64,000 nucleotides of DNA from a virus (taxonomy: Duplodnaviria > Caudoviricetes). Position 1 is the stretch's first letter. The number at the start of each line of letters is the position of its first letter. The stretch spans positions 61,537-125,536 of the IMG/VR virus record IMGVR_UViG_2695421015_000001. One strand, 5' to 3'. This document shows, piece after piece, positions 1 to 64,000 of this stretch. The notes beneath the pieces were generated by a model, which saw nothing but the letters and a program-made list of their open reading frames with translations, searched no databases and had not been told where the DNA came from. The position numbers and the translations under genes are program-made.

Positions 1-9
1 CTTGGACAT

Positions 10-88
10 GGTGGTCTCCTTGGACTGATGCGGAAGTGCATCGTGACGCGGCGACATGCGCCGCGCTGCGATGGGCTCCGATCAGTCG
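10..88 (-). repeat. Intergenic hairpin + RBS repeat, copy 1 (copy 2 at 741-818)
   Basis: Near-identical to 741-818; long imperfect hairpin with CAUGU loop followed by CAAGGAGACCACC-ATG on the minus strand. Confidence 0.9.
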
Positions 89-384
89 CGTACCGGCCAG
101 CCGCGCTCGGCGGCGAGCTTCTTGGCTTGGTCGATGACATCCATCGAGGGCAGGCGTCCTTCGAGGCATACGCAGAGCGCGACGCCGGCAGCCGGCGTAT
201 GCAGGTGGCCGCGCTCTTTCGTGACGGCGACGGGCCGTGTGTCGGCGATGCCGACAACCTTCTCCTTCTCGATCACGAGAATGTCCCCGGTCTCGACCGG
301 GTACTCGCCGTCGAAGGCGAAGTGAATGCCGGTCTGACAGGCATCGTAGGCGTCGCCGCTGGTGGGGAATGTGTGGGTGCTCAT
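82..384 (-). CDS. Hypothetical phage protein (100 aa, MSTHTFPTSG...)
   Basis: ATG at 384 preceded by CAAGGAGACC RBS; C-terminal part of ORF 82..771. Confidence 0.8.
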   Translation of the reverse strand: MSTHTFPTSGDAYDACQTGIHFAFDGEYPVETGDILVIEKEKVVGIADTRPVAVTKERGHLHTPAAGVALCVCLEGRLPSMDVIDQAKKLAAERGWPVRD

Positions 385-434
385 GGTGACGGTCTCCTTG
401 GGTTGACGTTCTGCGAAAACGATGGGTGAGGGGA

Positions 435-740
435 TCAGACGTATTCGATGGCGACGACGACGCCGGTGGTCATGAAGATTTCGGCGGCGTGGGCGCAGGC
501 GATCTCCATGTCGGGGACGACCTCGCCGGCGACGACCAGCTTGATCGCCTTGCGCTCGGCCATGTCGATGCCGGTGCCGATCGCGTCGAGCAGGTTGGTC
601 GCGTAGTAGGCGCTGGTCTCGGTCTTGGCGCCCTTGAAGTTGACGATGTACTCGCCGTCGACCGACTTGATGGTCATGCCGTGCTTGGCCAGGATCGCGC
701 GGGCTTGGTGGATCGTGTAGTTGGTTCTGGTTCCAGCCAT
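435..740 (-). CDS. Hypothetical phage protein
   Basis: ORF with CAAGGAGACCACC RBS and phage-like codon usage. Confidence 0.8.
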   Translation of the reverse strand: MAGTRTNYTIHQARAILAKHGMTIKSVDGEYIVNFKGAKTETSAYYATNLLDAIGTGIDMAERKAIKLVVAGEVVPDMEIACAHAAEIFMTTGVVVAIEYV

Positions 741-818
741 GGTGGTCTCCTTGGGTGATGCGGAAGTGCATCGTGGGACGGCGACATGCGCCGTCCGTCG
801 ATGAACTCGGATCAGTCG
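741..818 (-). repeat. Intergenic hairpin + RBS repeat, copy 2
   Basis: Matches 10-88 with compensatory stem substitutions. Confidence 0.9.
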
Positions 819-1027
819 ATGGTCTTGAAGCCGTGGCGGGCGGCCGCCGTCACGTCGCCGGTCTTGGCCATGCCGGACAGGTGCAGGCCGAACACCGCAG
901 TGAAGCGGCCGTCGCGATTGCAGACGACCAGCGGCATCATCTGGTCGAGGCCCGTGGTCGCGAGTGCCTTCATCAGGTTCGCTTCGGTGGCGTAGCTCTT
1001 GGCGTTGTCGATATCGAGTATGCTCAT
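812..1027 (-). CDS. Hypothetical phage protein (MSILDIDNAKSYATEANL...)
   Basis: ORF in the leftward array; ATG at 1027. Confidence 0.75.
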   Translation of the reverse strand: MSILDIDNAKSYATEANLMKALATTGLDQMMPLVVCNRDGRFTAVFGLHLSGMAKTGDVTAAARHGFKTID

Positions 1028-1038
1028 GGCGGTCACTC

Positions 1039-1107
1039 TCACTTGCCGTTGCGGTAGCGCTGGAGTTCGAGCTTGCGGATCAGGGCGATGATTTGCTTGC
1101 GTGACAT
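1039..1107 (-). CDS. 22-aa basic micropeptide MSRKQIIALIRKLELQRYRNGK
   Basis: Read manually; preceded by the same CAAGGAGACCAC RBS; below the ORF-track cutoff. Confidence 0.65.
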   Translation of the reverse strand: MSRKQIIALIRKLELQRYRNGK

Positions 1108-1140
1108 GGTGTGGTCTCCTTGATGGTTGGTGGTGGAATG

Positions 1141-1166
1141 AAAAGGCCCCGCTGCGAACGGGGCCT
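1141..1166 (-). terminator. Intrinsic terminator-like hairpin (loop UUCGCA)
   Basis: GGCCCCG-TTCGCAG-CGGGGCC-TTTT on minus strand; similar copy at 1584-1608. Confidence 0.7.
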
Positions 1167-1190
1167 GTCGGGGATGGGATGGGGATTGGA

Positions 1191-1556
1191 TCAGCCGCGG
1201 CCGCGACCGCACTTCATCTTGCGCTTGCCGCCCTTGGCCTTGCCCTTTGTCGAGCGATAGCCCTTGCCGCTGTCCATCTCGCTCGCCCAGATCGCGTCAT
1301 CGACCCGCACATGCTGCCTTTCGATGGCGTCAAACACGCGATAGCAGGCGTCAGAGAACTCGAGGTCCAGGTCGCGCAGCCTATCGAGTGCGGCGTCCCG
1401 GGCGTCGATATCCTTGTAAGTCTCGCAGGGCATCGCCTTGATGGCGCGGGCGGCGGCGAGGGAAGCGACCTCGCCGGCCTTCGTGGCTGCGCGGAAGGCG
1501 GCGTTCATCTTGGTTTCGGCTTTCTTGGCGGTGGCAATGATGGTCTGGACGTTCAT
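1191..1556 (-). CDS. Hypothetical protein with basic C-terminus
   Basis: ORF with CAAGGAGACCAC RBS. Confidence 0.8.
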   Translation of the reverse strand: MNVQTIIATAKKAETKMNAAFRAATKAGEVASLAAARAIKAMPCETYKDIDARDAALDRLRDLDLEFSDACYRVFDAIERQHVRVDDAIWASEMDSGKGYRSTKGKAKGGKRKMKCGRGRG

Positions 1557-1583
1557 GGGTGGTCTCCTTGAGTTGCAGGCATG

Positions 1584-1608
1584 AAAAAGGCCCGCTGCGA
1601 ATGGGGCC
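1584..1608 (-). terminator. Intrinsic terminator-like hairpin (loop UUCGCA)
   Basis: GGCCCC-ATTCGCAGC-GGGCC-TTTTT on minus strand. Confidence 0.6.
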
Positions 1609-1631
1609 GGTGATGGTCGGTGGTGGTGGGG

Positions 1632-1916
1632 TCAGCGGCGCAGGCTGGCGGGTCCGCCTTTGCCCTTGGGCGCCTCGCGCCAAACGTCGGGGTACTTGGC
1701 CATGATCGCTTTCTTGTTCTGGTAGAAGCCCTCGCAGGCGACGCGAAAGAACTCGACGCCGTCGCGGCAGAAGATCACGAAGGCGGTGTCGGGGATGGAC
1801 CGGAACGATCCGGCGGTGCGGTAGCAGGCGTCCTCGCCAGCCATCGGGATGCTGTCCTTCGAGGTGACGAGTCTGCCGCGGTTCCAGATTTGGCAGATGG
1901 CAGTGAACTTGCTCAT
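1632..1916 (-). CDS. Hypothetical phage protein
   Basis: ORF with CAAGGAGACCACC RBS. Confidence 0.8.
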   Translation of the reverse strand: MSKFTAICQIWNRGRLVTSKDSIPMAGEDACYRTAGSFRSIPDTAFVIFCRDGVEFFRVACEGFYQNKKAIMAKYPDVWREAPKGKGGPASLRR

Positions 1917-1964
1917 GGTGGTCTCCTTGTGTGAGGTAGGGTGGAAGATCAGGGTGATGGTGGA

Positions 1965-2168
1965 TCAGCAGAGCGCGGAAGCAACGCAGTGCGCGTTTTC
2001 CCAGACGTTGCGGCAATCGGCGAGGCGGAGTTGATCCGCGATCACCTTGCGGATGTGCGTCTTGCTGTGCGTCTTGGGGCAGCACTTTTTGTAGAAGTTG
2101 TTTTTGAGCAGCGCCTGTTCGACGTTATCGATGCGGCGCTTGCTGATGGCGGTGGTCTTGGTAGCCAT
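1965..2168 (-). CDS. Hypothetical Cys/His-containing protein, first gene of the leftward array
   Basis: ORF with CAAGGAGACCACC RBS. Confidence 0.75.
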   Translation of the reverse strand: MATKTTAISKRRIDNVEQALLKNNFYKKCCPKTHSKTHIRKVIADQLRLADCRNVWENAHCVASALC

Positions 2169-2190
2169 GGTGGTCTCCTTGGTTTGGGTT

Positions 2191-2293
2191 GCTTAGATCG
2201 GAGCGTCGCTATGCGGCGCTCCGAGCTAAGCCCGCGCCCATGCTGCGACATGGGCGGGGTTAGCTGGCCGCGCGGCTTAATGGAGCCGCGCGA
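2191..2293 (-). promoter_or_regulatory. Three consecutive hairpins forming a structured 5' leader of the leftward operon
   Basis: Inverted repeats cttag..ggagcg/cgctcc..ctaag, gcccatg/catgggc and cgcgcggct/agccgcgcg. Confidence 0.55.
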
Positions 2294-3316
2294 TCTCAGT
2301 GCATCTCTCTTCCTGTTCGGTACTGCGGCCCGGTATTCGGCAATCCTGCGCGGCTACTACGGTCACGATGGACATTCGCCGGCGGCGTCTATGGCGCGCT
2401 CTTGGATGTTAGCCTATTGGCGCGGCCCGCCTTGCTAGAGCGGCGCGTCAAAACCTTATCGGCATTCGCGAGGGGAAAAGAGGCAAACAACATAGCCCTT
2501 GAACCATTTGCTTTGACGCCGCGCGATTGCGCGGGGCGGAAGAGTTGGCGGGATATGCCTTGGGTTATGAGAGGATAGGAGCGCGGGAGATACTGGAGTC
2601 GCATTGTTGACTAAGCGATGAGTCGCTATGCAGCTAATGGGACCGTCGGCAGGGTTCCTTACCGGGCTTTCGCTTAGCCCCTCCGACAACAAAATTGGAC
2701 AGCGCGCGCAATGCGCTGTTGCGACCACTTTTCGGCCGCGTCCTTTATCCTTTCTACTTGTCAAACAGCCCGCCCCTGCAAGCGGCCCCCGCTACTACGG
2801 CCCAATGGGCATTGGCGGGAACCTTGGGGCTTTGGGGCCGGAGGCTTGCGCGCCCCCGGTCCCGGCCCCCGGGGAGGCGGGTAAACCCGCCCCCGACGGG
2901 GAGACATATATATGCACCTAACCGGTGCAAAGGAAAAGCGCTATTTTTGCCCCGCTAACCCGTTGAAATATAACGATTTTTGCCCCGGAAAAAGGGGCCG
3001 AAACGGCCCAAACGGCCCAAATGCCCCCGAATCTGCCCTGCCGGGGGCGGGTTAGAAGCCCCTAGGGGGCGAGTTGACCGGGGCAGGGGGAAAGGCCCGC
3101 CCAAAGGCCTAGCCCGCGCGGGGAGCGGCCCTAGCCCGCCCCATGGGGCAAGCGAATGCGGGGGCAGGGGAAAGAGCAGGGGCAGGGAACGGCGCAAAGC
3201 CGGAACCATGCCCGGGATAGAACCGGGCATAACCGGGCAGGATGTCGCCGTGATCCGGCGGGACATCGCGGACCGGCGATTCTCTCTGACGCCAGCAATC
3301 GCAATAACCCGTTCTT

Positions 3317-3329
3317 TATCAGCCGCTTA
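3317..3329 (+). promoter_or_regulatory. IHF-consensus site
   Basis: TATCAGCCGCTTA fits WATCARNNNNTTR; a 1-mismatch copy lies on the minus strand at 2956-2968. Confidence 0.4.
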
Positions 3330-3346
3330 ACATGATTCCCGTAGGC

Positions 3347-3413
3347 TGTCCCACGGAGGCGGAATGTCCCAAATGTCCCAAATGTCCCGCCAATGTCCCA
3401 TGCGGGATGTCCC
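3347..3413 (+). repeat. Array of six TGTCCC hexamers (partly 9-bp periodic)
   Basis: TGTCCC at 3347, 3365, 3374, 3383, 3394 and 3408. Confidence 0.9.
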
Positions 3414-3484
3414 ATCGTGGAGCCCGATCTGTGGCTTTCGGGACTCACCTCTGGAACCGAAAATCAGGTAGGAGACGATCTCGC

Positions 3485-4090
3485 ATGACGACCAACCCAG
3501 ACACCCCACGCGGCCCATCCGTCCGCCTGACCGAGGACATCCTCCAGAACGGGGGACTGACCTGCATCTGGCTCGACCGCATCGCCGGCCAGGATCAGCA
3601 CACGCGGCTCGCGCTGCGCTCCACCGCCGTCGGCCGACGCTCCAAGGGCGAGAGGATCTGGTTCCGCAGCGGGCGCGAGGCCGAGAAGGTCAAGACGGCG
3701 ATCCTGTCCCGGTGCTTCGAGGCGGTGCGCAACAGGGACAGCCTCTACATCAAACGCCCGCTGGATCAGGTGCTTGAGCTGGTGGGCAAGACCGCTTTCT
3801 CGCTCGGGATCACGCCGATCAGCGACGCCGACCTGGCTGTCACCTTTGACAGCATCAACCGCAGGATCGACGCCGCGATCGCCCGCATGCAGCGGGACGG
3901 CAGCATGAAGCGGATCAACCGCGAATACGCCGAACTGCGCAAATCGGGCGGGACATCGGGCGGGACAAGGGACGGGACAAACGGGACATCCGGGACATTA
4001 CCCCTACCTCCGTACAGCGAATGGCTTGTCGGACGGCTCGGAAACGAGATTTCCAGTTGCACTGATTTGGTGCATCTCACGCGATTGTGA
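3485..4090 (+). CDS. Hypothetical protein, possibly DNA-binding
   Basis: AGGAG RBS then ATG at 3485; in frame with ORF 3332..4090. Confidence 0.7.
   Translation: MTTNPDTPRGPSVRLTEDILQNGGLTCIWLDRIAGQDQHTRLALRSTAVGRRSKGERIWFRSGREAEKVKTAILSRCFEAVRNRDSLYIKRPLDQVLELVGKTAFSLGITPISDADLAVTFDSINRRIDAAIARMQRDGSMKRINREYAELRKSGGTSGGTRDGTNGTSGTLPLPPYSEWLVGRLGNEISSCTDLVHLTRL
3950..3997 (-). repeat. Array of five GGGACA hexamers, inverted relative to 3347-3413
   Basis: GGGACA at 3950, 3962, 3974, 3983 and 3992, inside the CDS 3' end. Confidence 0.9.
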
Positions 4091-4569
4091 TCGTTGCAAG
4101 TAATCCAATGATACCAGCGGTTACTTCAGCTTTTCCGACAATGCACCAATCTCTCGCCAAAAATAACGCTTGAAAAACTCATCGAAAACATGGCCTACAC
4201 ACGCGCAGACGCGGCCACCACTGTGTCGAGAGCTAGGGCGATAGCCCGAAGCGACTCTCTCAGACCTTCAGGGGTGGTGTGGTCTACTCCTTAAAAGATA
4301 CTCATAGCCCCGCCCCCGACGGGTTGATGTAGCGCGCCTCAAGCGCGCGCACACGCAGACCACTTCCCCATTGAGAGGCAAGACCCGGTTGGTCTCGCGT
4401 CCGTCTGCCTCTCATACGCACGGAGCCGGGCCGGTTGGCCCTCCAGTTGACGGCTCGGCTCCAGTGCGCTGCCCCGACGCCCGAAACGGCAAATCGGGGT
4501 CAAAACCATTAGCGACTTTGTCGCTGCCCCCAGAAGCCTAACCCCACATCGTTGATCGGACCCCACCCG

Positions 4570-4971
4570 ATGACATCGAAGACACCCGTCGGCGATCAGC
4601 CGTTTTCGTTCACTGTCGATCCGCAGCCCGTCGACTACGGCACCATCGGCAACATCCGGTTCTCGCCTTCGCATGTCGGCGCCGCCTTCGAGGTGCCGCA
4701 TGTTGCGATCGCCGAAAGGCTGCACGCCGCCGGCATCATCCCGCCGACGACGGACGAGATCGTTGCTGCTGCCGTCGCTGACAACGCTCGCCGTGACAAG
4801 CAGCCCGCCTCCGACGAGGCGCTGCGCGATCACTTCGCGGGGCAGGCGCTGCCGACCACCCTCGGATGGGCGATCAAGATGGGCGGTCACACTCCAGCCG
4901 TGGCGGCTGATCTCGCCTACGACGTCGCCGACGCCATGATGGCCGAGCGCGCCCGCAGGAGCGCGCGGTGA
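4570..4971 (+). CDS. Phage protein with LRDxFAxQA...AYxxADAM motif
   Basis: Common small phage protein motif; start of the rightward overlapping gene string. Confidence 0.75.
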   Translation: MTSKTPVGDQPFSFTVDPQPVDYGTIGNIRFSPSHVGAAFEVPHVAIAERLHAAGIIPPTTDEIVAAAVADNARRDKQPASDEALRDHFAGQALPTTLGWAIKMGGHTPAVAADLAYDVADAMMAERARRSAR

Positions 4972-5294
4972 TGCCGAAGCATCCGTCCGAAACCAAAACC
5001 GACTGGTTGAAGCGGCTGGCGCGGGTCGCGTTCGATCAATGCCAGACGCCGCCCTACTTCGACGGCATGTTCGCGATCTCGACCGGCGTCATCAAGGTCG
5101 ATCGCAAGATGTACCCGACGCAGGTCTACCTGCGGATCAAGACCGGCAACGATGAGAACCGGGTGTCGACCCAGATCGACATGACCTGGAAGGAAGTCGA
5201 GAGGCTTCACGACCAGCTTGGCGCAGCCCTCAAGCAGCGCGCGGCGCTCAAGAAAAAACTCGAGCCCTATCGCGACGGGTACGTGGCGCCGTGA
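4968..5294 (+). CDS. Hypothetical protein
   Basis: ORF coupled to neighbours. Confidence 0.7.
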   Translation: MMPKHPSETKTDWLKRLARVAFDQCQTPPYFDGMFAISTGVIKVDRKMYPTQVYLRIKTGNDENRVSTQIDMTWKEVERLHDQLGAALKQRAALKKKLEPYRDGYVAP

Positions 5295-5539
5295 CCATGC
5301 ACATCCAGTTCGAGGGTCTGGCCGACTACCCGTTCTACGCGGTCGCCGTCTGCCCGAACGAGAACGATAACTGGTTCTGCGCCGGACAGTCCCGTGCGGC
5401 AGCACTTGCCGCATTCGAGGTCGGCCTCAAGCAGTTTCCCAAGCCGGCCTATCGCGTCGTGGCCAGGTTCGACCCCGAGCGGCTGAAGAAGGATCTCGCG
5501 CTCTTCGCGATGCCGAGCCCGTCAGGGTGCGCGCATTGA
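5291..5539 (+). CDS. Hypothetical protein
   Basis: ORF coupled to neighbours. Confidence 0.65.
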   Translation: MTMHIQFEGLADYPFYAVAVCPNENDNWFCAGQSRAAALAAFEVGLKQFPKPAYRVVARFDPERLKKDLALFAMPSPSGCAH

Positions 5540-6000
5540 GCGCCAGCGAGCTGGAGCAACTGCGCGATCGCGTCGCGATGCTTGAGGACATCCTCGGCGT
5601 CGGCCAGTCGATGGTGGCGCGGCTTCGCGCTGCATTCGACATGCAGCCGGCCGAGGGCCGCGTGCTCGGCATGCTGCTGAACCGGCAGCTGATCACCAAG
5701 GACGCGATCTACAACATGCTCTACGGGCACAAGCCCGAGTGCGACCAGCCGGTCTGGAAGTCGATCGACGTGGTGATCCACAAGGTGCGCAAGAAGCTGC
5801 GCGCCCACGACATCGAGTTCGTCTGCATCATCGGCGAGGGCTACACGATGAAGCCCGAGCACAAGCTCAAGGTCCGCGAGCATCTCGGTCTGTATGAGGG
5901 CGAGGGCGATCAGCCCAAGCAGCCGGCACCCTTCGAGAACACAGACTTCCCGACCATTGCGCTCGCAAGGCCGCCGCGGGTCACCAAGGTCTACCGGTGA
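5527..6000 (+). CDS. OmpR/CtrA-type winged-helix DNA-binding protein lacking a receiver domain
   Basis: ITKDAIYNMLYG..QPVWKSIDVVIHKVRKKL..IIGEGY resembles the CtrA C-terminal domain (LTKE..LYGG..PELKIIDVFICKLRKKL..VWGRGY). Confidence 0.8.
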   Translation: MRALSASELEQLRDRVAMLEDILGVGQSMVARLRAAFDMQPAEGRVLGMLLNRQLITKDAIYNMLYGHKPECDQPVWKSIDVVIHKVRKKLRAHDIEFVCIIGEGYTMKPEHKLKVREHLGLYEGEGDQPKQPAPFENTDFPTIALARPPRVTKVYR

Positions 6001-6007
6001 CGGTCTG

Positions 6008-6205
6008 ATGCCATACGAGAATCCTCCCCCTGCCGATCTTGCCCTGCAACTGGACGAGATCGACCGCCTCATCGACGACCTTCGCTTCAAGCAGTTCGAG
6101 ACGCTGCTCAAGCTCGCCGAGAACCAGATCAAAAGGGGTGTCGATCCCCTTGAGGCGATCGGTCGCGTTCGCAAGACGCTCAGAACGCTCAGCAACTTCA
6201 GCTGA
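6008..6205 (+). CDS. Hypothetical protein
   Basis: ATG at 6008 within ORF 5894..6205. Confidence 0.6.
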   Translation: MPYENPPPADLALQLDEIDRLIDDLRFKQFETLLKLAENQIKRGVDPLEAIGRVRKTLRTLSNFS

Positions 6206-6237
6206 GCGCAGGTCTACCCAGAGAACCAGAGGCTTCC

Positions 6238-6909
6238 ATGAGCTATTACGAGCACCAGCCGTCGGAAGATCTGCCCCAGCCCGACGACACGACGCACGAC
6301 GTCACCTGGCTGCGACGTGTGGCGGTGGTATTCCTGATCGCGGTGCTGGCCTGCATCGCCCTTGCCGTCTTCGTCACGCACAAGACCATTCCCAACCGGC
6401 CGCAGGTAGCGGTCGTGGCGACACCGTCGCCTGAAATCAACACCGCAGAGAGCGAAGGGAAGGCGGCTACCTCGATCGAGGACAACGCGGCGCCTTCCCA
6501 CTCTGTGCTCGACGAAGACTGGCACCCGTACCTCAAGGGTACGCTGGACGCTCCCGCGCCAGAGGCGCCCGTCGCCGACGAGGCGCCAGCGCCCGTCGCC
6601 AACGAAGTCACCGCGCCGGAGTTTCAACAGTCGGGACCGGAAACGACCCCGGCTGTTGAAACCGCACCCGTCGCGGACGCTGCTCTGCCTCGCGCAACCG
6701 CTGCCGACGAGGCGCAACACGCGCACGATCATCCGGCGCACCGGCGGCGCCATCACTACCATCGCCCCCACCACCACTACCATCATCAGCCTCAGCCTCA
6801 GCCTCGGCGCCACGTCTCGGCCTGCCCGGACTACGCGATCGACTACTACGATCCGTTCGCGGCGCTGTTCCATGGCATCGAGTGTCTCATCGAAGAGATG
6901 ATCCAATAG
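6238..6909 (+). CDS. Single-pass membrane protein with Pro/Ala-rich linker and His-rich segment
   Basis: TM VAVVFLIAVLACIALAVFV; HRRRHHYHRPHHHYHH tract. Confidence 0.7.
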   Translation: MSYYEHQPSEDLPQPDDTTHDVTWLRRVAVVFLIAVLACIALAVFVTHKTIPNRPQVAVVATPSPEINTAESEGKAATSIEDNAAPSHSVLDEDWHPYLKGTLDAPAPEAPVADEAPAPVANEVTAPEFQQSGPETTPAVETAPVADAALPRATAADEAQHAHDHPAHRRRHHYHRPHHHYHHQPQPQPRRHVSACPDYAIDYYDPFAALFHGIECLIEEMIQ

Positions 6910-7071
6910 GGCTTGGGAGCGTCGCGCGTCTCCGACGGCCTCAAAGCCTTGGAGTGTTCCGTCGGGCCTTCCGAGGCCTAGCGGGAGCCCTCGCCGGGTG
7001 CCGTGGGGGCCACCTGGAGCGAAAACAGCGGCACTAATTCGATATCGTCCACCACCTGAAAGCATCCCCAC

Positions 7072-7386
7072 ATGCTTCCCAAATCTGCACCGCAGCGGCA
7101 GGTCTACTACACCCGCAAGCAGTTGCGCTGGTTCAAGCGCGGTCAGAAGACGCAAGCCTACTACGCTGGCGCTCACGCTGATCCCGGCAAGCTCGAAGGC
7201 CCCGAGGCCGACAAGGCTCTCGCGGCGCGCGACAAGCGCGCTCGCAAGAACGCCAAGCGCGCCGACGACGCCATGCATGCTGCCATCTGCGAGCGTCAGG
7301 CGCGCGAGGCTCTGGACGGCGGCCTTCCGCGCGGCCTGTGGAGCGCCGGCGTCTACAGCCACGTCTTCGGCGGGCCGGTCGCATGA
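7072..7386 (+). CDS. Hypothetical basic protein
   Basis: ORF with phage-like codon usage. Confidence 0.65.
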   Translation: MLPKSAPQRQVYYTRKQLRWFKRGQKTQAYYAGAHADPGKLEGPEADKALAARDKRARKNAKRADDAMHAAICERQAREALDGGLPRGLWSAGVYSHVFGGPVA

Positions 7387-7535
7387 ACGGCCAGCCCACA
7401 CTGGTCCGCGTCGAGCAGCATCAGCTTGCGTCGAGGAACATCGACGGCGCGCTGATGTATCCCGGCACGTGGAAGTTCACCTGGGTCAAGGCGCCCCACA
7501 TGCCGTGGGTGCTGGTTCGGATGGAGCAGGCGTGA
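7383..7535 (+). CDS. Hypothetical protein
   Basis: ATGA overlap with upstream gene. Confidence 0.55.
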   Translation: MNGQPTLVRVEQHQLASRNIDGALMYPGTWKFTWVKAPHMPWVLVRMEQA

Positions 7536-7774
7536 TGGACATCGCCAAGCGCATCCGCGCCGTGAACTATTACACCGAGGTTGATGGTTACCGTCGGCCC
7601 GACGGCTTCATCATCGAGGTCCTCAACGACAACTGCGAGTGGGTCGGCCTGCCGGTCGTCGACAGGATGCGTGAGCCCGGGGCGTTCTACGACGTCAAGC
7701 GCTTCGCTCGGCCGGCGCCGAAGAAGGCCAAGGCGCGCAAGCCCAAGGCATCCAAGAAGGCTCGCCGCCGATGA
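7535..7774 (+). CDS. Hypothetical protein with basic tail
   Basis: TGATG coupling; C-terminal part of ORF 6998..7774. Confidence 0.6.
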   Translation: MDIAKRIRAVNYYTEVDGYRRPDGFIIEVLNDNCEWVGLPVVDRMREPGAFYDVKRFARPAPKKAKARKPKASKKARRR

Positions 7775-7887
7775 ACTTTTACCACTTCCTCCTCGCCGCG
7801 TTTGCGATCTACGCGATGTTTAGCGCGGCTGACGCGCTGCATCGCATCGCCGCTGCTGTCGAGACTATCGCGGGCGAGGACGAATGA
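7771..7887 (+). CDS. Small hydrophobic peptide (38 aa)
   Basis: Read manually; ATGA overlaps at both ends. Confidence 0.55.
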   Translation: MNFYHFLLAAFAIYAMFSAADALHRIAAAVETIAGEDE

Positions 7888-8126
7888 GCGTCCGAACCAT
7901 CCCCGCCCAGCACCTGATCGTTTGCGATCGGTGCGGTGGCGAGGCCACGATCTCGGATATTAGGCTCGTCCCGGACGAGTGGATCACGATCGAAAAGACA
8001 CGCAACGGCGGCACGCTTAACTACTACGCTCTGTGCCCGGGTTGCGTGCCGGCCTTCAATGATCTCTTCAAGAAGCCGTCGGCGACGGGGCGTCGCACGC
8101 TGGCTTCGACGGAGATCGAGCGGTGA
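7884..8126 (+). CDS. Zinc-ribbon protein
   Basis: CDRC...CPGC. Confidence 0.65.
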   Translation: MSVRTIPAQHLIVCDRCGGEATISDIRLVPDEWITIEKTRNGGTLNYYALCPGCVPAFNDLFKKPSATGRRTLASTEIER

Positions 8127-8386
8127 CCCGCGACTTCAAGCTCGGCGACCGCGTCCGCGACGGCGGCCTGCAAGGCGTCATCACCGAGATCAGGTTCGAT
8201 GCGCCCCCGTCCGGCGTTCGACACTACGCGGTGATCGACACCGGCGATGGCGTGCGCCACTGGCGCTATCTCGGCGAGATCGAACTCGCCACCGACGCGG
8301 CGCCCGTCTCCTACGAGCTTCAGGGCTCCGGGTATGATCCCGGCGCCTGCGGCTATGAGCTGCAAGGTCGGAAGTCAGCGCCATGA
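8123..8386 (+). CDS. Hypothetical protein, SH3/KOW-like
   Basis: FKLGDRVRD N-terminus; coupled ORF. Confidence 0.6.
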   Translation: MTRDFKLGDRVRDGGLQGVITEIRFDAPPSGVRHYAVIDTGDGVRHWRYLGEIELATDAAPVSYELQGSGYDPGACGYELQGRKSAP

Positions 8387-8562
8387 CCAGCAAGCAGATC
8401 GTCAACCTGCGCGTCGGCCAGATGGTCCGCACCAAGCACATGCCGGACCGCTTCTGGAAGATCACCAAGGTCTACGTCCCCACCGGGGGCGGGCGCGTGC
8501 TCGAACTCGAAGGCGCGCTCTGGATCGGGCCCAGCCAGGTCGAAGAGGTTCTGCCCTCATGA
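8383..8562 (+). CDS. Hypothetical protein (59 aa)
   Basis: Read manually; ATGA overlaps. Confidence 0.55.
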   Translation: MTSKQIVNLRVGQMVRTKHMPDRFWKITKVYVPTGGGRVLELEGALWIGPSQVEEVLPS

Positions 8563-8762
8563 TGAGTGCCGCATTGATGCACGACGCTCTCAAGTCTGCC
8601 GACATGATCGACGAGCGCGATCTCCCGAAGCATCGGCCGACGCCCGAGATGATTGCCGACGCGCACCGTCGCAACGCTGCTCCGCGGCCCATCGTCTCGT
8701 GGCTGATGGGTGATCCGGCGCCGGGACAGAGCGCGCTCGACAAGCGCAACAGCGCCGTGTGA
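8559..8762 (+). CDS. Phage protein with C-terminal LMGDPxPGxSALD motif
   Basis: Motif recurrent in alphaproteobacterial phage proteins. Confidence 0.6.
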   Translation: MMSAALMHDALKSADMIDERDLPKHRPTPEMIADAHRRNAAPRPIVSWLMGDPAPGQSALDKRNSAV

Positions 8763-8779
8763 TTTTTTTCGGCGACGGG

Positions 8780-8809
8780 CTTGCGGCAGGACTCGCGCCT
8801 TGCTATCTC
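8780..8809 (+). promoter_or_regulatory. Putative sigma70 promoter
   Basis: cTTGCGG-17 bp-TATCTC (preceded by TGC), upstream of a hairpin-rich leader and the tRNA. Confidence 0.4.
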
Positions 8810-8972
8810 GCCTCTCGATGATCGGCGCCTTGATGTGCCGCACATTCCGACTAAACGAGGGGCGCTTCTGTCGGGGGCGTCCCTCGATTTGTTTCTGGCG
8901 GAAGCACTCAAAAGAGTCGTAAGTCTGCGGCTATGGCCCGCAGCGCCAGTTCGCCGAGATAGGCTGGATGAG

Positions 8973-9158
8973 ATGACCAACCCGATCGCCAAAGTCGTGC
9001 ACTGCCCGACATGCGGCGCGCCTCCCGGGCGCGCCTGCCAGCAGCTCAGACCTGATCGGATCAGGGTCGTGCCGACGCACTCCGCTCGCCGGAAGCTGCT
9101 CGAGCAACCAGTCAGGGTTCGTACCGCAAGCCGCAAGGCCCCACGCTCCCTCGCGTAG
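8973..9158 (+). CDS. Small zinc-finger protein
   Basis: CPTCGAPPGRAC...H..R motif. Confidence 0.6.
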   Translation: MTNPIAKVVHCPTCGAPPGRACQQLRPDRIRVVPTHSARRKLLEQPVRVRTASRKAPRSLA

Positions 9159-9230
9159 CCGTCGAAGTACAAGGCGGGTAGTCGCGGATCAAAGCGGGTT
9201 GGTGACGGCGGGAAAGAACGCACCCAATTC

Positions 9231-9305
9231 GCTGGAATAGCTCAGCGGTAGAGCAGCAGTTTTGTAAACTGACGGTCGGTGGTTCAATCCCATCTTCCAG
9301 CACCA
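9231..9305 (+). tRNA. tRNA-Thr (anticodon UGU)
   Basis: Cloverleaf: acceptor GCTGGAA/TTCCAGC, D arm GCTC/GAGC, anticodon loop TTTGTAA, TTCAATC T-loop, encoded CCA. Confidence 0.95.
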
Positions 9306-9406
9306 ACCAAAGCGCGGTGCCAGCCGTTCGTCACCTGAAGACATAGGGGTGGCTGGCTAAGTGGGGCCATGTGTCAACGGCCGCGCCCATTTCATTTCGC
9401 CGTGAG

Positions 9407-9583
9407 TTAATCCTCGGAGGTGAACATCCAGAGGCGGACTCGCGGACTTTGTCCCGTCGCCCACTTCCACGCCCAGATCGAGATGTAGACGGGCAGGCAT
9501 ATCACCCAAAGGACGACGGCAAACATCCACACCAGCACGTTCTTGACGCCGATGTCAGGCGGCGCCTTAAACTCATCACTCAT
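9407..9583 (-). CDS. Small membrane protein (58 aa, MSDEFKAPPDIGVKNVLVWMFAVVLWVICLPVYISIWAWKW...)
   Basis: Read manually; one strong TM; start overlaps the stop of 9576..9719. Confidence 0.6.
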   Translation of the reverse strand: MSDEFKAPPDIGVKNVLVWMFAVVLWVICLPVYISIWAWKWATGQSPRVRLWMFTSED

Positions 9584-9719
9584 AGTTGAAGCGGTTCTTT
9601 CGGAAGATCACTTTCGCCTTGAACCGGATGAAGGCGCAGAACGGCAGTAAGGCGTCCCAGAGCAGGTAGAGCGCCGGGCAAAGCAATAGCCAAGCGGTCT
9701 TGATCGCGAGCTTTTTCAT
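9576..9719 (-). CDS. Small hydrophobic/basic peptide (47 aa, MKKLAIKTAWLLLCPALYLLWDALLPFCAFIRFKAK...)
   Basis: Read manually; translationally coupled to the next minus-strand ORF. Confidence 0.55.
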   Translation of the reverse strand: MKKLAIKTAWLLLCPALYLLWDALLPFCAFIRFKAKVIFRKNRFNYE

Positions 9720-9785
9720 GGGCTGCGCGTACCTCGCGGCGGCTACGTCCGCAATTCAACTGTTCTTCACAATCTCCGGAAAACC

Positions 9786-10065
9786 AATAACTCGCTCGTC
9801 GGGCCCGTGCCCGATCGGGACGCCGGAAAGAGCGAGTAACTTTCTTCACCCAGGGGTGTCCGCCCGTCACTGCCGTCGCAACGGTACGGTCACCGGCCCC
9901 CGCTCATAGCAAGCTGTGCTAACCGGAGGGCGACGTGTCCGGTCGGCAGATGTCGGTGCAAGGCACGTCCCGACGGAAGGCAGGGAAACCGGCGACCAAA
10001 TCAGCCCGCTGTAAGGCGATGGGGCGAAACATCGTCGGAGGTCCGCAAGCCTCCAAGCCAATTCA
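9786..10065 (+). ncRNA. Candidate structured RNA
   Basis: No convincing ORF; dense helices (actcgctc/gagcgagt, tgccgt/acggta, gtcgg/ccgac, cgatg/catcg, ggagg/cctcc) and several GCAA/GAAA/GTAA words. Confidence 0.4.
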
Positions 10066-10076
10066 TCGAGGGCGGC

Positions 10077-10277
10077 ATGAAGAAGATCGCAGTTATCGCG
10101 CTGCTGGCGTGCTCGCTGGGCGGATGCGCGTCCGTCCCTCTCGCCACGGGTCTCGCGGTCGCCGGCGTCGCCATCTCGGCCGGGAGCCTCGCGGTTGCCA
10201 CCGGCACCTTGAGCATGAACGCAGTCCACAACTGCAAGGCTGACGGCGGCTGCAAGGACGTCAAGCTGCCCAAGTAA
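10077..10277 (+). CDS. Small lipoprotein
   Basis: MKK + hydrophobic core + lipobox LGG-C. Confidence 0.75.
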   Translation: MKKIAVIALLACSLGGCASVPLATGLAVAGVAISAGSLAVATGTLSMNAVHNCKADGGCKDVKLPK

Positions 10278-10313
10278 TCCCCACCACCCCGAACCCCCAC
10301 TTCGGAGCCCACC

Positions 10314-10529
10314 ATGACTGTAAGCGTTACGATCGACGTGCCCGAGCACGTCGAGCGCGTCGTCGTCCAGACCCAGAGCCTCACTCCGGACGGCTGGAAG
10401 AACGACAATCCCGTCGCGTACGGGCCCGGCAAGCACTTCGTGCACATCTGGGACACCAAGCGGATCTCCTGCGTCGCGGAGCCTTCACCCGGCGAGGAAT
10501 TGCCGCCCGGCACCTTCGTCGTCGGGTAG
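10314..10529 (+). CDS. Hypothetical protein
   Basis: GGAG RBS; ORF. Confidence 0.65.
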   Translation: MTVSVTIDVPEHVERVVVQTQSLTPDGWKNDNPVAYGPGKHFVHIWDTKRISCVAEPSPGEELPPGTFVVG

Positions 10530-10640
10530 CGCAGCAATGAAGACCATCCTGATGTTCGTCATCGTGGCGCTGCTCTGGATCGGCCTTGGCCATCTGGTCG
10601 AGCAGAACGACCACATCATCACGCTGCTGGAGCAGCACCG

Positions 10641-10892
10641 GTGAGCGCGCTGCTACCGTCGGTCTACGAGAACGACGATGTCCGCAGCCACGAAGATCTG
10701 TGTACGATCAATCGCGAGCGCGAGGCCAACGGCCAGCGCCCGATCTCGCCCCCGATGAGCTTCAGGCGCGGCTATAGCCGGCTGAGGTCTCTCTCGTTCA
10801 ATCAAGAGCACGGCTACGGCGGCTGGACGTTCGGCCGCAACGCCAAGCTCAAGCCGAAGCGCGTCGAGCGCAAGCCGAAGCGGCGGGCATGA
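10641..10892 (+). CDS. Hypothetical basic protein
   Basis: Coupled ORF. Confidence 0.6.
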   Translation: MSALLPSVYENDDVRSHEDLCTINREREANGQRPISPPMSFRRGYSRLRSLSFNQEHGYGGWTFGRNAKLKPKRVERKPKRRA

Positions 10893-11077
10893 CCATGAGC
10901 ACCCCTGAAGATCCTCACTTCCGCGTCGGCGAGATCGTCGTTGCAGAGGGCAGGCCGTTCAAGATGACGGTCGAGAGTGCCGAGGCCGCTGGCCGCGTTG
11001 GCTGCACCTGGTCCGAACTCGGCGCGGTGTTCCACGCCGTGTTCTTTGCCGGCGAACTCCGCAAGGTGAACGCATGA
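10889..11077 (+). CDS. YodC/DUF2158-like small protein
   Basis: FRVGEIV...KMTVE...VGCTW...F...L pattern. Confidence 0.55.
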   Translation: MTMSTPEDPHFRVGEIVVAEGRPFKMTVESAEAAGRVGCTWSELGAVFHAVFFAGELRKVNA

Positions 11078-11451
11078 AGCTGATGCTCTGCGAGGACTGC
11101 GGCGACATCGTCGCCCCGTCGCGGACGGACTTCAAGGTCCGCTGGTGCGACTGTGGCCGTCACGCCGTCTGGTGGGAGAACGGCCTCGCGGGCAAGCTCG
11201 TGATGCACGACAAGGTGTCGGGCGTCCTCGACCGCCCCGACAGCATCTATGACGGCTTCCCCAAGACCGGCCCGAAGGCGTGGGTGCTCGGCATCCACAA
11301 CGGCGCGCTGACCGAGAAGCTCGATCCGGGCGTGGTGCAGCGGATGCTGGCCAACTCCATAGGCTTCATTTTCCACGATGTCGGCTCGCTGATCGCGCGG
11401 TTCCGTCCGCTCGCCACCAACGACACGCGCTGGAGCTCGAAGCTGCCGTGA
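11074..11451 (+). CDS. Zinc-binding hypothetical protein
   Basis: CEDCGD...CDCG. Confidence 0.7.
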   Translation: MKLMLCEDCGDIVAPSRTDFKVRWCDCGRHAVWWENGLAGKLVMHDKVSGVLDRPDSIYDGFPKTGPKAWVLGIHNGALTEKLDPGVVQRMLANSIGFIFHDVGSLIARFRPLATNDTRWSSKLP

Positions 11452-11593
11452 CCTTCTTCCTGCTCGCGTGGCGCGCCTCCATCATCGTCACCGTCACGCT
11501 CATGCTGGCGCCGCTGGAAGGCGTCTTCGACGGCATCGAGACCGAGCTTGAGCGCCGAGGCGTCGAGCTTTAATCCCCACGAAGATCCCCCAC

Positions 11594-12103
11594 ATGATCT
11601 GGAAGCATATCGAAATCGGCGGCAAGCGTGCCGCCTTCTGTGATAGCGGCAAGGGCCGCCTCTACGTCTGCGAACGCCCCGGCGCGGTCGCGGCATGGGT
11701 ACGCGGCGCCTTTGTTGGGCACTTCGCCAGCGTCGACGACGCCAAGGCGGAAGCCGCCCGTCGCGCCGCCGGTCATCCGCCGGCGCCGCCGAAGCCAAGG
11801 CCTGAGTTCAAGCGCGTCGTTCGCGCCGAACCCGTCGTTGAACCACTTCGGGTGCCTGACGTATTCAAGGACATCACGCCGCCTCCGATCAAGGAGGCTG
11901 CCGCGCCGCTGGGACCTCCGGTGTTTCGCCCGGCGAATGCCTTCCCGATTTCCAGCCTGTGCAAATGCGGCGCGAAGCTCGGTCGCTCCGGCAAATGCCC
12001 CGCGCTCTGCGAGCCTGTCACGGGCGAGCCTCCGGTCTATGACGGCCCGCGCTTTGTCGGCAAGACCCACACTGCGCGCCTCGGAGCGCCGGTCACATGG
12101 TAG
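11594..12103 (+). CDS. Hypothetical Pro-rich protein
   Basis: ORF. Confidence 0.6.
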   Translation: MIWKHIEIGGKRAAFCDSGKGRLYVCERPGAVAAWVRGAFVGHFASVDDAKAEAARRAAGHPPAPPKPRPEFKRVVRAEPVVEPLRVPDVFKDITPPPIKEAAAPLGPPVFRPANAFPISSLCKCGAKLGRSGKCPALCEPVTGEPPVYDGPRFVGKTHTARLGAPVTW

Positions 12104-12429
12104 CCGTGACGGTCGCCGGGCCGAGGAAGCCTACGAACGACGAGATCAGGGCCGCCAAGCAGCTTCTGGAAGCCAACGGCTACGTCGTGGTCGAGCGCGA
12201 CCGCGTCGTGGAGGCGACGGTGGATTACAGGATCGAGCTGCGCGATCTGGACGTGATCCCGTCGCCGGATCTCTTGATGGAGAGGGTCAGGCATGGCTTG
12301 GCGCTTCACCTCGGTGAGGAGATCGCCAAGCGCGGCGCCGCCCTCGTCACCGACGAGATCAACCATCTCTGCACGCATCGCCGTGTCGAATACCGGGTGA
12401 CGGTGATCATGCCGGAGCGCAAGCCGTGA
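12097..12429 (+). CDS. Hypothetical protein
   Basis: Coupled ORF. Confidence 0.65.
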   Translation: MVAVTVAGPRKPTNDEIRAAKQLLEANGYVVVERDRVVEATVDYRIELRDLDVIPSPDLLMERVRHGLALHLGEEIAKRGAALVTDEINHLCTHRRVEYRVTVIMPERKP

Positions 12430-12656
12430 CGACCTACGTCCACGTCAACCGCAACGTGATCGCCTCCAACGCCAAGCATGGCACCGACAATCCCGCTGTC
12501 CGCCTCCAGCGTGGGCGTTACGGCAAGCCGACGTATGCAAACGAGGTCGAGATCGATGGCCCCTCACGGGTCGTCTATTCGCCGCACAAGGCCATCCTGC
12601 CGTGCGGCGCGCGGCTCGTGATCGAGACTGACGCGCCGGTGAGGGTAGTACGATGA
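12426..12656 (+). CDS. Conserved small phage protein (HVNRNVI...LPCGARLVIET)
   Basis: Motif recurrent in phages; coupled ORF. Confidence 0.7.
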   Translation: MTTYVHVNRNVIASNAKHGTDNPAVRLQRGRYGKPTYANEVEIDGPSRVVYSPHKAILPCGARLVIETDAPVRVVR

Positions 12657-12801
12657 GATCGCTTATCGCTGGCCTGTTCGAGGGCTACGGCATAGGCGCC
12701 GCGGTCTCCTTCGCCGAGCATGGCTACCACTGGGCTGCATATGCGGTCGGCATGGCCGTGGTGACGTTCGCCTATTACGACGGCCGCCACGGATGGAGTG
12801 A

Positions 12802-13083
12802 GTGATGCTCAAGACCTATTACGCTGCCACGCTCTATCCCGCCGGTCAGTTCGTGGCCGGAATGTCCGCTGCGGACGCCGAGGCGCTTTGCGCTGCGATC
12901 AGCAGCGGTCGCGATCCGTCCAAGAGCGCGGTCTGCTTCTACAACGCAGCCTCGATCTACGTCATTCAGTCAGGGCAGGCGCCGGTCCAGGTGCCCGTCA
13001 ACAACTGGATCGTCGCGATGCCGGACGGAACGATTTCCGTCCATGCCGACGCCGACTTCAAGGCGTCGTTCGTCGCTCAATGA
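12802..13083 (+). CDS. Hypothetical protein
   Basis: GGAG RBS; ORF. Confidence 0.65.
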   Translation: MMLKTYYAATLYPAGQFVAGMSAADAEALCAAISSGRDPSKSAVCFYNAASIYVIQSGQAPVQVPVNNWIVAMPDGTISVHADADFKASFVAQ

Positions 13084-13092
13084 CGTGATCCC

Positions 13093-13821
13093 GTGGCCGG
13101 TCTCGACTCGATCAAGCACCTGCGCGGCGACGACCTGATCGCCGAGTACAAGGAACGCTACGGCGACAAGACTCTGATCGCGTTCTCGCGCGGCAAGGAC
13201 TCCATCGCGGCAGCGCTGGCGCTCCGCGATAAGATCGAGATGATCCCGTTCCACTACGACGACGTGCCGGGACTGGAACTCATCGACGAGAGCATCGCCT
13301 ACTACGAGAAAAACCTGTTCGGCCGGCGCATCCTGCGCATGCCGAACCCGGCGTTCTACAAACACTTGCGCGAGGGCATGTTCCAGCCCATCCGCCGCTC
13401 ACAGACCCTCGCTGCCTCATCGATCCCGCACCTCAACCACGCCGACGTGGTTCAAATGGTCAAGGATCAGGAAGGCATCGAGGGCGACATCCTGTCCGCC
13501 ACGGGCGTCCGCGCCCTCGACAACGCGATCCGCTTCCTGTCGATCCGCAAGCACGGACCGATCCGTTCCGGCGCCGGCAACTGGGCGCCGATCTGGGACT
13601 GGTCCAAGCAGCGGCTGATGGACGAGATCGAGAAGAGCGGCATCTCGCTGCCGCCCGATTACACGTTCCTGCCGCGCTCGCTCGACGGCTTCTCCTACCT
13701 GTACCTGATCCCGCTCAGGAAGCACTACCCGCGCGACTACGAGCGGATCTTGGAGTGGTTCCCGATCGCCGAGGCCGAGCTGCTTCGCTACGAAATCAAT
13801 CAGAGGTTCTACCCCACGTGA
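13093..13821 (+). CDS. PAPS-reductase-like (PP-loop) protein
   Basis: IAFSRGKDS PP-loop, TGVRALD and PIWDWS motifs. Confidence 0.8.
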   Translation: MAGLDSIKHLRGDDLIAEYKERYGDKTLIAFSRGKDSIAAALALRDKIEMIPFHYDDVPGLELIDESIAYYEKNLFGRRILRMPNPAFYKHLREGMFQPIRRSQTLAASSIPHLNHADVVQMVKDQEGIEGDILSATGVRALDNAIRFLSIRKHGPIRSGAGNWAPIWDWSKQRLMDEIEKSGISLPPDYTFLPRSLDGFSYLYLIPLRKHYPRDYERILEWFPIAEAELLRYEINQRFYPT

Positions 13822-14291
13822 GACCCTTTACCGTCTACATGGCCGGTCCCATCACGGGGCTGACCTATGATGGCGCCGAGAACTGGCGCGCTATCGCCAA
13901 GACCGCGCTTTTCAGGTCCGGCATCCAAGGTATCTCACCGCTGCGGGGCCAGGAATATCTCCGCGACATCGGCAAGATATCGGGGACAGGCGAGGGCTAC
14001 CAGCACCTCAACGTACTCTCGACGCCGCGCGGCATCACCAGCCAGAACCGTTTCGACGCCACGCGCTGCGACCTCCTGCTGGTCAACCTGCTGGGAGCAA
14101 CCAGCGTCTCCATCGGCACCGTCATGGAGATCACATGGGCCGACGTGAAGCGCATACCGATCGTTGTGGCGATGGAGCCGAAAGGCAATCCGCACGAGCA
14201 CATGCTGATCAACGAAGTGATCAGCTATCGCGTGCCCACGCTTGAAGACGCGATCCGCGTCGTGACCGTCGTCGCCGACGGCATCCGATGA
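13818..14291 (+). CDS. Nucleoside 2-deoxyribosyltransferase-like protein
   Basis: VYMAGPI...ISPLR...D..RCDLLLVNL...SIGTVME; GTG start overlaps the upstream stop. Confidence 0.8.
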   Translation: MRPFTVYMAGPITGLTYDGAENWRAIAKTALFRSGIQGISPLRGQEYLRDIGKISGTGEGYQHLNVLSTPRGITSQNRFDATRCDLLLVNLLGATSVSIGTVMEITWADVKRIPIVVAMEPKGNPHEHMLINEVISYRVPTLEDAIRVVTVVADGIR

Positions 14292-14437
14292 CGTTCATCG
14301 ACCTCGTACAGCGGGACGCCAAGATCCTGCTGCTGCGTCGCCGCGGATGGTCCCTCCAGGAGATCGCCGACGAGATGGGCCTTACCCGGCTCGACGTCTA
14401 CCGCATTCTCGACCGTGCCAAGCACCCCAACGACTGA
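14288..14437 (+). CDS. Small HTH protein (49 aa)
   Basis: Read manually: ILLLRRRGWSLQEIADEMGLTRLDVYRIL. Confidence 0.7.
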   Translation: MTFIDLVQRDAKILLLRRRGWSLQEIADEMGLTRLDVYRILDRAKHPND

Positions 14438-14444
14438 GACCCCC

Positions 14445-14657
14445 ATGATCAAAGTCATCGCCGTCCTTTGCAGCCTCGCTTCACCGCAGGACTGCCACGA
14501 CGAGGTCGTCACGACCTCCAACTTCGCCCAAATCTCGATGACGGCGTGCCTGATGGGCGCGCCGCAGCTCGCCGACTGGGTGAAAGAGCATCCCGCCGAG
14601 CGCCTCGCCGGATGGCGCTGCGAGTTCGGCGAGCGCGCCAAGAAGGCGGGCATCTGA
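14445..14657 (+). CDS. Small Cys-containing protein
   Basis: ATG at 14445; LC..P.DC...C...WRC pattern. Confidence 0.65.
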   Translation: MIKVIAVLCSLASPQDCHDEVVTTSNFAQISMTACLMGAPQLADWVKEHPAERLAGWRCEFGERAKKAGI

Positions 14658-14845
14658 TGATGTTCTTCTGCTCGCTGATGGCGCTTGTCGTGTCGATCCT
14701 GATGCTGTGCCTGCTGTGCGACGACCTCGCCACCCGCAAGGCCAACCCGTCGCGCTCGGACTATGTCGTCGACGCCTTCATGCTGGTCGGCTTCCTCTGC
14801 ACGATCGTCCTCGCCTTCCACGGCATCATCGCCGCGCTCCGCTGA
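14657..14845 (+). CDS. Two-TM membrane protein
   Basis: Two hydrophobic segments; C-terminal part of ORF 14468..14845. Confidence 0.6.
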   Translation: MMFFCSLMALVVSILMLCLLCDDLATRKANPSRSDYVVDAFMLVGFLCTIVLAFHGIIAALR

Positions 14846-14965
14846 TCGAGTTTTTGGAGAGAGTGGGCGCTACCCAATTCAGTTGTGAGATGCCCGCAAG
14901 GGCTAACTGGGCAAGCGGCTCTCTCCAAATCTAACCCCACCCCCAACATCGGGAGCCCCACGCCC

Positions 14966-15361
14966 ATGCTGACCGCCCAAGAAGCCGCTGAACTCTCTCG
15001 CCAACTCGTCGACGGCGAGGTCCTGCTCCAGACCAAGATGTGGGGCGAGACCAACGATCGCGCCGACATCTCGCAGGGTCAGCTGATGGGTGCGGCACTC
15101 GCCCAGATCTACGCGGTCGGCATCACCGAGTTCAGCGACACCCGCGAGTCGGCATTCGATCAGGCCGAGATGGAGTTCTTCCCCGCGGACTGGGGTGGCT
15201 TCCGCGACTACGGCTCGGACATCGCCAACCTGGTCGTGGCGGCTGCCTATCTGCGCAACGAGATCAAGCGCCGGCTCATGAACGGCGAGAGCAGCCACCG
15301 CGCTCCTCGTCGCGCTGACCAGGTCTTCGACGGCTCCTGCGTGCCGAACCCCATCGCCTGA
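14966..15361 (+). CDS. Phage protein, possibly all-alpha (MazG-like) NTP pyrophosphatase fold
   Basis: GQLMGAA...FP..W....NLVVAAAYLRNEIKR pattern; function inferred. Confidence 0.55.
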   Translation: MLTAQEAAELSRQLVDGEVLLQTKMWGETNDRADISQGQLMGAALAQIYAVGITEFSDTRESAFDQAEMEFFPADWGGFRDYGSDIANLVVAAAYLRNEIKRRLMNGESSHRAPRRADQVFDGSCVPNPIA

Positions 15362-15391
15362 TCGTCCACCCCCACACCAAGGCATCCCCCA

Positions 15392-15871
15392 ATGCACCAC
15401 GTCCACATCTCGACCTTCGCGCTGTTCCTGATCGTGCTGTTCGTCCTCGGCTTCATGTCGATCCTGTTCGCCTTCATCGTCTCGATGCGGAGGGCAAAGG
15501 TCGATGCGGCGCGCTTTCGCGCGGCGCGCTTTTCCGATGACTATGCGTCGAGGACGACGTATCGGCAGAGCGAGCGCGGTCCAGCAGTTTCGTCCGGCGG
15601 CTATACCGCCGCTCCGGGCGTCTACGCATCTCCCATGGTGGCTCCCGTTATGATGCAGGGCGCCTCCGGCTCTGACCTGCTCACCGGCGTCCTGCTCGGC
15701 GAGGCGCTCGCCGGCGGTCACCGCGACACCGTGATTGTCGAGAACGGCGGCGGCTATGGTGGCGGCTACGACGCGCCGGCCTATGATCCCGGCCCGTCAT
15801 TCGACAGCGGCATCAGCTTTGACAGCGGCCCCGTCTGCGACACCGGCGGCGGCATCGACCTCAGCTGGTAA
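15392..15871 (+). CDS. Membrane protein with Gly/Asp/Ser-rich tail
   Basis: N-terminal TM; LLTGVLLGEAL; low-complexity tail. Confidence 0.7.
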   Translation: MHHVHISTFALFLIVLFVLGFMSILFAFIVSMRRAKVDAARFRAARFSDDYASRTTYRQSERGPAVSSGGYTAAPGVYASPMVAPVMMQGASGSDLLTGVLLGEALAGGHRDTVIVENGGGYGGGYDAPAYDPGPSFDSGISFDSGPVCDTGGGIDLSW

Positions 15872-15888
15872 AAGCGGGCTTAGCCCTC

Positions 15889-16416
15889 ATGGCCCTGAAG
15901 AAGATCACGATCGGGATCAAAAAGACCGAGGGCGGCGGCCTCAAGAAAATCGACATGGCCTCGATCGCCAAGCGGCGCGAAGCCGCCAAGGCCCTCGACT
16001 TCGTCGGCGACGGGGAAGACGCTCTCGCAGACATGCCGGAGGACCTCAAGCCGGAAGAGGAAGAGGCCGAGCGTCTGAAGCGCCTCGATACGGCGCTCAA
16101 CGGCGAGAAGCCCGTCACGGACGGGTCGACGATCAAGGCCGACCTCAAGCGCCAGAACGAGGCCCACAAGAATCAGGGCGCCAACGACTACTATTTCGTC
16201 GTTGTGTTCGCCGACGGCGACGCTGCCACCGAGATGCTGAAGAAGACAGGCTATCCGAACCCGGATGCCGAGTTCGTCGACGGCTACATTCTCGCCCAGT
16301 GCCTCGGCCACGAACTGCCCAGACCAAAATTCAAGTTACAGAAGATTCGTCCACCGCAAAGAACACTCGAGCGGCTGGTAACGGCGTTCCCCAAGAAGAA
16401 GGGGAACGAGGCGTAG
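15889..16416 (+). CDS. Phage protein, probable partner of the PAPS-reductase-like enzyme
   Basis: DYYFVVVF...FVDG..LA..LG motif, recalled from proteins encoded beside phage PAPS-reductase-like genes. Confidence 0.65.
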   Translation: MALKKITIGIKKTEGGGLKKIDMASIAKRREAAKALDFVGDGEDALADMPEDLKPEEEEAERLKRLDTALNGEKPVTDGSTIKADLKRQNEAHKNQGANDYYFVVVFADGDAATEMLKKTGYPNPDAEFVDGYILAQCLGHELPRPKFKLQKIRPPQRTLERLVTAFPKKKGNEA

Positions 16417-16462
16417 CGTCGGCGCCTTCCCCGACGCATTTTAACCGGAAGGAGTAGCCATC

Positions 16463-16642
16463 ATGGCTAAGAAGGCAAAGAAGGCGAAAAAGGTCGCCAA
16501 GAAAACTCGCAAGACCGCCGCGAAAACCCGCAAGGCCGCGAAGAAGGCCAACAGTCGGAACAACAAGAAAGCCGCGAAGAGCCGGAGCAAGAGCAAGAGC
16601 CGGTCGAACAAGGGCGGCTCCGACAACAGCCCGAAGAAGTAA
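16463..16642 (+). CDS. Histone H1/protamine-like basic peptide (59 aa, MAKKAKKAKKVAKKTRK...)
   Basis: Read manually; AAGGAG RBS and own terminator; missed by the ORF track. Confidence 0.85.
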   Translation: MAKKAKKAKKVAKKTRKTAAKTRKAAKKANSRNNKKAAKSRSKSKSRSNKGGSDNSPKK

Positions 16643-16660
16643 CGGCTGCCATAGGCCGTT

Positions 16661-16701
16661 AAAGAAAGGGGCCTCCCCGACGGGACGGCCCCTTTCTTTT
16701 T
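16661..16701 (+). terminator. Intrinsic (possibly bidirectional) terminator
   Basis: aaagaaaggggcc...ggcccctttcttttt. Confidence 0.75.
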
Positions 16702-16715
16702 GAGATCCCCCCACC

Positions 16716-17198
16716 ATGCCATACAAAGCACTCGCGAGCGACGGTAAGGACGGCCGCAAGCGCAAAGGCAAGCGCACGACCAAGAACTCCTCGACCGCCC
16801 CGCGCAAGCTCGTCATCACCGCCCGGTTCAGGGAGAAGGCCGCAGAGGCCGTCCAGTACCGGCTGCTCGGATACAAGTTCCAGCAGATCGCCGACGAGAT
16901 GAAGATCGACATCGCGTACGCCCACCGCCTCGTCAAATGGGCCAAGGACCGCGAGCCGGTCGAAGGCGCTGCCGAGCTGAAAGCGCTCATGAGCGACCGT
17001 CTCGAAATGATGCTGACCGGCACGCTCGGTAATGCATTCGAGGGCGACAGCGAGGCGCAGGAGCAGTCGCGCCGGACCATGGAAATTCAGGCCAAGCTCC
17101 ACGGCCTCTACGCGGCGCAGAAGCTGGAGCATTCAGGCGAGGTCGCCGGAGGCGGCACGTCCGTGATCGTCATCTCCTCGGACGATGCCAAGCTCTAA
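16716..17198 (+). CDS. terS: Terminase small subunit (putative)
   Basis: HTH (GYKFQQIADEM), KLEHSG tail, overlaps the TerL start. Confidence 0.75.
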   Translation: MPYKALASDGKDGRKRKGKRTTKNSSTAPRKLVITARFREKAAEAVQYRLLGYKFQQIADEMKIDIAYAHRLVKWAKDREPVEGAAELKALMSDRLEMMLTGTLGNAFEGDSEAQEQSRRTMEIQAKLHGLYAAQKLEHSGEVAGGGTSVIVISSDDAKL

Positions 17199-18840
17199 GG
17201 GCGTCCGCAAAGTCCAGATCGGGGACAACGGCGGCCCCCCAATCAATAGCTGGGGAGAGAAGGGCGCTACGCCCGCTCAACTCAAGGCGACCAAACTGCT
17301 GGGCGGCCCGCAGCGCCACACCTGCCTCGTCGGCGGCGCGCGATCGGGCAAGACCACGACGCTGGTCCGCACCATCATGCTGCGTGCGATCCGCTTCCCG
17401 GGGTCGCGCCATGTGATCCTGCGCTTCCGCGCAGTCCACGCCGACGCTTCCGTCGCCCTCGATACGATCCCGAAGGTGATGAAGATGTGCTTCCCCTCGC
17501 AGGGGTATAAGCACGTCAAGTCGCCTCACAACCTGATCCGCTTGCCGAACGGATCGGAAGTCTGGATCGGCGGCCTCGATGACGCCGCCCGCGTCGACAA
17601 GATCCTCGGCAACGAATACGCCACCATCTTTCTCAACGAGTGCAGCCAGATCAGCTGGTACTCGGCCAAGCTCGTCCGCTCCCGTCTCGCCCAGGTGATC
17701 GACGGTTGCACGCAGCGGATGCTCTACGACATCAACCCGGTCGGCAAGTCGCATTGGACCAACCAGCTGTTCGGGCTGAAGGTCGACCCCGACAACGGCC
17801 GCACGCCGCTCGGCGATCCCGAAAACTACGAGCGGATGTTCATCAATCCGATCGACAACGCCCAGAACCTCGACGCCGGCTACGTCAAGGAACTCGAGAA
17901 CTCGACCGGCAACTACAACAAGCGCTTCTTCAAGGGCGAGTACATCGACGAGGTCAACAACGCGCTTTGGACCCTCGATCTGATCGAGGCTTGCCGCGTC
18001 AACCCCGGCGAGGAGCCCGAGTTCGTCCAGACCGTGATCGCAATCGACCCGTCGGGGGCGAGCGAAGCGGGCGATTCATCCGACATCGAGATGAAGCCGC
18101 TGAACGACGAGATCGGCATCATCGTCGCCTCGCTCGGCAAGGATCAGAAAGTCTACCTGCGCGCCGACCTGTCGTTGGTGGCCGGGCCCATCGGTCAGGG
18201 CATCGATCCCGAGACAGGGCAGAAGCGTCTTGGATGGGCCGAGGTGGCGGTCGCTGCCTACCACTATTACAAGGCCGATCACATCCTCGCCGAGATCAAC
18301 TACGGCGGCGGCATGGTCGAGGCCGTGATCCGCGCCCAGGACGGCAACGTGCCGGTCAAGACCGTGCGCGCCTCCACCGGCAAGCACATCCGGGCCGAGC
18401 CTGTATCCACGTTGTATACGCGCGACGGCGTCCGCCACGTCGGCCAGTTCCCGCAGCTGGAGGATCAGCTTTGCGCGTTCACGTCGCTCGGATACGGCGG
18501 CGCCAAGTCGCCGGATCGCGCTGATGCGTGGGTCTGGGCAGTGACGGATATCGCGCTGCAGGACGGCGCCAACAACTGGATCGAATACTACAGAAGGCTC
18601 AACGAGAAGGCCGGCACGCTTCCAGAGCAACAGGCCGACGAGAAGAAGCCGGAGTTCGGCTACGCGATCACTCCGCCAGACGCCAACAAGAAACACCGCG
18701 TGCTCGTGCCAGAGGGCATCAGCACGCTCTTCCTGATCGACGGGACCAGCATGCTGGTTCCCGTTGACCGCATCGTCTCGGTCTCCGCGGAGGACGCCAC
18801 CGCATTTGGAATGCGCGGTTGGGAGCGTCTGGCCGCCTGA
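17185..18840 (+). CDS. terL: Terminase large subunit with C-terminal extension
   Basis: Walker A GGARSGKT, Walker B IFLNE, nuclease AIDP...E.NYGG...SPDRADA. Confidence 0.95.
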   Translation: MPSSKGVRKVQIGDNGGPPINSWGEKGATPAQLKATKLLGGPQRHTCLVGGARSGKTTTLVRTIMLRAIRFPGSRHVILRFRAVHADASVALDTIPKVMKMCFPSQGYKHVKSPHNLIRLPNGSEVWIGGLDDAARVDKILGNEYATIFLNECSQISWYSAKLVRSRLAQVIDGCTQRMLYDINPVGKSHWTNQLFGLKVDPDNGRTPLGDPENYERMFINPIDNAQNLDAGYVKELENSTGNYNKRFFKGEYIDEVNNALWTLDLIEACRVNPGEEPEFVQTVIAIDPSGASEAGDSSDIEMKPLNDEIGIIVASLGKDQKVYLRADLSLVAGPIGQGIDPETGQKRLGWAEVAVAAYHYYKADHILAEINYGGGMVEAVIRAQDGNVPVKTVRASTGKHIRAEPVSTLYTRDGVRHVGQFPQLEDQLCAFTSLGYGGAKSPDRADAWVWAVTDIALQDGANNWIEYYRRLNEKAGTLPEQQADEKKPEFGYAITPPDANKKHRVLVPEGISTLFLIDGTSMLVPVDRIVSVSAEDATAFGMRGWERLAA

Positions 18841-18870
18841 CCATCACACCATCCTTGAAGAGGGACGTTT

Positions 18871-19182
18871 ATGCCCAAGACCGCTAAAGACCCTCTCTCC
18901 GGCACCACCGTCGAGCCGATCATGGCCGCCCGCAATGGCGCAGTCGTGACGCCAAGCGACACCGAGGATCTTTTGAACGTCACCGCCGGCCTGATCGTGA
19001 CGATCGGTTCCGGCGGTACCGGCATTGCGGTGATCTTCGCCAATGGCAGCGACCAGCAGGCTGTCGATATTCCGCTCGCGGTCGGGACCTATCAGTTCAA
19101 CATGCAGGTCCGCCGCGTCATGGCGACCGGCACCGTGCTCGGCACCGGTGGTGGCGTTGTCGCGCTTTGGAGCCAGGGGTAA
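18871..19182 (+). CDS. Head spike base protein (RcGTA Rcc01079-like)
   Basis: AVVTPSDT.DL...G.GG...VRRVMATGT pattern. Confidence 0.65.
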   Translation: MPKTAKDPLSGTTVEPIMAARNGAVVTPSDTEDLLNVTAGLIVTIGSGGTGIAVIFANGSDQQAVDIPLAVGTYQFNMQVRRVMATGTVLGTGGGVVALWSQG

Positions 19183-19188
19183 CGGCTC

Positions 19189-20859
19189 GTGGTCGATAAC
19201 GTCGGCGACGATCCTGACCTGAACAAGGTCTCGACTCCGCGTGGAGAGGGTCGCAGCATGACCGAGCTGTCGCAGCTCGGCTCCTATGACGTGCGCGTGA
19301 ATGGCGCGCGCCCGCAGTCTGGCGTCCAGTTCTCCTACACTGGCCCGGACTGGATGGGGCCGCTGCTGCCGATGCAGCCGATCGCGCCGCCCGAGGTCGC
19401 CGGCCGCACATGGGACTATGTCCCCGGCTACAACCTCACGACGCAGCCGCGCGCCTATGAGCCGGTCAGCTTCCATGCCCTGCGCATGCTCGCCGAGAGC
19501 TTCGATCCCGTGCGCCTCATCATCGAGCGCCGCAAGGATCAGATGTGCCGGATGCCGTGGGCGATCCGGGTCAAGCACGACGATCCGACCAAGAAGCGGC
19601 CAGCGATCACCGAGTTGCCGAAGGCCAAGCGTCAGCGCCTGGCCGACATCACGAATTTCTTCAAGTACCCCGACCGCGAGCTGACCTTCCGGGTCTGGCT
19701 GCGGGCGCTGCTGGAAGACCTGCTCGTCCTCGACGCGCCCAGCCTCTACTGCGAGCACAGCATCGGCGGCGACCTGATCGGCCTGCGCTACATCGACGGC
19801 TCGACCATCAAGCGCGTCATCGACGACTGGGGCCGCACGCCGCAGCCGATCGTCTGGACCGGACAGCCTTTCGACTGGAACGGCTACACCGTCACGGCTG
19901 AGAACTTCCGGAGCCTCGGCTTCGTACTCGCCCCCGGCGAGGTCGTCGCCCACCAGATGCCGATGGGTATGAAGACCCCGAAGCAGGTGCTGCTTCCGCC
20001 CGCCTATCAGCAGGTGCTCAAGGGTCTGCCCGCGGTCAACTACACGACGTGGGACCTGATCTATCGTCCGCTCAATCTGCGCCCCGGCAAGGCCTACGGC
20101 CTGTCGCCGGTCGAGCAGGTGATGATGACCGTCTCGATCGCGATGCGCCGCAGCGTCGCTCAGCTCGAATACTTCCGCGAGGGCAACCAGCCCGACGCCG
20201 TGTACGGCCTGCCGGAGTCGTGGACGCCGGATCAGATCCAGCGTTTCCAAGACTATTGGGACGGCCTGTATTCCGGCAATCTGGCGATGCGCCGACGGAT
20301 GAAGTTCGTCGCCGGCGAGGGCAAGTACACCCCGACCCACGAACCGCCGCTCAAGAACGAGTTCGACGAGTGGCTGGTCCGCATCGTCTGCTTCGCCTTC
20401 TCGTATCCGCCGCAGGCCTTTGTCGCGCTCTCGAACCGCTCGACCGCCGAGCAGCACGAGAAGACGGCCGAGGAGGAGGGGCTCGACCCGCTCAAGGAGT
20501 GGGCGGGTGAGATGTTCAACGAGATCATCACACGCCGTTTCGGCGACGATGACATCGAGTTCGCGTGGACCGAAGAGGAAGAGGTCGACCAAGAAAAGCA
20601 GTCGACCATCCTGCGCGGCTACGCCGAGGACGGCATGCTCACCATCAATCAGGTGCGCGAGAAGCTCGGCGAGCAACCCGATCCGAACCCGGCGGCCAAC
20701 CAGCTCATGGTCAAAACGGCCACCGGCTACGTGCCGATCGACGCCAACCTGATCGACAAGCAGGTCGAGGCGGCCAAGGCGATGGCAGCTGCCGTCCCGC
20801 CGACACCCACACCGGTCACGACCGGCGGGCCCAAGCCCGCCCCCGACGAAGACGAGTGA
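19189..20859 (+). CDS. Portal protein (alternative start at 19258)
   Basis: LLEDLLVLDA, YGLSPVEQ, YFREGNQP and LTINQVRE.LG motifs; follows TerL. Confidence 0.92.
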   Translation: MVDNVGDDPDLNKVSTPRGEGRSMTELSQLGSYDVRVNGARPQSGVQFSYTGPDWMGPLLPMQPIAPPEVAGRTWDYVPGYNLTTQPRAYEPVSFHALRMLAESFDPVRLIIERRKDQMCRMPWAIRVKHDDPTKKRPAITELPKAKRQRLADITNFFKYPDRELTFRVWLRALLEDLLVLDAPSLYCEHSIGGDLIGLRYIDGSTIKRVIDDWGRTPQPIVWTGQPFDWNGYTVTAENFRSLGFVLAPGEVVAHQMPMGMKTPKQVLLPPAYQQVLKGLPAVNYTTWDLIYRPLNLRPGKAYGLSPVEQVMMTVSIAMRRSVAQLEYFREGNQPDAVYGLPESWTPDQIQRFQDYWDGLYSGNLAMRRRMKFVAGEGKYTPTHEPPLKNEFDEWLVRIVCFAFSYPPQAFVALSNRSTAEQHEKTAEEEGLDPLKEWAGEMFNEIITRRFGDDDIEFAWTEEEEVDQEKQSTILRGYAEDGMLTINQVREKLGEQPDPNPAANQLMVKTATGYVPIDANLIDKQVEAAKAMAAAVPPTPTPVTTGGPKPAPDEDE

Positions 20860-20864
20860 TCGAT

Positions 20865-21026
20865 ATGCCCAGACCAGCAGGCTCCTATCGCGGCGCCCGC
20901 CGCAACGAGGCGAAGCAGAGCAAGAAGCCGATGCTGACCCTCGAAGAACTCCGCCGCATCAACGCGATGCGGATCGAGCGAACGAAGCCCGATAACCGCA
21001 AGCAGAGCGAAGCCCTGAGAAAATGA
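20865..21026 (+). CDS. Small basic protein
   Basis: ATG at 20865; ATGA overlap with the next gene. Confidence 0.55.
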   Translation: MPRPAGSYRGARRNEAKQSKKPMLTLEELRRINAMRIERTKPDNRKQSEALRK

Positions 21027-22453
21027 CCACGCATCGACTGATCCCGCCGGCCGTCGCGTCAAAGGTCACTCTCGACGGTCGCGTCTATGATCCGGCCGCC
21101 GGTGGGCAGGACGTCCCCGACTATGATTCCATGGCGCTGCAAGCGAATGGCTGGAGCTTTCTGGCCGTCAGCGGCCCCACGTCGGCGCGACCGCACGCGG
21201 CTGTCGGGCCTTATCCGTTGCTTCGCGGCACCACGTTCTGGGACACGTCCGTCGACCATCTGGTCTCGTGGGACGGGGCAACATGGCGCGACGAAAACGG
21301 CAACATACCGCAGGTCACATTCCCGCTGCAGGCGCGGATGGTCGGCCTTGGTGACTCCATCATGGCAGGCTCGGTGGGGCCGAGCCTTCTGAACCCGGCG
21401 CTCTACTACAGCGGTGGCCGGTTCTATCTCGTATCCAACCAAGGCGTTGGCGGGTCAACCACGGTCGATATGCTTTCGCGGAACGCCACGACCACCGGCG
21501 GCGTCGCCAGCACGCTGACGCTGTCTCCTGACGTGGTCGATCTGCACATCGGCACCAACGACATCACGGGCCTTGGGTCGGGCGCGGCGGCGATCTTCGC
21601 CAACATCCAGGCGATCGTCAGCGAACTCACTGCCGGCGGCGTGAAGGCGGTCTTCGTCCACACCGTCCTGCCGCGCAGCGACAGCGCGTGGACCGCCGCC
21701 TACGAGACGGTCAGGCAGGCGCTCAACGCCAGCATCATGACGCTGCAGTATCCGGCGATCCCGGTGAACCTCGAAACCATCGGCTTCAACTCGACGATCG
21801 GTGTCGACACTGTCGAGGGTCTGCACCCGAACAGGCCCGGCGCGTGGCTGGTCGGATCGGCGGTCGGCGCAGCATGGGCGTCGAAAGCGGTTACCAACTC
21901 TGTGCTGTTCAACAGCGCATCCGACTGGGGCAATCTGCTCGTCGACAACGACATGACCGAGGGAACGGCCGGCGTCCTTCTTGGCACTGGCACGACCGGC
22001 AGCGTTCCTACCGGGTGGAATGCCGGCGTCAACGTGACCGGCATGACAACAACGTGCTCGATCGCGACAAAGAACGGCTTCCCTCAGATGGTCGCCAACT
22101 TCAGCGGGACGCCCGGCTCCTCCGGCATTCTCCTGCTCTATCGAGATCAGGCCTACAGCGGCAACATCGGCGATGTCTACGACTGCTGGGCTGATGTCGA
22201 GATGGCCGGACTGACCGGAGTCGGCGGCACCTTTTTCGCAACGGATGGCGTGACGGTTTGGGAGGCCTCCGGCAACGCGCTGGGGCAGCCGCCGAATTTC
22301 AACGGCATCATGCGCGGCGGCCCGGCCGCCCCGCTCACGGCGGCCCGCACCGTGTCCAGATTCCAGTTCGGCGTCTATCTCGAGTCCGGCGTGGCCTGCA
22401 GCGGAACAATCAAGCTCTCGCGCTGCACCTGGCGCAAGAACCCATCACCGTAA
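21023..22453 (+). CDS. Head-associated SGNH/GDSL esterase with N-terminal docking domain
   Basis: GDS...G.GG...GTND...GLHP blocks; first ~95 aa paralogous to 22486..22785. Confidence 0.8.
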   Translation: MTTHRLIPPAVASKVTLDGRVYDPAAGGQDVPDYDSMALQANGWSFLAVSGPTSARPHAAVGPYPLLRGTTFWDTSVDHLVSWDGATWRDENGNIPQVTFPLQARMVGLGDSIMAGSVGPSLLNPALYYSGGRFYLVSNQGVGGSTTVDMLSRNATTTGGVASTLTLSPDVVDLHIGTNDITGLGSGAAAIFANIQAIVSELTAGGVKAVFVHTVLPRSDSAWTAAYETVRQALNASIMTLQYPAIPVNLETIGFNSTIGVDTVEGLHPNRPGAWLVGSAVGAAWASKAVTNSVLFNSASDWGNLLVDNDMTEGTAGVLLGTGTTGSVPTGWNAGVNVTGMTTTCSIATKNGFPQMVANFSGTPGSSGILLLYRDQAYSGNIGDVYDCWADVEMAGLTGVGGTFFATDGVTVWEASGNALGQPPNFNGIMRGGPAAPLTAARTVSRFQFGVYLESGVACSGTIKLSRCTWRKNPSP

Positions 22454-22485
22454 CAAAAACCGAACTCAGCCCAAGGGGAATGTAA

Positions 22486-22785
22486 ATGACCGCGCCGCTC
22501 ACGCACCGTCTGATCCCGCCCGCCAACGGCGGCAACGTCAAGGTCAACGGCCGCACCTATTCCGCCACTGCCGGCGCTCAGGACGTGCCGGAGTTCGACG
22601 CCACGCATCTTCAGGCCAACGGTTGGACCTACCTCGCACCGTCGGGGCCGACCACCCAGCGTCCGACCAGCGAACTCGGTGTCTATCCGCGCGTGCGCGG
22701 CGCCAAGTTCTGGGACGCCACGCTCTCGCACATGGTGATCTGGGACGGCGCGAACTGGCGCAACGAGGCGGGCGCCATCTCGTAA
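22486..22785 (+). CDS. Small head decoration/adaptor protein
   Basis: Whole protein aligns with the N-terminus of 21023..22453. Confidence 0.75.
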   Translation: MTAPLTHRLIPPANGGNVKVNGRTYSATAGAQDVPEFDATHLQANGWTYLAPSGPTTQRPTSELGVYPRVRGAKFWDATLSHMVIWDGANWRNEAGAIS

Positions 22786-22919
22786 TTCCGCTCCTCGGCC
22801 AGTCGCAGGTCGATCGACCACAGCACCGCAAGCATGACGCGGTTGTTGATGTGGCGCCGCCACTCCTCGTCGCTCAGAACCGCGATGTCGCCGGTGGCTG
22901 TGATCTCAAGGTCATCCAT
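22683..22919 (-). CDS. Possible antisense small protein (MDDLEITATGDIAVLSDEEWRR...)
   Basis: Fills the 22786-22946 gap with GC3-rich codons; weak AGGGTG RBS; overlaps the end of the + gene. Confidence 0.3.
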   Translation of the reverse strand: MDDLEITATGDIAVLSDEEWRRHINNRVMLAVLWSIDLRLAEERNYEMAPASLRQFAPSQITMCESVASQNLAPRTRG

Positions 22920-22946
22920 GCGGATCACCCTTAAGAGGAAATTGAA

Positions 22947-25900
22947 GTGACCGCAATCGAGAAATCGACCTTTGCCGAACCGGCATCGGCGACGAGCGGC
23001 TTGCAGGGCTACGACCTCGAAGGCGCCAGCAACAACAAGCGCACGTTCTATCGCCATGGCGGCAAGATCACGCTTGGCCCCGAGAAGTGCGAGGAGCCTG
23101 ACGTCGAGAAGCAGGCGCCGATCCTTGCCGCCGGTTTCGCGCTCGTCACCGACGAGGGCAAGGCGCTGTTCCTCAAGCGCAGCGGCGGCGATGGCGGCGA
23201 CCACGCCGGCGAGTGGTGCTTCCCGGGAGGGAAGATCGAGCCGGGCGAGACGGCCTTGCAGGCCGCGATCCGCGAGACGTTCGAAGAGATCAGCTTCAGG
23301 CTCGATCCCGAGGGCGACCGCGTCGAGGTCTGCCGCGTCACGCTCAACGGTGTCGACTTTACCACCTTCTTCCAGCGCGTCGACGAGTTCGAGCCCAAGC
23401 TCGACCATGAACACACAGCGTTTCGCTGGGCTTCGGTCGAAAAGCCGCCGGAGCCGCTGCATCCCGGCGTTCGCGCCTCGCTGCCGCTGGTGATTTCGCA
23501 GGCGATCGACACGACTATGAAGGTCGCCAAGGGCGAGAAGCGCACGCTCTACATCAAGCGCCGGCTGCGAAACGCCGAGACGCTGAAGCAGTGGGCGGAC
23601 GCTAACGGCTTTCCGACCACGCTTACCACCGACGATATGCACGTCACCATCGCGTATTCGCGCGAGCCGGTGGAGTGGGCACAAGTTCCGCGCTCGTCGC
23701 AGCCGATCATTCGGATCGAAGGCGGCGCACGCACTCTCGATCGTCTCGGCAAGGATGGCGAAGCGCTCGTGCTTCGCTTCTCGTCCGACGATCTCGCCTC
23801 GCGTCATCGCGAGATCCACGACGCTGGCGCCGTCTGGTCGTGGCCTGACTACAAGCCGCACATCACCCTGACCTACCAAGGAGAGGGGCTTCCGCTCGAT
23901 CGGTTGGTCCCTTGGGACGGCGTGCTCGAATTTGGCCCCGAAGAATGGGCCGAAGTCAAAGAAAATTGGATGGCAACCGTCGTCGAGAAATCCGACGCAG
24001 GAGAAGTAGAAATGGATAACCTTTCCTTGTTCGTGCAGCTGCACAAGGTCGATGTCGAGAAGCAGACCGTCTACGGCACTGCGGTCGAAGAAGTGGCCGA
24101 TCGCGCTGGCGAGATTTTCGACTACGCCACCTCCAAGGGCGAGTTCGAGAAGTGGTCGGGCGATATTGAAAAGTCCACGGACGGCAAGTCCAAGGGCAAT
24201 GTGCGCGCGATGCATGGCAAGGTCGCCGCCGGCAAACTGACCGACATCGGCTTCGACGACAAGCGCAAGGCGATCGATGTCGCCGCCAAGATCGTCGACA
24301 AGGACGAATGGCAGAAGGTTCTGGAGGGTGTTTACACCGGCTTCTCCATCGGCGGCTCTTATCTCAAGCGCTGGACCGACGGCGATTTGAAGCGCTACAC
24401 CGCGCGCCCCGCCGAAATTTCGCTGGTCGATCTGCCGTGCGTACCGACCGCCACCTTCTCCATCATCAAGGCGGATGGCTCCCAGGAGATGCGCAAGTTC
24501 CAGCAGCCCGCTGCGGACGAGCCCGTCACCATCAGCAACGAGGCCGTCGCAGAGCGCGCGACCGATCTCGCCAAGGCCGCCGGCGATGCCGGCCAGTGGC
24601 TCGCTCATATCGCCGATGCCCGCAAGCAGCTCGAAGACGAGGTCGCGAAGGCGGCTGAAGCGGCCAAGGTTGTCGAGCCGGTGGTTGTTGACACAGAAGT
24701 CAACAAGGACGGTGTGACCGTCGATGCCGACGCCGGCCGGACCACTCCCGACGACGTCGAGCAGGTCTGGGTATCCAAGCGCCTGCCCGGTGCGACCTTC
24801 GCCAAGAAGGGCGACCTCGCCAAGGCGCTGCTCGAACTCGACGCCAAGGAAGCGGCTGCCGCCGCTGCCGCGCCGGTGCTTGATGCGCTCAAGGCCGTGA
24901 CCGGTACCGGCATGGATACTCAGGCCGTGTCCACGCACAAGGACAAGAACTCCAAGACCAACGTCGAGCACGCATCCGGCAAGACGGACAAGACCAACCC
25001 CGAGAAGGTCGACGGCAGGAAGCCGAAGGGCGCCGACACCAACGTGGAGGCAACCTCCGGCGTCAAGCCCGCCGGCAACAGCGTCAACACCGAACAGACC
25101 GACCCGAAGAACAACGAGACGACCGACCTCTATGGCGGTGCAGACTCGACGGCTGGCAAGCGCGCCCCGATCGAGAGCGTGAAGGATCTCGAGATCGCGC
25201 TCAAGTCGCACCAGCCCGGACAGGCCGGTCTCGCGATGAAGCGTCACCTGATCAAGGCCGCACGCACTCTCGGCTCGATCGACCTGCTGCCGGAAGGCTG
25301 GGTCAACAAGGCCGAGAAGGTCGAACTGGAGAAGGCGGCCGACATCCACTTCGTGGCCGACCTCCTGCACATGCTCGCCTGCGTGGAATGCCTTGAAGAG
25401 CGCGCCGAGTTCACCTCGCTGTGGGGCGGCATCACCGTTCCGAAGGAGCTGACCGACCGCTTCGGCAGCGCGCTGGTCGAGATCGGCGACATTGTCTCCG
25501 ACATGCTCGACCTGGTGCTCAACGAAATCCGCACCGAGGAGGCGAGCGAGGCCTCGAAGGCGGCGGTGTTCGTCGATCTGCTCAAGCGCGGCGCCCGTCA
25601 CTCGGCTCGCGACAAGGCCATCATCAAGAAGACCCACGACCACATGGTCGAACTCGACAAGTCGTGCTGCGGCGGCGGTATGGACAAGACCGTGACCGTC
25701 GATGTGGCCAAGGCTGCCGAAATCGAAGCGGTCACCGCCGAGAACGAGCAGCTCAAGGCCGAGAAGGCCGCCCATGGCGAACTGCTCAAGGACATCAAGG
25801 CCGGCATCGAAGCGATGACGACCAAGATGGCCACCATGGAGACCGAGAACGCGGCGCTCAAGAAGAGTTCCGAGGAGATCAGGGTCGATCTCTCCGCCAT

Positions 25901-26048
25901 CCGCTTCACGCCGGCGCCGGTGCCACCCGGCACGTTCCGCGTGATCGAGAAGGGCCTGCCCATCCAGGACATCTCCACGATCAGCGACGCTGAACTTCAG
26001 CGCCGCGGCGCGGAGGCGCAGGCCACCCGGTTCATGGGGCCTCGCTAA
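22947..26048 (+). CDS. NUDIX hydrolase - Acb1-like 2H phosphoesterase - prohead protease/scaffold fusion
   Basis: NUDIX box GGKIEPGETALQAAIRETFEE; 2H motifs HVTIAYS and HITLTY; protease RAMH..GFSIGG..EISLVD.P; coiled-coil tail; possible internal ATG at 24012. Confidence 0.85.
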   Translation: MTAIEKSTFAEPASATSGLQGYDLEGASNNKRTFYRHGGKITLGPEKCEEPDVEKQAPILAAGFALVTDEGKALFLKRSGGDGGDHAGEWCFPGGKIEPGETALQAAIRETFEEISFRLDPEGDRVEVCRVTLNGVDFTTFFQRVDEFEPKLDHEHTAFRWASVEKPPEPLHPGVRASLPLVISQAIDTTMKVAKGEKRTLYIKRRLRNAETLKQWADANGFPTTLTTDDMHVTIAYSREPVEWAQVPRSSQPIIRIEGGARTLDRLGKDGEALVLRFSSDDLASRHREIHDAGAVWSWPDYKPHITLTYQGEGLPLDRLVPWDGVLEFGPEEWAEVKENWMATVVEKSDAGEVEMDNLSLFVQLHKVDVEKQTVYGTAVEEVADRAGEIFDYATSKGEFEKWSGDIEKSTDGKSKGNVRAMHGKVAAGKLTDIGFDDKRKAIDVAAKIVDKDEWQKVLEGVYTGFSIGGSYLKRWTDGDLKRYTARPAEISLVDLPCVPTATFSIIKADGSQEMRKFQQPAADEPVTISNEAVAERATDLAKAAGDAGQWLAHIADARKQLEDEVAKAAEAAKVVEPVVVDTEVNKDGVTVDADAGRTTPDDVEQVWVSKRLPGATFAKKGDLAKALLELDAKEAAAAAAAPVLDALKAVTGTGMDTQAVSTHKDKNSKTNVEHASGKTDKTNPEKVDGRKPKGADTNVEATSGVKPAGNSVNTEQTDPKNNETTDLYGGADSTAGKRAPIESVKDLEIALKSHQPGQAGLAMKRHLIKAARTLGSIDLLPEGWVNKAEKVELEKAADIHFVADLLHMLACVECLEERAEFTSLWGGITVPKELTDRFGSALVEIGDIVSDMLDLVLNEIRTEEASEASKAAVFVDLLKRGARHSARDKAIIKKTHDHMVELDKSCCGGGMDKTVTVDVAKAAEIEAVTAENEQLKAEKAAHGELLKDIKAGIEAMTTKMATMETENAALKKSSEEIRVDLSAIRFTPAPVPPGTFRVIEKGLPIQDISTISDAELQRRGAEAQATRFMGPR

Positions 26049-26053
26049 AATAG

Positions 26054-26521
26054 ATGAGCGCTACCACGCTCGACAATCGCGCGCCGCGGCCACCCGCGGC
26101 AGCAACCAAACCACTCGGCACCAATCCAAAGGACATGGTCGGCCTCAAAAAGGTCGACCTGTCCGTGGTGCCGGGGATCGCCTTGTTCCACGAGGCGATG
26201 GCCATGATGGACGGAGCCCGGAAGTACGGCCCGTTTAATTGGCGGGACAACGCCGTTATGGCCCGCATCTACGTCGCCGCCGCTCTACGGCACATCCAAT
26301 ACTGGGCGGCCGGCGAAGAAGTAGCCAAGGATTCCGGGGTTCATCATCTCGGCCATGCGCGCGCATGCCTTGGCATCATTTTGGACGCACAGGCGACCGG
26401 TAACCTGATCGACGATCGGGCGAAGTCGGCTGTGCTGATCGAAGCGCTCGATGCGCTCAACGACACGGTCCGGCTCGGCGCCGAAGCGCGCAAGGCTGCC
26501 GCCGACGGAGTCAACCGATGA
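26054..26521 (+). CDS. dATP/dGTP diphosphohydrolase domain protein (DUF5664-like)
   Basis: NPKD..G.KK...GA.KYG..NWR...A.RH...GE..A.DSG.HHLGHA. Confidence 0.85.
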   Translation: MSATTLDNRAPRPPAAATKPLGTNPKDMVGLKKVDLSVVPGIALFHEAMAMMDGARKYGPFNWRDNAVMARIYVAAALRHIQYWAAGEEVAKDSGVHHLGHARACLGIILDAQATGNLIDDRAKSAVLIEALDALNDTVRLGAEARKAAADGVNR

Positions 26522-27057
26522 AGCGTCTGTTGCGGTACAATTCGCGGCACATGCTGCATTTCCCGGGCGACGGGAAGATGCCGCAGCTCAATCCGCTCAG
26601 CTACTCCAGTCAGAGCAAGAGCGGCAAGCGCACGAAATCGCTCCACGAGCCGTTGCGGATGTTTCGTTTGCGCCAGCGGCTGTTCTGCTTTGCCGGCCGA
26701 CAGCGGTGCGGTGAGCGCGGCGAAGGCGCTTCGACGCCGGACACCTGGGACCTCGGGCCCGACGATAACCGGACTTGCTCCCACTGCGGTTCGATCCATC
26801 CCGACGACCTGATGGAGATTTGCCGCAAGACCCTTGTGGACGATCGATACGGCATCGAGGGGACCACCAAAAGCTACAAGGTCTATGTGCGTCAGCCGGG
26901 CGTGAGAAACGCCAGCGAGGGCGCCATCAAGTTTTACAAATGGCACGCGCCGGAAAGCCCGACCGAAGAGGATCAGGAGCTTTTCGCCCGCGCGTGCCGC
27001 GTGACGAGAGAACGATTTGACGCGCAGTGGGCCAAGACCCGCGCGTCCGCTTCGTAA
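26518..27057 (+). CDS. Hypothetical protein with CSHCGS motif
   Basis: ATGA-coupled ORF. Confidence 0.65.
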   Translation: MKRLLRYNSRHMLHFPGDGKMPQLNPLSYSSQSKSGKRTKSLHEPLRMFRLRQRLFCFAGRQRCGERGEGASTPDTWDLGPDDNRTCSHCGSIHPDDLMEICRKTLVDDRYGIEGTTKSYKVYVRQPGVRNASEGAIKFYKWHAPESPTEEDQELFARACRVTRERFDAQWAKTRASAS

Positions 27058-27078
27058 GTCACCTTCCACGAAATTCTC

Positions 27079-27186
27079 GCGCGCCTTCCGGGGACGGAAG
27101 GAGAGCGCGGATCAAGCGAACCGAAAGCCCGCCGGGGACGGCGAGGGCTCGCGGATCGCGCACGCCTGCCACCGGGGACGGTGGTC
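27079..27186 (+). promoter_or_regulatory. Three hairpins with identical CCG-GGGA-CGG apex in the capsid 5' UTR
   Basis: ccttCCGGGGACGGaagg, cgCCGGGGACGGcg and ccaCCGGGGACGGtgg. Confidence 0.8.
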
Positions 27187-27226
27187 ACACCCGCACATCC
27201 ACTCATTCAAAATTCGGAGAAACACG

Positions 27227-28834
27227 ATGAACGCAATCGTGCGTAACATCGCATACAGCGAGCATCTGCCGCTGGAACTGCAAAAGGGCTGGGCGCCCAT
27301 CTACGGTCAGGGCGGCAACATCGACCGCGCTGCCATCGCCGCTGAAGTCGCGAGCTTCCTCGCCTCGGTGCAGAAGACGCAGGCCGTCAAGGACTTCGTT
27401 CCGGACTTCCTGTCCAAGAGCACCTTCCAGCAGGCCGGTTCGGCCACCTCGGGCCTGACCTACTACGATCTCGAGCTCGGCGCGAAGTTCGTCTATCCCG
27501 TGCTGACGCCGCTGCGCAATGAGATCCCGCGCGTCACCGGAAAAGGGGGCATCCAAGCCGCCTGGAGGGCGGTCACCGGCGTCAACACCGGCGGCATGCG
27601 GATCGGCGTCTCGTCCGGCAACCGCGGCGGTGTGCAGGCGGTCTCCACGCAGGACTATTCTGCGGCTTACCGCGGGCTCGGCCTGGAAACCAACGTCGAC
27701 TTCGAGGCCGAATACGCCGGCCGCGGCTTCGACGACATCCGCGCGATCGCGGCCAAGGTCGGCCTCGAAGCCACGATGATCGGCGAAGAGGGCGTGCTGC
27801 TCGGCGGCAACACCTCGTTGCAGCTCGGCATCACACCGACCCCGACGGTGACCGCCTCGGCCACTGGCGGCGCGCTTGCGGCGGCGACCTATTCGGTCAT
27901 CTGCGTCGCGCTCGCGTTCGACGCTGTGCTCTACGGCTCGATCGCTGGCGGCATCCAGGCCTCCATCACCCGCACCAACGCTGACGGCTCGTCCGACACC
28001 TTCGGTGGCGGCTCGGCCCAGAAGTCGGCCAACGCCACCGGCACCGTGGCCACCGGCACCGCCGGCTCGCTCACCGCGACCGTCACCCCCGTCACCGGCG
28101 CCTGCGGCTACGCATGGTTCTGGGGCGCAGCGGGTTCGGAAGTGCTCGGCGCTATCACGACCATCAACTCGGTCGCGATCGTGGCTGCTGCAACCGGCAC
28201 CCAGACGGCGGCGTCGCTGCCGGCGGGAGACTTCTCGACCAACAGCCTCGTGTTCGACGGCATCATCACCCAGATCCTCAAGAATGGGTCGAATGCCTAC
28301 TTCGCGATCCAGTCGAGCGGCACCGCAGGTGTCGGCACCCCGCTCACCGCGGATGGCTCCGGTGGCATCGTCGAGATCGACATGGCGCTGAAGGATCGTT
28401 GGGATAACTACCGCCTGTCGCCCGACACCATCTGGGTGAACTCGCAGGAGGCGCTCAACATCTCGAAGAAGATCCTGCAGGGCAACAGCAATGCGGCCCA
28501 GCGCTTCGTCTTCGACAGCCGGCAGGACTCGCTCGGCGGCGGCATCATGGTGCGCTCGTACCTGAACCGCTTCTCGATGGGCGGCGCCAAGTCCCTCGAC
28601 ATCCGCATCCATCCGAACATGCCGCCCGGCACGATCGTGATGACCAGCCGCTCGCTGCCGTACCCCGTGTCCGGCATCGCGAACGTGCTGCAGGTGCGGG
28701 CACGGCAGGATTACTACCAGATCGAGTGGCCGCTGCGGACCCGCAAGTACGAGTCCGGCGTGTACTGCGACGAGGTGCTGCAGTGCTACTTCCCGCCCGC
28801 TTTCGCGGTGATCACCAACATCGGTAACGGCTAA
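27227..28834 (+). CDS. Major capsid protein with Thr/Gly-rich insertion domain
   Basis: GGAGA RBS; YDLE..AK..YPVLTPLRN.IPRV; QDYYQIEWP; AFAVITNI C-terminus; position after the protease. Confidence 0.85.
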   Translation: MNAIVRNIAYSEHLPLELQKGWAPIYGQGGNIDRAAIAAEVASFLASVQKTQAVKDFVPDFLSKSTFQQAGSATSGLTYYDLELGAKFVYPVLTPLRNEIPRVTGKGGIQAAWRAVTGVNTGGMRIGVSSGNRGGVQAVSTQDYSAAYRGLGLETNVDFEAEYAGRGFDDIRAIAAKVGLEATMIGEEGVLLGGNTSLQLGITPTPTVTASATGGALAAATYSVICVALAFDAVLYGSIAGGIQASITRTNADGSSDTFGGGSAQKSANATGTVATGTAGSLTATVTPVTGACGYAWFWGAAGSEVLGAITTINSVAIVAAATGTQTAASLPAGDFSTNSLVFDGIITQILKNGSNAYFAIQSSGTAGVGTPLTADGSGGIVEIDMALKDRWDNYRLSPDTIWVNSQEALNISKKILQGNSNAAQRFVFDSRQDSLGGGIMVRSYLNRFSMGGAKSLDIRIHPNMPPGTIVMTSRSLPYPVSGIANVLQVRARQDYYQIEWPLRTRKYESGVYCDEVLQCYFPPAFAVITNIGNG

Positions 28835-28922
28835 GGCCGTCGCCTGATCGGAGGAGCGCGCGTACGCCGCGCGCTCCTCTCTTTCCCCATTCCTTTTCCC
28901 CCACCACCTTTCGGAGAACCCC

Positions 28923-29249
28923 ATGGTCCGCCTGTTCGCCCCCAATGGCGCCACCCACTTTTCGCACAACGGCCACGAGTTTGAGGTCGGCGCAGACGGA
29001 TGGGTCGAAGTCGCCCCCCACGTCGCTGCCGATTTGCGCAGTCACGGCTTCAAGGATGCGCCGCCTCCGCCCAGCGAAACCGTCTCTGTCAAGCGCAGTG
29101 ACCTGCTCGCAGCGCTTGAGAAGCTCGGCACCGCCGCCAACCCTGACATGGATGCAGACAAGCTCGCCGCTGCGCTGGCCGCTGCTGTGGCCACCAAGGA
29201 GACCAAGAGGGCGACAACGCTCTCCATCGACAAGAACAAGGGCGCCTAA
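28923..29249 (+). CDS. Small post-capsid protein
   Basis: GGAG RBS; N-terminal domain resembles the TerL tail and the 21023/22486 N-termini. Confidence 0.7.
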   Translation: MVRLFAPNGATHFSHNGHEFEVGADGWVEVAPHVAADLRSHGFKDAPPPPSETVSVKRSDLLAALEKLGTAANPDMDADKLAAALAAAVATKETKRATTLSIDKNKGA

Positions 29250-29275
29250 TAAGGCGCGCCTGAACTGGACGAGAC

Positions 29276-29545
29276 ATGGCGGCATCTATGCAGCTGAGGG
29301 GTTGCCCGTGCCCGGCGTGTTCCTCGTCCCGTTCTTCGATGCTCGGCTCGCTGCCGATACCTCGCGGCACGATCGAGTTGCCCGTGCCGGCGCGCATCGA
29401 GAGCGCGGCCGTCCCCGACGCCGTCGAGATTAAGCCCGAGCCGCCCTTCACGCCATCGACGCGCACATTCATCGCGCGACCCGATCGTGGGCGCACCGTA
29501 TCGGCGCCGGCGTCCCGATCCGTTGCCGTGCCCGCGAAAGAGTAA
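29276..29545 (+). CDS. Hypothetical virion protein (start uncertain)
   Basis: ORF in the structural operon. Confidence 0.45.
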   Translation: MAASMQLRGCPCPACSSSRSSMLGSLPIPRGTIELPVPARIESAAVPDAVEIKPEPPFTPSTRTFIARPDRGRTVSAPASRSVAVPAKE

Positions 29546-29557
29546 GGAACCGCTCCA

Positions 29558-30445
29558 ATGATGTTCTGGGATAGCGGTAAGGCGCCTGCCGCAGTCGAGG
29601 ACTTCGACATCGATTGGACCGTCGCCCTCAACGGCGACACCATCACGGCGTCGTCCTGGGCGATCACCGGCGGTGACGCTCCGGCCTCCGGCACGCTGGC
29701 AATCACCTCGAACAGCTTCACCACGACGCTGGCCAAGGTCGTGCTGTCGGCCGGCAACCTTGGCATCACTTATACGCTCACCAACACGGTAACGACCGCT
29801 GCCGGCCAGACGCTGGTCGAGTCGGTCCAGCTGCCGGTCCGCGCTCCCGTCGTTTCGTTGACGACGCTGGCGAATGCCTTGCAGTGGCTGGGCCTCACCG
29901 CGGACGATGACGGCTACGTCTCCCGGGTGCTCGCCACCATTTCGACCGAAATCCAGAACTGGCTCGGCTTCCAGGTCGCGCAGGCGAGCTACTCGCGCAG
30001 CTTCGACGGGCAGGGCACGAGCAAATTCTTCGTGCCGGACATCCCGCTGGTTTCCGTGCAGTCGCTCACCATCGACGGCGTCACGATCCCGAAGGGCGTG
30101 AACGGTACCTACCGGCCCGGCTTCTACAACAACAACCAGTCGATCAACCTGATCGGCTTCTTCTTCACCCGCGGCTTCCAGAACATTCAGGCCGGCTACA
30201 CCTCGGGCTACCAGACGGTGCCGCCGGATATCGAGCAGGCCTGCCTCGACTGGACCAAGAACGTCTACCTCAGCGGCAAGCAGGTCAGCATCCCGTCGAA
30301 CATCGTGCGGGTCGCGGCCGGCGATACCTCATTCGACTATGGCGGCAGCGGCTCCGTCACCGACGTCACCAAACTCCCGATGCCGTCGGGCATTTACGCG
30401 GTGCTGCAGAACTATCGCCGCGTCACACAAATCAGCGGGTGGTGA
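29558..30445 (+). CDS. Head-tail connector with N-terminal fibre-adaptor-like domain
   Basis: K.P....DF.IDW...L.GDTI..SSW domain plus Y.SGY..VP.DIEQAC connector motif. Confidence 0.8.
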   Translation: MMFWDSGKAPAAVEDFDIDWTVALNGDTITASSWAITGGDAPASGTLAITSNSFTTTLAKVVLSAGNLGITYTLTNTVTTAAGQTLVESVQLPVRAPVVSLTTLANALQWLGLTADDDGYVSRVLATISTEIQNWLGFQVAQASYSRSFDGQGTSKFFVPDIPLVSVQSLTIDGVTIPKGVNGTYRPGFYNNNQSINLIGFFFTRGFQNIQAGYTSGYQTVPPDIEQACLDWTKNVYLSGKQVSIPSNIVRVAAGDTSFDYGGSGSVTDVTKLPMPSGIYAVLQNYRRVTQISGW

Positions 30446-30447
30446 AC

Positions 30448-30603
30448 ATGACCAGCAAATCGAAAGAGCGCAACGTCGTCGGCGAGCATATGCGTGAGAT
30501 CGCCAAGAGGGTCGCCGCCGAGAAGATCAGGCGCGCCAACGCCTATGCGAGGCAGCTTGCCAAGGCGCACATCACAATGCTGTTCGGCGGGGACGACGAG
30601 TAA
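30448..30603 (+). CDS. Small hypothetical protein (51 aa)
   Basis: Read manually; fills the gap exactly. Confidence 0.5.
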   Translation: MTSKSKERNVVGEHMREIAKRVAAEKIRRANAYARQLAKAHITMLFGGDDE

Positions 30604-30984
30604 ATGCTGTATCCGCGCCGTATCGAAATCCACCGCCTCAAGACGGTGGCCGGCGCGAGCGACGACGTGATCGGCCTGACCGGCTATTCAGGCGCCGAAG
30701 CCTCGACCAGCGCCTCCGACCCTAACGGCGAGACCGTTCTCTTCACCAACATCCCCGCCAACATTCAGTCGGGCCCCGGCGGTCGCAAGCGCGACAGCTC
30801 GCTTCCGCAGGACGCGGTCACCAACCCGTCGTGGATTATCTACATTCCGATCACGGCGCTGCCGGCGGGCGCCATCCGCGACCGCGACATCATCGTCGAC
30901 GACAGGCAGTACCGCTACGAGGTCGGGCAGGATTACTGCAATATTTTGGGCTGGAAGATCACCTGCCTCCGCCTGGAGGCGTGA
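30604..30984 (+). CDS. Head closure/neck protein
   Basis: IRDRDIIVD...RYEV motif; synteny. Confidence 0.7.
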   Translation: MLYPRRIEIHRLKTVAGASDDVIGLTGYSGAEASTSASDPNGETVLFTNIPANIQSGPGGRKRDSSLPQDAVTNPSWIIYIPITALPAGAIRDRDIIVDDRQYRYEVGQDYCNILGWKITCLRLEA

Positions 30985-30986
30985 CG

Positions 30987-31145
30987 ATGGTTCGCTTTCG
31001 TCTCGTCGTCACCATCCGCTGGTGGGTGTACCCGCTGATCGAGTTGGCGAAATTCAACCTCTTCATCGGCATCCCGGTCGACACCGATCGTCTGGCCCAG
31101 ATCATCGCCAAGCACGGCCTCAAGATCAAGTTCAAGGCTGAGTAA
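30987..31145 (+). CDS. Small hypothetical protein
   Basis: GGAGG RBS; ATG at 30987. Confidence 0.55.
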   Translation: MVRFRLVVTIRWWVYPLIELAKFNLFIGIPVDTDRLAQIIAKHGLKIKFKAE

Positions 31146-32021
31146 ATGGCCGACCTTTCCGATCTCACCGCCTATCTGGCGCAGCAGGCGGCGAGCGCCG
31201 TCTATCCGAGCGGCACAAGCTCCGCATCGGTCGCCAATATGGACTGCCGTATTTTCGAAGGCTGGCCGATACCCAATCAGCTCGACCTCGACATGGCCGG
31301 CAAGATGCAGAATGCCGATGGCGAGGTCGTGTCTCGCCCCGGCGGCCCCGTCGCCAACGTCTCGATCTTCCCGATGCAGGGGACTGGCGTCAACGTCTAC
31401 CAGAACCTCGACAAGACCTACGTCATACAGGCGCCGAGCTACGGGATGACGTTCTCTCTCGATGGCGACACCATCACCGTGACAGGCCAGCCGAAGACCG
31501 GCGAGTACCTGACGCTCATCATCGACGATGGTGTGGTCTGCTCGCAAGGAGGCGCCACCACGGCGGCGCTTCTCGCCGCACTCGCCACTGAGGCGCAGGG
31601 CAGCGGGTATTCCGGCGCGAGTTCGACCGCCGACACACTGACCGTTCCTGCCGGGCATTCTCTCGTGGTGCGACAGGGCGGCACCGGCAAGCTCGGCAAA
31701 GCCACGCATCGTCAGCGCCACTCCGTCATGGTGACGGTGTGGGCGCCGAACCAAGCAACCCGCGCGACGCTCGCCAAGGCGATCGACAACCTGATCAAGC
31801 AGACGATCAGGGCGTCGATGCCTGACACGTCGCAGGCAACCATTCTCTACAACCGCACCAACGTCATCGACGAGCAGCAGTCGCAGACGATCTATCGACG
31901 CGATCTGATCTACGACGTCGAATACGCCACCGTCGAGCAGTTCGTCGGCTACGTCATCACCTCGACCCAGACGTCGATCGCGAAGCCACAGAACGTCGCA
32001 ATCGCAACCGCAACCACCTAA
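31146..32021 (+). CDS. Tail completion/terminator protein
   Basis: Precedes the sheath gene; IYRRDLIY.VEY motif. Confidence 0.7.
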   Translation: MADLSDLTAYLAQQAASAVYPSGTSSASVANMDCRIFEGWPIPNQLDLDMAGKMQNADGEVVSRPGGPVANVSIFPMQGTGVNVYQNLDKTYVIQAPSYGMTFSLDGDTITVTGQPKTGEYLTLIIDDGVVCSQGGATTAALLAALATEAQGSGYSGASSTADTLTVPAGHSLVVRQGGTGKLGKATHRQRHSVMVTVWAPNQATRATLAKAIDNLIKQTIRASMPDTSQATILYNRTNVIDEQQSQTIYRRDLIYDVEYATVEQFVGYVITSTQTSIAKPQNVAIATATT

Positions 32022-32039
32022 CACAAGGGGTGCCATCCC

Positions 32040-32195
32040 GTGAATTACCACCTGATCTGCGTCCACCCCTTCGGCAAGTACGTCAAAGGGCAGAAGATCA
32101 CCGACCCGGCTCTTGTCGAGCAGCTGCGCAAGGCTCGCGACCGTCACTTCGTAAAGATCCCTGCGCCCGCCGCTGAGCCCGCGAAGGCCGAGTAA
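32040..32195 (+). CDS. Small protein (MNYHLICVHPFGKYVKGQKITDP...)
   Basis: Read manually; GTG start; typical small pre-sheath gene. Confidence 0.6.
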   Translation: MNYHLICVHPFGKYVKGQKITDPALVEQLRKARDRHFVKIPAPAAEPAKAE

Positions 32196-32233
32196 TCGCG
32201 CAGCCGACCAACCCACCCATCCCTTTCCCGATG

Positions 32234-32259
32234 AACCCGCCCTTTGAGGCGGGTTTTTT
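32234..32259 (+). terminator. Intrinsic terminator
   Basis: aacccgcc-ctttga-ggcgggtt-tttt. Confidence 0.75.
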
Positions 32260-32275
32260 ATTGGAGCCAACTTAA

Positions 32276-34237
32276 ATGTCCAACACCTTCCTTGATGGGC
32301 AGCAGAACCTTTCGGCGCTGACGGTCCCCGGCGTCTATGGCGATATCGTCCTGCCCACCGGGATGATCCTCGGCACGGCCACGAATATCGAGGGCCTTGT
32401 CGGCGTCGGAAGCTGGGGCCCGCTCAATGCGCGCATCCCGATGTCGACCCCCGCCGATGCTGCGCTCAACGTCGGCCCTCCGGTGATCCGGCCCTACGAC
32501 ATCTCGACGTACATTGCTGCGGCGTCGCAGGTTGGCGGCGCGATCGGCTTCTACGGCATCCGCGTCTCCGACGGCACCGATACGGCCGCGACTGCGACGA
32601 TCCAGTCCGCGATCACGATCACCGGCAAATACACCGGCATTCTCGGCAACGGCATCCAGTTCTCGATCCAGAACGGCAGCCTGGCCAACAGCTTCATGGG
32701 CGTCGTGGCCTTCCCGGGCTATCCGCCGGAGCAGTTCAACAACATTCTTGGGCCGACGCCCGCGAGCGCCGCCTATACGTTCTCTGCCAATCCGGCGGCG
32801 AATGACGTGATCACCATTGCCGGCACCGCGGTTACCTTCGTGAACGCAACTCCGACCGGAAACGAGGTGCTGATCGGCACGACTCTGGCCTTCACGCTGT
32901 CGAACCTGCTGGCGATGCTGCTGACTTCGACCGATACGGGCCTGTCGAAGTGCAACTACGCCCTTGCCGGCAGCGTGCTGAAGGTTATCGCCAGCCAGAC
33001 CGCCGACGGCGGCGTTAATGCCGGCACCGCCGGCAATTCGTTGACGGTGGCGAAAACCTCGACAGCCATCACGGTGTCGGGAGCCACACTCTCCGGCGGC
33101 ACCGGCACCTGGCAGACGTTCTGGACCAATCTCGCCAACGCCATCAACAACGGCACGCCCTATCACGGGCCCTCTGCCTATGTGATCGCCACCGCGGAGA
33201 CCTCGACAGTGGCTCCGACCCTGTCGACGACGGTCCAGCTCTCTGGCGGAACCGACGGTGCAGCAAACGTCACCGACGCGACGCTGATGGGTGAGGACGT
33301 CTCGCCGCGCACCGGCATGTATGCGCTGCGCAACTCGCTGTGCGACTGCTTCACGCTGTGCGATCTGTCGACGGAAGCCGACTACGCGGCGATCGTGTCG
33401 TTCGGTCTTTCCGAGACCATGCTGCCGATCTTCGCCACGACCTCGGGCGACACCGTCGCCGACGCGCTCTCGATCCGGGTCAATGCCGGCATCGACAGTC
33501 CATGGTTCTGGCTGATCGTGGGCGACTATCCGACGTTTTATGACAGCTACAACGGCGTCTCGCGTCTCATCAATCCGAGCGCGTTCGGCATCGGCATCGT
33601 CGGCAATCTGTCGCCGCAGCAGTCGCCGTTGAACAAGCCGCTGCAGGGCGTCTCCGCCACGCAGACCTCGACGCTGGGCCAAACCTACAGCGACACCGAA
33701 CTGTCGCAGATCAACACCGGCGGCATCGACGTCATCCTGCCGGCGTCCCAGTCGCCGGGCGGGAACTACTACTCGTTCGCCACGGGCCGCAACGCTTCGA
33801 GCAACACGGCGGCGAACGGCGTCGAATACACCCGCATGACCAACTTCCTGATCCGCGCCGCGCAGAGCAAGGCGGCCGGCAGCTTCATTGGTCAGTTGCA
33901 GTCGATCCAGCCGACCGACGAGACGCGCGCAAACGCAAAGTCTCTGTTCGACGGCTTCTCGGCGCAGCTTGCGTCCGCGTCGGTAGGTCTCGGCATCAAC
34001 GGACAGGGCATGATCGACACGCCTTGGCTGGTGCAGTGCGACGCCAACAACAACCCGGCCAACCTGCAGGCGCTCGGTTACCTGTTCCTCTACTGGCAGG
34101 TCCGCTACCTCAACGTCATCCGATATTTCGTCGTCAAATTCCAGGGCGGCGGCAACGTCACGGTGACGGTGCAGTCCACGCCGCCGAGCCCGTCGCAGTT
34201 CACGAGCGCGGCCAACACCTCGACGACGCAGTCCTAA
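32276..34237 (+). CDS. Contractile tail sheath protein
   Basis: VPGVY, SWGPLN, LSGGTDG, V.CDA.NN...LG.L...QVRYL motifs. Confidence 0.9.
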
Positions 34238-34338
34238 TCCGATCGGGCGGCCGCAGCGAGCGGCCGCCGATCACCTTCACCCGAAAATTCAAAAACTGAT
34301 GCCGACGTGCGCAAGCCGCGCGGCGAAGGAGCGATTCT

Positions 34339-34776
34339 ATGCCCGTTAATGGAATGAATGTCGGCGTCGACTATTCCATCAGCTACTACGATGGCACGTC
34401 CGGAACGCTGATCGACCTCGGCGACGTCCAGGACGTGAGGATTTCGGCGCAGAAGCACGACATCAAGTCGATGCCGTACAACGCGCCGCCCCGCTACGGC
34501 TTCGTGCCCGACGGGTTCAAGATCGACTTCACGATCACGCGCACCGGCTCGGCCATCGAGGACTTCATGGTGGCGGCCGAAGCCTCGTTCAACGCCGGCC
34601 AGGTGCAGAGCGCCGGCTATCTCAACGAGACCATCACCAATCCCGACGGCAGCGTGTCGCGCTACCAGTACACGGGCTTCGTGGTCTTCCTGACCGACCA
34701 CGGCAACATCTCGCGCGACAAGAACGTCACGCTTGCGCTGACGGGATACGCCTCCACCAAGGTCTCGATCGCTTAA
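34339..34776 (+). CDS. Tail tube protein
   Basis: 145-aa beta-rich ORF after the sheath; ETITNPDGSVSRYQY. Confidence 0.8.
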   Translation: MPVNGMNVGVDYSISYYDGTSGTLIDLGDVQDVRISAQKHDIKSMPYNAPPRYGFVPDGFKIDFTITRTGSAIEDFMVAAEASFNAGQVQSAGYLNETITNPDGSVSRYQYTGFVVFLTDHGNISRDKNVTLALTGYASTKVSIA

Positions 34777-34815
34777 GCGATCCCACCGCCAACCCTCCCC
34801 ACAGGAAAAAAGTAA

Positions 34816-35199
34816 ATGACCACGCAAAGCGAGATCATTCTCGCGCGCTACAAGCGCGTCGAGAGGGAAGCCGACGCCTTTGGGCGTCTGATCGGTGTCC
34901 GCAAGCTTAAACCGAGTGAGCAGACCAAGGTCGCCGGCTACACCGCCGACCTCTCCGGCGCCGACGAGGTCTTCACTCCGGACGGAAGGAAGGTCAACTT
35001 TCCGCACCGCATACCGCTCTTGGTCGCGGCTGCGGTCTGCGAGATCGACAACTTGCCGATCCCGTTCGCGAAGAGCCGCGCCGAACTCGATGCGATCTAT
35101 GATCGTCTCGACGAAGAGGGTCTTGCCGCCGCAAGCCGCGCCGTCGCGCGGCTGCAGGTCGATGCTGTTACTGATCCGAACGACGCCGCAAAAAACTAA
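34816..35199 (+). CDS. Tail assembly chaperone (G)
   Basis: Synteny; ends at slippery A-AAA-AAC-TAA. Confidence 0.8.
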   Translation: MTTQSEIILARYKRVEREADAFGRLIGVRKLKPSEQTKVAGYTADLSGADEVFTPDGRKVNFPHRIPLLVAAAVCEIDNLPIPFAKSRAELDAIYDRLDEEGLAAASRAVARLQVDAVTDPNDAAKN

Positions 35200-35375
35200 C
35201 CGAGGACTCCGTTCTCCGGCTCATTTGCTGGAACATCAAGAACGGAGTCCCGTTCGACGTCGCCCACGAGATGGATGACTGGGAGATGCTTGGCTACGCC
35301 ATCATTTTCGCCCAGCTCGAAAACGGCAACAAAGAGTGGGACTGGGACGGCATGCGCTTCATCGATCGGCGGTAA
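35190..35375 (+). CDS. -1 frameshift extension of the tail assembly chaperone (GT)
   Basis: Slippery heptamer AAAAAAC at 35190-35196; -1 frame open to TAA at 35375 (LTEDSVLRLICWNIKNGVPFDVA...). Confidence 0.75.
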   Translation, partial: KKLTEDSVLRLICWNIKNGVPFDVAHEMDDWEMLGYAIIFAQLENGNKEWDWDGMRFIDRR

Positions 35376-35381
35376 CGTCTC

Positions 35382-36644
35382 ATGCATGTCGGCAAGATCA
35401 CGGTCAACGGCAGGGTCGTCGGGACCGTCACACTTCTCGATAATGCGCCGGCGTCTCCCCCGACGCCGGTCCTTGCCAGCTACGAGGGCATGGATTTCGC
35501 GCCCGGCGAGTATGGGGGCGCTGATGGAGGCGGGGGCTTCGGTGCGGGGTCGCGTCAGCATCCGGTGCCCAGCCGCGGTGACGTCAAGGGTGCCTATCCG
35601 GACGTCAACATTCATGACCCGTCCCCGACGGGTGGCAGCAGGGTCTATGGCGGCCTCGCTGACGCACGCGACCGCGCGCGCCAGGAGCTCAAGGACAAGC
35701 CTTGGCTCAACGACAAGGCCATGCACATCTTCGCGGGCGAGAACCCCGATCCCACCGCGTCGACATCGTTGTGGGAGAGCGCCATCAACCGCGCCGCCGT
35801 TCGTGGCACCAGTCTCGAACAAGAGCTGCGCACGACGAGCGAGGGCGGCTACTACGCCGGCTGGAGCGACAACATCTCGCCTCAGACCCGCAAGACGCTG
35901 GAAGCAAGCCGCGACCGCGCGCTGAATTACTCCAACACCTCGAACTACGCCACCGACAACGCCTCCAACCAGCCCGGCAACAGGCTGGCCGAACGCGATG
36001 TGACCAGTGGCCGCTTTCAGGAGCGGGCGGTCCAGAATCGCGAGCATTTCTTCGCCCCGCTCGGCGAAAGCCCCAAATGGCACGAAAAATGGAGCAGCCT
36101 CGTCAACGAGAGCGAGGCCAAGCAGGCGGCGGACCCGAGCACAGCGGCATCAGCTGCGGCTGCCGCCCCCGACATTGCCGGACAGCCCGGCCGTGTCCCG
36201 GGCGTCGAGCCGAAGGCCTTCATCATGCATCACACCGGCGGCCGCGGATCTGTGCAGGGCGTCGAGGACACCCTCAACCAGCGCGGCCTTGGTGTCGAAT
36301 ACATCATGGACCGCGACGGCAAGATCACAGCCTTCGGCCCGGCTGGCTCGAAGCACATCCTGTCCGGCTGGGGTAAGGGCGCAGGCCTCAACAACGACAA
36401 CACAGTCGGCATGGAGGTGATCGCCAAGGACAATAACGACGTGACGCCGGCGCAGGTCGCCGCAGCGAGAGCCTTCATCGCCAAAAACTATCCCGATACG
36501 CCGGTTTACGGGCACGGCGAGGTCAACCCCGGCCACAAGGAGGCCGACGAGGGCCTGACCATCGCCAACGCCATCCGCGCCGATCGCGCTCGCGAGACGG
36601 CCGACGTCGGCAAGAAGACCGCCGCGGACGACGGCAAGATCTGA
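35382..36644 (+). CDS. Virion-associated peptidoglycan hydrolase with C-terminal Amidase_2 domain
   Basis: IMHHTGG...N..TVGMEV...VYGHGE Zn-amidase motifs; upstream ES..NRA segment may be a second hydrolase domain. Confidence 0.75.
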   Translation: MHVGKITVNGRVVGTVTLLDNAPASPPTPVLASYEGMDFAPGEYGGADGGGGFGAGSRQHPVPSRGDVKGAYPDVNIHDPSPTGGSRVYGGLADARDRARQELKDKPWLNDKAMHIFAGENPDPTASTSLWESAINRAAVRGTSLEQELRTTSEGGYYAGWSDNISPQTRKTLEASRDRALNYSNTSNYATDNASNQPGNRLAERDVTSGRFQERAVQNREHFFAPLGESPKWHEKWSSLVNESEAKQAADPSTAASAAAAAPDIAGQPGRVPGVEPKAFIMHHTGGRGSVQGVEDTLNQRGLGVEYIMDRDGKITAFGPAGSKHILSGWGKGAGLNNDNTVGMEVIAKDNNDVTPAQVAAARAFIAKNYPDTPVYGHGEVNPGHKEADEGLTIANAIRADRARETADVGKKTAADDGKI

Positions 36645-36662
36645 TCCGGAGACCGCAGCACC

Positions 36663-37127
36663 ATGAAAGAGTTCTCGCTGCTCGGCTTCATCGAGCACGT
36701 CGCCGTCATGGGCCTTGAGGTGGAGCACGCCAACCACCACGCGCTTGAAGAGGTCGGCAAGCTCGTCACCAAGGAAGTCTACCGCGTCATCGGCACTTAC
36801 GATTACGGCTGGCCAGAACTGGCCCCGTCAACGCAGGACGACCGCGAAAGCCACGGCTTCGCCCCCGACGAGCCGCTCAAGCGCACCGGCGAGATGCGCG
36901 ACTCGGTCTGGTACAAGGTCGGTCACGATGAGGTGACCGTCGGCACCGATAGCCAGATTGCGGTCTGGCAGGAGCTGGGTACGAGCCGCATTCCGCCTCG
37001 GCCTTTTCTTCAAGGGGCGGCGCAGCACAAAATGCCGGAGGCGCTCGACATCATCGGGCGCGCAACGGTGGCTGCCTTGTCCGGAGAGATGGTAGGGGGC
37101 GCCAACTCGATCGTACCGAAGAAGTAG
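36663..37127 (+). CDS. Virion morphogenesis protein (HK97 gp10/P2 gpS-like)
   Basis: L.RTGEMRDS...QELGTSRIPPRPFL. Confidence 0.8.
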   Translation: MKEFSLLGFIEHVAVMGLEVEHANHHALEEVGKLVTKEVYRVIGTYDYGWPELAPSTQDDRESHGFAPDEPLKRTGEMRDSVWYKVGHDEVTVGTDSQIAVWQELGTSRIPPRPFLQGAAQHKMPEALDIIGRATVAALSGEMVGGANSIVPKK

Positions 37128-37142
37128 GCGTCGGGGACGGGT

Positions 37143-37694
37143 CTAGAAAACTACGAGCGCGATCACGCCAGCAAGAAACGCCGCCGAAAGCCAGAAGAAC
37201 CACCATAGCCACAACGGCGCGCGCCGCGCTGGCGCGGCCTCTCCGGGCTGGTTCGCCAGATGAATGATCTGCGGGACCATCTCCGGGGAAACTTGCTGGA
37301 TGGGCTCGCCAAGGCGTTGGGCCGCCTCGATGACCGCGCCAATCGCAATCGACGCCGGGACTGCGAACCATTCGTTGTGAATGCGGCGCTGATCCAGAAG
37401 GTCGTGGGCGGCGCCCTCGACATTGAAGCCCGTCCCCGGCGTCACCCCGATGTAGGCGAACTTCAATTCCTGCGCCGAGCCGGTCTGCAGGTCTGAGATC
37501 CGCTGGATGGGGTTGGTCGACTGGCCAATCTTGTGGCCGCCGATGCCGTTGGAGATCACGTAGACGAAAGAGCCGGTCATCTGACCGGCGCCTGAAGCCT
37601 GTCGGGGACGGGTTAGCCTTCGCAAGTCGCTGGGGCCGAAGCTGATACCGGGTCGAATGCCCAAGATGCGCGGGCCGGTAAAGAAAAAACGCAT
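37143..37694 (-). CDS. GIY-YIG/T5orf172-like protein with C-terminal TM (moron)
   Basis: FVYVI...KIG.S.NP..R...LQTG...E...H......EWF; terminal hydrophobic helix; antisense to the operon. Confidence 0.75.
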   Translation of the reverse strand: MRFFFTGPRILGIRPGISFGPSDLRRLTRPRQASGAGQMTGSFVYVISNGIGGHKIGQSTNPIQRISDLQTGSAQELKFAYIGVTPGTGFNVEGAAHDLLDQRRIHNEWFAVPASIAIGAVIEAAQRLGEPIQQVSPEMVPQIIHLANQPGEAAPARRAPLWLWWFFWLSAAFLAGVIALVVF

Positions 37695-37719
37695 TCAAAC
37701 ACCTTAAGAGGGTTTCGCC

Positions 37720-39687
37720 GTGTCGGACGCTTACAAGATTGGCGTTTCCATTGTTCTCGCCAATGGCATGTCGTCCGTCCTTGCCGTTATAGGCAAGGAC
37801 CTGCTCGGGCTCAAGACGTCGGTCGGTGAGGTCGAGAAGGGTTTCGGCAAGTGGGGCACCGCCATTGCGGGGGTCGGCCTCATGCTGGGCGGCGCCGGCA
37901 TCCTCGGCGTCATGACCAAGCTGGTCGAAACGGCGGCCGACTTCCAGGATGCGATGACCAAGGTCTCGCAGCTCAATCCGAAGGTCGCCGAACTGGTCAA
38001 CAACGGCGAGATCAGGAAGCTCTCCTTCGGCCTCGCCACCAAACTCGGCATGAAGGTGGAGGACGTCGCCAATATTTATGGTGGCGTCTTTGGCGTTCTG
38101 CAGGACCCCGAAGAGGCGGAGAAGATTACTCCGTACGCCGCCCGCTACGCGCGCCTGATGGAGATGCGCCACCCCGGAAGCCATCCCGAGGAGAGCATCA
38201 ACACCTTGATGCGAGCCGGCGAACTGTCTGGCCGGCTAAGCACCAATGGGGCCATCGATCCCGAGAAGGTCAAGAAGTGGTTCGACACCGTGGCGCAGCT
38301 CCAGGCGGCCACCCACGGTCAGGTCGACGCGCAGACTTTGCTCGGGCTCGCCCAACAGGCCGGTGGCGGCGCCATGCGAGGCCTCACGGAGGAGGGCTTC
38401 GATCATATGGCCATCCTCTCCCAGATGATGGGAGGCCAGCGCGCCGGCACGGCGCTGCTGTCTCTGCGCAGCCAGATGACCGGCTCCATGATGAAGCGCA
38501 ATGCCGAGGCGATGCTGGACTACAATGTGCTGAGGCCGGGAGAGGCGACGAGCGAAGGTGGTCACGTCTCTTTGACTCCGGAGGCGACCAGCCGTTTGCT
38601 CGGGATGCTCAATAAGGACCCGGTGAAGTTCGTCGACTATCTGGTCAAGACGCTTGAGGCGCAGGGGATCACCGATCAGGAACAGCAGATCGAGGCCATC
38701 AGCCGGATGGTCGGTCGGCAAACCTCGAACCGCGAAATCCAAGACATCCTGCTGTCGCGGCAGCAGATGGAACGTGAAACCACAGGCCTCAAGCAGGGCG
38801 CGACCGTCGATGAGGGCCTGGCCGGATTCGACCGCAACTTGCACGCGGCCCAGCAGAACCTTGGGGCCGCTTGGCACAACCTTCAGGTCGCGATGGGGGA
38901 ACAGGAGACGGATAAGTTTGCCGATATCCTCAACAAAATCGCGAGCGGGTTGAACTCGGTTACCGATAGCATCACGCGGCTCACCCCCGAACAGATGGAC
39001 AAGATCTTCGAGGTTATCACCGGCATTGCTGTCGGCATGATCACGATCGGCGGCATCCTCACTGCGGCTTTGGTTACGTCCATTGTCGGCCTGCCGGTCA
39101 TACTCGGTGCTGCTGGTTTTGCGTTCGCGGCAGTTGGGGCCACCATCGCCGCCTTCAACTGGGACAAAATTACGGCGAATGCGGAAGGTGCAAGGAAGGA
39201 CATCCTCTCTTGGGAAAATATAAAGAAAAGCTTTTCACTCGGCGTGATCGGGGAAGGGCTTTCCTGGGTCGGGGCGCGTATCGTCGATCTGTCTCATCTC
39301 GTTGATCACGGTCTCACCACCATGTTCAATGGCATCGAGAGCGCGATATCGGGGTTCATCAACTTCATAGAAGGGCTCTACAATCGCGTCAAAGGGCTGG
39401 TTGGCCCCTCCGCCCCTCTGCCTGAATCACATACAGCACCTAATGCGTATGGTAGTTGGACGCCTGCTCAGATGTTAGCTGCCGGCATGTCGCCTGTGAG
39501 CTTCAACCCCGGCACCGACAGACCGAAGCCGCAGCCAGTGTCTCTGTCCCTGAACGTCGACGGCCGCACGCTGGCGCAAACCGTCAGTGCGCAACTCGCC
39601 GAACTGATGATGTTCCCGACCGGTGCCGGCGCGCCGGATCACTGGGGTCAGTGGGCCGACGCCGATAGCAACCTGTCGACGACCTAA
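37720..39687 (+). CDS. Tape measure protein
   Basis: Helical, with hydrophobic segments and C-terminal LNVDGRTLA; synteny. Confidence 0.85.
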   Translation: MSDAYKIGVSIVLANGMSSVLAVIGKDLLGLKTSVGEVEKGFGKWGTAIAGVGLMLGGAGILGVMTKLVETAADFQDAMTKVSQLNPKVAELVNNGEIRKLSFGLATKLGMKVEDVANIYGGVFGVLQDPEEAEKITPYAARYARLMEMRHPGSHPEESINTLMRAGELSGRLSTNGAIDPEKVKKWFDTVAQLQAATHGQVDAQTLLGLAQQAGGGAMRGLTEEGFDHMAILSQMMGGQRAGTALLSLRSQMTGSMMKRNAEAMLDYNVLRPGEATSEGGHVSLTPEATSRLLGMLNKDPVKFVDYLVKTLEAQGITDQEQQIEAISRMVGRQTSNREIQDILLSRQQMERETTGLKQGATVDEGLAGFDRNLHAAQQNLGAAWHNLQVAMGEQETDKFADILNKIASGLNSVTDSITRLTPEQMDKIFEVITGIAVGMITIGGILTAALVTSIVGLPVILGAAGFAFAAVGATIAAFNWDKITANAEGARKDILSWENIKKSFSLGVIGEGLSWVGARIVDLSHLVDHGLTTMFNGIESAISGFINFIEGLYNRVKGLVGPSAPLPESHTAPNAYGSWTPAQMLAAGMSPVSFNPGTDRPKPQPVSLSLNVDGRTLAQTVSAQLAELMMFPTGAGAPDHWGQWADADSNLSTT

Positions 39688-39698
39688 TCGAGCAAACA

Positions 39699-40181
39699 AT
39701 GGCTGACGTTCTCACACTCGGAGGCATCGCCTTCGATGACTTCTCGACGCCTAGCGGCATGGGCGCCGGTGGCAGCCAAGCTATGGTCGTCCACAAGCTG
39801 CCCGGCGGCGCGCGTGTCATCGATACCCTCGGACCTGACGAAGCCCCCATCAATTGGAGCGGCACCTTTTTTGGCAACAACGCGCTGGCGACGGCACTGG
39901 CGCTCGATGCGCTGCGCGCCGCCGGCAACGTCGTCGCGCTGACCTTCGCCGGCCAGTACCGGTCGGTGATTATCGACAAGTTCAGCTACACCATCCGGCG
40001 CCTGCCGGTGTGGGTGGAATATTCCGTGTCCTGCACGGTCTATCAGAACCCGGCGCTGGGCAACCTCACTCCATCAACATCGTCTGTCGACAGCCTCGTC
40101 AGCTCAGATCTCGGGACCGCGTCGGGCGCGGCGTCGGGGTCGGGCACCTCGTCGTCATCGGGCGGAACGATATCGACATGA
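39699..40181 (+). CDS. Tail tube initiator (P2 gpU-like)
   Basis: VHKLPGG.RVID.LG...I.WSG.F; follows TMP. Confidence 0.7.
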   Translation: MADVLTLGGIAFDDFSTPSGMGAGGSQAMVVHKLPGGARVIDTLGPDEAPINWSGTFFGNNALATALALDALRAAGNVVALTFAGQYRSVIIDKFSYTIRRLPVWVEYSVSCTVYQNPALGNLTPSTSSVDSLVSSDLGTASGAASGSGTSSSSGGTIST

Positions 40182-40495
40182 GCATTCCCACGAACATCAC
40201 CACCGAACTGACCAACCTGCAGGCTCAGGTCGCCGCGGCCGCGCCATTGGCGTCGGCCTCGCGCGCCACCGTGCTGGCGATCAAGCTGAATGCGGCTCAG
40301 CTCGTCACCGACGTGCAGTCGGCGCTGGTGGCGCCGAACAACATGCTCGACACGTGGACCGCGCCGCCTGACCCGCCGGCCATGATCGCCGGTATCGAAG
40401 GCCTGCTCGCGGCCTCGCAGGATCAATCAAATCTGGCGCTGATGCGCGGCGTTACCGGCCGCGCTGCGTCGAACCTGGAACAGTTGCCATCATGA
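40178..40495 (+). CDS. Baseplate-region helical protein
   Basis: ATGA overlaps; C-terminal part of ORF 39854..40495. Confidence 0.65.
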   Translation: MSIPTNITTELTNLQAQVAAAAPLASASRATVLAIKLNAAQLVTDVQSALVAPNNMLDTWTAPPDPPAMIAGIEGLLAASQDQSNLALMRGVTGRAASNLEQLPS

Positions 40496-40728
40496 CCACG
40501 ACCACGCCGGCCGCCGGATATATCGCCGCGACGGTGCCGGCGCAGACCGTTCGCGTGTCCGACACCACGCTGTTCGAAGTAGCGATGTTGCAGGCGGGCG
40601 ACCCCTTGCAGTGGGTAGCGATCGCCGAATTGAACGGCCTGATCGACCCATGGATCGTCGCCCAGGAAGATATCCTGATCCCGCCGGTGCTTCCCACGGG
40701 AACGCAAACCGGGATCTGGGGCCAGTAA
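40492..40728 (+). CDS. LysM-like baseplate protein (P2 gpX-like)
   Basis: TLFEVA...GD..QW..IA.LNGL.DP. Confidence 0.8.
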   Translation: MTTTTPAAGYIAATVPAQTVRVSDTTLFEVAMLQAGDPLQWVAIAELNGLIDPWIVAQEDILIPPVLPTGTQTGIWGQ

Positions 40729-40729
40729 C

Positions 40730-41818
40730 GTGGCGATCACGTCCGGCGCAGGACCGCATTCCGCGTTCCTGAACGTCAACGGCCAGTCGTTCCCGATCGA
40801 GCACGGCTCGGTGGAGCAGCAGGCCAAGCGCAAGAGCGGGACGTTCTCGTGCGCGATCCCGCTGACCTATCCGGGCGCGCTCGAAGCACTGACCGGCCTC
40901 GGACAGAACACCGCAACCATCACCGTCACGACGCGCGGGATGAACGAGCCGCTGACGACTGGAGAGATCGACAAGACCAATTTCGACCTCATCGGCCTCG
41001 TCATCAATGTGCATGGCCGCGACGCTTCCGCCCCGCTGCACTCGAACAAGACCAGCGAGAAGTGGCAGAACAAGATGGGCAGCGACATCGTGACCGATCT
41101 CGCCACCCGCGTCGGCCTGAAGGTGCAGGCAGACCCCTCCGGCCTGATGGCCGGCAAGCAGCTGCAACAGGATTATGTCCGGCTGTCGGATAACGTCAGC
41201 TTCTCCTACGTGATCCACAAGCTGGCGGAGTTCGACGGTGCACGCTGGTATATCGATGCGACCGGAACGCTGCATTACCAATCACAGGACAATCCGACCG
41301 GCGTCTACACGCTGAACTATGTGCCGCCCGGTCCGGGGCCGATGGCGGCCGACTCCCTCGCGCTCGTGGTCAAGCGCAACGTGCAGGCCGGAAAGAGCCA
41401 ATCGGTCTCGATCAAGGCGTGGCACCCGAAGCAAAAGCAGGTGTTCACGGACACCTATGTCGTCCCGGGCAAGGTCGGTCAGGTCAGCTACAACTATCAC
41501 ATCCCCAATCTTCTTCAGGACCATGTCAGCCAGCACGCCAAGTCCAGAGCGATCGAGCGGGCGCGCAACGAATTTACCATCGAGGCCAGCGTTCCCGGCG
41601 ATCCGACGGTCAATGTCGGGATGGATCTGCAACTGAACGGCACCGGCTATTTCGACTCGACCTATCAGATGGACAGCGTGACCCACGAGATCGGAATGGC
41701 TGGTCACACCACACACATCACCGCGCGCGGTGCGGCCGCAGGCCGAATTGCCTCGTCCACCTCGTCCACGGCACCGACACCGGCCGAGCAACTCGCAGCG
41801 GGCGAAATCGCACCATGA
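40730..41818 (+). CDS. Baseplate hub (P2 gpD/Mu gp44-like)
   Basis: SDIV..LA...GL, G.LHY, GDP....G..L.L.GTG.FD..Y....V.H. Confidence 0.8.
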   Translation: MAITSGAGPHSAFLNVNGQSFPIEHGSVEQQAKRKSGTFSCAIPLTYPGALEALTGLGQNTATITVTTRGMNEPLTTGEIDKTNFDLIGLVINVHGRDASAPLHSNKTSEKWQNKMGSDIVTDLATRVGLKVQADPSGLMAGKQLQQDYVRLSDNVSFSYVIHKLAEFDGARWYIDATGTLHYQSQDNPTGVYTLNYVPPGPGPMAADSLALVVKRNVQAGKSQSVSIKAWHPKQKQVFTDTYVVPGKVGQVSYNYHIPNLLQDHVSQHAKSRAIERARNEFTIEASVPGDPTVNVGMDLQLNGTGYFDSTYQMDSVTHEIGMAGHTTHITARGAAAGRIASSTSSTAPTPAEQLAAGEIAP

Positions 41819-42330
41819 GCGATCTTGAAGACAGGGTGCTTGCCATCGTCGAGCGATGGTACGCCAGCCGTTACAGCGAGCGACACGGGCTCGTCACCGC
41901 CTACGACCCGGTCAACTATCTGGCCAAGGTGGCGTTCATGCCCGAAGGGCAGGAGAGCGGCTGGCTCCCGATCGAGACCGGCCACGTCGGCAACAGCTAC
42001 GGCGTCGCGGTCGGACTGCAGCCGGGCGACGGCAAGAAAACCGGCGATCAGGTCGTTGTCCGCTTCCAGGAGGGCGACGTCGAGTCCGGCAAGATCGTCC
42101 AGCGCGTGCACTCCGACAGCGACACGCCGCCGGCGGTTCAGTCCGGCGAGATGGTCATGTGGACGAAGTTTCAGAACAGCGGCGGCGGATCGGATAGCGC
42201 GCAAGGCGGGCAGGGCGGTACCGGGCAAAAAATCTACTTCAAGAATGACGGATCTCTCACAAGCGAAGACGGCAACGGCGCTGTCACCGTCCACGACGGC
42301 CAAGGCAACGTCACGGTAACCGCAGTATGA
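41815..42330 (+). CDS. Baseplate spike (gpV-like), short
   Basis: G.V.AYDP...KV...PEG.ESGWLP...GDQV.V.F.EGD OB-fold; ATG at 41815. Confidence 0.85.
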   Translation: MSDLEDRVLAIVERWYASRYSERHGLVTAYDPVNYLAKVAFMPEGQESGWLPIETGHVGNSYGVAVGLQPGDGKKTGDQVVVRFQEGDVESGKIVQRVHSDSDTPPAVQSGEMVMWTKFQNSGGGSDSAQGGQGGTGQKIYFKNDGSLTSEDGNGAVTVHDGQGNVTVTAV

Positions 42331-43274
42331 CCATCACCCATCGTGTCGTGAACCAGACCGGCCCCGCCGAGCTGCCGGGAAGCCTGTCCGATATCGCCTC
42401 GCAACTATCCGGCATGGCCGCCCAGGTCTCTGCCTTGGCGGGGGCGGGTGTCGGCTTGCCCGGACTCAACAGCATCGGCGGACAGATCAGTTCGCTTGCG
42501 ACCTCCATAAGTTCGACGCTGACCGCCGCCGGCAATGCGTCGGCTGCGGGCATCGCGACCGAGATCGCCGGCATCGGATCGCAGATCGCCTCCAGTGGCA
42601 TGACCGGCATGGCAGCGCTTGCGACCTCGCTGTCGGGCCTCACCTCGCAGCTTAGTAGCCTGTTGAATGCAGGCGGGTTGGCGCAGGCGCTGCACCAGCA
42701 CATTCTCGATAAGATCAACGGCATCACCCATAGCGCCTTTCAGGGTCAGCATATCATCCAGTTGCTGACATCGGGGATCGTGCACCAGTCGGTCGCGATG
42801 GTGCAGCATATGGCGCCACAGATCCCTGTTATCGGGAATTTGCTCGGCTCAGACACAGCAACCTTCACCAAGGGCATCACGGCGCTCGGCTTCAACGTCT
42901 CTTCGGACGCGAGGCTCAAGAGCAATATCGAGACGTACGAGCCATCGATCGACGCCTTCATGCAGGCGGCCGTCAAGACTTTCATCAAGCGCCACATCCA
43001 CACCGTGGTGCACGACGACGGCACAGCCACTTCCGAGGTCGGCAAGGACGAGGGCGTTCCTTCGTTCGGTTTCATCGCCCAGGAAATCCGGAAACTTTTC
43101 CCCGAGATCGTCAGCGAGGCGAACGGCTTCCTCACAGTCGACGAAGGCAAGCTCGGCTTCATCGTCTGGGTGGTGCTGCAAGATTTCATCGCCCAGACGC
43201 GCGCAGCGACAGCTTCGATGCGCTCCGAGATCGACGCCCTCAAGGAAGAGATGAGGCAACTTAAAAATGGCTGA
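42327..43274 (+). CDS. Spike-associated protein with C-terminal peptidase S74 intramolecular chaperone
   Basis: SSDARLKSNI...GFIAQE....FPEIV followed by coiled coil. Confidence 0.75.
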   Translation: MTITHRVVNQTGPAELPGSLSDIASQLSGMAAQVSALAGAGVGLPGLNSIGGQISSLATSISSTLTAAGNASAAGIATEIAGIGSQIASSGMTGMAALATSLSGLTSQLSSLLNAGGLAQALHQHILDKINGITHSAFQGQHIIQLLTSGIVHQSVAMVQHMAPQIPVIGNLLGSDTATFTKGITALGFNVSSDARLKSNIETYEPSIDAFMQAAVKTFIKRHIHTVVHDDGTATSEVGKDEGVPSFGFIAQEIRKLFPEIVSEANGFLTVDEGKLGFIVWVVLQDFIAQTRAATASMRSEIDALKEEMRQLKNG

Positions 43275-43635
43275 TCTCTCTCTCGAGTGGGAAGACGACT
43301 TCGGCGTCGATGCGACAGGCGACCTGCTTGTCGTTGACGGCGATGATGAAGTTCGCCAGCGCCTTGAGCGGCGGCTGTTCACTGCGGTGCAGGGTTACGT
43401 TTGGCACCCAGACTATGGCGCCGGCTTGCCGCAGAAGATCGGCAGCGTCCTTTCGGTCGAGGAAATCAGAGCGGTGGTCACGTCGCAACTCGCGCTTGAG
43501 GCGTCGGTAGCGCCATCCCCACCGGCGCAAATAACGGTTTCCGCCGATCTCAACCAGCCCGACCTGACCACCATCGGCATTCTTTATTGGGATGCGCAGA
43601 CCGGCGTCAGCGTCTCTTTCTCGATCACCGCTTGA
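43267..43635 (+). CDS. Baseplate wedge (gp25/gpW-like)
   Basis: GDL.......QRL.RRL.T....Y.WHPDYGAGL. Confidence 0.8.
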   Translation: MADLSLEWEDDFGVDATGDLLVVDGDDEVRQRLERRLFTAVQGYVWHPDYGAGLPQKIGSVLSVEEIRAVVTSQLALEASVAPSPPAQITVSADLNQPDLTTIGILYWDAQTGVSVSFSITA

Positions 43636-43643
43636 GGGCATAG

Positions 43644-44798
43644 ATGCCGACACTTCCGACCCAATCGTTCGCAACGATCGTTGCGAACGTGGCCGCCGGC
43701 ATTCAGGGCCGCGCCGCGAAGTTGCTGAACTTCTCGACCGGATCAACCCTGCGCGCGATCGCCGAGGGTTTCGCCGGACTCTTCCTGTGGTTTCAGGCGC
43801 TGGTGATCCAGCTGCTTTCGGCCATTCGACTGAGCACGTCGAGCGGGAACGACGTCGACACTTGGTGCGCCGACTTCATGCCTGTGGTGCCCGGCACCAA
43901 CTCGCCTCGTCTCCCGGCTCAGGCCTCGACCGGCGTCGTCACGTTCTCGCGCTTTACGGCAGCACCCACCTCCCGCTTCATTGCTGTCGGGGCGACCTTG
44001 CAGACGGATGACGGCTCCGAGAACTTCGTCGTCACCGCGAACACCACTTACGCGACCTATTCGGCGGCGCTGAACGGCTACACGCTGGCGGCCAACGTCG
44101 GCTCGATAACCGTTCCGGTCCAATGCGCGACCCCCGGATCGGGAGGCAACGTGGCGGCCGGCACCATCACGGTCATCACGACTCCGATCACCGGCATCGA
44201 CACGGTCACCAATGGCGCCGCCTTCATCAACGGCTTTGACTCGGAGAGCGACGCCGCGCTGAAGGCGCGGTTCGTGCTTTATATCGCCTCGCTGCGAGCC
44301 GGGACCGAGGGCGCGATCGGTTATGCGATCGTGAGCATCCGGCAGGGGATGCAATACCAGATCTGGGAGCCGGGCACCGGCGGCTACACTCAACTCACCG
44401 TCTTTGTCGATGACGGGTCTGGGGCTATCCCCACGGCCACCTTGACGGCCGCGCAGGTGGCGGCGTTCGGCGTGAAGGCGGCCGGGCCGCCGATGGCGGT
44501 GCTCGCCGCCACGGAAATTAGCGCCAACCTCACCATGACGATCACGACCGCCCCCGGCTACGACCATCCGACGGCGGTGGCGCAGGTGTACGCCGCGATC
44601 ACGAACTACATCAACGGCATTGGGCTCGGCACAACTCCCGCCGCCGGCACACTGTCTTACGGCAAGCTCTATCAGATTGCGTTCAACGCCTCGCCCGGAG
44701 TGACCGACGTGACCGGCTATACGCTCAACGGCGTACTGGCTGATCTCGTCCCCGGTGCGGGGCAGACGATCAAATCCGGGTCCGTGGTCGTATCATGA
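43644..44798 (+). CDS. Baseplate J/gp47-like protein
   Basis: GS.LRAI.E, G..GNV.AG.I, G.D.ESD..L.AR. Confidence 0.9.
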   Translation: MPTLPTQSFATIVANVAAGIQGRAAKLLNFSTGSTLRAIAEGFAGLFLWFQALVIQLLSAIRLSTSSGNDVDTWCADFMPVVPGTNSPRLPAQASTGVVTFSRFTAAPTSRFIAVGATLQTDDGSENFVVTANTTYATYSAALNGYTLAANVGSITVPVQCATPGSGGNVAAGTITVITTPITGIDTVTNGAAFINGFDSESDAALKARFVLYIASLRAGTEGAIGYAIVSIRQGMQYQIWEPGTGGYTQLTVFVDDGSGAIPTATLTAAQVAAFGVKAAGPPMAVLAATEISANLTMTITTAPGYDHPTAVAQVYAAITNYINGIGLGTTPAAGTLSYGKLYQIAFNASPGVTDVTGYTLNGVLADLVPGAGQTIKSGSVVVS

Positions 44799-45535
44799 TC
44801 GGAGACAGCAACGACATCCTCCAGCGCGTACGGAAGGTACTCCCGCGTCGCTGGTTTTCTTGGGGCGCGCCGATCCGCGACGCCCTTCTTGGCGGTCTCT
44901 CCGACGGCGCCGCGTGGTGCTATTCGTGGATAGGCTACGCGCGCCAGCAGTCCAGGATCGCGACGTCGAGCGGAATATTCCTCGACATCGTGGCGTGGGA
45001 CTTTTTCGGCGCGAATTTCGTTCGACGCTCCGGCGAAAACGACGCATCGTTTCAGCCTCGCATCTTGCAGGAGATCCTGCGTCCGAGACAGACGCGCGAC
45101 GCGATCAGCCAAGTGCTGACGGACCTGACGTCTAAGCCGCCGAAGATCATCGAACTCTGGAACCCGCAGGACTGCGGCGGCTACGGCGTCGCTCAGATGG
45201 GCGGCTACGGCTCGGGCCCCGGCTGCTACGGCTCGCTGCTGTTCGACAACCAGATGCTCGTGTCCGCGTATCACGCACCCACCCAAGGCATCCCGAATGT
45301 CGATGGCTATGGCGGGTACAACGCCGGCTATGGCGTCGGGACAATCGAATATGCCGACCTGTCGCTGATCACCGGCCCCATCACGGACGCCGAGATATAC
45401 GCGCGCGTTCAGCAGACCATCGCGGCCGGCACGATAGCTTGGGTCGCCATTCAAAATCCGCCGACGCTCCTGATTACGGACGAGAGCGGAATCGCACTAA
45501 CCGCCGATAGTGGCGACATACTCGTGGTTGGATGA
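44795..45535 (+). CDS. Baseplate wedge (gpI-like) with C-terminal LITDESG..L..DSG peptide
   Basis: RI.T..G.FLD....DFFG....RR.GE.D..F..RI. Confidence 0.8.
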   Translation: MIGDSNDILQRVRKVLPRRWFSWGAPIRDALLGGLSDGAAWCYSWIGYARQQSRIATSSGIFLDIVAWDFFGANFVRRSGENDASFQPRILQEILRPRQTRDAISQVLTDLTSKPPKIIELWNPQDCGGYGVAQMGGYGSGPGCYGSLLFDNQMLVSAYHAPTQGIPNVDGYGGYNAGYGVGTIEYADLSLITGPITDAEIYARVQQTIAAGTIAWVAIQNPPTLLITDESGIALTADSGDILVVG

Positions 45536-45536
45536 C

Positions 45537-46565
45537 ATGAAAAAACTGACGTGTGCTGCCGTACTGTTGTTCGCCTTGTTCGCGGGCGCTTGCCCGACGC
45601 TGGCACAGACGACCCAGACGCAACCGTTCTCTTCTTTCGTTCTGGGCCTGCCGGCGATCAGCTCGCTCGCCGGAACCGAAAAGATCTTGACGTTGCAGGG
45701 CGGCGTCCCGATGACCTCCACGCCGGAGCAGATTCTCTCGGCCGCCAATGGAGACTGTGCGTTTAATCCATCGAGTGTCTGCACCAAAACCAGCGGTCTT
45801 CCCTTCGCACCATCGGCCACGACCGACACAACCAACGCTGCGAACATCACCTCTGGCACTCTTAGCGCCAACCGTCTCGCCCTGCAGACGGCGTACTTCT
45901 ATGTCGGCAACGCATCGAACAATCCGGTCGGCACCCCGATGTCGGGCGACTGCACGCTGGCGAGCACGGGCGCGGTTACTTGCACCGAGACCCGTGGAGT
46001 TGCGTTCGCGCCCTCGGCCACGACCGACACGACCAATGCCGGAAACATCAGCTCGGGGACGCTGAACCTTAGCCGCCTCTCTCTGCTCCAGGCGCAATTC
46101 TACGTCGGCAACGCATCCAACAATCCGGCCAGCGTACTGATGTCTGGCGACTGCGGGCTGGCCTACACTGGCGCGGTCACTTGCCCCACGTCCAATGGCT
46201 ACGCCACCGCAACACTCAACAAGCCCGATCAGACGGTAAGCGGTGGTGCGAATGTCACGACATTGATTCTGACCGCAGGAAGTTCGCCGACGATAGACTG
46301 TGGCGCTAGACCTTTGCAGTCCATCATAGCTTCTGCGAGCGCGTGGACAATCTATCCACCATCTAGCGATGGTTCCTGCATGTTGATGGTCATTAACAAT
46401 GCGACATCTGGTAGTCCGGCCCCCACCTTTGCGTCCGGCTTCTATGTTGGCTCAAACACGGGCGACGCCATCCCGACGGGCGCTGGTGCGGTTTACATTA
46501 TCTCCATCGTTCGCATCACGGGGCCTACTGGCGCAGCCTCGACCTACTCGATCAAGGTGATCTAA
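45537..46565 (+). CDS. Tail-fibre-like repeat protein with predicted Sec signal peptide
   Basis: MKKLTCAAVLLFALFAGACPTLA-Q; ~68-aa tandem repeat with FYVGNASNNP...MSGDC......VTC. Confidence 0.75.
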   Translation: MKKLTCAAVLLFALFAGACPTLAQTTQTQPFSSFVLGLPAISSLAGTEKILTLQGGVPMTSTPEQILSAANGDCAFNPSSVCTKTSGLPFAPSATTDTTNAANITSGTLSANRLALQTAYFYVGNASNNPVGTPMSGDCTLASTGAVTCTETRGVAFAPSATTDTTNAGNISSGTLNLSRLSLLQAQFYVGNASNNPASVLMSGDCGLAYTGAVTCPTSNGYATATLNKPDQTVSGGANVTTLILTAGSSPTIDCGARPLQSIIASASAWTIYPPSSDGSCMLMVINNATSGSPAPTFASGFYVGSNTGDAIPTGAGAVYIISIVRITGPTGAASTYSIKVI

Positions 46566-47485
46566 TGATCAGGAGCACTCGTCTTCGCTCCGCGATCTTT
46601 GCGCTCGCCGCCTTCCTCGCGCTCTCGCCGAGCGCCGCACAGATCGGCCCGCTGCCCGGCATGGGGCCGATTGTGTTGGGAGGCGCTATTCCTGCGACTC
46701 CGAGCGTCAACTATCTCGTTGTTGCTGGCGGTGGTGGCGGCTCGCGTAACGGCGGCGGCGGCGGTGCTGGCGGCGTGCTCCCCGGCACAGCGTCGGTTTC
46801 CGGAGCATACAGCATCACAGTTGGTGCCGGTGGTGCTGGCAGCGCTGCCTCGGGAGTTAACGGCAACAACGGCGCAAATTCCGTATTCGGTTCGATCACT
46901 GCAATCGGTGGCGGCGGCGGTGGCGGTAACACCGCCAACGGCAATGCGGGCGGTTCTGGCGGCGGCACGGCGGTCAGCTCAACATCATTAGCGGGCGGCG
47001 CGGGCACGTCCGGACAGGGCTACGCTGGCGGCGCAAACTACGCGGCCTCCTACTATCCATCAGGTGGTGGCGGTGGTGCAGGCGGCGTCGGCGGAACCGG
47101 TTCTGGATCACAGTCAGGATCTGGCGGCCCCGGTATAGCTTCCAGCATAACTGGAACATCGACCTACTACGGTGGTGGTGGCGGCGGTGGTGGCACGTTT
47201 TATGGTGGTCTGAACGGCGCTGGTGGAGCTGGCGGCGGTGGCGCTGGCGGAAATGACAACGGCGGCAACGGCATCAGCGGCACGGCGAACACGGGCGGCG
47301 GCGGCGGCGGCGGTGCTGCCGGGCAGACCTACGCTTACAACGGCGGCAACGGTGGCAGTGGCGAAGTCGTCATCTCCTACCCGAACAACTATCGTCAAGC
47401 GTCGGTGAGCGGCTCGGTCTCGTTCTACAACATCGGCGGCAACTACATCTACGTGTTCACCGGTAGCGGCACGATCTCGTTCTAG
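46565..47485 (+). CDS. Glycine-rich tail-fibre-tip-like protein with predicted Sec signal peptide
   Basis: MIRSTRLRSAIFALAAFLALSPSAA-Q; YLVVAGGGGG...Y.ITVGAGG...ANTGGGGGG...GGSG.V.I.Y. Confidence 0.75.
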   Translation: MIRSTRLRSAIFALAAFLALSPSAAQIGPLPGMGPIVLGGAIPATPSVNYLVVAGGGGGSRNGGGGGAGGVLPGTASVSGAYSITVGAGGAGSAASGVNGNNGANSVFGSITAIGGGGGGGNTANGNAGGSGGGTAVSSTSLAGGAGTSGQGYAGGANYAASYYPSGGGGGAGGVGGTGSGSQSGSGGPGIASSITGTSTYYGGGGGGGGTFYGGLNGAGGAGGGGAGGNDNGGNGISGTANTGGGGGGGAAGQTYAYNGGNGGSGEVVISYPNNYRQASVSGSVSFYNIGGNYIYVFTGSGTISF

Positions 47486-47514
47486 CGGATCTCGACCAGC
47501 AACACGTCCGTCCC

Positions 47515-47542
47515 AAGGCGCCTCACGGCGCCTTTTTCTTTT
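47515..47542 (+). terminator. Intrinsic terminator
   Basis: aaggcgcc-tcac-ggcgcctt-tttctttt. Confidence 0.75.
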
Positions 47543-47569
47543 CCAACACCCAATCAAGGAGCATGGCGC

Positions 47570-49303
47570 ATGGACCGCCAGACGATTTACGCTGGCCAGA
47601 TTCCGCTTGAGACGGATCAGCTCAAGCAGTCGCAGAACGCGATGGTCGGCCTCGCCAAGCTGGCTTCCGCCGTGCTCGGCTCGACCACCATCGTCAACGC
47701 ATTCACTGTCACGCCGACGGTGCCGGCTTCTCTCAACGTCATCGTGACGCCGGGCGAAATCTATCAGCTCGAAAATCTCGAGGCGTCGGCGTGGAGCTCG
47801 CTGTCCCCCGACACGCACACCATCCTGAAGCAGGGGGTCATCCTCGACCCCGTGACGCTCGGCATCACGCCGCCGACCACGGTCGGATACAGCCAGGTCT
47901 TCCTCATCGAGGTGCAGTATCAGGACCTCGACACCGGGTCGACGGTGCTGCCGTACTTCAACGCCAACGTCCCCACCGTCCCGTTCTCTGGCCCCGGCAA
48001 CGCCGGCTCTGCGCAGAATACCGTGCGCAAGGGCGTCGCCTCGGTTCAGATCAAGGCCGGTCTCGCTGCGCCGTCCGGCACGCAGACGGCACCCACGGCG
48101 GATGCCGGCTGGACCGGCATCTATCTGGTCACCGTCGCCAACGGCGCGACCACGATCACGTCGGGCAACATCACGCCGGTGTCGGGCGCGCCGTTCATTC
48201 CCGTGACGCTCCCGCAAGTCCCGGCGGGTGTTCAGTCCGGTCAGTGGCTGTACGGCACCGACACGGGCGGCGTGAACGCCATGGTGGCGAACGTCACGCC
48301 GGTCCCTACGACGCTTACCCCCGGCATGACCGTCCACATCAGGGCGGCCAATTCCAACACGGGCGCAACGACCTTTAACCTGAACGGCCTCGGCGCATCG
48401 GCCGTTCACCGCGCCAACGGCGCGGCCTTGTCTGCCGGCGACATCAACGCCGGCATGGTCGTCGAACTTATCTGGGATGGTTCGAGCTGGCAGATCGCCA
48501 ATTATTTCGGCTTCACCTCCAGCACGGTCAACAACAACACTTACACGCTGTCGATCCCCTATGCGGCGGACTCGAGCGGCGTAGCCAACTCAATCGTGGT
48601 CGCTCCCAACCCGGCGCTCACCGCGCTGACGGCGGGCAACGAGCTTATGGTCAAGCTCGCCAACACCAACACGGGCGCGACGACGATCACCGTCAACTCT
48701 CTGGCGGCGGTCTCTGTCGTCAACCCCAATGGTTCGGCGCTCACCGCGGGACAGATCGTCGCCGGCGAAATGCTTTGGCTGCTCTACGACGGCACCCACT
48801 TCCAGGTGTGCAATCCCAGCGTGGCCACCGTCAACGTCTACAACCTCACCAACGCGCCCTTCGCCGACGTCAGCACCTTCTACGGGTCCGGTTCTGTTGA
48901 AGCGCCGTATGCCACTCACACCTTCGCGCCGTTCACGTCGGCGACGATTGGAAGTCAGGGCAACGTCGCGTTCTCTTCGGGAGAGATCGTGATCGAGACG
49001 GCTGGCCGCTACCTGTTCGCGTACTCCACCGACGTCTACAGCGTTTCCGGCTCCGATCCCTACGCCGCGTTGTCGTCAGGCTGGATACTTTGGAACGGAG
49101 CCGTTCAGTCGCCGTCTGGAAACGGTCTCCAGATCGTCAACGACTCTGGTCCTTACATCAAGGAGGATTACGGCGGCGGATGCTGGATACAGAGCCTTAG
49201 CGCCGGCGACACCATCGCGTTCGCTGTCTACCAGGTTAACGGTAGCTCGCTGACGTACGATGTTGGCTACGGCTTCAATGTAACCGTGACGAGGGTGCAC
49301 TAA
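47570..49303 (+). CDS. Main tail fibre protein
   Basis: MDRQ.IY.GQIP.ETD baseplate-attachment N-terminus; two NTGA.T...N...L.AG.I.AG repeats; beta-sandwich-like tip. Confidence 0.85.
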   Translation: MDRQTIYAGQIPLETDQLKQSQNAMVGLAKLASAVLGSTTIVNAFTVTPTVPASLNVIVTPGEIYQLENLEASAWSSLSPDTHTILKQGVILDPVTLGITPPTTVGYSQVFLIEVQYQDLDTGSTVLPYFNANVPTVPFSGPGNAGSAQNTVRKGVASVQIKAGLAAPSGTQTAPTADAGWTGIYLVTVANGATTITSGNITPVSGAPFIPVTLPQVPAGVQSGQWLYGTDTGGVNAMVANVTPVPTTLTPGMTVHIRAANSNTGATTFNLNGLGASAVHRANGAALSAGDINAGMVVELIWDGSSWQIANYFGFTSSTVNNNTYTLSIPYAADSSGVANSIVVAPNPALTALTAGNELMVKLANTNTGATTITVNSLAAVSVVNPNGSALTAGQIVAGEMLWLLYDGTHFQVCNPSVATVNVYNLTNAPFADVSTFYGSGSVEAPYATHTFAPFTSATIGSQGNVAFSSGEIVIETAGRYLFAYSTDVYSVSGSDPYAALSSGWILWNGAVQSPSGNGLQIVNDSGPYIKEDYGGGCWIQSLSAGDTIAFAVYQVNGSSLTYDVGYGFNVTVTRVH

Positions 49304-49843
49304 ATGTTGACCTTGACCATGACAGCCGCTCAAGCGTCGGTGTTTTGCACGCGGTTCAGCGCAACTGAACCGGCGGCTAATCCGGTGTGGAACGGAACCG
49401 CGCTGCTGATCCCCGATGCCTACGCGACCGCCGCGCAGACGTTGTTCGCCGCCGGCTTTGCGCCGACGGCGGCAGAACTGATCTCCTACGCCAACACCAA
49501 GCAGTCGAAGATCATGGGCGGGGGCACGCTGGTGTCGGTCGGCAACGGCGTCCTCGTCGAATGTTCGACTGACCCCTCCAGCCTTGTGCTGCTGCAGGGG
49601 GCTGCGTCGATCGCTGCGACCTCTCCGACGGCCACGTTCAATTGGGTGCCGACCAACGGCACCCCGATCACGCTGGTCGCCGCGCAGATGACAGCAATGT
49701 TCGCCTCTGTGTCGACCTTCCTGCAAGCAACCTTCACGACGCTCAGTCAGGTCATCACCGCTATCAACGCCGGCACCATCACCACGACGGCGCAGGTCGA
49801 CACGCCGCCGTCGCCGATCCCGGCGTGGCCGGTTAACTCGTAA
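49304..49843 (+). CDS. Tail fibre assembly protein (DUF4376-like)
   Basis: Follows the fibre; W...NG..I.L.A.Q......V....Q..F...AI.AGTITT..QVD. Confidence 0.65.
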   Translation: MLTLTMTAAQASVFCTRFSATEPAANPVWNGTALLIPDAYATAAQTLFAAGFAPTAAELISYANTKQSKIMGGGTLVSVGNGVLVECSTDPSSLVLLQGAASIAATSPTATFNWVPTNGTPITLVAAQMTAMFASVSTFLQATFTTLSQVITAINAGTITTTAQVDTPPSPIPAWPVNS

Positions 49844-49848
49844 CCCTC

Positions 49849-49872
49849 AAAGCCGCCTTCGGGCGGCTTTTT
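49849..49872 (+). terminator. Intrinsic terminator
   Basis: aagccgcc-ttcg-ggcggctt-ttt. Confidence 0.8.
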
Positions 49873-49887
49873 CATTCGGACATCACC

Positions 49888-50529
49888 ATGGATCAAGCGC
49901 TTTTCGGCGCCGCTTTGACGCGGCTGTGGCCGCACGCGGACATGCATATCCCCGGCCTGACGGCGGCAATGATCGCGCAGGCGCCGGTACTGTTCCCGAA
50001 ATACGGTCTGACCTCGCCGGTGGCGATCGCCATCATGATGGGCGAGTTCACCGAAGAGTGCGCCGGCGGGGAGCAGGTCGAGGAAGACCTCAATTACCGC
50101 GCCCCCGTGCTGCATTCGCAGTGGCCGACGCACTTCACGATGGCTCAGGCGCTGGAGATGCAGCACCAGCCGCGCCTGATCGCGAACCAAGCCTATAACG
50201 GGAGGATGGGCAACCGCATCGGCACCGATGACGGTTGGGACTATCGCGGCCGCGGTCCCGCGCAGAGCACCGGCGAAGAGGCGTACGCGCTGCTGACCAA
50301 GCTGCTCGGCGTCGACTTCATCAACCATCCCGAACTCATCAACACGCGCGAGCACTTCTTCGAGGCCGGCATCGTCGACTTCGTCAAGATTTGCGGCTGC
50401 CTGCCTTACGCGCAGCGCGGCGACGAAGTGAACGCCACGCGCCACCTCAACGGCGGCCTGATCGGACTCAAGCAGCGCGAGGTCTCGACCTCGATGTGGG
50501 GGCACGCCTTTGGCGTGGTGCTGCCGTGA
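49888..50529 (+). CDS. Endolysin, glycoside hydrolase family 19-like
   Basis: EE.LNY...IAN.AY.GRMGN....DGW.YRGRG..Q.TG...NGG.IGL..R. Confidence 0.88.
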   Translation: MDQALFGAALTRLWPHADMHIPGLTAAMIAQAPVLFPKYGLTSPVAIAIMMGEFTEECAGGEQVEEDLNYRAPVLHSQWPTHFTMAQALEMQHQPRLIANQAYNGRMGNRIGTDDGWDYRGRGPAQSTGEEAYALLTKLLGVDFINHPELINTREHFFEAGIVDFVKICGCLPYAQRGDEVNATRHLNGGLIGLKQREVSTSMWGHAFGVVLP

Positions 50530-50726
50530 TGACGCAAGCTGCCGTGAAGACATCGATCGACAGCGCGCTCGGCTCCCAGCTTGACCGGCTGTTCGGGGTT
50601 TTGGTTACGAACCTGGAAACGCAATCCGCGGCCGAAGCGACCGCCGAATTTCGCAAGGGCCTCGAGTTCAGCCTTCGCGCGCATGCCATCGCGACCTCGG
50701 TCGCCGAAGAACTCATCAAGGGCTAA
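50529..50726 (+). CDS. Small hypothetical protein
   Basis: TGATG coupling; C-terminal part of ORF 50235..50726. Confidence 0.6.
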   Translation: MTQAAVKTSIDSALGSQLDRLFGVLVTNLETQSAAEATAEFRKGLEFSLRAHAIATSVAEELIKG

Positions 50727-50728
50727 AA

Positions 50729-51196
50729 ATGATCACGATCCGGTTCGTTACCGGACACGACCTCGTGTCCGACGGCATTCGCGCGTTCGAATATGGCTTT
50801 TGGGCAACACACGTCGAAGCTCTGATGCCGGACGGGACGTTGCTGGGCGCGCACGCTGAGGGCGGCGTCCTGGCTCGCCCGCACGACTACGACAAATCCG
50901 TGTTTACCCGGGAGCTTTATGTTTCGATCCCGGCAACGGCTGCACAGACGGACGCCTTCCATAGCTTCCTGCGGTCGCAGATCGACAAGCCATACGACTT
51001 CAAGGCGATCGCCGGCATCGCGCTAGAGCGAGACTGGCAGTCGACCAATGCATGGTTCTGCAGCGAGCTGCAGGCCGCAGGCCTCTGTCGTCCGGAAGTG
51101 GCGATCTTCCCGCCGCATCTGGCGACCGAGTTCAACCACGTTACCCCTCGCGATTTGCTGCTGATCGTGAGTGGTCGCATCGACCTGGCAGCGTAA
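50729..51196 (+). CDS. Permuted papain-like (NlpC/P60, YiiX-type) enzyme
   Basis: THVE (His) precedes KPYD...WFCSEL (Cys). Confidence 0.8.
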   Translation: MITIRFVTGHDLVSDGIRAFEYGFWATHVEALMPDGTLLGAHAEGGVLARPHDYDKSVFTRELYVSIPATAAQTDAFHSFLRSQIDKPYDFKAIAGIALERDWQSTNAWFCSELQAAGLCRPEVAIFPPHLATEFNHVTPRDLLLIVSGRIDLAA

Positions 51197-51246
51197 CTCG
51201 AACCACCCGCGTTCGCAGCGGGATACCCCCACAAGGAGACCGACCG

Positions 51247-52101
51247 ATGAAGTTCAATATCAGTATGGCCATTCTCTTGCTGGCCTTTCTGATCGATGTT
51301 GAGGGCGCGATCGCCAACGACAAGATCAGCCTCGTTGGCATGGTGCCAGCCGCCTGGATCGAAGCGATCAAGGCGTGGGACAAGTTCCTGCTGTTTTGCG
51401 GCACCAGCCTGATCGGACTGCTCGCGGCCCCCGGTGCCTTCACCAAGAGGGTTGCCGGCGCAGCGGCGGCGGTTCTCGTCGCCTTCGCCCTGCTGACCGC
51501 CACGGTCAGTACAGCGCACGCCGCCGACGTCGTCACCACGACTGCAACGACGAGCGCGGCGGTCACGCCAGCGACGCAGAACAACTGCCTCATCAACTCC
51601 TGCACCGGCTGGTATGCTGGTGTCGGCTTGACCGGCAACGGCACCAACGCCGACATCCTCGGCAGCGGGCTCAACGGGTCGGTTTTTGCCGCGGGCGGCA
51701 TGCTGGACATGCACGGCGGCTACCAACTCTGGAACGGCACCTATTTCGCCGCGGTGGAAGCCGGTCTCGGATACCAGTTTCAGAACGGTGCGATTGCGGT
51801 CACCACCAACAACCTGACCGGCTACGAGATCGTGAAGTTCGGCGGCAACCTTAGCGGCCTAGTCAACAACGCATCGAGCCCAATCGCCATTCCGAGCTCG
51901 CTGTCCAATGTCCTGATGTCTCCGTATTTCGCTATGGGCGCGATCCAGCGTGATGGCGTGTCGCAGTGGGCGACCGGCGCAGGTGCCGCGTTCCTGCTGG
52001 CGACGAACTGGGACTTGGACATCCGGTACCTGTACGCGCCGGCGGCCGGCAATGTCGGCTCCGACAACCTCGTCACGATCGGTCTCAACAAGCACTTCTG
52101 A
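51247..52101 (+). CDS. Holin-like TM segment + internal signal peptide + Omp25/RopB-like beta-barrel
   Basis: Two N-terminal hydrophobic segments, then KRVAGAAAAVLVAFALLTATVSTAHA-AD, then GWYAG...GGYQ...WATGAG...VTIGLNKHF with terminal Phe. Confidence 0.75.
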   Translation: MKFNISMAILLLAFLIDVEGAIANDKISLVGMVPAAWIEAIKAWDKFLLFCGTSLIGLLAAPGAFTKRVAGAAAAVLVAFALLTATVSTAHAADVVTTTATTSAAVTPATQNNCLINSCTGWYAGVGLTGNGTNADILGSGLNGSVFAAGGMLDMHGGYQLWNGTYFAAVEAGLGYQFQNGAIAVTTNNLTGYEIVKFGGNLSGLVNNASSPIAIPSSLSNVLMSPYFAMGAIQRDGVSQWATGAGAAFLLATNWDLDIRYLYAPAAGNVGSDNLVTIGLNKHF

Positions 52102-52162
52102 GTGCCCGTCCACACAGGCGGGCTGGCTCGTCGGCAGCCCGCCGACAATCAAAGGAAAGATC

Positions 52163-52348
52163 ATGCGAATGCACCATGACTCGTTCGTGAACATCCCGCT
52201 TGCAGTCGTCTGGATGGCCTCGGGGTACTGGCTTCATCTCTTCGAGAGCGGGTCGTGGTTCTTCGGCACGCTGCTTCCCTACATCGGGGTCGCGGTTGGT
52301 GGCCTGCAGATCTTCCTCCTGACGCGAAAACTCAGGCGCCCGAACTAG
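52163..52348 (+). CDS. Putative holin with Met-Arg-Met dual start
   Basis: 61 aa, two hydrophobic segments, basic C-terminus RKLRRPN, AAGGA RBS. Confidence 0.6.
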   Translation: MRMHHDSFVNIPLAVVWMASGYWLHLFESGSWFFGTLLPYIGVAVGGLQIFLLTRKLRRPN

Positions 52349-52385
52349 GGCGCCTCTTTCAATCATCACCGCAATAGAGGCTTAA

Positions 52386-53060
52386 ATGGTTCCCCACGTT
52401 GTTATCATCGGCGCCGACAAGGGCGGCGTCGGCAAGACCACCGTTTCCCGCACCTTCATGGACTACTTCCAGTCCCACGGTATCAGCGTCCGCGCGCGCG
52501 ACACCGAATACCCGCAGGGCGTCCTGCAGCGTTTCCATCCCGACAAGACCAAGATCGTCAATCTCGAAGAGAGCGACGACCAGGTCGAGGTGTTCGACAA
52601 TCTGCGCGACGCGCAGGTGACGTTGATCGACATCCGGGCCGGGCTCCTGTCGAAGACCCTCGCGACGCTGTCCGAGATCGGCTTTCTTGCCGGCGCGAAG
52701 GACGGCCGGCTACGGATCTCGGTGGTGCACGTCATCGGCTCGAACAAGGCTTCCTTCGACGAGATCGAAGCCACCGCCAGCGCGGTGGAGGGGGCCAAGC
52801 ACTATGTGCTGCTCAATCACATGAACAAGTCGAAGTTCATGGGGCTGCCCGCTTCAGTCAGAGACCCCATCATCGTGCCGATGCTCAACGAACTCGCGGC
52901 CGACACCGTCGACCGCCTCGGTATCGGCTTCGATGCCTACTGCTCCGGCATCGGCCTCGAGGCCGGTCAGACCCCGTCGAGCGTTCTGGCTGGCTATATC
53001 CGCGCCTGGAAGACCCGCGTCTTCGCCGAGTACGACCGGCGCGCGCTCAACGCACTCTAA
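52386..53060 (+). CDS. ParA/MinD-family P-loop ATPase
   Basis: Deviant Walker A DKGGVGKTT. Confidence 0.8.
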   Translation: MVPHVVIIGADKGGVGKTTVSRTFMDYFQSHGISVRARDTEYPQGVLQRFHPDKTKIVNLEESDDQVEVFDNLRDAQVTLIDIRAGLLSKTLATLSEIGFLAGAKDGRLRISVVHVIGSNKASFDEIEATASAVEGAKHYVLLNHMNKSKFMGLPASVRDPIIVPMLNELAADTVDRLGIGFDAYCSGIGLEAGQTPSSVLAGYIRAWKTRVFAEYDRRALNAL

Positions 53061-53082
53061 CCGATCGACCAGTCCTTCCTCC

Positions 53083-53110
53083 ACGGCGCGGCTTCGGCCG
53101 CGCCGTTTTT
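53083..53110 (+). terminator. Intrinsic terminator
   Basis: acggcgcggc-ttcg-gccgcgccgt-tttt. Confidence 0.8.
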
Positions 53111-53129
53111 GTTTGCTTATGAGGTGACC

Positions 53130-54356
53130 ATGCCGAGACCGCCGCTTTCTAACGAAGTTCTCACTGCGACGGTGGAGGCGTACAACGCCAATGACAGAAG
53201 TTGGATAAGGACCGCGCAAGCTCTCGGTATAGGGGAGCGCACCGTAGGGGATAGACTGAAACAGGCCGCCAAGCGCGGCCTTCTTCTTGACCACCCGCCG
53301 GCAAAGCCGGGTTTCGAGATCACCAAGATCACGACCGCCCCCGACGGGGGCCAGCACATCACCGAAAAGCTAGAACACGGCGACGTGTTCAAGATGCCGA
53401 AGACGCACTTCCTCGGCAAGATGACGGTCAACCGCGACGCCAGCGGTCGCGTCATTCAGGACTGGATCAGAGCCGAAGTTGACGACGTGGCGCGCGAGGC
53501 GGCCATGCGCGCCGCCGTTGCCGCGTTCTCGTCGGAGATCCCCCGCGCCGAGCCTGTCCACCTCAATCTCATCGGCAACGCCGACCTCGTCAACCAGTAC
53601 ACCGTGACCGACTACCACTTCGGCATGCTGTCGTGGAAGGAGGAGACGGGCGGGGACTGGGATCTGAAGATCGCCGAGAAGCTCTGGATCAATTGGTTTG
53701 CTGCCGCGATCCGGCAGTCGCCGGATGCCGAGCAGGCCATCCTGGCGCAGCTCGGCGACCTCCTGCACTTCGACTCGCTGAAGGCGATCACGCCGGCGCA
53801 CGGGCACATCCTCGACGCCGACTCGCGCTTTGCCAAGATCGTTCGTGTTGTTATCCGCTGCATGCGCGCCGCCGTTCGCATGCTGCTTGAGAAGCACGAC
53901 CACCTGCATCTGATCATGGCGGACGCCAACCACGACGAGGCCAGCGAGGTCTGGCTTCGCGAGATGTTCGCCGCCCACTTTGAAGACGAGCCGCGGATCA
54001 CCATCGATCGCACGCCGGGGACGTACTACGCCTACGAGTGGGGTCTGACCTCGCTGTTCTACCACCACGGCCACAAGAAAAAGATGAAGGACGTCGACTC
54101 GACGTGGGTCGGGCGCTACCGGGAAATCTACGGGCGGACCAAATTCGCCTACGGCCACACCGGGCACCTCCACTCCGACGAGTTGATATCGACCAACCTG
54201 ATGAAGGTGGAGCGTCACGAGACGCTGGCGGCGCCGAGCGCCTTCGAGGCCAACGGCGGCTACAACTCCGGCCGTTCGGCCAAGGTCATCACGTACTCGA
54301 AGCGCTTCGGCGAGGTCGGGCGCGTCACACTGACCCCGGAGATGGTTGCCGCATGA
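53130..54356 (+). CDS. HTH + calcineurin-like metallophosphoesterase
   Basis: TAQALGI..RTV HTH; D.H.G, GD..H.D, ANHD, HHGH and GH.H motifs. Confidence 0.8.
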   Translation: MPRPPLSNEVLTATVEAYNANDRSWIRTAQALGIGERTVGDRLKQAAKRGLLLDHPPAKPGFEITKITTAPDGGQHITEKLEHGDVFKMPKTHFLGKMTVNRDASGRVIQDWIRAEVDDVAREAAMRAAVAAFSSEIPRAEPVHLNLIGNADLVNQYTVTDYHFGMLSWKEETGGDWDLKIAEKLWINWFAAAIRQSPDAEQAILAQLGDLLHFDSLKAITPAHGHILDADSRFAKIVRVVIRCMRAAVRMLLEKHDHLHLIMADANHDEASEVWLREMFAAHFEDEPRITIDRTPGTYYAYEWGLTSLFYHHGHKKKMKDVDSTWVGRYREIYGRTKFAYGHTGHLHSDELISTNLMKVERHETLAAPSAFEANGGYNSGRSAKVITYSKRFGEVGRVTLTPEMVAA

Positions 54357-54718
54357 CGCTGCCGCTGCACCCAGAGTCGATCGCGGCGCTCTATGAATAC
54401 CTGCGATCGATGCCGCCGTTCCGGACGCTCAAGGGGATGCCGCACGCCGACGAGGTCGAGTTCTGGGTTGTGAAGGACCGCGAACGCTTCGGCTGGTATC
54501 GCCGCATTGGAGGGCGACCGCGCATCTCGATCTCGTCTCCGTCGATTGGCCAGACCGTGACGCTCATCGAGACCCTTGGTCATGAAATGATCCATCTCGT
54601 GCTCGAGTGCTCCGGCCTTGAAACCGGAGGTAACGAGAACACTCACAACGCGCCATTTCGAAAACTGGCCGCGCGCTTCTGCAAGGTGCACGGCCTCGAC
54701 TTGAAGGCGTTCTATTAG
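54353..54718 (+). CDS. SprT-like zinc metalloprotease
   Basis: TLGHEMIH...H...F. Confidence 0.7.
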   Translation: MTLPLHPESIAALYEYLRSMPPFRTLKGMPHADEVEFWVVKDRERFGWYRRIGGRPRISISSPSIGQTVTLIETLGHEMIHLVLECSGLETGGNENTHNAPFRKLAARFCKVHGLDLKAFY

Positions 54719-54788
54719 TGTCATCGGCTCCTGCCAGTGAAGCCGGCGCGGTCGCGGTGGGTGTGCTTAATGCCGACCCTATTGAGCG

Positions 54789-54863
54789 ATGTCCGTTGTT
54801 GGGGCCAAAGCGGAAGACATCTGCTCGCAGCGAGTATTTCGCCTTTTGACCCCGAACGGACAT
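54789..54863. repeat. Palindromic REP/attC-like element
   Basis: ATGTCCGTT...AACGGACAT terminal inverted repeat with internal AAGCGGA/TTTTGACCC; related element at 55687-55760. Confidence 0.65.
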
Positions 54864-54991
54864 TCCTTGATCTAGATCAATCACCAAGCGCGGTGTTCGG
54901 TTCGGATCGAGGGCAATCGACGCATGTAATCGAGCGCTTCTACAATCAGCGGCGGCGGACGCTCTCCGGCCCCGCAATCAGGAGGATCGAC

Positions 54992-55573
54992 ATGGGAAAA
55001 TGGGCCTTTGTAGCGTTAGTAGTAGCAGTGTTGCTCGGCTCGAGCGGCATCGCCAGCGCGCAGGACAAGCCTTTGATTTGCGACCAGCAATTTGCACTCT
55101 GCACGAGCGCCTCGTGCGTCCCGTCGCCCGGCAATCCGAAGGTGGCGCTCTGTACCTGCGATGTGTGGGACACCAAGGGTGGGACGATTGGGGTTGCCTC
55201 GTGCGACGCCATCAAGCCGAGCACCGACGCCAATGGCTGGCGCACCGTTTATTCCTATTTCGCGCTCACGCAATCCTATCAGGGCAAACGCGTGATGAAA
55301 TGCGCCGCCGGAACGCCGTGGGCGGAGTGCCTCAACGCGAAGTGCACTGTCGACCCTGCCAATCCGTCAAAAGCAATCTGTGCCTGCGAAACTATGTTCC
55401 AAACCGGCGAATGGGTCACGTGGGCGGGCAACTGCAACACGCAGAGTTGCAGTAAGGGTTTTTTGAACGGCACCACTCTCGCTGCAGTGTCTCCGGGGAT
55501 CGATATCTTGACGAAGGACCTCAACCTGAAGAAGTCCCCGGTCAATTATTGCAGTCCGGGTGACGCTCGGTAA
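54992..55573 (+). CDS. Secreted cysteine-rich protein
   Basis: AGGAGG RBS, signal peptide ending ASA-Q, many Cys. Confidence 0.75.
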   Translation: MGKWAFVALVVAVLLGSSGIASAQDKPLICDQQFALCTSASCVPSPGNPKVALCTCDVWDTKGGTIGVASCDAIKPSTDANGWRTVYSYFALTQSYQGKRVMKCAAGTPWAECLNAKCTVDPANPSKAICACETMFQTGEWVTWAGNCNTQSCSKGFLNGTTLAAVSPGIDILTKDLNLKKSPVNYCSPGDAR

Positions 55574-55686
55574 AAGGTATCGCGTCGTAAAACGGGCTCC
55601 GAACAGGGGGGACGCCTTCACCCGTTCCCTGAACCGAACGTGCCCGCGAACCCAATCTCCGTTCGCGTGATCGAATGAGTGCGGTC

Positions 55687-55760
55687 ACTTCCGAAATTGG
55701 GACTTAGCGGACATCCTGGCGCGTGGCCCGGATGTCGGCTTTTGAGAGCGAAGCGGACAT
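55687..55760. repeat. Palindromic REP/attC-like element
   Basis: AGCGGACAT...ATGTCGGCTTTTGA...AAGCGGACAT. Confidence 0.55.
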
Positions 55761-55878
55761 CGCCATGTCTGCATGGACATACCAAGTTTATGAGTACACG
55801 CCCCTAGATAGCTCCCCGATCCGGGGGCGAAAAGTTTGGCCGCCCCTTAACCGGGGGCGGCCTTTTTTGCGTTTCTGG

Positions 55879-56484
55879 TCACGAGAAAGAATCCTTCACG
55901 CGGTACAGCGCCGGGTGAAGCGGGTTCTTCACCTTGACCCAGCTCCGTTGGGGGCCGGGACGATAGGGGCTGTCCAGGCGCTTCGACACCATGCCCTCCA
56001 GCCCCATCTCGCAGGCCTTCGGGAACATGCGCGGGTCAATCGGGCCCGGCTCGAACGGGGCGGCAAAGATGCCGTCAGGACGTCGGTCGAGCAGGCGGGC
56101 CAGCTTGGTCTTGCGCATCGACAGCGGCAGCTTCCTCACATCATCTTCATCCGTGGCCAGCATGTCGAAGGCGTAGAGCTGCGCCTGGTCATCATACTTC
56201 CGCGAATGCAAGGAATCGAAATCCGAAACGCCATCGACGCCGAGCACAACGGCCTCGCCGTCGAGGACGAAGCGCTTCGCAGGATTCTTCAGCGCCGCCT
56301 CTACAATCCATGGATAGCGCTTGGTCCAGTCGTGGCCGTTCTTGGTGAACAGCCGAACGCGATCACCGTCGCGCTGAACAATCAGGCGATAGCCATCGTA
56401 CTTGATCTCGTGAAGCCAATCCGCGCCGGAGGGAACCTCTTTCCCGCGGGTCGGGAGGCAGGGCTCAAAAAGGGCTTTGGGCAT
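55879..56484 (-). CDS. ATP-dependent DNA ligase, adenylation domain only
   Basis: EIKYDGYR, LDGE, FD, EGMVSKR, WVKVK. Confidence 0.9.
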   Translation of the reverse strand: MPKALFEPCLPTRGKEVPSGADWLHEIKYDGYRLIVQRDGDRVRLFTKNGHDWTKRYPWIVEAALKNPAKRFVLDGEAVVLGVDGVSDFDSLHSRKYDDQAQLYAFDMLATDEDDVRKLPLSMRKTKLARLLDRRPDGIFAAPFEPGPIDPRMFPKACEMGLEGMVSKRLDSPYRPGPQRSWVKVKNPLHPALYRVKDSFS

Positions 56485-56501
56485 GGCCTTTAGATAGGAT
56501 T

Positions 56502-56873
56502 TTAGCGCCGGTTTTGGAGTCCCGTCAGACCAAGCCGGAGGGTCAGCTGGCGCGGCCCTTCGTGCCGCTCCAGGAACTCCTCAAGGCTCTGCGGAACGTC
56601 CCGCTGCTCCAGATCAATCAGCCGGCGCAGCTCACGGGCGACGTCCGCCGAGACGTCGCGCGACCATCCCTCGCCAGTGTTGAAGCAGAAAATGCCGATC
56701 GGATTTTTATACTGCGCTGTGAGCATGTCCGCGACGATGGTCTCGAAGGTGGTATCTTCGTAGTCTGCCTCGCACCAAATCCTGCCCAGCCGGCCCAGGT
56801 CGTCCACGACAAGGTAGACATCCTGATCGTCGCCTCGTGGCACGATAGACGGCGTCCAATCGGATTTACTCAT
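56502..56873 (-). CDS. Hypothetical protein
   Basis: ORF; ATG at 56873. Confidence 0.7.
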   Translation of the reverse strand: MSKSDWTPSIVPRGDDQDVYLVVDDLGRLGRIWCEADYEDTTFETIVADMLTAQYKNPIGIFCFNTGEGWSRDVSADVARELRRLIDLEQRDVPQSLEEFLERHEGPRQLTLRLGLTGLQNRR

Positions 56874-56926
56874 ACTCGAACTCCACACAACCGCGACTCA
56901 AGCCGGTTCCGGACAATTCGTTCCTG

Positions 56927-57124
56927 TCAGTGCCGCCAGCCATCCTTATCGACCTCAATCCTGAAGCCCTCCGGCATCCGCGGCACTTCGCCTTCCTTCG
57001 TCACGTTACAGTCCGGGCACGGCGCGCCCGGCGCGCCGCAAGGGCATGCGTTCGGACCTTCCCAAGGCCGATCCGGGTGGGCCTCGCAGACCCACGCACT
57101 GTCTTCGCAGCGGGTGCATTTCAT
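56927..57124 (-). CDS. Small Cys-rich protein
   Basis: C..C...WVCE.H...C.C....C..C. Confidence 0.65.
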   Translation of the reverse strand: MKCTRCEDSAWVCEAHPDRPWEGPNACPCGAPGAPCPDCNVTKEGEVPRMPEGFRIEVDKDGWRH

Positions 57125-57555
57125 CACGCCATGTCCATATGCGCGCTGCGGACGTGCTCCGGCACGCTCGCGATCGTCAACTCGGCGCCGCAGAAGCATC
57201 GGGACCGGCCGTCGGTCGTCTGGGTCGGTAGCTGGCGACGGGTGCCCCACATCTTATACTTCCAGGCGGTGAAGGCTCGCTCCCGGCGGTTCTCTGTGAA
57301 ATCGGCCTCGGTGCATTGTGGAAGGTATTCGAGCCACGCCCGCTCGAACTCGGCTCGCGCTATTTCAAAGGTCGCCGCGGTGCCATCGGGATGGTGCCCT
57401 TGATGCGATCGCGGATAGAAGCCGCAGTCCCAGCCCCATTGGTCGACGTCAGCCGGCACGCCGGCGCGCTTGGCGATCGTCCCGACGTGGGTGTCTCCAT
57501 AGTAGACGTGCCAGCAATCGGGGATCTCAGGGTTTCGGCGGCGAGTGAGTTCCAT
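57124..57555 (-). CDS. Hypothetical protein
   Basis: ORF coupled to the downstream gene. Confidence 0.7.
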   Translation of the reverse strand: MELTRRRNPEIPDCWHVYYGDTHVGTIAKRAGVPADVDQWGWDCGFYPRSHQGHHPDGTAATFEIARAEFERAWLEYLPQCTEADFTENRRERAFTAWKYKMWGTRRQLPTQTTDGRSRCFCGAELTIASVPEHVRSAHMDMA

Positions 57556-57610
57556 CCCGCCATTTTAGCAGCCGGGCAGGGGATTGCGCCAGCGTTGGCC
57601 GGGATCGTCA

Positions 57611-57705
57611 CGGTTGCGGACCCATCGCACCAACATTGATCGCTATCGCAGATTGCTCGGAACACAACTCTCAGAGCTTGAGCGCCAGTACCTGGAACGG
57701 CGCCG
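57611..57705 (+). pseudogene. Possible gene remnant (RLRTHRTNIDRYRRLLGTQLSELERQYLERR)
   Basis: Protein-like segment recalled from small rhizobial proteins; no good start; degenerates afterwards. Confidence 0.3.
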
Positions 57706-58097
57706 ACCCGCCGAGCTAGTCAGCGGGCTTTGTCTTTCTCTTTTTTCTTTCGTTTCAAAACGTCGGCCTGGCTTCGATAGGCCAGCGCTACGGCACGAAG
57801 CCCAGCCGCGCGATCAGGGTCCGACGCGCGCATGGCCGCTTGCTCCGCCTTATCCGCCTGTTTTCGAAAGAACTTAGTTTGCTTGACCATGGTGACAACG
57901 GGATTGGGAACGCATGGGTTTCCGTTTCAATATGGGCCTCTTCCGTTGCAAATGACACCGCGCGGCACCTGAAATTTTAGTTTAGTACTTTTCCCGTCGC
58001 AATCGGGTCGGCCTCGATTGACCTGCGCGGAGAGCTGGGGTCCCCTCGTTTACGTTTTCGTTTCGACCAGCCCGCGATCCTTTCCGAGTAAGTCGGT

Positions 58098-58793
58098 CTA
58101 GCTTGGTTCGCCGCGTCGGCGGTCAATCACAGCGACAGAGTGCACACCATCTAGTTCGTCTAGCTTTGCAACAAAGGTTTTGATGTCTTGCGACGAAACC
58201 TTGCTCAAGAGGACAGTGACCTCTTCGATGCCGTCGCGAGGCGTAGTGAGAAACCGTTTAATCTGGCCAGTGCGAATATTGAGTGTTCGTTTGACAACCT
58301 CCGGCGTAACAGAGGCTTGCGTCGCTTCAATTTTCAGTCGGCAGCTTTGATTGCGAGCGCGATAAGCTTCTTCCAGCGGCTTTACTCCAGCGAGAATAAC
58401 AATGATGACAGCGGTGGAAACGCCAGCCGCGAAATAGAGACCGCCACCAACGGCCAAACCAATTGCAGCGACCGTCCAAATACTCGCCGCTGTCGTCAGA
58501 CCCCTGACTATCTCACCTCGGGCCAGAATTGCGCCGGCACCAAGGAAGCCAATGCCTGAAACCACCTGTGCAGCAACCCGCGAGGGGTCAAGAACGACGT
58601 TTTGAGAGGAAAGGCTGTCTCGGAACCCAAAGGCGGAGACGATCATGATCAGGCAAGCACCAACGCAAACCAACATATGCGTTCGGATACCAGCGGCCCA
58701 GAGAAGTCGCTCGCGTTCAAATCCGATGACGCTGCCGAATACCGCCGCTACTAGCAGGCGAGCAACGACGTCCAAGTTGGGAAGCGTGTTCAT
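58098..58793 (-). CDS. mgtC: MgtC/SapB family protein
   Basis: IG.ERE....AG.RTH.LV..G, DPSR.AAQVVSGIGFLGAG.I, GLTTAA.IW. Confidence 0.92.
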   Translation of the reverse strand: MNTLPNLDVVARLLVAAVFGSVIGFERERLLWAAGIRTHMLVCVGACLIMIVSAFGFRDSLSSQNVVLDPSRVAAQVVSGIGFLGAGAILARGEIVRGLTTAASIWTVAAIGLAVGGGLYFAAGVSTAVIIVILAGVKPLEEAYRARNQSCRLKIEATQASVTPEVVKRTLNIRTGQIKRFLTTPRDGIEEVTVLLSKVSSQDIKTFVAKLDELDGVHSVAVIDRRRGEPS

Positions 58794-59311
58794 GCTGACC
58801 TCTTTTCATTCAGAAAATTCTCCGCACCGTAAATTGAACCGCGTTCGTCGAGGGAAAACAACCCGGCGTCGAAATTGGATACCAAATAGGCAGCCGACGT
58901 GCCGGCATCTTGACAGTCGGCACGTCTGGTCTAAGAGGGCTGACGACGACGATGATCGACGAAAACTTGGAGCGGTTCCTGCCGTCGAGCCTTGCCCGGT
59001 GTCGGTCAAAAGCGCCGAAGCTTCCTCAACGAGACTGAGGCGATCCGCAAGCTCGGCATCTCGATCATCCGCAGCTACCTCCTCCGCCGCCTCTTCGCGA
59101 CCCATGTCAAGCGGTTTGCCGCTTGGTGCGAACGCATCGTGGCGTTGATCCCGGAGTACTGAAATTCGGAAGGTAGCGTAAGCCCGTGTCCAGTCGGGAA
59201 ACTGCCCTCACGCGCCTGAACGATCATCTCATGAGCAGTTCAATCCGAACATCCAGCGCCGGGATGACGTGGAAGGCGTTGGAAGCTGTCCCGATCTCAC
59301 GGATGATCCGA

Positions 59312-61564
59312 TTAGGCGATCGCCTCTAGCGCGACGGCAGCCGCACCTTGAGTGGGATCGGCGGGCTTCTGGGCTCCCATCATCATCTTATAGTGCCCGT
59401 GATGATCTGTCTTTTCGAAGATGCGGCGGAATACGTCGAGATAGCGAGCCACGACGCTGTCGTCAGCGGAGATGTAGAGATCGTCGTGGGCGCTGTGCGA
59501 TCCGTCATTGACCCAAGAGAAAAGTGACGTGCAGAGTTGCTGGTCCTTGCCCTCGAACTGCGCGATAATATCGTCCGTGTCGACGTTGCCGAGAATCTTG
59601 AAATAGTTCTCGATGATGCGCCTGAGCGTGTTCTGGATGGTCATGTTCGAGCGGTTCGGGTTCCGCACTTCCGCCCAGAGTAATTCGTACGACGTCTTAA
59701 TCGGGTTGTGATTGTAGCCGACGACCTTTGAGACGCCGTCGACCTTGCGGACGATCCAGAAGGTCTCTTGCGCTCTGCATTCCGCTCCCCGGTTGCGATC
59801 GAACGATACCTCCTTGTGAAAGTAGATGTTGTGAGTCAGCAGGAAGACTTGCTTGATCTGGCCTTTGCCATCGGAAGCCTCTTTGAGCAAACGCTTGATC
59901 AGGTTGCTGACGATGAACAGCACGTCGCTGTCCAGACTCGACACCGGATCGTCAAACACGACAATTCGGTCGGAGGTGACATCCGACTCTGATACGCTGC
60001 CGCGTAGCAGGTGGTAAAAATAGAGGAAGCAGACGAAGCTTTTCTCGCCTTCGCTAAGCGTCGCCGCCGCGTTGTCACCGCCGTTGCGGACAATTTCATA
60101 GAGGTGGCCGCGCTCGCCCGCCGTTCTCAGCGTGAAGCCAGAGAAGCCAAACGAGGTCAACAAGGAGTTGATCGCGCTCACCGTCGGCTGAACGCTTGTG
60201 ACTTTTTTTTCCAATTCACGCAGCTCCGCCCTTGCGGTAAGCAGCTGGCCCTCTTTCGCTGCGAGGCCTGTAGTCAGTCCTCCGACGGCCTTGTCGAGCG
60301 CGTCCCACTCCGCCCGGTACTTCTCGATTGTCGCGCTGTACTCATCGAGCAGGTACTTCCAGATTTGGCCGATGAGCGTGCCGCGCTCGGCGGCAATGTT
60401 GTCTACGAGCGCGTTATGAGCGGCAATTGAGGCATTGGCGGTGGCGATCCTGGCGATAATCGGCTCCGCCAGTTCTGCGAGCGGTTCCAACGTCACCGGC
60501 GTGCTGGGCTCGCGCTTCTTGGCTTCGAGCAGGCGCTTGTTCACCGCGAGGCGGGCGGCGATTCGATCGACATCTGCGCGCAGAAGCTCCCGGTCGACGT
60601 GACGATTGTCGTGGGCGATAGCTTCTTCGAGCATCTTCAAAGTCGAGCCAGCGACGACATCGTATGTCTCAAGCGCAGCGGCGATCGACGCCATATCGTT
60701 GAGGAAGGTTTCGTCGAAATAGGCATTGAGCCGCGCGGCAAGCTCCGCCTCGACTTCCTGCTGACAGAAAGGACATTGAGATCCATGGCCGAGATACTGC
60801 AGTCCTTGCCTAACCCAATCGCTGTTGCCAAGTCGCCGAATTAGGGCGGCGACATCGACATCTTCCTTGCCGAGCACTTTCTTAGCGAGCACGGGCGCGC
60901 GTTCGACCGCCAGTAGATCGGTTATGTCAATAGTGCCTATCACGGCGTGGCGCTCGAGCCCATCTTCAAACAACGTCACGGCCTTGCGCTTCAGCTCATC
61001 GACGGTCACGAGCGGCGCCGTGTTGGCCGCCAACTCTACCAGCACCTTGTCGCAGAACTTCGACTGCGAGTTTCGGACGCCTGAGAAGGCGTCCTTAAAA
61101 TAGGGATCGTACTTGCCCTTGATCTTCCAGCAGTCAGATTCGAACTGGGCGCGCAGCGTCCGTAGCTCTCCCCGCTTACCGGACGACGAGTCCACCACGC
61201 CTAATGTGCCGTTCAGCTTCGCAATACCATCCTCAAGGTCTTCGACCCTGGCTTTGGCTTTCTCGATCTTGTCGAGCGTGTCGCTCGCGGCCTCTCCAAG
61301 GGTAAAAATTCCGGGAAGTGGAAGCTGCGGCACAAAGTTGCGGGTCACGAAGTCGCTGTTGTAGACGCAACAGGCCAGCGTCCGACCCTTCTCCCACGTC
61401 AAGGCGCAGGAAGCATAGGAGCTAGGATTATAAATGACGCGCGAGATCGTTGTCTTGCCGGTTCCGTTCGTGCCGAAGATGAAATTGATCGCCTTCAGCG
61501 ACGAGAGCTTCTCGCCTTCACTCGAATAGCTTGCGTTACCCGCAATCTTAATTTCCTGAAGCAC
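59312..61564 (-). CDS. rloC: RloC-like ABC ATPase with zinc hook and C-terminal HEPN domain
   Basis: GTNGTGKTT, CPFCQQ, LSEGEK, DDPVSSLD, LTHN, RRIIENYF...NDGSH. Confidence 0.75.
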   Translation of the reverse strand: MLQEIKIAGNASYSSEGEKLSSLKAINFIFGTNGTGKTTISRVIYNPSSYASCALTWEKGRTLACCVYNSDFVTRNFVPQLPLPGIFTLGEAASDTLDKIEKAKARVEDLEDGIAKLNGTLGVVDSSSGKRGELRTLRAQFESDCWKIKGKYDPYFKDAFSGVRNSQSKFCDKVLVELAANTAPLVTVDELKRKAVTLFEDGLERHAVIGTIDITDLLAVERAPVLAKKVLGKEDVDVAALIRRLGNSDWVRQGLQYLGHGSQCPFCQQEVEAELAARLNAYFDETFLNDMASIAAALETYDVVAGSTLKMLEEAIAHDNRHVDRELLRADVDRIAARLAVNKRLLEAKKREPSTPVTLEPLAELAEPIIARIATANASIAAHNALVDNIAAERGTLIGQIWKYLLDEYSATIEKYRAEWDALDKAVGGLTTGLAAKEGQLLTARAELRELEKKVTSVQPTVSAINSLLTSFGFSGFTLRTAGERGHLYEIVRNGGDNAAATLSEGEKSFVCFLYFYHLLRGSVSESDVTSDRIVVFDDPVSSLDSDVLFIVSNLIKRLLKEASDGKGQIKQVFLLTHNIYFHKEVSFDRNRGAECRAQETFWIVRKVDGVSKVVGYNHNPIKTSYELLWAEVRNPNRSNMTIQNTLRRIIENYFKILGNVDTDDIIAQFEGKDQQLCTSLFSWVNDGSHSAHDDLYISADDSVVARYLDVFRRIFEKTDHHGHYKMMMGAQKPADPTQGAAAVALEAIA

Positions 61565-62227
61565 TTAACGCCCCCAGACTCTGTCAAATGATCACGCCTA
61601 ATTTTTGAAGACACATGCTATCGCCCGTTCCGCGAAATAGCGAGCCAAATCTACCGGAGGGTGCAACTGACTTCGCAAGGCAGTTTCCTTCGGACGTTGT
61701 GACGACTGCAAGCCGCGTTGCCGCTCTGAAGCACTCAAACCACCCACCTGACAGGCTCGGTCTCGGCCACCTGCATCGGCGACCTTGGCGAGATGTCTAT
61801 TCAGTTTTGCGAGCTTCGGCGCCTAACGATGTTAAGGACCCGGGGCTGCAGGCGATCTCGACCCGTCAAGCCGCCGAGCTGACTCTTTGCTCAGACGCTG
61901 CGGACGCGCTCGAAGTGGGCTTATAGGGGCCGAGAAGACGTCCCGCGTCACCTGATTGTCGACATCCAGCAGGCTCTTGCCGATCACCGGCAGCTAGGTC
62001 GAGCAATCCAGGTTATCCTCTGTCATGCGTGTACCTGCGGTTGCGAATCGCAGGCGCCATGCTGGCGATCGCAGGTTGTAAAAACAAGGGAATCCCGGGG
62101 CGGGGGGACATTTATCCCCGAAAAAAGATCATTGCTTTCAACCTCTGGATCAGCGCGCCCGCACCTGCTATCGCTCAACCTGACGGCGAGGTGAGCGGAA
62201 AGCCGCGGCCGGCAGCTGGGGGCGTGA

Positions 62228-64000
62228 ATGACCGAATTGAATTTCAAAGGCAAAGAATTTGTTTACAACCATCACTTAGCGGTACCGTTTCGTCCCCTCG
62301 TACCACATTCTAAAAAAGGCATCGGTCCGGTCGCGTTTGATGGCAATCTGATCATTCACGGCGACAACCTACACGCGTTGAAGGCGCTGCTGCCGCTCTA
62401 CGCCGGCAAGGTGGACTGCGTCTACATCGATCCCCCCTACAATACGGGCAACAAAGAATGGAGCTATAGCGACAACGTCAACGCGCCGATGATCCGCGAG
62501 TGGCTCACCGCCAATCCAATTTCGCTAGATGATGGTCTACGCCACGATAAATGGTGCGCCATGATGTGGCCTCGCCTTCGGATGCTGGGTGAATTGCTCT
62601 CGCCTGAGGGAGCAGCGTTCATTTCCATAAATTCGATCGAGTACGCTCGTTTAAAATCTATGTGCGACGAAATATTCGGAGAAGATCAGTACATTGGTGA
62701 GTTTGTTTGGAAATCCCGAAACAACAAGGACAACAGAAACGAGAATGGCCTATCGAATGATCACGAATTTGTTCTGATATATGGCGGAGGACTAGACGGA
62801 GAACTCCGATCAGCCGCGGACTATTCCAATCCAGATGGCGACAATCGTGGGCCGTGGGCCAGCGCCAATATGGTTGGCTTGGCCTCTAAAGATAAGAGGC
62901 CAAACCTCCATTTTGATCTCATCAATCCTGCGACAAAGATTAACTATGGCTGCCCTAAGCGCGGATGGCGATTTGAGCCAGCCACGATGAAACGGCTGAT
63001 TGCCGAGCGACGCATTTTATGGCCCGAAAAAAAAGATGGTCGTCCGCGCCGCAAATCTTTCCTTTCAGAACTCGACGCACGAACCAACGTATCGTCGGTC
63101 ACTAACGGTGTATTCTACACGAACAATGGCTCAAAAGAATTTGGCCAGATTTTGCCTGAAGCAGAGTTTCCATTTCCTAAGCCTATCGAGCTAATTCAGT
63201 TCATACTGTCACTGTTCGAAAGACAGGACCTTTTGGTTTTGGATTCTTTTGCTGGCTCTGGTTCTACCGCCCATGGCGTACTACAAGCCAACAAGCTCGA
63301 TGGGGGTAGTCGCCGCTTTATCCTTGTAGAAATGGAAGATTATGCAGACAAACTTACGGCGGAGCGTGTTCGGCGAGTCATAAAGGGCTACAAATTCGAG
63401 GGAACTCAAAAGACCGAACTGCTGCGTGAATATTTAAACTGGCGGGCGATTGAGCGTGCCGAGGATCTTGTTCAAAGGGTAAAGGGCATCGAGAACCTGG
63501 AAGGCCCAGACTTCGACCGTGTGACCAAGCAAGTGAAGGGCGGAGAACTGATCGTCACGGGCGAAAAGGCGGTCACCAAGCGCGCGGAAGGCCTTGGCGG
63601 CGCATTCACCTATTGCACGCTGGATGACCCCGTCGAACTGGACAAGGTGCTTAGTGGCGAGTCGCTACCGTCCTATGCCGCCATCGGGACCGCGCTGTTC
63701 CACATGGCGACCAATCAAGCGCTCGATCCGAAGGCGATCCGTCAAAAGGATTTCTATCTCGGCGAGACCGAAAGCCAGCATGTCTGGCTGATCTACAAAC
63801 CCGACCTCAATTGGCTGAAAACGCCCACGGCGGCCCTCACCCTCGATCAAGCCAAGATTTTTGCCGGGACTGATCCCGAAAAGCGCCATCTGGTCTTTGC
63901 TCCGGCCCGGTTTGTCAGCCAGAAAATGCTGGGCGAGCAGAACTTGCCCGTTGAATTTGTGCCATTGCCGTTTGCTCTGTACCGCATCGACCGGGGCTAA
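62228..64000 (+). CDS. mod: Site-specific amino-DNA methyltransferase (type III Mod-like, beta class)
   Basis: GDNL..LK.L, YIDPPYNTG, FP.PKP, LDSFAGSG.T; AT-richer central target-recognition region. Confidence 0.9.
   Translation: MTELNFKGKEFVYNHHLAVPFRPLVPHSKKGIGPVAFDGNLIIHGDNLHALKALLPLYAGKVDCVYIDPPYNTGNKEWSYSDNVNAPMIREWLTANPISLDDGLRHDKWCAMMWPRLRMLGELLSPEGAAFISINSIEYARLKSMCDEIFGEDQYIGEFVWKSRNNKDNRNENGLSNDHEFVLIYGGGLDGELRSAADYSNPDGDNRGPWASANMVGLASKDKRPNLHFDLINPATKINYGCPKRGWRFEPATMKRLIAERRILWPEKKDGRPRRKSFLSELDARTNVSSVTNGVFYTNNGSKEFGQILPEAEFPFPKPIELIQFILSLFERQDLLVLDSFAGSGSTAHGVLQANKLDGGSRRFILVEMEDYADKLTAERVRRVIKGYKFEGTQKTELLREYLNWRAIERAEDLVQRVKGIENLEGPDFDRVTKQVKGGELIVTGEKAVTKRAEGLGGAFTYCTLDDPVELDKVLSGESLPSYAAIGTALFHMATNQALDPKAIRQKDFYLGETESQHVWLIYKPDLNWLKTPTAALTLDQAKIFAGTDPEKRHLVFAPARFVSQKMLGEQNLPVEFVPLPFALYRIDRG

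Follow-up and report, generated by a model that had tools for sequence, protein, structure and literature searches.

The window, that is, the whole stretch of 64,000 nucleotides analysed here, belongs to a myovirus-like prophage in a 9.09-Mb genome and has the gene order terminase, portal, lipase-like gene, polyprotein ORF, two small ORFs, capsid, adaptor, sheath, tape measure and baseplate. The polyprotein ORF (22947-26048, plus strand, as for all its modules below) encodes 1033 aa from a GTG start, occurs as a single full copy in the genome (9,092,136 bases) and sits on the portal side of the capsid gene and the capsid side of the portal. The portal protein is encoded at 19189-20859 (+; Pfam Phage_portal, PHROG 2662) and the major capsid protein, of the HK97 fold, at 27227-28834 (+; PHROG 13692, E=1e-138); the AF2 model of the latter has a pLDDT of 79.9 and its Foldseek matches are HK97-fold capsids. 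The capsid protein has a leader (residues 1-64), a putative cleavage position after Lys64 and an arm motif (27416-27475). A dATP/dGTP diphosphohydrolase-like (MazZ-like) ORF adjoins the polyprotein ORF at 26054-26521, and a scan of 22400-27300 found neither a promoter-like site nor a plus-strand terminator-like site. The lysogen's own genome has no SMODS gene; of 150 genomes sampled from the host genus, 31 have SMODS-family genes.

Read from the sequence, the ribosome-binding site AAGAGGA (22933-22939), which leaves a gap of 7 nt to the GTG (22947-22949), would serve a long, cargo-bearing isoform. This GTG is the earliest start codon, given that an in-frame TAA lies at 22932-22934, five codons upstream. 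The ORF then runs through a tag, a NUDIX domain, an Acb1-type 2H phosphodiesterase, an XkdF/S78-like prohead protease, a spacer and a putative helical scaffold. The original prediction had read a NUDIX box and two HxT 2H motifs followed by protease and scaffold, and Pfam and PHROG matches bear this out for the enzymes and the protease.

Domain architecture and candidate cleavage sites

Behind the tag, linker 1 (residues 27-55; 23025-23111), delimited by alignment and the list of sites, ends at the candidate cleavage site K55 and aligns to the second half of a Cys-rich mini-module found in relatives. The NUDIX hydrolase module (residues 56-193; 23112-23525) scores 64.1 bits against Pfam PF00293 over residues 61-177 (cut-off 21.1) and is modelled by AF2 with a pLDDT of ~95. 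Its box match, G-x5-E-x7-R-E-x2-E-E, begins at residue 95 (nt 23229) and differs from the textbook consensus GX5EX7REUXEEXGU at two non-catalytic positions. A search for its substrate subfamily found no NCBIfam equivalog at cut-off (best 40.1 bits versus 245), the resemblance to MutT-, NudG- and Ap4A-type enzymes is generic, and the domain also matches the portal genes of Bcep781 and BcepNY3.

The Acb1-type 2H phosphodiesterase module (residues 199-345; 23541-23981) is assigned through Pfam PF23474, with 126.9 bits over residues 199-343 (cut-off 27) covering profile positions 1-143 of 144. Two HxT motifs, at residues 232 (23640-23648) and 305 (23859-23867), line up with their counterparts in T4 Acb1 chain 7t26 (E=1.1e-9). 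A stronger match is to the C-terminus of the solved Pam3 portal 8hds (E=6.4e-17), and portal genes of phiPSA1-like phages match as well. LigT (about 20 bits) and 2'-5' RNA ligase matches are weak, and the AF2 model is moderate, with block mean pLDDT of 37-77. By analogy, the portal-fused homologues, which would stay on the portal, argue for a location in the head and speak nothing for injection. Both extra enzymes probably destroy bacterial alarm nucleotides.

Linker 3 (23982-24014), as seen in the sequence and in relatives, holds the candidate site K348, an AGGAG at 23999-24003 and an ATG at 24012-24014 (Met356); the GGAG-N8-ATG proposed earlier at this place is thus correct. Each of 27/27 relatives keeps Met356, and a Shine-Dalgarno-like word stands at -16 to -5 of the internal ATG in 7/7 loci, against a background of 6/103 among the other in-frame ATGs and 12.7% over all codon positions. 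With this Met unchanged and the Shine-Dalgarno word kept in all seven loci, the protease-only isoform of the original prediction, in effect a nested protease-scaffold form from ATG 24012, is plausible on sequence grounds. Tagless relatives begin at the residue equivalent to Met356.

The prohead maturation protease domain (residues 356-575; 24012-24671) matches the head maturation protease family PHROG 9427 over residues 356-560 (E=3.3e-9) and BFVD entries named prohead protease (E=6.1e-8 and 1.2e-7). Pfam S78_2 scores 17.9 bits when the protein is taken whole and 22.6 bits when the domain is taken by itself, versus a cut-off of 24; 25 of 35 related domains match it at E<=0.01 (best 9.4e-7). 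AF2 models the domain with pLDDT >90, and sequence search found no solved homologue of it. His423 (24213-24215) and Ser467 (24345-24347), the putative catalytic residues, are invariant in 120 relatives. The spacer (residues 576-739; 24672-25163) is modelled by AF2 as one long helix with low-complexity disordered stretches, and is followed by the helical scaffold part (residues 740-1033 and the stop codon; 25164-26048), with AF2 helices over residues 745-1030. In an alignment of 120 proteins K796, K880, G882 and A883 are conserved to at least 90%, and Lys796 (25332-25334) is invariant in 27/27 relatives. This part shares conserved motifs with separate upstream-of-capsid proteins at loci L122, L120 and L115, and the mid-scaffold motif recurs in the separate scaffold of L122.

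Candidate cleavage sites were defined by the capsids, in which a Lys lies 3-10 residues ahead of the arm core in 102/102 distinct contexts, with L, I, F, M or V at P3 in all 102 and S or A at P1' in 88. Each of the four linkers in the N-terminal extension holds one site of this type (hydrophobic-x-Lys/small), namely K6, K55, K195 and K348, and none was found within the NUDIX or Acb1 domain of this protein. In the 27 relatives that bear cargo, such sites number 13.9 per 1000 aa outside the enzyme domains versus 3.0 inside, where 16 candidate sites fall. An Acb1 end is followed by Glu/Asp-Lys within 14 residues in 19 of 20 cases, and the Lys pattern is missing at 3 of 15 NUDIX ends. The K-S and K-A words noticed earlier near domain borders are K6, K348 and K796, and Lys sites indeed lie at every module border.

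A capsid-like tag on the scaffold

The scaffold tag (residues 6-26; 22962-23024), with Lys6 in front, reproduces the beginning of the capsid N-arm. It was identified by BLASTP (14/22 residues identical, E=4e-6), by profile-profile comparison and by a six-frame scan, and the claim that the ORF opens with a near copy of a capsid motif stands. When 27 tag-bearing relatives were compared with 64 capsids, the pairing of tag residues 4-31 with capsid residues 61-88 was the sole profile-profile match (probability 90.5%, E=1.4e-6). Across the whole 9,092,136-base genome the motif occurs exactly twice, in tag and capsid. At the DNA level about half of the aligned columns agree (37 identical) and identical residues are often differently encoded, which rules out recent gene conversion between capsid and tag. 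T8, P12, T16, G18, Y22 and L24 are invariant across 27 relatives, conservation spans ~21 residues past the putative cut, and in the AF2 model the tag is disordered and undocked (pLDDT 36-44).

Because relatives were ordered by their resemblance to a query with both tag and cargo, fractions of the 120 listed differ in meaning from population frequencies: 34 carry the tag, 11 of these without a recognisable enzyme, and 26 have a recognisable NUDIX and/or 2H module, with the tag in 23 and absent from 3. No N-terminal extension is present in 78 of the 120; where there is one, it may be NUDIX-Acb1, Acb1-NUDIX, either enzyme alone, a Cys-rich mini-module or an unassigned domain. Some listed relatives have ChaB inserts within the scaffold. 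In seven relatives the tag is internal, behind an N-terminal domain that is Acb1 in P0021 to P0023, and a Lys stands in front of it directly after that upstream domain. Of all 34 tags, 19 are preceded by Lys and 13 by the initiator Met, and Met-starting tags are conserved equally to the others. Among 120 listed shorter proteins none is a stand-alone tag-plus-enzyme protein; four carry the tag, three of them on contigs of <=1.9 kb and one containing the protease.

In other lineages the tag heads a separate, enzyme-free protein (seven loci: L120, L122, L140, L153, L168, L115 and L105), which in L120, L140 and L168 adjoins the capsid gene directly upstream. In L120 the three residues before the putative cut are identical between tag and capsid. 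The idea that the tag co-varies with the capsid fared unevenly: none was seen inside the window's own lineage, and across five lineages the cognate pairing was top-scoring, with 2/120 permutations reaching that score. On the separate scaffold proteins the tag may mirror peculiarities of its cognate capsid, a modest signal from five lineages.

Given that tags occur without enzymes, enzymes without tags, and tags internally or at the head of separate proteins, the tag is, on this comparative evidence, a feature of the scaffold and no cargo address. It follows that any targeting of the enzymes to heads would stem from the scaffold part itself. As a stand-in for the capsid N-arm, the tag would most likely bind the real arm's partner, be it the shell, the protease or the scaffold C-terminus.

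Discussion

We favour, at a probability of roughly 0.55, a reading in which a modular scaffold chassis brings late counter-defence enzymes into proheads, where maturation cleavage frees them. The ORF would encode, in a long isoform, the protein that serves this myovirus-like prophage as prohead protease and scaffold. Initiation at GTG 22947 would yield tag-NUDIX-Acb1-protease-scaffold, and the internal Shine-Dalgarno word and ATG 24012 would yield the ordinary protease-scaffold, which is the stand-alone product in most relatives. The scaffold part would co-assemble both isoforms with the capsid protein, and the protease would cut the hydrophobic-x-Lys/small sites at the capsid leader/arm boundary, in the four N-terminal linkers and in the scaffold. 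Because candidate sites are absent from both enzyme domains here, NUDIX and Acb1 would be set free intact inside the prohead and could travel on with the DNA; they could also act in the late cytoplasm, ahead of assembly. The Acb1 module would cut cyclic-oligonucleotide defence signals and, since prohead proteases are reported to switch CBASS on, the antidote would come in one piece with its trigger. Scaffolds normally exit or are degraded prior to packaging, and the enzymes might then go missing with them instead of being carried. The analysis itself establishes what the domains are, that modules are shuffled, that the sites and the internal start are conserved, and how the tag is related and distributed; for the rest of the scheme we infer the translation of both forms, the cleavage, the encapsidation, the substrates and the partner of the tag.

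A lesser possibility, though a serious one, is that the enzymes are an antidote for the producer cell only, the fusion serving to have them made when and where the protease-scaffold, a known kind of CBASS trigger, is made. They would act in the late cytoplasm, whether ahead of encapsidation or with none taking place, and would offer nothing useful to the next host. Scaffolds are normally expelled, and early injection of an enzyme that degrades a late signal would bring little gain. Prohead proteases are described as activating CD-NTases through cleavage, such that CBASS is switched on late as the protease cuts CD-NTase loops (PMC12991175), and a heading in 10.1101/2023.05.21.541620 states that CBASS-dependent toxicity can be brought on by expressing a prohead-protease scaffold domain. 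However, both enzyme families are also fused to portals, which are permanent head components, and the enrichment of sites in linkers and their depletion in enzymes fit a protease that works mostly inside proheads. Action in the producer cell is compatible with the favoured reading.

Somewhat unlikely as a whole, and put forward tentatively, is a joint reading that takes the N-terminus of the scaffolding proteins of this capsid family as a co-evolving surrogate of the capsid N-arm and as an insertion site for counter-defence enzymes, with the CBASS antidote, made in one piece with its trigger, being shipped in the head. The surrogate would compete for the docking partner of the arm (shell, protease or scaffold C-terminus) and, as a placeholder, would tie the binding and release of the scaffold to capsid maturation. 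A single sub-lineage would have made the stretch around it an insertion site for swappable counter-defence enzymes, so that the prohead protease, as CBASS trigger, and a signal-destroying enzyme share one polypeptide, the enzyme then being shipped in the head.

It is likewise rather doubtful that the tag is a protease recognition element only, either a cleavage site for trimming the N-terminus or releasing an upstream domain, or a product-like pseudo-substrate occupying the protease until assembly. A Lys or initiator Met before the tag would leave an N-terminus like that of the putative mature capsid, and the Lys directly behind the upstream domain of internal tags and the agreement in L120 before the putative cut would suit such an element. 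The roughly 21 conserved residues past the putative cut, however, go beyond the usual needs of a site, and Met-starting tags offer nothing to remove, yet are equally conserved. The AF2 model, in which the tag is not docked on the protease in cis, is weak evidence in the same direction.

We consider it unlikely that the enzymes work alongside the MazZ-like diphosphohydrolase next to them in sanitising the nucleotide pool or repairing RNA ends, with no part in counter-defence. The generic NUDIX likeness, the presence of RNA-repair enzymes within the 2H superfamily with the weak LigT and 2'-5' RNA ligase matches, and the diphosphohydrolase-like ORF next door would agree with such a role, but the 2H part is strongly Acb1 (126.9 bits versus about 20 for LigT) and a scaffold or portal fusion is an odd home for housekeeping enzymes.

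In the original prediction, the enzymes reach assembling heads through the tag, which mimics the capsid. Domain matches uphold the multi-module enzyme-protease-scaffold protein that it described, but the targeting role of the tag now looks quite improbable. The tag is homologous to the capsid arm and accompanies 23 of the 26 listed enzyme-bearing relatives; against this stand the 11 tag-bearing relatives without a recognisable enzyme, the three enzyme-bearing forms without a tag, the separate enzyme-free proteins headed by the tag in seven loci and the finding of no stand-alone tag-plus-enzyme protein among 120 listed shorter proteins. In P0021 to P0023, moreover, Acb1 lies upstream of the tag, and a cut at the pre-tag Lys would part them. 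An artefact, in which frame errors in a decayed prophage joined separate genes, is largely refuted: the window is part of a chromosome, but the catalytic motifs are intact and the continuous architecture recurs in relatives at 40-76% alignment identity on independent contigs and genomes.

If true, the scaffold-chassis reading would mean natural modular loading of folded enzymes into HK97-type heads via scaffold fusion, in which the linker sites suit the maturation protease and the dose could be set by the nested start. It would also physically join a reported CBASS trigger, the prohead protease, to an Acb1-type signal degrader, a link that bears on the ways in which phages withstand defences sensing late assembly. 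The scaffold element taken from the capsid arm could explain how some scaffolds recognize or release their capsid, and would perhaps be useful in engineering cargo-loaded phage heads.

Comparison with known systems

In lambda C/Nu3 and P2 gpO, one frame provides both protease and scaffold functions and in-frame internal starts give shorter products; neither is known to have enzymatic cargo or a copy of the capsid arm. The capsid targeting sequence of T4 internal proteins is a short N-terminal peptide that is linked to head loading and removed by the prohead protease, and it is not known to resemble the capsid protein. Here, in contrast, loading would go via the scaffold part, and the tag also occurs free of cargo. 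T4 Acb1 (7t26) shares its Pfam family and both aligned HxT motifs with the module described here, but is a free-standing protein of ~150 aa, whereas the module forms part of a morphogenetic protein of 1033 aa.

Phage P1 carries the counter-defence proteins DarA and Hdf on the inner capsid surface, and the N-terminus of DarA is trimmed by the prohead protease, spatially near the capsid cleavage site (PMC12810830). These are separate proteins that guard against restriction, not signalling, and are not reported to carry a capsid-arm copy (PMC12810830). [quoted passage not shown] There, the host protease Prp cuts at the motif and 13-14 N-terminal residues are removed (PMC5744158), whereas here the common part follows the putative cut and would be retained, and the protease is the phage's own.

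A close precedent is the comparative survey of Iyer, Burroughs, Anantharaman and Aravind (2022), which describes NUDIX domains fused to MuF, portal or a capsid-processing serine peptidase and 2H domains fused to MuF or portal, predicting both to be head-packaged and to counter nucleotide signalling (PMC9503650). The likeness lies in effector domains placed on a head morphogenesis protein, as in polyvalent or MuF-type fusions, and portal fusions recur among the homologues found here. The survey's sections on these fusions do not mention a tandem NUDIX and Acb1 on a protease-scaffold or a shuffled order, although its supplement may list such architectures, nor do they mention a nested start, linker Lys sites or a capsid-like tag (PMC9503650). 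NUDIX and 2H fusions to head proteins are already predicted in print (PMC9503650), whereas the scaffold tag and the module shuffling appear to be new.

Results

The window covers the late region of a myovirus-like prophage; the genome is a single contig of 9,092,136 bases. Genes for the large terminase (17185-18840) and the portal (19189-20859) are followed by a GDSL-lipase-like gene (21023-22453, plus strand) between portal and protease, by the gene of the protein studied here (22947-26048, plus strand; 1,033 residues), by two small ORFs and by the capsid gene (27227-28834, plus strand), 3′ of which lie head-tail adaptor, sheath-like protein, tape measure, baseplate and fibre genes. The reading frame 22947-26048 opens with GTG, the first start codon past an in-frame TAA, with a good ribosome site ahead, and a scan of 22400-27300 returned neither promoter-like sites nor plus-strand terminator-like sites. 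Between the scaffold and capsid genes, the ORF at 26054-26521 (plus strand, 155 residues) resembles dATP/dGTP diphosphohydrolases over their N-terminal domain (Pfam PF18909, E=1.4e-24; PHROG 2252, E=9e-47) and is a third nucleotide-acting enzyme within the head module; its neighbour at 26518-27057 has no PHROGs match. A 99-residue ORF at 22486-22785 (plus strand) duplicates the first ~95 residues of the GDSL-lipase-like protein (52 of 93 identical, E=2e-37), and the terminase gene is preceded by an ORF for a PAPS-reductase-like protein (13093-13821, plus strand; PHROG 2302, E=5e-14).

On its domain map, the protein is a modular protease-scaffold carrying putative counter-defence enzymes. Pfam recognises NUDIX over residues 61-177 (64.1 bits against a cut-off of 21.1) and Acb1 over 199-343 (126.9 bits against 27), and PHROGs a head maturation protease over 356-560. 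An AlphaFold2 model of the full protein, built on 120 relatives, has confident NUDIX (56-193, pLDDT ~95) and protease (361-575) domains, a moderately modelled 2H domain (200-345), a helical C-terminal part (745-1030) and disorder at 1-50, 341-360, 575-604 and 655-738. The 2H part aligns with solved T4 Acb1 (7t26, E=1.1e-9) at both HxT motifs; its match to the Pam3 portal structure, in the C-terminal domain, is better still (8hds, E=6.4e-17). The isolated protease domain scores slightly below the cut-off of Pfam Peptidase_S78_2 (22.6 bits against 24) and has no sequence relatives in the PDB; 25 of 35 related protease domains match that family at E<=0.01, His423 and Ser467 are invariant in the 120 relatives, and entries named prohead protease are found in the BFVD library (E ~1e-7). 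NCBIfam assigns the NUDIX part to no subfamily. Residues 65-165 also match the PADLOC model of the candidate defence system PDC-S07 (E=1.5e-13), so NUDIX relatives may stand on both sides of the conflict. Among short relatives (P0122-P0240), related NUDIX domains are listed with DUF2213 (PF09979), topoisomerase IB (PF01028), an ADP-ribosyltransferase toxin (PF03496) and Mu F (PF04233).

Ahead of these domains stands a tag resembling the N-terminal arm of the capsid protein, itself of HK97 fold (model pLDDT 79.9; Foldseek matches to the Pa223, SU10 and HK97 capsids) and with no sequence relatives in the PDB. Tag residues 4-25 and capsid residues 62-83 share 14 of 22 positions (E=4e-6), and a profile-profile comparison of 27 tag-bearing relatives with 64 capsids gives a single match, at tag and arm (probability 90.5%, E=1.4e-6). 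Chance is ruled out by this match and by a six-frame search of the whole genome, in which tag and capsid arm are the only two occurrences of the motif. Recent gene conversion is likewise ruled out: only about half of the aligned DNA columns agree and identical residues often use different codons, so what has been maintained is the likeness of the protein sequences. The original prediction of NUDIX and Acb1-like enzymes fused to protease and scaffold behind a capsid-like tag is thus confirmed by the domain map and the tag-capsid match. The capsid monomer model drops below pLDDT 50 at residues 51-75 and is poor over the motif stretch (65-83), as would be expected of an N-terminal arm that contacts other subunits. 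The tag is undocked in the model of the full protease-scaffold, a weak negative, given that the tool gives no contacts.

The distribution of the tag was followed in the 120 best relatives, ranked by likeness to a query of tag plus cargo, so that fractions among them are not frequencies. Within this set, 34 carry the tag (N-terminal in 27, internal in 7), including 23 of the 26 with a recognisable NUDIX and/or 2H module; 11 tag bearers have no recognisable enzyme, several of them with a short basic linker between tag and protease, and 3 Acb1-bearing relatives have no tag. Acb1 lies upstream of the tag in P0021 to P0023, a domain without family assignment does so in P0045 and P0089, and the order of NUDIX and Acb1 is reversed between sets of relatives. 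The residue ahead of the tag is Lys in 19 of the 34 and the initiator Met in 13; either would yield the same free N-terminus as that of the putative mature capsid. A free-standing protein of tag plus enzyme was absent from the shorter proteins searched.

Degenerate DNA pattern scans uncovered further lineages with the tag at the start of a protein of its own, of ~430-570 residues at loci L115, L120, L140, L153 and L168 and of at least 500 at the incomplete locus L105. At L122 a short protease gene overlaps the next gene, which starts with the tag and includes the mid-scaffold motif of the protein studied; the tag-bearing genes of L120, L140 and L168 immediately precede the capsid gene. The C-termini of the ~430-570-residue proteins are alike and, by eye, also resemble those of the fused relatives P0026, P0028 and P0080; the L115 protein has no PHROGs match. 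Tag without enzymes, enzymes without tag, Acb1 upstream of the tag, tag on separate proteins and the lack of a tag-plus-enzyme protein among the shorter proteins searched together lead us to reject a cargo address. The capsid-like tag is a scaffold element, not a cargo element, and the proposal that it targets the enzymes to heads is not borne out.

The L120 locus divides the same functions very differently: a 1,426-residue protein (reverse strand, oriented 7302-11582) starts directly with the protease domain, and the tag-bearing protein is encoded separately after it, next to the capsid gene. Other modules also recur. The tag is often followed by a small module rich in Cys (four Cys plus one His) that Pfam does not match (P0002, P0006, P0010, P0011, P0013, P0014, P0016, P0017, P0019 and P0031), and residues 27-55 of the protein studied (23025-23111) align with its second half, with most Cys gone. 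P0014, P0019 and P0089 have a ChaB domain within the scaffold part (PF06150, E ~1e-8 to 1e-9), P0080 has a collagen-like stretch, and a further N-terminal domain of ~165-200 residues precedes tag or protease in P0015, P0032, P0039, P0042, P0045, P0050 and P0089; a Pfam scan of two of these, P0032 and P0089, gave no match for it.

Co-variation of tag and capsid arm, which the original prediction had put forward for survey, is seen at one level only. In five pairs from the window's own lineage, the tag keeps its own signature and does not track minor differences between capsid arms. When five lineages are compared (the window, L120, L140, L153 and L168), cognate tags and arms share 83 identities in windows of 29 residues, the maximum of all pairings, reached by 2 of 120 permutations (mean 70.2). 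In this small sample of five lineages, the direction fits a binding partner shared by tag and capsid arm.

Putative cleavage sites follow the pattern of the capsid arm. A Lys stands 3-10 residues ahead of the arm core, with a hydrophobic residue two positions before it, in all 102 of the distinct capsid contexts that the collected loci provide; Ser or Ala follows in 88, and the leaders diverge upstream. The HK97 capsid is also cut after Lys, at the start of its arm. Sites of this type (hydrophobic-x-Lys|small) number 19 in the protein studied, with one in each linker of the N-terminal extension (K6, K55, K195 and K348) and none within the 284 residues of the NUDIX and Acb1 domains. Across 27 relatives with cargo, such sites number 13.9 per 1,000 residues outside the enzyme domains versus 3.0 inside, a descriptive comparison only, given that the sequences are related; the 16 sites inside are exceptions. 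At least 90% of the 120 relatives share scaffold Lys796. The protein is probably cut at its linkers, as judged from these motifs.

It is probably also made in two isoforms. The predicted GGAG-N8-ATG at 24012 is exactly as claimed, and its codon, Met356, is invariant in all 27 fused forms; most relatives begin at the equivalent Met, with a strong Shine-Dalgarno sequence ahead. A Shine-Dalgarno-like word lies 5-16 nt upstream of this Met, inside coding sequence, at 7 of 7 distinct tag- or cargo-bearing loci, compared with 6 of 103 in-frame ATGs elsewhere and 12.7% of codon positions overall.

A family-level genome sample yielded only protease-level relatives (8 of 400 genomes), none of them in its 14 same-genus genomes, and none of 273 matching records from isolated phages covers at least 80% of the protein. 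Of 150 genomes sampled from the host genus, 31 have SMODS-family genes; this lysogen's genome has none.

Discussion

Of the original interpretation, the multi-module protease-scaffold with enzymes stands and the tag as cargo address does not. The general idea of fusing enzymes to head proteins is not new, given that Iyer and colleagues (PMC9503650) already described fusions of NUDIX with MuF, portal and the capsid-processing serine peptidase and of 2H with MuF or portal, and inferred that these are packaged in heads. We see the portal fusions again. Searches of open-access full texts found no capsid-arm copy on a scaffold or protease, no Acb1 fusion to a protease, no tandem, shuffled cargo on a protease-scaffold, no linker-matched sites and no retained internal start. 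An Acb1 module on a prohead protease is notable because prohead proteases are reported to switch on CBASS by cutting a CD-NTase loop (PMC12991175).

For the tag, the nearest precedent is 80alpha, in which an N-terminal motif at the site of a host protease is common to capsid and scaffold, and assembly requires the copy on the scaffold (PMC5744158). For counter-defence proteins trimmed by the protease on an inner shell, the nearest is DarA/Hdf of P1 (PMC12810830).

Follow-up and report, generated by a model that had tools for sequence, protein, structure and literature searches.

Tailed phages of the P2/Mu type carry their tail genes in the order W-J-I-fibre-assembly protein, and all P2/Mu parts are cytoplasmic. 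To our knowledge, no tailed phage uses a route of Sec export and periplasmic disulphide formation for virion proteins. The locus analysed here raises the question of whether such a route may exist: within a stretch read as a contractile-tailed prophage in a large soil-bacterium genome, two fibre-like genes (A and B) behind the baseplate wedge genes begin with secretion leaders. A preliminary description had proposed that their products are exported, oxidatively folded and attached to virions only at lysis, or act as secreted receptor decoys or adhesins, either being an undescribed route; literature searches indeed turned up no published account of leader-bearing, periplasm-matured tailed-phage fibres. 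"The window" hereafter denotes the whole 64,000-nucleotide stretch analysed, and positions refer to it.

Organisation of the locus

The features of the tail region, all on the + strand, are as follows.

43644..44798, +, Baseplate J-like wedge protein, 384 aa (PF04865, E 4.1e-30; phrog_6, E 1.2e-45)
44795..45535, +, gpI-like wedge protein I, 246 aa (phrog_26379, E 6.4e-55, residues 3-220)
45455..45532, +, C-terminal "type-1" tail of I, residues ~221-246, past the end of the phrog_26379 profile
45537..46565, +, gene A, predicted exported fibre-like protein, 342 aa (homologue set)
45537..45605, +, predicted signal peptide of A, residues 1-23, ending in A-x-A before Gln (n-h-c rule; Gln24 invariant; AF2 helix 3-16)
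45606..45743, +, mature N-terminal fibre domain of A, proposed to dock, residues 24-69 (invariant residues)
45744..46190, +, three hairpin repeats of A, one Cys pair each (74/82, 139/149, 206/216)
46245..46562, +, C-terminal beta-sandwich tip of A, residues 237-342, with Cys 259/284 (AF2 pLDDT 80-91)
46565..47485, +, gene B, predicted exported Gly-rich protein, 306 aa, no Cys (PF21722, 72 bits; phrog_2295, E 4e-46)
46565..46639, +, predicted signal peptide of B, residues 1-25, ending in SAA before Gln (n-h-c rule)
46694..47380, +, Gly_rich_2 domain of B, residues 44-272 (PF21722; VIA fold matches)
47515..47544, +, intrinsic terminator closing the A-B cassette (8-bp, 6-GC hairpin and T run)
47570..49303, +, ordinary leaderless tail fibre F, 577 aa (phrog_4900, E 1.7e-15)
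49304..49843, +, DUF4376 tail-fibre assembly-type protein (PF14301, E 4.5e-11; phrog_10508)
49888..50529, +, endolysin, GH19-like (phrog_181, E 4.3e-35)

All elements of the fibre slot reported previously are thus present, including its tight coupling to J and I and its closing terminator. A starts 1 nt past the TGA of I, the start of B overlaps the stop of A (TAATG) with AAGGTG as its ribosome site, and the hairpin and T run at 47515-47544 is the sole terminator-like site between 43000 and 51000. A scan of the + strand of this same interval for sigma-70-like promoters, and for that promoter type only, found none upstream of A.

Beyond the terminator lie the ordinary leaderless fibre F, the DUF4376 gene and the endolysin, so A and B are extra genes and not the sole fibres of the phage. 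The N-terminus of F recurs immediately after I in most related loci. As in P2/Mu (gpJ, gpI, gpH, gpG), fibre genes directly follow the wedge genes; unlike in P2/Mu, two leader-bearing genes stand between I and the ordinary fibre, and I carries a three-strand tail. F, its DUF4376 helper and the endolysin did not figure in the preliminary description.

Secretion leaders and cysteine pairs

Leaders were called with our own n-h-c rule, which asks for a basic n-region, then an h-region that is hydrophobic and uncharged (9-17 residues under the rule), then a small-x-small site. Of all ORFs in the six frames of the window that reach 100 aa or more (n = 208), it flagged five; the endolysin is not one of them, having no leader under this rule. 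The signal-peptide pattern reported on both ORFs was recovered, each leader running from a basic to a hydrophobic segment and then to A-x-A before Gln, with the predicted cut after residue 23 in A and 25 in B. For A, the first listed start is GTG 45510, and the start that agrees with all homologues is ATG 45537. Among the A homologues, 96 of 119 carry a leader by the n-h-c rule, and the Gln at +1 is invariant (13/13 in alignment A1 and 38/38 in alignment A5).

Cys19 of A also lies within the leader, five residues ahead of the predicted cut, in a context that fits a loose lipobox of the PROSITE type; a product of this kind would be membrane-anchored, and A might be a lipoprotein. Most A homologues have no counterpart of Cys19 in alignments A1 and A5 and among the inspected N-termini, the exceptions seen being P0002 and the L111 fibre.

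Mature A has eight Cys in four pairs (74/82, 139/149, 206/216 and 259/284). The pairing across predicted hairpins remarked on earlier was found once in each of the three repeats, the fourth pair (259/284) lying in the tip. A comparison of Cys pairs and leaders took in 337 proteins. With both Cys columns aligned, the hairpin units of leader-bearing proteins (n = 220) comprised 190 with both Cys, 29 with no Cys and one with a single Cys, whereas those of leaderless proteins (n = 273) comprised 15, 256 and two, respectively; a tree-based control of this link yielded only one independent pair on supported branches. The corresponding residue pair is usually II, VI, AV or IL where no leader is present, and inspection of the apparently leaderless proteins with both Cys revealed a leader behind a mis-called start in at least 10 of 12. 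The mature Cys count was even in 187 of 202 leader-bearing proteins vs 73 of 122 leaderless ones, and the median number of Cys per 100 aa was 1.72 and 0.5, respectively. The predicted export of A and B is well supported by the conserved leader with its invariant Gln at +1, the Cys pair that tracks the leader and the even-Cys bias. Secretion signals and paired cysteines together make it very probable that folding of A and B takes place in the periplasm.

Fibre-type folds of A and B

Profile searches with A gave no Pfam or PHROG match. Its homologues number 442, with 1108 representatives at E ≤ 0.001, and carry Collar, Peptidase_S74 and Gly_rich_2 domains; tail-fibre matches in BFVD number 156 at E ≤ 0.001. 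The preliminary description had noticed a motif resembling a fibre attachment region just after the cleavage site, and this proved to belong to a conserved N-terminal domain, with E48, T60, T62, P63, Q65 and L67 invariant in alignment A1. Of 5256 N-termini, 72 matched the profile of this domain, and 69 of the 72 carry a leader; P0117 and P0099 are leaderless fibres with this domain, which starts at residues 4-7 in them. The AF2 model of the tip aligned by VIA with 6o38_A (Z 8.4), a tailspike (Z 7.2) and a phage capsid spike (Z 7.1), matches to phage spike and fibre domains spanning Z 8.4 to 6.1, where values near 8 are only moderate according to the tool's own note. From its domains and their modular exchange with known fibres, A is judged to be a protein of the tail-fibre or receptor-binding type.

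The assignment of B to a Gly-rich fibre-tip type of domain was upheld by both profile and fold. B matched PF21722 (Gly_rich_2) over residues 44-272 with 72 bits, the cut-off being 24.3, and its AF2 model (pLDDT 89) aligned by VIA with the Bxb1 tail tip 9d93_Qa (Z 14.3, 165 aligned, rmsd 3.0, 37% identity). It also shares the fold of the cyanophage Pam3 fibre (7ypx_A, Z 13.5) and of the ALK/LTK glycine-rich domain (ALK, Z 5.6). Unlike the Bxb1 and Pam3 proteins, B has a secretion leader in place of the N-terminal attachment part, and no docking motif was found in it. Loci L002-L109 yielded no B-like ORF.

A three-strand tail on wedge protein I

The C-terminal peptide of the wedge protein, suggested earlier to be involved in fibre docking, is present in I (TDESG..LTADSG) and forms part of a tail of three short hydrophobic strands with D/E-x-G turns between them. 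It occurs in all eight loci in which a leader-bearing fibre gene follows directly. From IMG/VR, the best 80 of 217 relatives of I were kept, and the position of I after Baseplate_J was the same in 88 loci. When tails were classed by eye, 10 of 73 distinct I homologues had the three-strand form; a leader-bearing fibre gene lay directly downstream in eight of these loci and after an ordinary fibre in the other two, vs directly downstream in none of the 63 homologues with another end. Other tail types go with other downstream genes (a second type in six loci, a third in four). In six loci, leader-bearing ORFs lie further downstream of a tail-less I (L061/L155, L120, L130, L152, L160 and L163). 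The tail profile weakly matched the leaderless loci L133 and L074 (E 0.088 and 0.31), the fibres of which were not matched by the A N-domain profile. We propose from this co-occurrence that the tail is a docking adaptor for A; as tail and fibre gene abut on the DNA, the two could be inherited as one block.

Comparison with known systems

Sec export with disulphides gained in the periplasm before assembly is a property of the coat proteins of filamentous phages (g3p). Unlike the present phage, these belong to an entirely different virus type with membrane assembly.

The same kind of layout was seen in the cultured Ralstonia phage Hyacinthe (MT740743), where a tailed I is followed by a leader-bearing 550-aa fibre, an ordinary fibre and a helper. 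Hyacinthe and Raharianne thus resemble the A locus in their tailed I, leader-bearing fibre with added Cys pairs, ordinary fibre and helper, but differ from it in I tail type and fibre N-motif. Their fibre body is common to leaderless proteins of Ralstonia podophages: that of Hyacinthe shares 55% identity with the leaderless RSK1 ORF23, the mature proteins having four Cys and one, respectively.

In the Cellulophaga phage phi10:1 (GenBank KC821618), gp091-gp094 are annotated as "structural protein, experimental MS/MS", a detection that the record ascribes to MS/MS of virions, and all four are leader-bearing by the n-h-c rule. They resemble A and B as consecutive tail-region proteins with Sec-type leaders that end before Gln, Thr or Asn; unlike the A/B phage, phi10:1 is a siphovirus of Bacteroidota, and its proteins are not homologous to A or B and have 0-2 Cys pairs. 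"Structural" MS/MS annotations of this kind can take in co-purifying proteins.

Proposed assembly route and alternative readings

In the reading to which we give an even chance, the prophage is contractile-tailed and A and B serve it as accessory proteins for host recognition; their making takes a two-compartment route, A being added at lysis. Translation of the tail operon would yield A and B with cleavable Sec/SPase I leaders; both would be exported to the periplasm, cut before the invariant Gln and folded there, A forming four disulphides. The particle, including I, would meanwhile be assembled in the cytoplasm, with the three-strand tail of I serving as a socket for the N-terminal domain of a presumably trimeric A fibre. 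Only lysis, by breaching the inner membrane, would bring A and this socket together, and A may then join finished particles. B, a tip or adhesin domain rich in glycine like those on Bxb1 and Pam3 virions, would be made in step with A and either cap it or stay free. More generally, and with confidence slightly short of even, tailed phages may have a second, periplasmic assembly line, in which Sec-exported, host-oxidised accessory fibres or adhesins snap onto a three-strand baseplate adaptor after the holin has fired and before the cell bursts; Cys pairs would stand in for the hydrophobic pairs found in cytoplasmic fibres, as both price and benefit of the route. As regards the preliminary description, comparison among homologues lends strong support to export and oxidative folding; virion attachment at lysis gains indirect support from the I tail pattern, the Hyacinthe layout and the phi10:1 MS/MS records; and its decoy or adhesin alternative stays live because B has no docking motif and the cassette is optional, lower in GC3 and closed by its own terminator.

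Lambda morons of the Lom/Bor type offer a familiar precedent for leader-bearing genes that sit in a tail-gene region and have an atypical composition and a terminator of their own. It is a live, if less likely, alternative that the A-B cassette is such an insert, whose exported products never join the particle and act in the envelope or after release, through receptor or polysaccharide masking or binding, exclusion of related phages, prevention of progeny sticking to debris, or as lysogen adhesins like Lom. Several moron traits were found in the cassette. Most relatives lack it, among them L110/L113, whose I is 68% identical, GC3 is 0.71 in A and 0.67 in B vs 0.78-0.86 in the neighbours (the short W gene, at 0.70, excepted), and a hairpin and T run closes it here and, in similar form, 3' of the cassette in L004 and L031. 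The loose lipobox, which would anchor A in the membrane, points the same way. So does Gly_rich_2, a domain widespread in extracellular multi-domain proteins with Laminin_G_3, fn3, He_PIG and pilin-type N_methyl. Lom itself, however, is an outer-membrane barrel made in lysogens and not a fibre homologue, whereas A and B are translationally coupled to the wedge gene, lack a sigma-70-like promoter upstream and keep fibre domains. A moron origin also leaves unexplained why the cytoplasmic I retains its three-strand tail precisely at loci with the fibre gene, and why mature A shares its N-domain with leaderless virion-type fibres. Lysogenic conversion would moreover be inapplicable to Hyacinthe, which has the same kind of layout and whose genus is virulent with high probability according to the relevant passage of PMC7940629.

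Leader-bearing phage-like fibres do serve as cell-surface tools in Bdellovibrio bacteriovorus, which favours the moron-type reading. As the passages on them in PMC10769870 have it, its MAT fibres combine a signal peptide, a conserved N-domain, a trimeric phage-like fibre and swappable tips, and do their work outside the cytoplasm after export. They resemble A in architecture only. The MAT family is marked by a conserved beta-rich N-domain of about 130 aa behind the leader, and its members are chromosomal genes of the predator, for display on its own surface, with no phage tail operon or known baseplate link.

A variant of the lysis-timed route would have the hydrophobic N-terminus act as a SAR-like tether, uncleaved or slowly cleaved, that keeps the fibre on the inner membrane up to holin firing and then lets it go to bind the particle. 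Sec-dependent membrane tethering followed by release is the logic of SAR endolysins, and the late-operon coupling and the link with the I tail fit it equally well; it is nonetheless improbable, since the conserved small-x-small site with its invariant Gln is a mark of SPase I cleavage and h-regions of 9-17 residues are short for a stable anchor. Least probable is that the leaders are non-functional and A and B remain cytoplasmic to assemble as ordinary fibres, the textbook route for all tailed-phage parts, since this accounts neither for a leader and cleavage site conserved in 96 of 119 homologues nor for Cys pairs that track leaders and the even-Cys bias (187/202).

Gene order and prophage setting

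The window maps to 3,076,371-3,140,370 on one contig of 9.09 Mb; one homologue bears the name Bradyrhizobium, and B. lablabi is the source of the best genomic relative. From the ORF map, window positions ~12,000-54,000 were read as a contractile-tailed prophage.

Features of the prophage (window positions, strand, description)
17185-18840: large terminase
29558-30445: head-tail adaptor
32276-34237: sheath-like protein
40730-41818: tail protein
42327-43274 (+): fibre-like protein, 315 aa, with Peptidase_S74 intramolecular chaperone domain, between the spike gene and W
next (+): W-like protein, before Baseplate_J
43644-44798 (+): Baseplate_J protein (J)
44795-45535 (+): gpI-like wedge protein (I), 246 aa
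45537-46565 (+): leader-bearing fibre-like protein (A), 342 aa, ATG at 45537
46565-47485 (+): leader-bearing Gly-rich protein (B), 306 aa, AAGGTG site ahead
47515-47544: hairpin and T run closing the A-B pair
47570-49303 (+): ordinary, leaderless fibre (F), AAGGAG site between terminator and F
3' of F (+): DUF4376 helper, then GH19-like endolysin

The preliminary description had set two leader-bearing genes in the fibre slot after J and I, tightly coupled and closed by a terminator, which is confirmed: A starts 1 base past the stop of I, B overlaps A by TAATG, and the hairpin follows. Since F, the DUF4376 helper and the endolysin come after that terminator, A and B are additions to a complete fibre set, and the presence of F at 47570 rules out A as the sole fibre of the phage. 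The Peptidase_S74 protein is a possible central or additional fibre. A is present in one copy in its own genome, and matches to it were found in 2 of 300 same-family genomes, in the tip domain only.

Further downstream, the ORF at 51247-52101 (+), 3' of the endolysin and a 155-aa ORF, has an internal leader-like segment and a C-terminus (...NKHF) of outer-membrane beta-barrel type, and may be a Lom/Ail-like prophage moron. GC falls to 0.53-0.58 across 58000-64000, probably the prophage edge or a defence island; one 750-aa ORF in this stretch, at 59312-61564 (-), has an N-terminus that is P-loop-like.

Signal peptides and cysteine pairs

Leaders, i.e. Sec-type signal peptides, were called with a simple n-h-c rule of our own writing. 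The rule flagged both A and B, against 5 of 208 six-frame ORFs of at least 100 aa across the window, bearing out the signal-peptide pattern described for both genes: a basic and a hydrophobic stretch, then small-x-small with Gln as the first residue after the cut (+1). Mature A has eight cysteines in four pairs, three of them those proposed earlier across hairpin repeats; B has none. A word-indexed search returned 442 homologues of A, and 1108 representatives were obtained at E<=0.001. Of the 119 homologues listed, 96 carry a leader by the same rule; only 8 of 120 B homologues do. Gln +1 was invariant in two alignments of the A family (n=13 and n=38).

The two cysteine columns of the hairpin repeat were read with a profile in 337 non-redundant proteins. 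Hairpin units of leader-bearing proteins had both cysteines in 190 cases, neither in 29 and one in 1, whereas those of leaderless proteins had both in 15, neither in 256 and one in 2, with mostly II, VI, AV or IL in the cysteine columns; of the 12 leaderless proteins with paired cysteines, at least 10 proved on inspection to have a leader past a mis-called start. The mature cysteine count was even in 187 of 202 leader-bearing against 73 of 122 leaderless proteins, and median cysteines per 100 residues were 1.72 and 0.5, respectively. These counts are inflated by relatedness, the tree control being too poorly resolved: built on 38 columns, it gave, at this low resolution, 1 independent pair on supported branches, and the best tree, with unsupported branches, implied 29 changes in leader state and 28 in the cysteine pair.

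Judged from these sequence patterns, periplasmic export and disulfide folding of A, together with export of B, are very probable, and the predicted passage of A into an oxidising compartment is well supported. The switch between a cysteine pair and a hydrophobic pair would provide a sequence-only marker of the route taken by each fibre.

Domain architecture of A and B

A conserved domain of ~45 residues directly follows the leader of A. Its profile matched 72 of 5256 N-termini, 69 of them leader-bearing, and the leaderless fibres P0117 and P0099 carry it from residues 4-7; this domain is therefore what a fibre normally has at its N-terminus, in agreement with the fibre-type motif noted after the predicted cut. 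Beyond it come the repeats and then a beta-sandwich (predicted model, pLDDT 80-91) that resembles spike and fibre domains of phages: 6o38_A (Z 8.4, 88 aligned residues, rmsd 2.6), a tailspike (Z 7.2) and a capsid spike (Z 7.1). A BFVD search with it gave 156 matches at E<=0.001, tail fibre being a common label among them. In homologues, a Gly_rich_2, Collar or S74 end can take the place of this tip. Sequence searches of solved structures with A returned chance-level rows only (a Fab, a T9SS domain).

In B, a short linker joins the leader to a Gly_rich_2 domain (72 bits), in line with the Gly-rich fibre-tip type to which B had been assigned. The predicted model of B (pLDDT 89) matched the Bxb1 tail tip (Z 14.3), the Pam3 fibre (Z 13.5) and the ALK glycine-rich domain (Z 5.6). 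No solved structure matched B by sequence, and Foldseek against pdb gave no rows at E<=0.001 (best 9d93, 1.5e-3). By eye, an 'FT.SGT'-type strand that fused homologues have ahead of the Gly-rich part is C-terminal in B, which suggests that its Gly_rich_2 domain is circularly permuted.

The C-terminal tail of the wedge protein

The last ~26 residues of I extend beyond the family profile as three short hydrophobic strands with acidic-Gly turns between them. Homologues of I were collected from IMG/VR (the best 80 of 217 relatives) and from genomes, yielding 73 distinct proteins, each C-terminus being read by eye alongside the next gene; the counts rest on that reading. The three-strand tail was present on 10 of the 73.

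C-termini of I proteins and position of leader-bearing fibre genes
Three-strand tail, leader-bearing fibre gene directly 3': 8 loci (window, L004 of Bradyrhizobium lablabi, L031, L032, L033, L111, L129, L182)
Three-strand tail, leader-bearing fibre gene after an ordinary fibre: L156, L188
Other ends: 63 loci, 0/63 with a leader-bearing gene directly downstream

Most of the 63 other ends stop 1-6 residues past the core, with F immediately next. A second tail type precedes a gene with a different fibre N-terminus at six loci, and a third (L110/L113, L118, L149, L179) precedes a gene for a 195-206-aa protein at four. Since tail types each pair with their own kind of next gene, the tail of I behaves like a putative adaptor specific to the product of that gene, and the pairing would constitute a testable code for the plugging-in of accessory fibres in this baseplate family. 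Co-inheritance is a confound because tail and fibre gene adjoin on the DNA; retention of the tail motif across I proteins 39-66% identical to that of the window counts against mere co-inheritance. Beyond its source loci, the tail profile gave only weak matches, L133 (E 0.088) and L074 (E 0.31), where unrelated proteins carry similar tails and leaderless fibres come next; the likeness of the N-termini of these fibres to the putative docking motif was judged by eye only.

The 195-206-aa protein is conserved and leaderless, has no PHROG match and may be another plug-in module for the baseplate. In the IMG/VR relative L061 (= L155), at 4287-9143, a tail-less I is followed by an ordinary fibre and then by four leader-bearing ORFs in a row (263-510 aa), whose N-terminal motif is a different one.

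Proposed attachment to the virion, or export alone

As an observation, the combination of leaders, cysteine pairs and fibre slot that had been reported was upheld as a whole. Its best single explanation, to which we give an even chance, is that A would be joined to particles at lysis, with the tail of I as its attachment point. Less likely, though a serious rival, is an exported accessory which stays off the particle. Several points were listed against the virion reading. The A-B cassette is optional: it does not follow I in L110/L113, where I is 68% identical, and GC3 is 0.71 in A and 0.67 in B against 0.78-0.86 in their neighbours, the short W gene (0.70) excepted. A terminator lies 3' of the cassette in the window, L004 and L031 and is absent from L033, and no sigma-70-like promoter was seen upstream of A. 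B is unplaced: it has no docking motif, and loci L002-L109 yielded no B-like ORF. The cysteine at residue 19 of A stands in a context that we take to be loosely lipobox-like, and six loci have a tail-less I with leader-bearing ORFs further downstream.

In the textbook account, tailed phages are assembled entirely in the cytoplasm, and no description of Sec-exported fibres in these phages was found in the literature searched. If export, oxidation and addition at lysis were the rule for host-recognition parts, then what virions are made of, which hosts they infect and how stable they are would hinge on host Sec and Dsb and on the course of lysis, and gene callers or phage engineers who drop 'secreted' proteins from structural modules would miss receptor-binding proteins. 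A Klebsiella RB-TnSeq study put DsbA effects down to receptors, and work on CIS in metagenomes, on phage KS10 and on phiCbK likewise had no bearing on the question. The nearest published analogue found is the Bdellovibrio MAT fibre family, in which phage-like fibres likewise have a leader and a conserved N-domain but are displayed on the cell surface (PMC10769870).

Leader-bearing fibres in cultured phages

None of 50,697 phage records matched A or B by tblastn, B being of low complexity and the filter on. The search with J matched the Ralstonia phages Hyacinthe, Raharianne and Albius. In Hyacinthe, an I homologue with a tail is followed by a 550-aa leader-bearing fibre, an ordinary fibre and a helper. 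This leader-bearing fibre has 4 mature cysteines against 1 in a 55%-identical leaderless relative from phage RSK1, a second leader/cysteine case in a fibre family unrelated to A. Residues 64-550 of the Hyacinthe fibre (L192, 8884-10536) are common to 45 other Ralstonia phage records at 38-55% identity, podophages included; given this sharing, a putative receptor-binding body has evidently passed between settings with and without a leader. Because the genus is counted 'with high probability virulent' (PMC7940629), the Hyacinthe fibre cannot serve lysogenic conversion; the accessible portion of that paper reports no mass spectrometry. In Cellulophaga phage phi10:1, gp091-gp094 carry the GenBank label 'structural protein, annotation based on experimental MS/MS proteomics analysis', and all four have leaders by the n-h-c rule.

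Follow-up and report, generated by a model that had tools for sequence, protein, structure and literature searches.

Class II holins, such as S21 of phage 21, have two transmembrane helices and keep both ends in the cytoplasm. Spanins occur as two components, such as Rz/Rz1 of phage lambda, in which a lipobox-bearing outer-membrane lipoprotein pairs with a type II inner-membrane protein that has a periplasmic coiled coil, or as a single chain, such as gp11 of T1, which starts with a lipoprotein signal and ends with a transmembrane helix. Lambda also carries Lom, a member of the Ail/Lom family, and bor, a moron placed beside the lysis genes, while Imm of T4 exemplifies small proteins that block injection. 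FbcH of Bradyrhizobium japonicum is a cytochrome b/c1 precursor that is cut at an internal signal sequence. According to the available sections of 10.1101/515445, about 15% of phages have no spanin gene, and phiKT gp28, a 'disruptin', is a non-spanin outer-membrane disruptor, namely a cationic antimicrobial peptide. In Brucella and Agrobacterium, L,D-transpeptidases attach several outer-membrane proteins to peptidoglycan at an Ala-Asp motif of the N-terminus, as stated in PMC10787603, which cites Godessart et al. 2021 for the peptidoglycan-linked outer-membrane proteins of Rhizobiales.

The window, the whole stretch of 64,000 nt that was analysed, belongs to a myovirus-type prophage in the large genome of a non-pathogenic soil-type bacterium; a search for a direct repeat of the tRNA-Thr end that would mark where the prophage begins and stops gave none. 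Five plus-strand genes 3' of the tail-fibre genes form a lysis cassette, encoding a GH19 endolysin, a 65-aa helical protein, a 155-aa homolog of permuted papain-like amidases, a 284-aa fusion protein and a 61-aa membrane protein. Spacing is tight, with a TGATG overlap between the endolysin stop and the ATG of the 65-aa protein, followed by gaps of 2, 50 and 61 nt. The stretch that separates the endolysin gene from the last tail gene holds a terminator-like hairpin (49849..49870, + strand; 9-bp stem, UUCG loop, then UUUUUCAUU; -16.1 kcal/mol, z -3.2), which is absent from the list of a consensus scan.

The GH19-type endolysin (49888..50529, +; 213 aa) matches phrog_181 'endolysin' (4.3e-35) and scores 17.5 bits against Pfam Glyco_hydro_19 (PF00182), below the 25.5-bit cut-off. 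Its top 19-residue hydropathy is 1.29, and by this measure neither it nor the products of the next two genes contain a hydrophobic segment; the endolysin therefore needs a holin to reach the wall. The 65-aa protein, p66 (50529..50726, +), matches nothing in Pfam or PHROG and has no significant likeness to the 58-aa protein at the equivalent place in locus L008. None of the five cassette proteins has an NCBIfam match, nor do the homologs P0004, P0011 and P0025 of the fusion. The 155-aa protein, p155 (50729..51196, +), has no signal peptide and no Pfam or PDB sequence match; it matches phrog_1128 (6.4e-15) and, by tblastn, 40 phage records, with depositors having annotated 3 among the 15 listed as permuted papain-like amidase. 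Such amidases are of the YaeF/YiiX type. A His (THVEA) precedes a Cys (FCSEL) in p155, and both are kept in a 43%-identical homolog from L087, where it neighbours another fusion of the kind described below. The label of permuted papain-like enzyme is plausible and goes back to the depositors' annotation. The original suggestion that the enzyme might release outer-membrane proteins from their ties to the wall is a speculative one.

The fourth gene (51247..52101, +), with a ribosome-binding site AAGGAG (51233..51238, +) 8 nt 5' of its ATG, encodes the 284-aa fusion of an inner-membrane module, an internal signal and a barrel. Residues 1-65 (51247..51441, +) make up a holin-like two-helix module, NTD-A, as judged from hydropathy, model helices and conserved residues. 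Residues 66-92 (51442..51522, +) hold Thr-Lys-Arg and the internal signal peptide, with a signal peptidase I cut predicted after AHA (92/93). Residues 93-120 (51523..51606, +) comprise the predicted Ala-Asp mature N-terminus, a Thr/Ala-rich linker and an invariant C-x4-C, as read from the alignment and from what is a low-confidence coil in the model; residues 121-284 with the stop codon (51607..52101, +) form, by model, Foldseek and Atlas structure match, an eight-stranded outer-membrane barrel ending in Phe (...NKHF). Kyte-Doolittle peaks at residues 5-23 (2.16), 47-65 (1.87) and 69-87 (2.29), and a third hydrophobic segment reading ...TATVSTAHA/AD... with small residues at -3 and -1, bear out the original prediction of two hydrophobic segments ahead of a second signal peptide. 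That prediction had also noted the lack of a Met just before the signal and had named an internal GTG or TTG start as an alternative; codons 34-92, the 59 codons before the cleavage site, contain no in-frame ATG, GTG or TTG, and no stop codon lies between the N-terminal module and the barrel. The protein has both a cleavable Sec signal and a C-terminal aromatic residue, the signal being internal and not N-terminal. This internal signal aligns with the N-terminal signal peptides of free-standing barrel homologs. Because the signal of one of these, P0010, ends in TTAHA/AD where the fusion has STAHA/AD, and because Asp at mature position 2 is conserved, the internal hydrophobic segment is evidently the barrel family's own signal peptide; both that Asp and the Ala before the cleavage site are at least 90% conserved in 59 sequences.

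The helices of NTD-A span residues 5-23 and 35-60 in the full-length AlphaFold model (pLDDT 61), and P34, W37, W44 and G52 are conserved in its family. Besides this barrel, the module has a second barrel type and non-barrel domains as fusion partners, and an exhaustive search found three or four free-standing forms of 65-109 aa where an earlier word search for short free-standing forms of fusion residues 1-95 had found none. All five contexts that were read place it in a lysis-type cassette, 3' of a wall-enzyme-type gene. This enzyme has a family match in four of the five: GH19 in the window and GH25 in L008, L087 and L089 (39.7, 90.4 and 100.2 bits against Pfam GH25). The 211-aa neighbour in L088, like a 202-aa protein of L010, was first read as endolysin-like; neither matches Pfam or PHROG, and they are therefore not counted as verified endolysins.

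NTD-A itself matches no Pfam or PHROG family, Phage_holin_10 included, and hhalign of 19 NTD-A rows against 8 rows of Phage_holin_10-type N-domains gave a probability of 0.1%, so that the word holin rests on size, topology and position. What was found agrees with the general description of a holin: a membrane protein of small size, with one transmembrane helix or more, whose gene shares a lysis cassette with that of a signal-less endolysin. Structure-based searches were unspecific: VIA-align with residues 1-67 returned generic helical hairpins only, and the Atlas search with residues 1-92 gave no usable match by features and unspecific rows by structure. A PDB sequence search with the A1 profile gave none. 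Other fusions to this barrel do match Pfam Phage_holin_10 (cut-off 27 bits), namely P0004 (42.6), P0011 (31.8) and P0058 (29.8), and these paralogous fusions, the free-standing forms and the five cassettes lend support to the earlier description of the module as holin-like. Compared with class II holins and Phage_holin_10 (PF23987, the family of Pam3 gp28), NTD-A is alike in size and two-helix topology and likewise lies in lysis cassettes beside signal-less wall enzymes, and its paralogous fusions carry PF23987; it differs in being a separate family, with only Thr-Lys-Arg where holins carry a charged tail, and in continuing into a third helix and a barrel.

Other holin candidates within these cassettes would weigh against NTD-A as the holin-type component. 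The gene 3' of the L008 fusion matches phrog_2359 'holin' (9.9e-5). In the window, the last cassette gene encodes p61 (52163..52348, +), which has a hydropathy peak at residues 35-53 (1.70), a weaker first segment and a charged C-terminal tail, TRKLRRPN, that is more classical for a holin than the Thr-Lys-Arg of NTD-A; p61 is thus a candidate second holin or antiholin. It matches nothing in Pfam or PHROG, nothing by tblastn in 50,697 phage records, and shows no significant likeness to the protein at the equivalent place in L008. Five homologs were found, none of them named.

The full-length model is poor, and Foldseek with it returned only meaningless GFP-type rows; the barrel was therefore modelled alone by AlphaFold with a 59-row alignment (pLDDT 82, pTM 0.74). 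The result is a barrel of eight antiparallel strands, whose nearest Foldseek matches are Ail (3qra, 1.3e-5), the OmpA transmembrane domain (1bxw, 2.3e-5), NspA (1p4t, 1e-4) and OmpX (2m06, 9e-4), with TM-scores against these solved barrels of only 0.40-0.64; an Atlas structure search matched PF13505 clusters at TM 0.70. The original prediction of a barrel is borne out by this model, and its 'Omp25/RopB-like' holds at the level of the OMP_b-brl superfamily only, the window protein having no Pfam match at E<=0.1 and so missing the PF13505 gathering threshold. Among homologs, P0058 (34.3 bits) lies above the PF13505 cut-off of 28.7 bits, and P0011 (26.5) and P0044 (25.4) lie below it. C22 and C27 of the mature barrel are invariant in 59 sequences, and conservation is highest in the first extracellular loop, mature residues 38-58 holding 11 of the 37 invariant or near-invariant positions. 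With other small eight-stranded barrels (PF13505, OmpA, OmpX, NspA, Ail, lambda Lom) it shares the eight strands, the AxA Sec signal and the C-terminal Phe. Unlike them, it is made behind a two-helix inner-membrane module and not from its own start, has the invariant C-x4-C before strand 1 and an unusually conserved first extracellular loop, falls below Pfam detection, and belongs to a family found in none of 800 genomes of the host's genus and family.

Those genomes comprised samples of 400 from the host family and 400 from the host genus. In the host genome the barrel matches only itself, with no paralog, and by all indications it is phage-borne. A copy of a host outer-membrane protein acting as receptor mimic was considered and dropped for want of that paralog, and the 'receptor-blocking, Lom-like' part of the original prediction finds no support in the host genome or in the 800 sampled relatives. 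The barrel was found in 9 IMG/VR loci; tblastn with the fusion protein against the 50,697 phage records gave no match. Profile scans with a closer alignment, A3, found none in genome contigs, none in viral contigs and a single 1042-nt contig among metagenome contigs.

The fused architecture recurs. By our own cleavage-site script, 22 of 65 homolog clusters have an extension of 80-111 residues, which puts the cleavage site at a distance of 81-111 residues from the start, 11 of the 22 being without an internal Met. These extensions are of at least three unrelated types, one of them Phage_holin_10. In the barrel tree the fused forms need at least four changes per N-domain type, and one clade of six (support 100/99) mixes two unrelated N-domain types; the fusions evidently arose or were reshuffled several times. 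An outer-membrane protein repeatedly joined in frame with a holin-type gene is gene-fusion evidence that the parts work together. L012 has an unfused barrel gene and, ~700 nt upstream of it, a homolog of the P0055 N-domain as a protein of its own (E 4e-9). Neither the barrel nor the N-domain, p66, p155 or p61 was found in 40 loci with homologous endolysins, so that their association with this endolysin family is no general one.

Two lipobox scans found no i-/o-spanin pair in the whole window and no credible lipobox ORF near the cassette, in keeping with the earlier remark that no Rz/Rz1 could be recognised. The only credible lipoprotein ORF, 10077-10277, encodes 66 aa 40 kb upstream and has no i-spanin-like neighbour. 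The same kind of scan found a lipoprotein plus N-terminal-anchor pair directly 3' of a homologous endolysin in the related prophages L052 and L083, and in L052 this pair sits between the endolysin and a homolog of the window's 53109 exonuclease gene. The fusion sits where these prophages encode a lipoprotein and an N-terminally anchored protein.

Of the two readings originally offered, a polyprotein fits best, given that the internal segment is the barrel's own signal, with TTAHA/AD and STAHA/AD in parallel and the following Asp conserved. We put at roughly 0.5 the probability that the fusion is a polyprotein from which signal peptidase I makes two products, a holin-type piece in the inner membrane and a phage outer-membrane protein that can be tethered to the wall. 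As one gene of a prophage late lysis operon, ORF 51247-52101 would yield a product that inserts into the inner membrane with its N-terminus on the cytoplasmic side, helix 1 crossing outward and helix 2 back, so as to leave Thr-Lys-Arg in the cytoplasm. The third hydrophobic segment would act as an internal Sec signal, and the cut after Ala-His-Ala would leave an inner-membrane piece of roughly 92 residues with three helices. Alone or with p61, this piece would be the holin-type component, opening timed, lethal holes as holins do and giving the two signal-less enzymes access to the wall. The released 192-residue piece would fold into the outer membrane as an eight-stranded barrel, and host L,D-transpeptidases could join its newly exposed Ala-Asp covalently to the meso-diaminopimelate of peptidoglycan. 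Fusion would deliver both pieces in equal numbers and at one late time. The barrel would then be a phage-specific lysis accessory, most likely for the outer-membrane step that spanins perform in related prophages.

A parallel to such processing is FbcH, whose single ORF likewise encodes an inner-membrane protein of several helices, then a signal peptide within the chain, then a second protein that is exported; FbcH is respiratory, its second product is membrane-anchored, and it has no phage context. The predicted mature N-terminus of the window barrel (AHA/AD) is the Ala-Asp motif described in PMC10787603. It has this in common with the peptidoglycan-linked Rhizobiales proteins as they are presented there, and differs from them in being phage-encoded, in that its N-terminus would come from an internal cut, and in that its link is putative. 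A peptidoglycan link through Ala-Asp would need a free N-terminus. If the polyprotein reading is true, a phage uses an internal signal-peptidase site to obtain an inner- and an outer-membrane protein from one ORF. Literature searches found no description of a holin joined to an outer-membrane barrel, and none linking Pam3, gp28 and holin; the fusion may represent a means, so far undescribed, by which a phage deals with the outer membrane during lysis, and as such bears on how spanin-less phages open that membrane.

A more specific proposal, which we regard as tentative, makes the barrel the outer-membrane-acting part of a spanin-less lysis system, carried as the C-terminal half of a holin polyprotein, and a third solution besides spanins and disruptin. 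As reported in the available sections of 10.1101/515445, disruptin shows that spanin-less phages use other outer-membrane-acting proteins, although it is a cationic peptide and not a barrel. One barrel per stored holin subunit would reach the outer membrane, perhaps wall-tethered via Ala-Asp; after holin triggering and the action of both wall enzymes, the barrels would weaken or tear the membrane, possibly through the conserved first loop or through the wall tethers. The other partners of NTD-A, the second type of barrel and the periplasmic domains that are not barrels, would serve this step as alternative payloads. Against any lysis role, we know of no mechanism by which an eight-stranded barrel would breach the outer membrane, and the lone 66-aa lipoprotein gene in the prophage may also count. 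Unfused barrels occur outside lysis cassettes: those of L005, L006 and L011 neighbour head genes, and L009 and L013 have theirs in other places; varied places of this sort are typical of moron genes and would speak against lysis. The barrel type also appears to swap while the N-domain and p61 stay (pairs P0025/P0077 and P0057/P0081, the contigs within each pair being of equal length), which points to surface functions that diversify and away from a fixed mechanism of lysis.

The varied placement of unfused members and the apparent swap between conserved flanks favour a less probable reading, in which the polyprotein is cut in the same way but serves two-layer exclusion or conversion, its gene placed as a moron. 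The inner-membrane piece would block injection, in the manner of Imm, and the barrel would alter the surface in lysogens or late in infection. The top structural match, Ail, shares its fold family with lambda Lom, and another holin candidate lies downstream, p61 here and the phrog_2359 match in L008. Hairpins flank the fusion gene on its 3' side; a structured intergenic stretch of two hairpins without a U-run precedes the next gene (52100..52146, +; -28.4 kcal/mol, z -3.9), and a weakly terminator-like hairpin lies across the p61 stop codon (52334..52355, +; -18.6 kcal/mol, z -4.4). The gene lies, however, inside a tightly spaced operon and not at its end, and a consensus scan of 49000-53200, of a kind that is weak for such organisms, found no sigma-70-like promoter. 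Fusion to modules that elsewhere match a holin family would put a lysogen at risk. Strongest conservation in the first extracellular loop is not the pattern of surface proteins under diversifying pressure, and the host has no paralog to mimic or replace.

The other half of the original prediction, a unimolecular spanin, is disfavoured, and we consider it unlikely that the uncleaved chain acts as a spanin built on a barrel, with three inner-membrane helices, an outer-membrane barrel and a short linker that would draw the two membranes toward each other after the endolysin has cleared the wall away. Like spanins, the fusion combines a part in the inner membrane with a part in the outer membrane, spanins are known both as one chain and as two, and this phage has no recognised pair where L052 and L083 do. 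L010 and L012 encode an unfused barrel followed by an N-terminally anchored, mostly helical protein (89 and 105 aa), in the same gene order as the lipoprotein and anchor pairs of L052 and L083; these small proteins match no family, and L010 and L012 are related phages and so represent one lineage. The L012 barrel may conceivably bind the small anchored protein that follows it. Compared with two-component spanins, no lipobox is present in the fusion; compared with T1 gp11, the order of parts is also reversed. The fusion further differs from spanins in having no periplasmic coiled coil and a barrel as outer anchor. Between its parts lies a canonical cleavage signal, identical in kind to that of the free-standing barrels, and conservation of Ala-Asp can be understood only if the N-terminus is free. 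In the model only about 28 residues separate the cleavage site from strand 1, by our estimate too short for a normal periplasm, and we know of no precedent for a barrel being assembled while the inner membrane still holds its N-terminus.

That the fusion is an artefact, whether an error of sequencing or assembly that merged two separate genes or a hidden start belonging to the barrel gene itself, is highly improbable given the frame without internal starts or stop codons described above, the same in-frame join in IMG/VR locus L008 and among clusters of several independent origins, and the occurrence of the N-domain mostly within proteins of 259-306 aa in the exhaustive search. The fusion is, on these grounds, evidently genuine. 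In 11 of the 22 extended homologs a Met does lie 12-40 residues before the site, and some relatives could therefore also start internally.

Beyond a terminator-like hairpin at 49849-49870, 3' of the tail genes, five plus-strand genes make up a lysis-type cassette (49888-52348). The first encodes the endolysin (49888-50529), which matches phrog_181 at 4.3e-35 and Pfam GH19 under the cut-off; its stop codon is overlapped by the ATG of the p66 gene (50529-50726), whose 65-aa product belongs to no known family. The 155-aa p155 (50729-51196), matched by 40 phage records, has homologs that depositors annotated as 'permuted papain-like amidase' (3 of the 15 matches listed). The 284-aa fusion ORF (51247-52101) follows, and the last gene (52163-52348) encodes p61, a membrane protein of 61 aa whose tail is charged. 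By hydropathy, the endolysin, p66 and p155 have no hydrophobic segment, and a holin would be needed for their access to the wall.

The fusion is real. AAGGAG stands 8 nt before the ATG at 51247, and the frame stays open further upstream to an ATG at 51052, although that stretch overlaps the p155 gene. Three hydrophobic segments (residues 5-23, 47-65 and 69-87) are evident by hydropathy, and in the AlphaFold model of the full protein a disordered linker connects three helices to the strands that follow. The original observation of a fusion is borne out, as codons 34-92 contain no in-frame ATG, GTG or TTG, nor any stop, and extended forms recur among homologs. A word-based search returned 65 homolog clusters, the named members all being from Bradyrhizobium strains. 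Cleavage sites were called with a crude script of our own in which Asp at +2 earned a bonus. The preferred site falls 81-111 residues into the protein in 22 of the 65 clusters, at 17-28, as in a plain signal, in 36, and at 51 in one; in the other six the script found no site. Half of the extended forms (11/22) lack any Met 12-40 residues before the site. Sites of the 'xD' type occur in 21 of the 22, a count biased by the Asp bonus. An unbiased 59-row alignment shows conservation of at least 90% both for Asp at mature position 2 and for the Ala that precedes the cleavage site, with two Cys ahead of strand 1 invariant.

The N-terminal two-helix domain, NTD-A, has no match in Pfam, PHROG or NCBIfam. 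An exhaustive phmmer search of 1.84 billion representatives with residues 1-95 found it in 13 proteins, including the query's own. In some it is joined to the window-type barrel, in others to a second, unrelated barrel (P0066, and also P0025, P0057, P0061 and P0062) or to non-barrel domains (P0067, P0069-P0073). Every join comes after a third hydrophobic segment ending in an AxA-like motif. Free-standing copies of 65-109 aa are also known (P0074, P0075 and P0076). The domain is rare, occurring in 4 of 401 genomes of the host's family, the host counted, and a lysis-type cassette surrounds its gene in all five contexts examined. In the window these neighbors are the GH19 endolysin, p66 and the amidase homolog. 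At the other loci they are a Pfam GH25 enzyme followed by 268-aa and 58-aa proteins, with a phrog_2359 'holin' match after the fusion (L008); GH25 followed by an amidase homolog, 43% identical (L087); GH25 followed by a class 3 lipase (PF01764, 65 bits; L089); and a 211-aa protein of no family (L088). The L089 lipase gene, at 5492-6286 (minus strand) between the endolysin and fusion genes, sits where the window and L087 have the papain-like amidase homolog; its presence in a Gram-negative lysis cassette is reminiscent of mycobacteriophage LysB. Small proteins carrying a single C-terminal membrane helix are encoded directly after NTD-A fusion or unfused barrel genes (L087, 5060-5314, minus strand; L088, 7013-7264, plus; L007, 5574-5897, plus), and those of L087 (3.1e-18) and L007 (8.7e-5) match phrog_6420, which has no assigned function.

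Other fusions to the window-type barrel carry N-domains with no profile likeness to NTD-A (hhalign probability 0.1%). Some match Phage_holin_10 (PF23987), and for the one in P0055 L012 encodes a free-standing homolog (E-value 4e-9), located some 700 nt upstream of a barrel gene that is not fused. On a barrel tree of 66 rows, from which P0025, P0057 and P0059-P0062 were excluded as having another barrel or matching in the N-domain only, the fused forms are scattered. Each N-domain type requires at least four changes, and one clade of six, with support of 100/99, mixes two unrelated types. The join has thus been repeatedly made, lost or reshuffled.

Modeled alone, the barrel has eight strands (pLDDT 82, pTM 0.74), and its best matches among solved structures are Ail, the OmpA transmembrane domain, NspA and OmpX; the Atlas's own model reaches a TM of 0.70 to PF13505 (OMP_b-brl) clusters. 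Conservation across the family peaks in the first extracellular loop as modeled (51634-51696, mature residues 38-58), whose 21 residues hold 11 of the 37 invariant or near-invariant barrel positions, an unusual pattern for a loop at the surface. The predicted mature N-terminus is Ala-Asp, the motif by which, according to one report (PMC10787603), L,D-transpeptidases attach several Brucella and Agrobacterium outer-membrane proteins to peptidoglycan. The family does not belong to the ordinary outer-membrane proteins of the host group: a search of the host's complete 9.09-Mb genome hit the barrel itself and no paralog, and no member was found in 400 other genomes of the host's family or, with P0004 as query, in 400 genomes of its genus. 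It is present in nine IMG/VR loci, in some of which it lies after a GH19-like gene whose match is under the Pfam cut-off (L007), among small membrane-protein genes (L010, L012) or beside head genes (L005, L006, L011).

No i-spanin/o-spanin pair had been recognized at the outset, and two lipobox scans that covered every frame of the window agree, giving no spanin or lipoprotein candidate near the cassette. The one credible lipoprotein ORF in the window, at 10077-10277 (plus strand), lies at the prophage's left end, with no i-spanin-like neighbor. Its 66-aa product (lipobox LGGC; GC3 0.88) has a Gly/Ala-rich, hydrophobic mature part with three Cys and might function in exclusion or as an atypical o-spanin; the gene lies beside tRNA-Thr (9231-9305) and opens a long array of small plus-strand genes reaching to the terminase. 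In L052 and L083 the same kind of scan found a gene pair immediately downstream of the homologous endolysin, encoding a lipoprotein and then a protein with an N-terminal anchor; the L052 pair sits between the endolysin and a homolog of the window's 53109 gene. No such pair was found in the cassettes of L007, L008, L010 and L012. The barrel, NTD-A, p66, p155 and p61 were found in none of 40 loci with homologous endolysins, which counts against a general endolysin-fusion link; many of these endolysins adjoin a two-component regulator and are not in prophages. GH19 endolysin homologs occur in 75 of the 401 family genomes, often in a fixed chromosomal setting (L047, L049-L051, L053, L055, L056, L058, L062, L069 and L073) of endolysin, a conserved protein starting MDWSDLAKQV, then response regulator and histidine kinase; in L058 other small ORFs replace the conserved protein. 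These homologs look like domesticated lysis genes.

From the sequence, we give a probability of about one half to the fusion ORF encoding a polyprotein that is cut at its internal signal. The N-terminus would lie in the cytoplasm, with two helices across the inner membrane and Thr-Lys-Arg retained on the cytoplasmic side. The third segment would serve as an internal Sec signal, and signal peptidase I would cleave after AHA, leaving three helices in the inner membrane as one piece and freeing a barrel that starts with Ala-Asp. The inner-membrane piece may itself be the holin or may partner p61, and the barrel may act at the outer-membrane step. FbcH of Bradyrhizobium japonicum is a precedent for such a polyprotein. 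The parts are of known kinds, namely a small outer-membrane barrel, a holin-like hairpin and a signal peptide; no description of their join, or of its place in a spanin-less cassette, was found in the literature searched. A role in exclusion or conversion is a rather unlikely alternative, to which the scattered positions of unfused barrel members point, as does an apparent swap of barrel type between a conserved NTD-A and p61, a swap deduced solely from contigs of equal length. An uncleaved bridge across the envelope is improbable; cleavage is preferred because of the canonical site, the conserved Asp and the identity of the third segment as the signal native to the barrel family. That the join is an artefact is scarcely credible.

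The surrounding prophage is of the myovirus type by PHROG matches, including large terminase (17185), portal (19189), tape measure (37720), baseplate wedge (43644) and, more weakly, sheath (32276), with tail-fibre-type genes extending to 49843. Among the head genes, a 1033-aa ORF (22947-26048, plus strand) matches the NUDIX hydrolase, RNA ligase and head maturation protease families of PHROG. The tail-fibre region contains a tandem 201-nt repeat (45780-46181, 75% identity) within a 351-aa ORF (45510-46565), and then an ORF (46565-47485) whose 306-aa product begins in a signal-like way and has long stretches rich in Gly. A strong terminator-like hairpin (53083-53106; a stem of 10 pairs, nine of which are G-C, and a T-run after it) follows a ParA-like gene (52386-53060) and just precedes the exonuclease gene at 53109. 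From 58000 to 64000, where G+C falls to 0.53-0.58, the window encodes a 750-aa AAA_13 ATPase (PF13166, 600 bits; minus strand) and a DNA methylase, and this stretch is probably a separate defence island outside the prophage.
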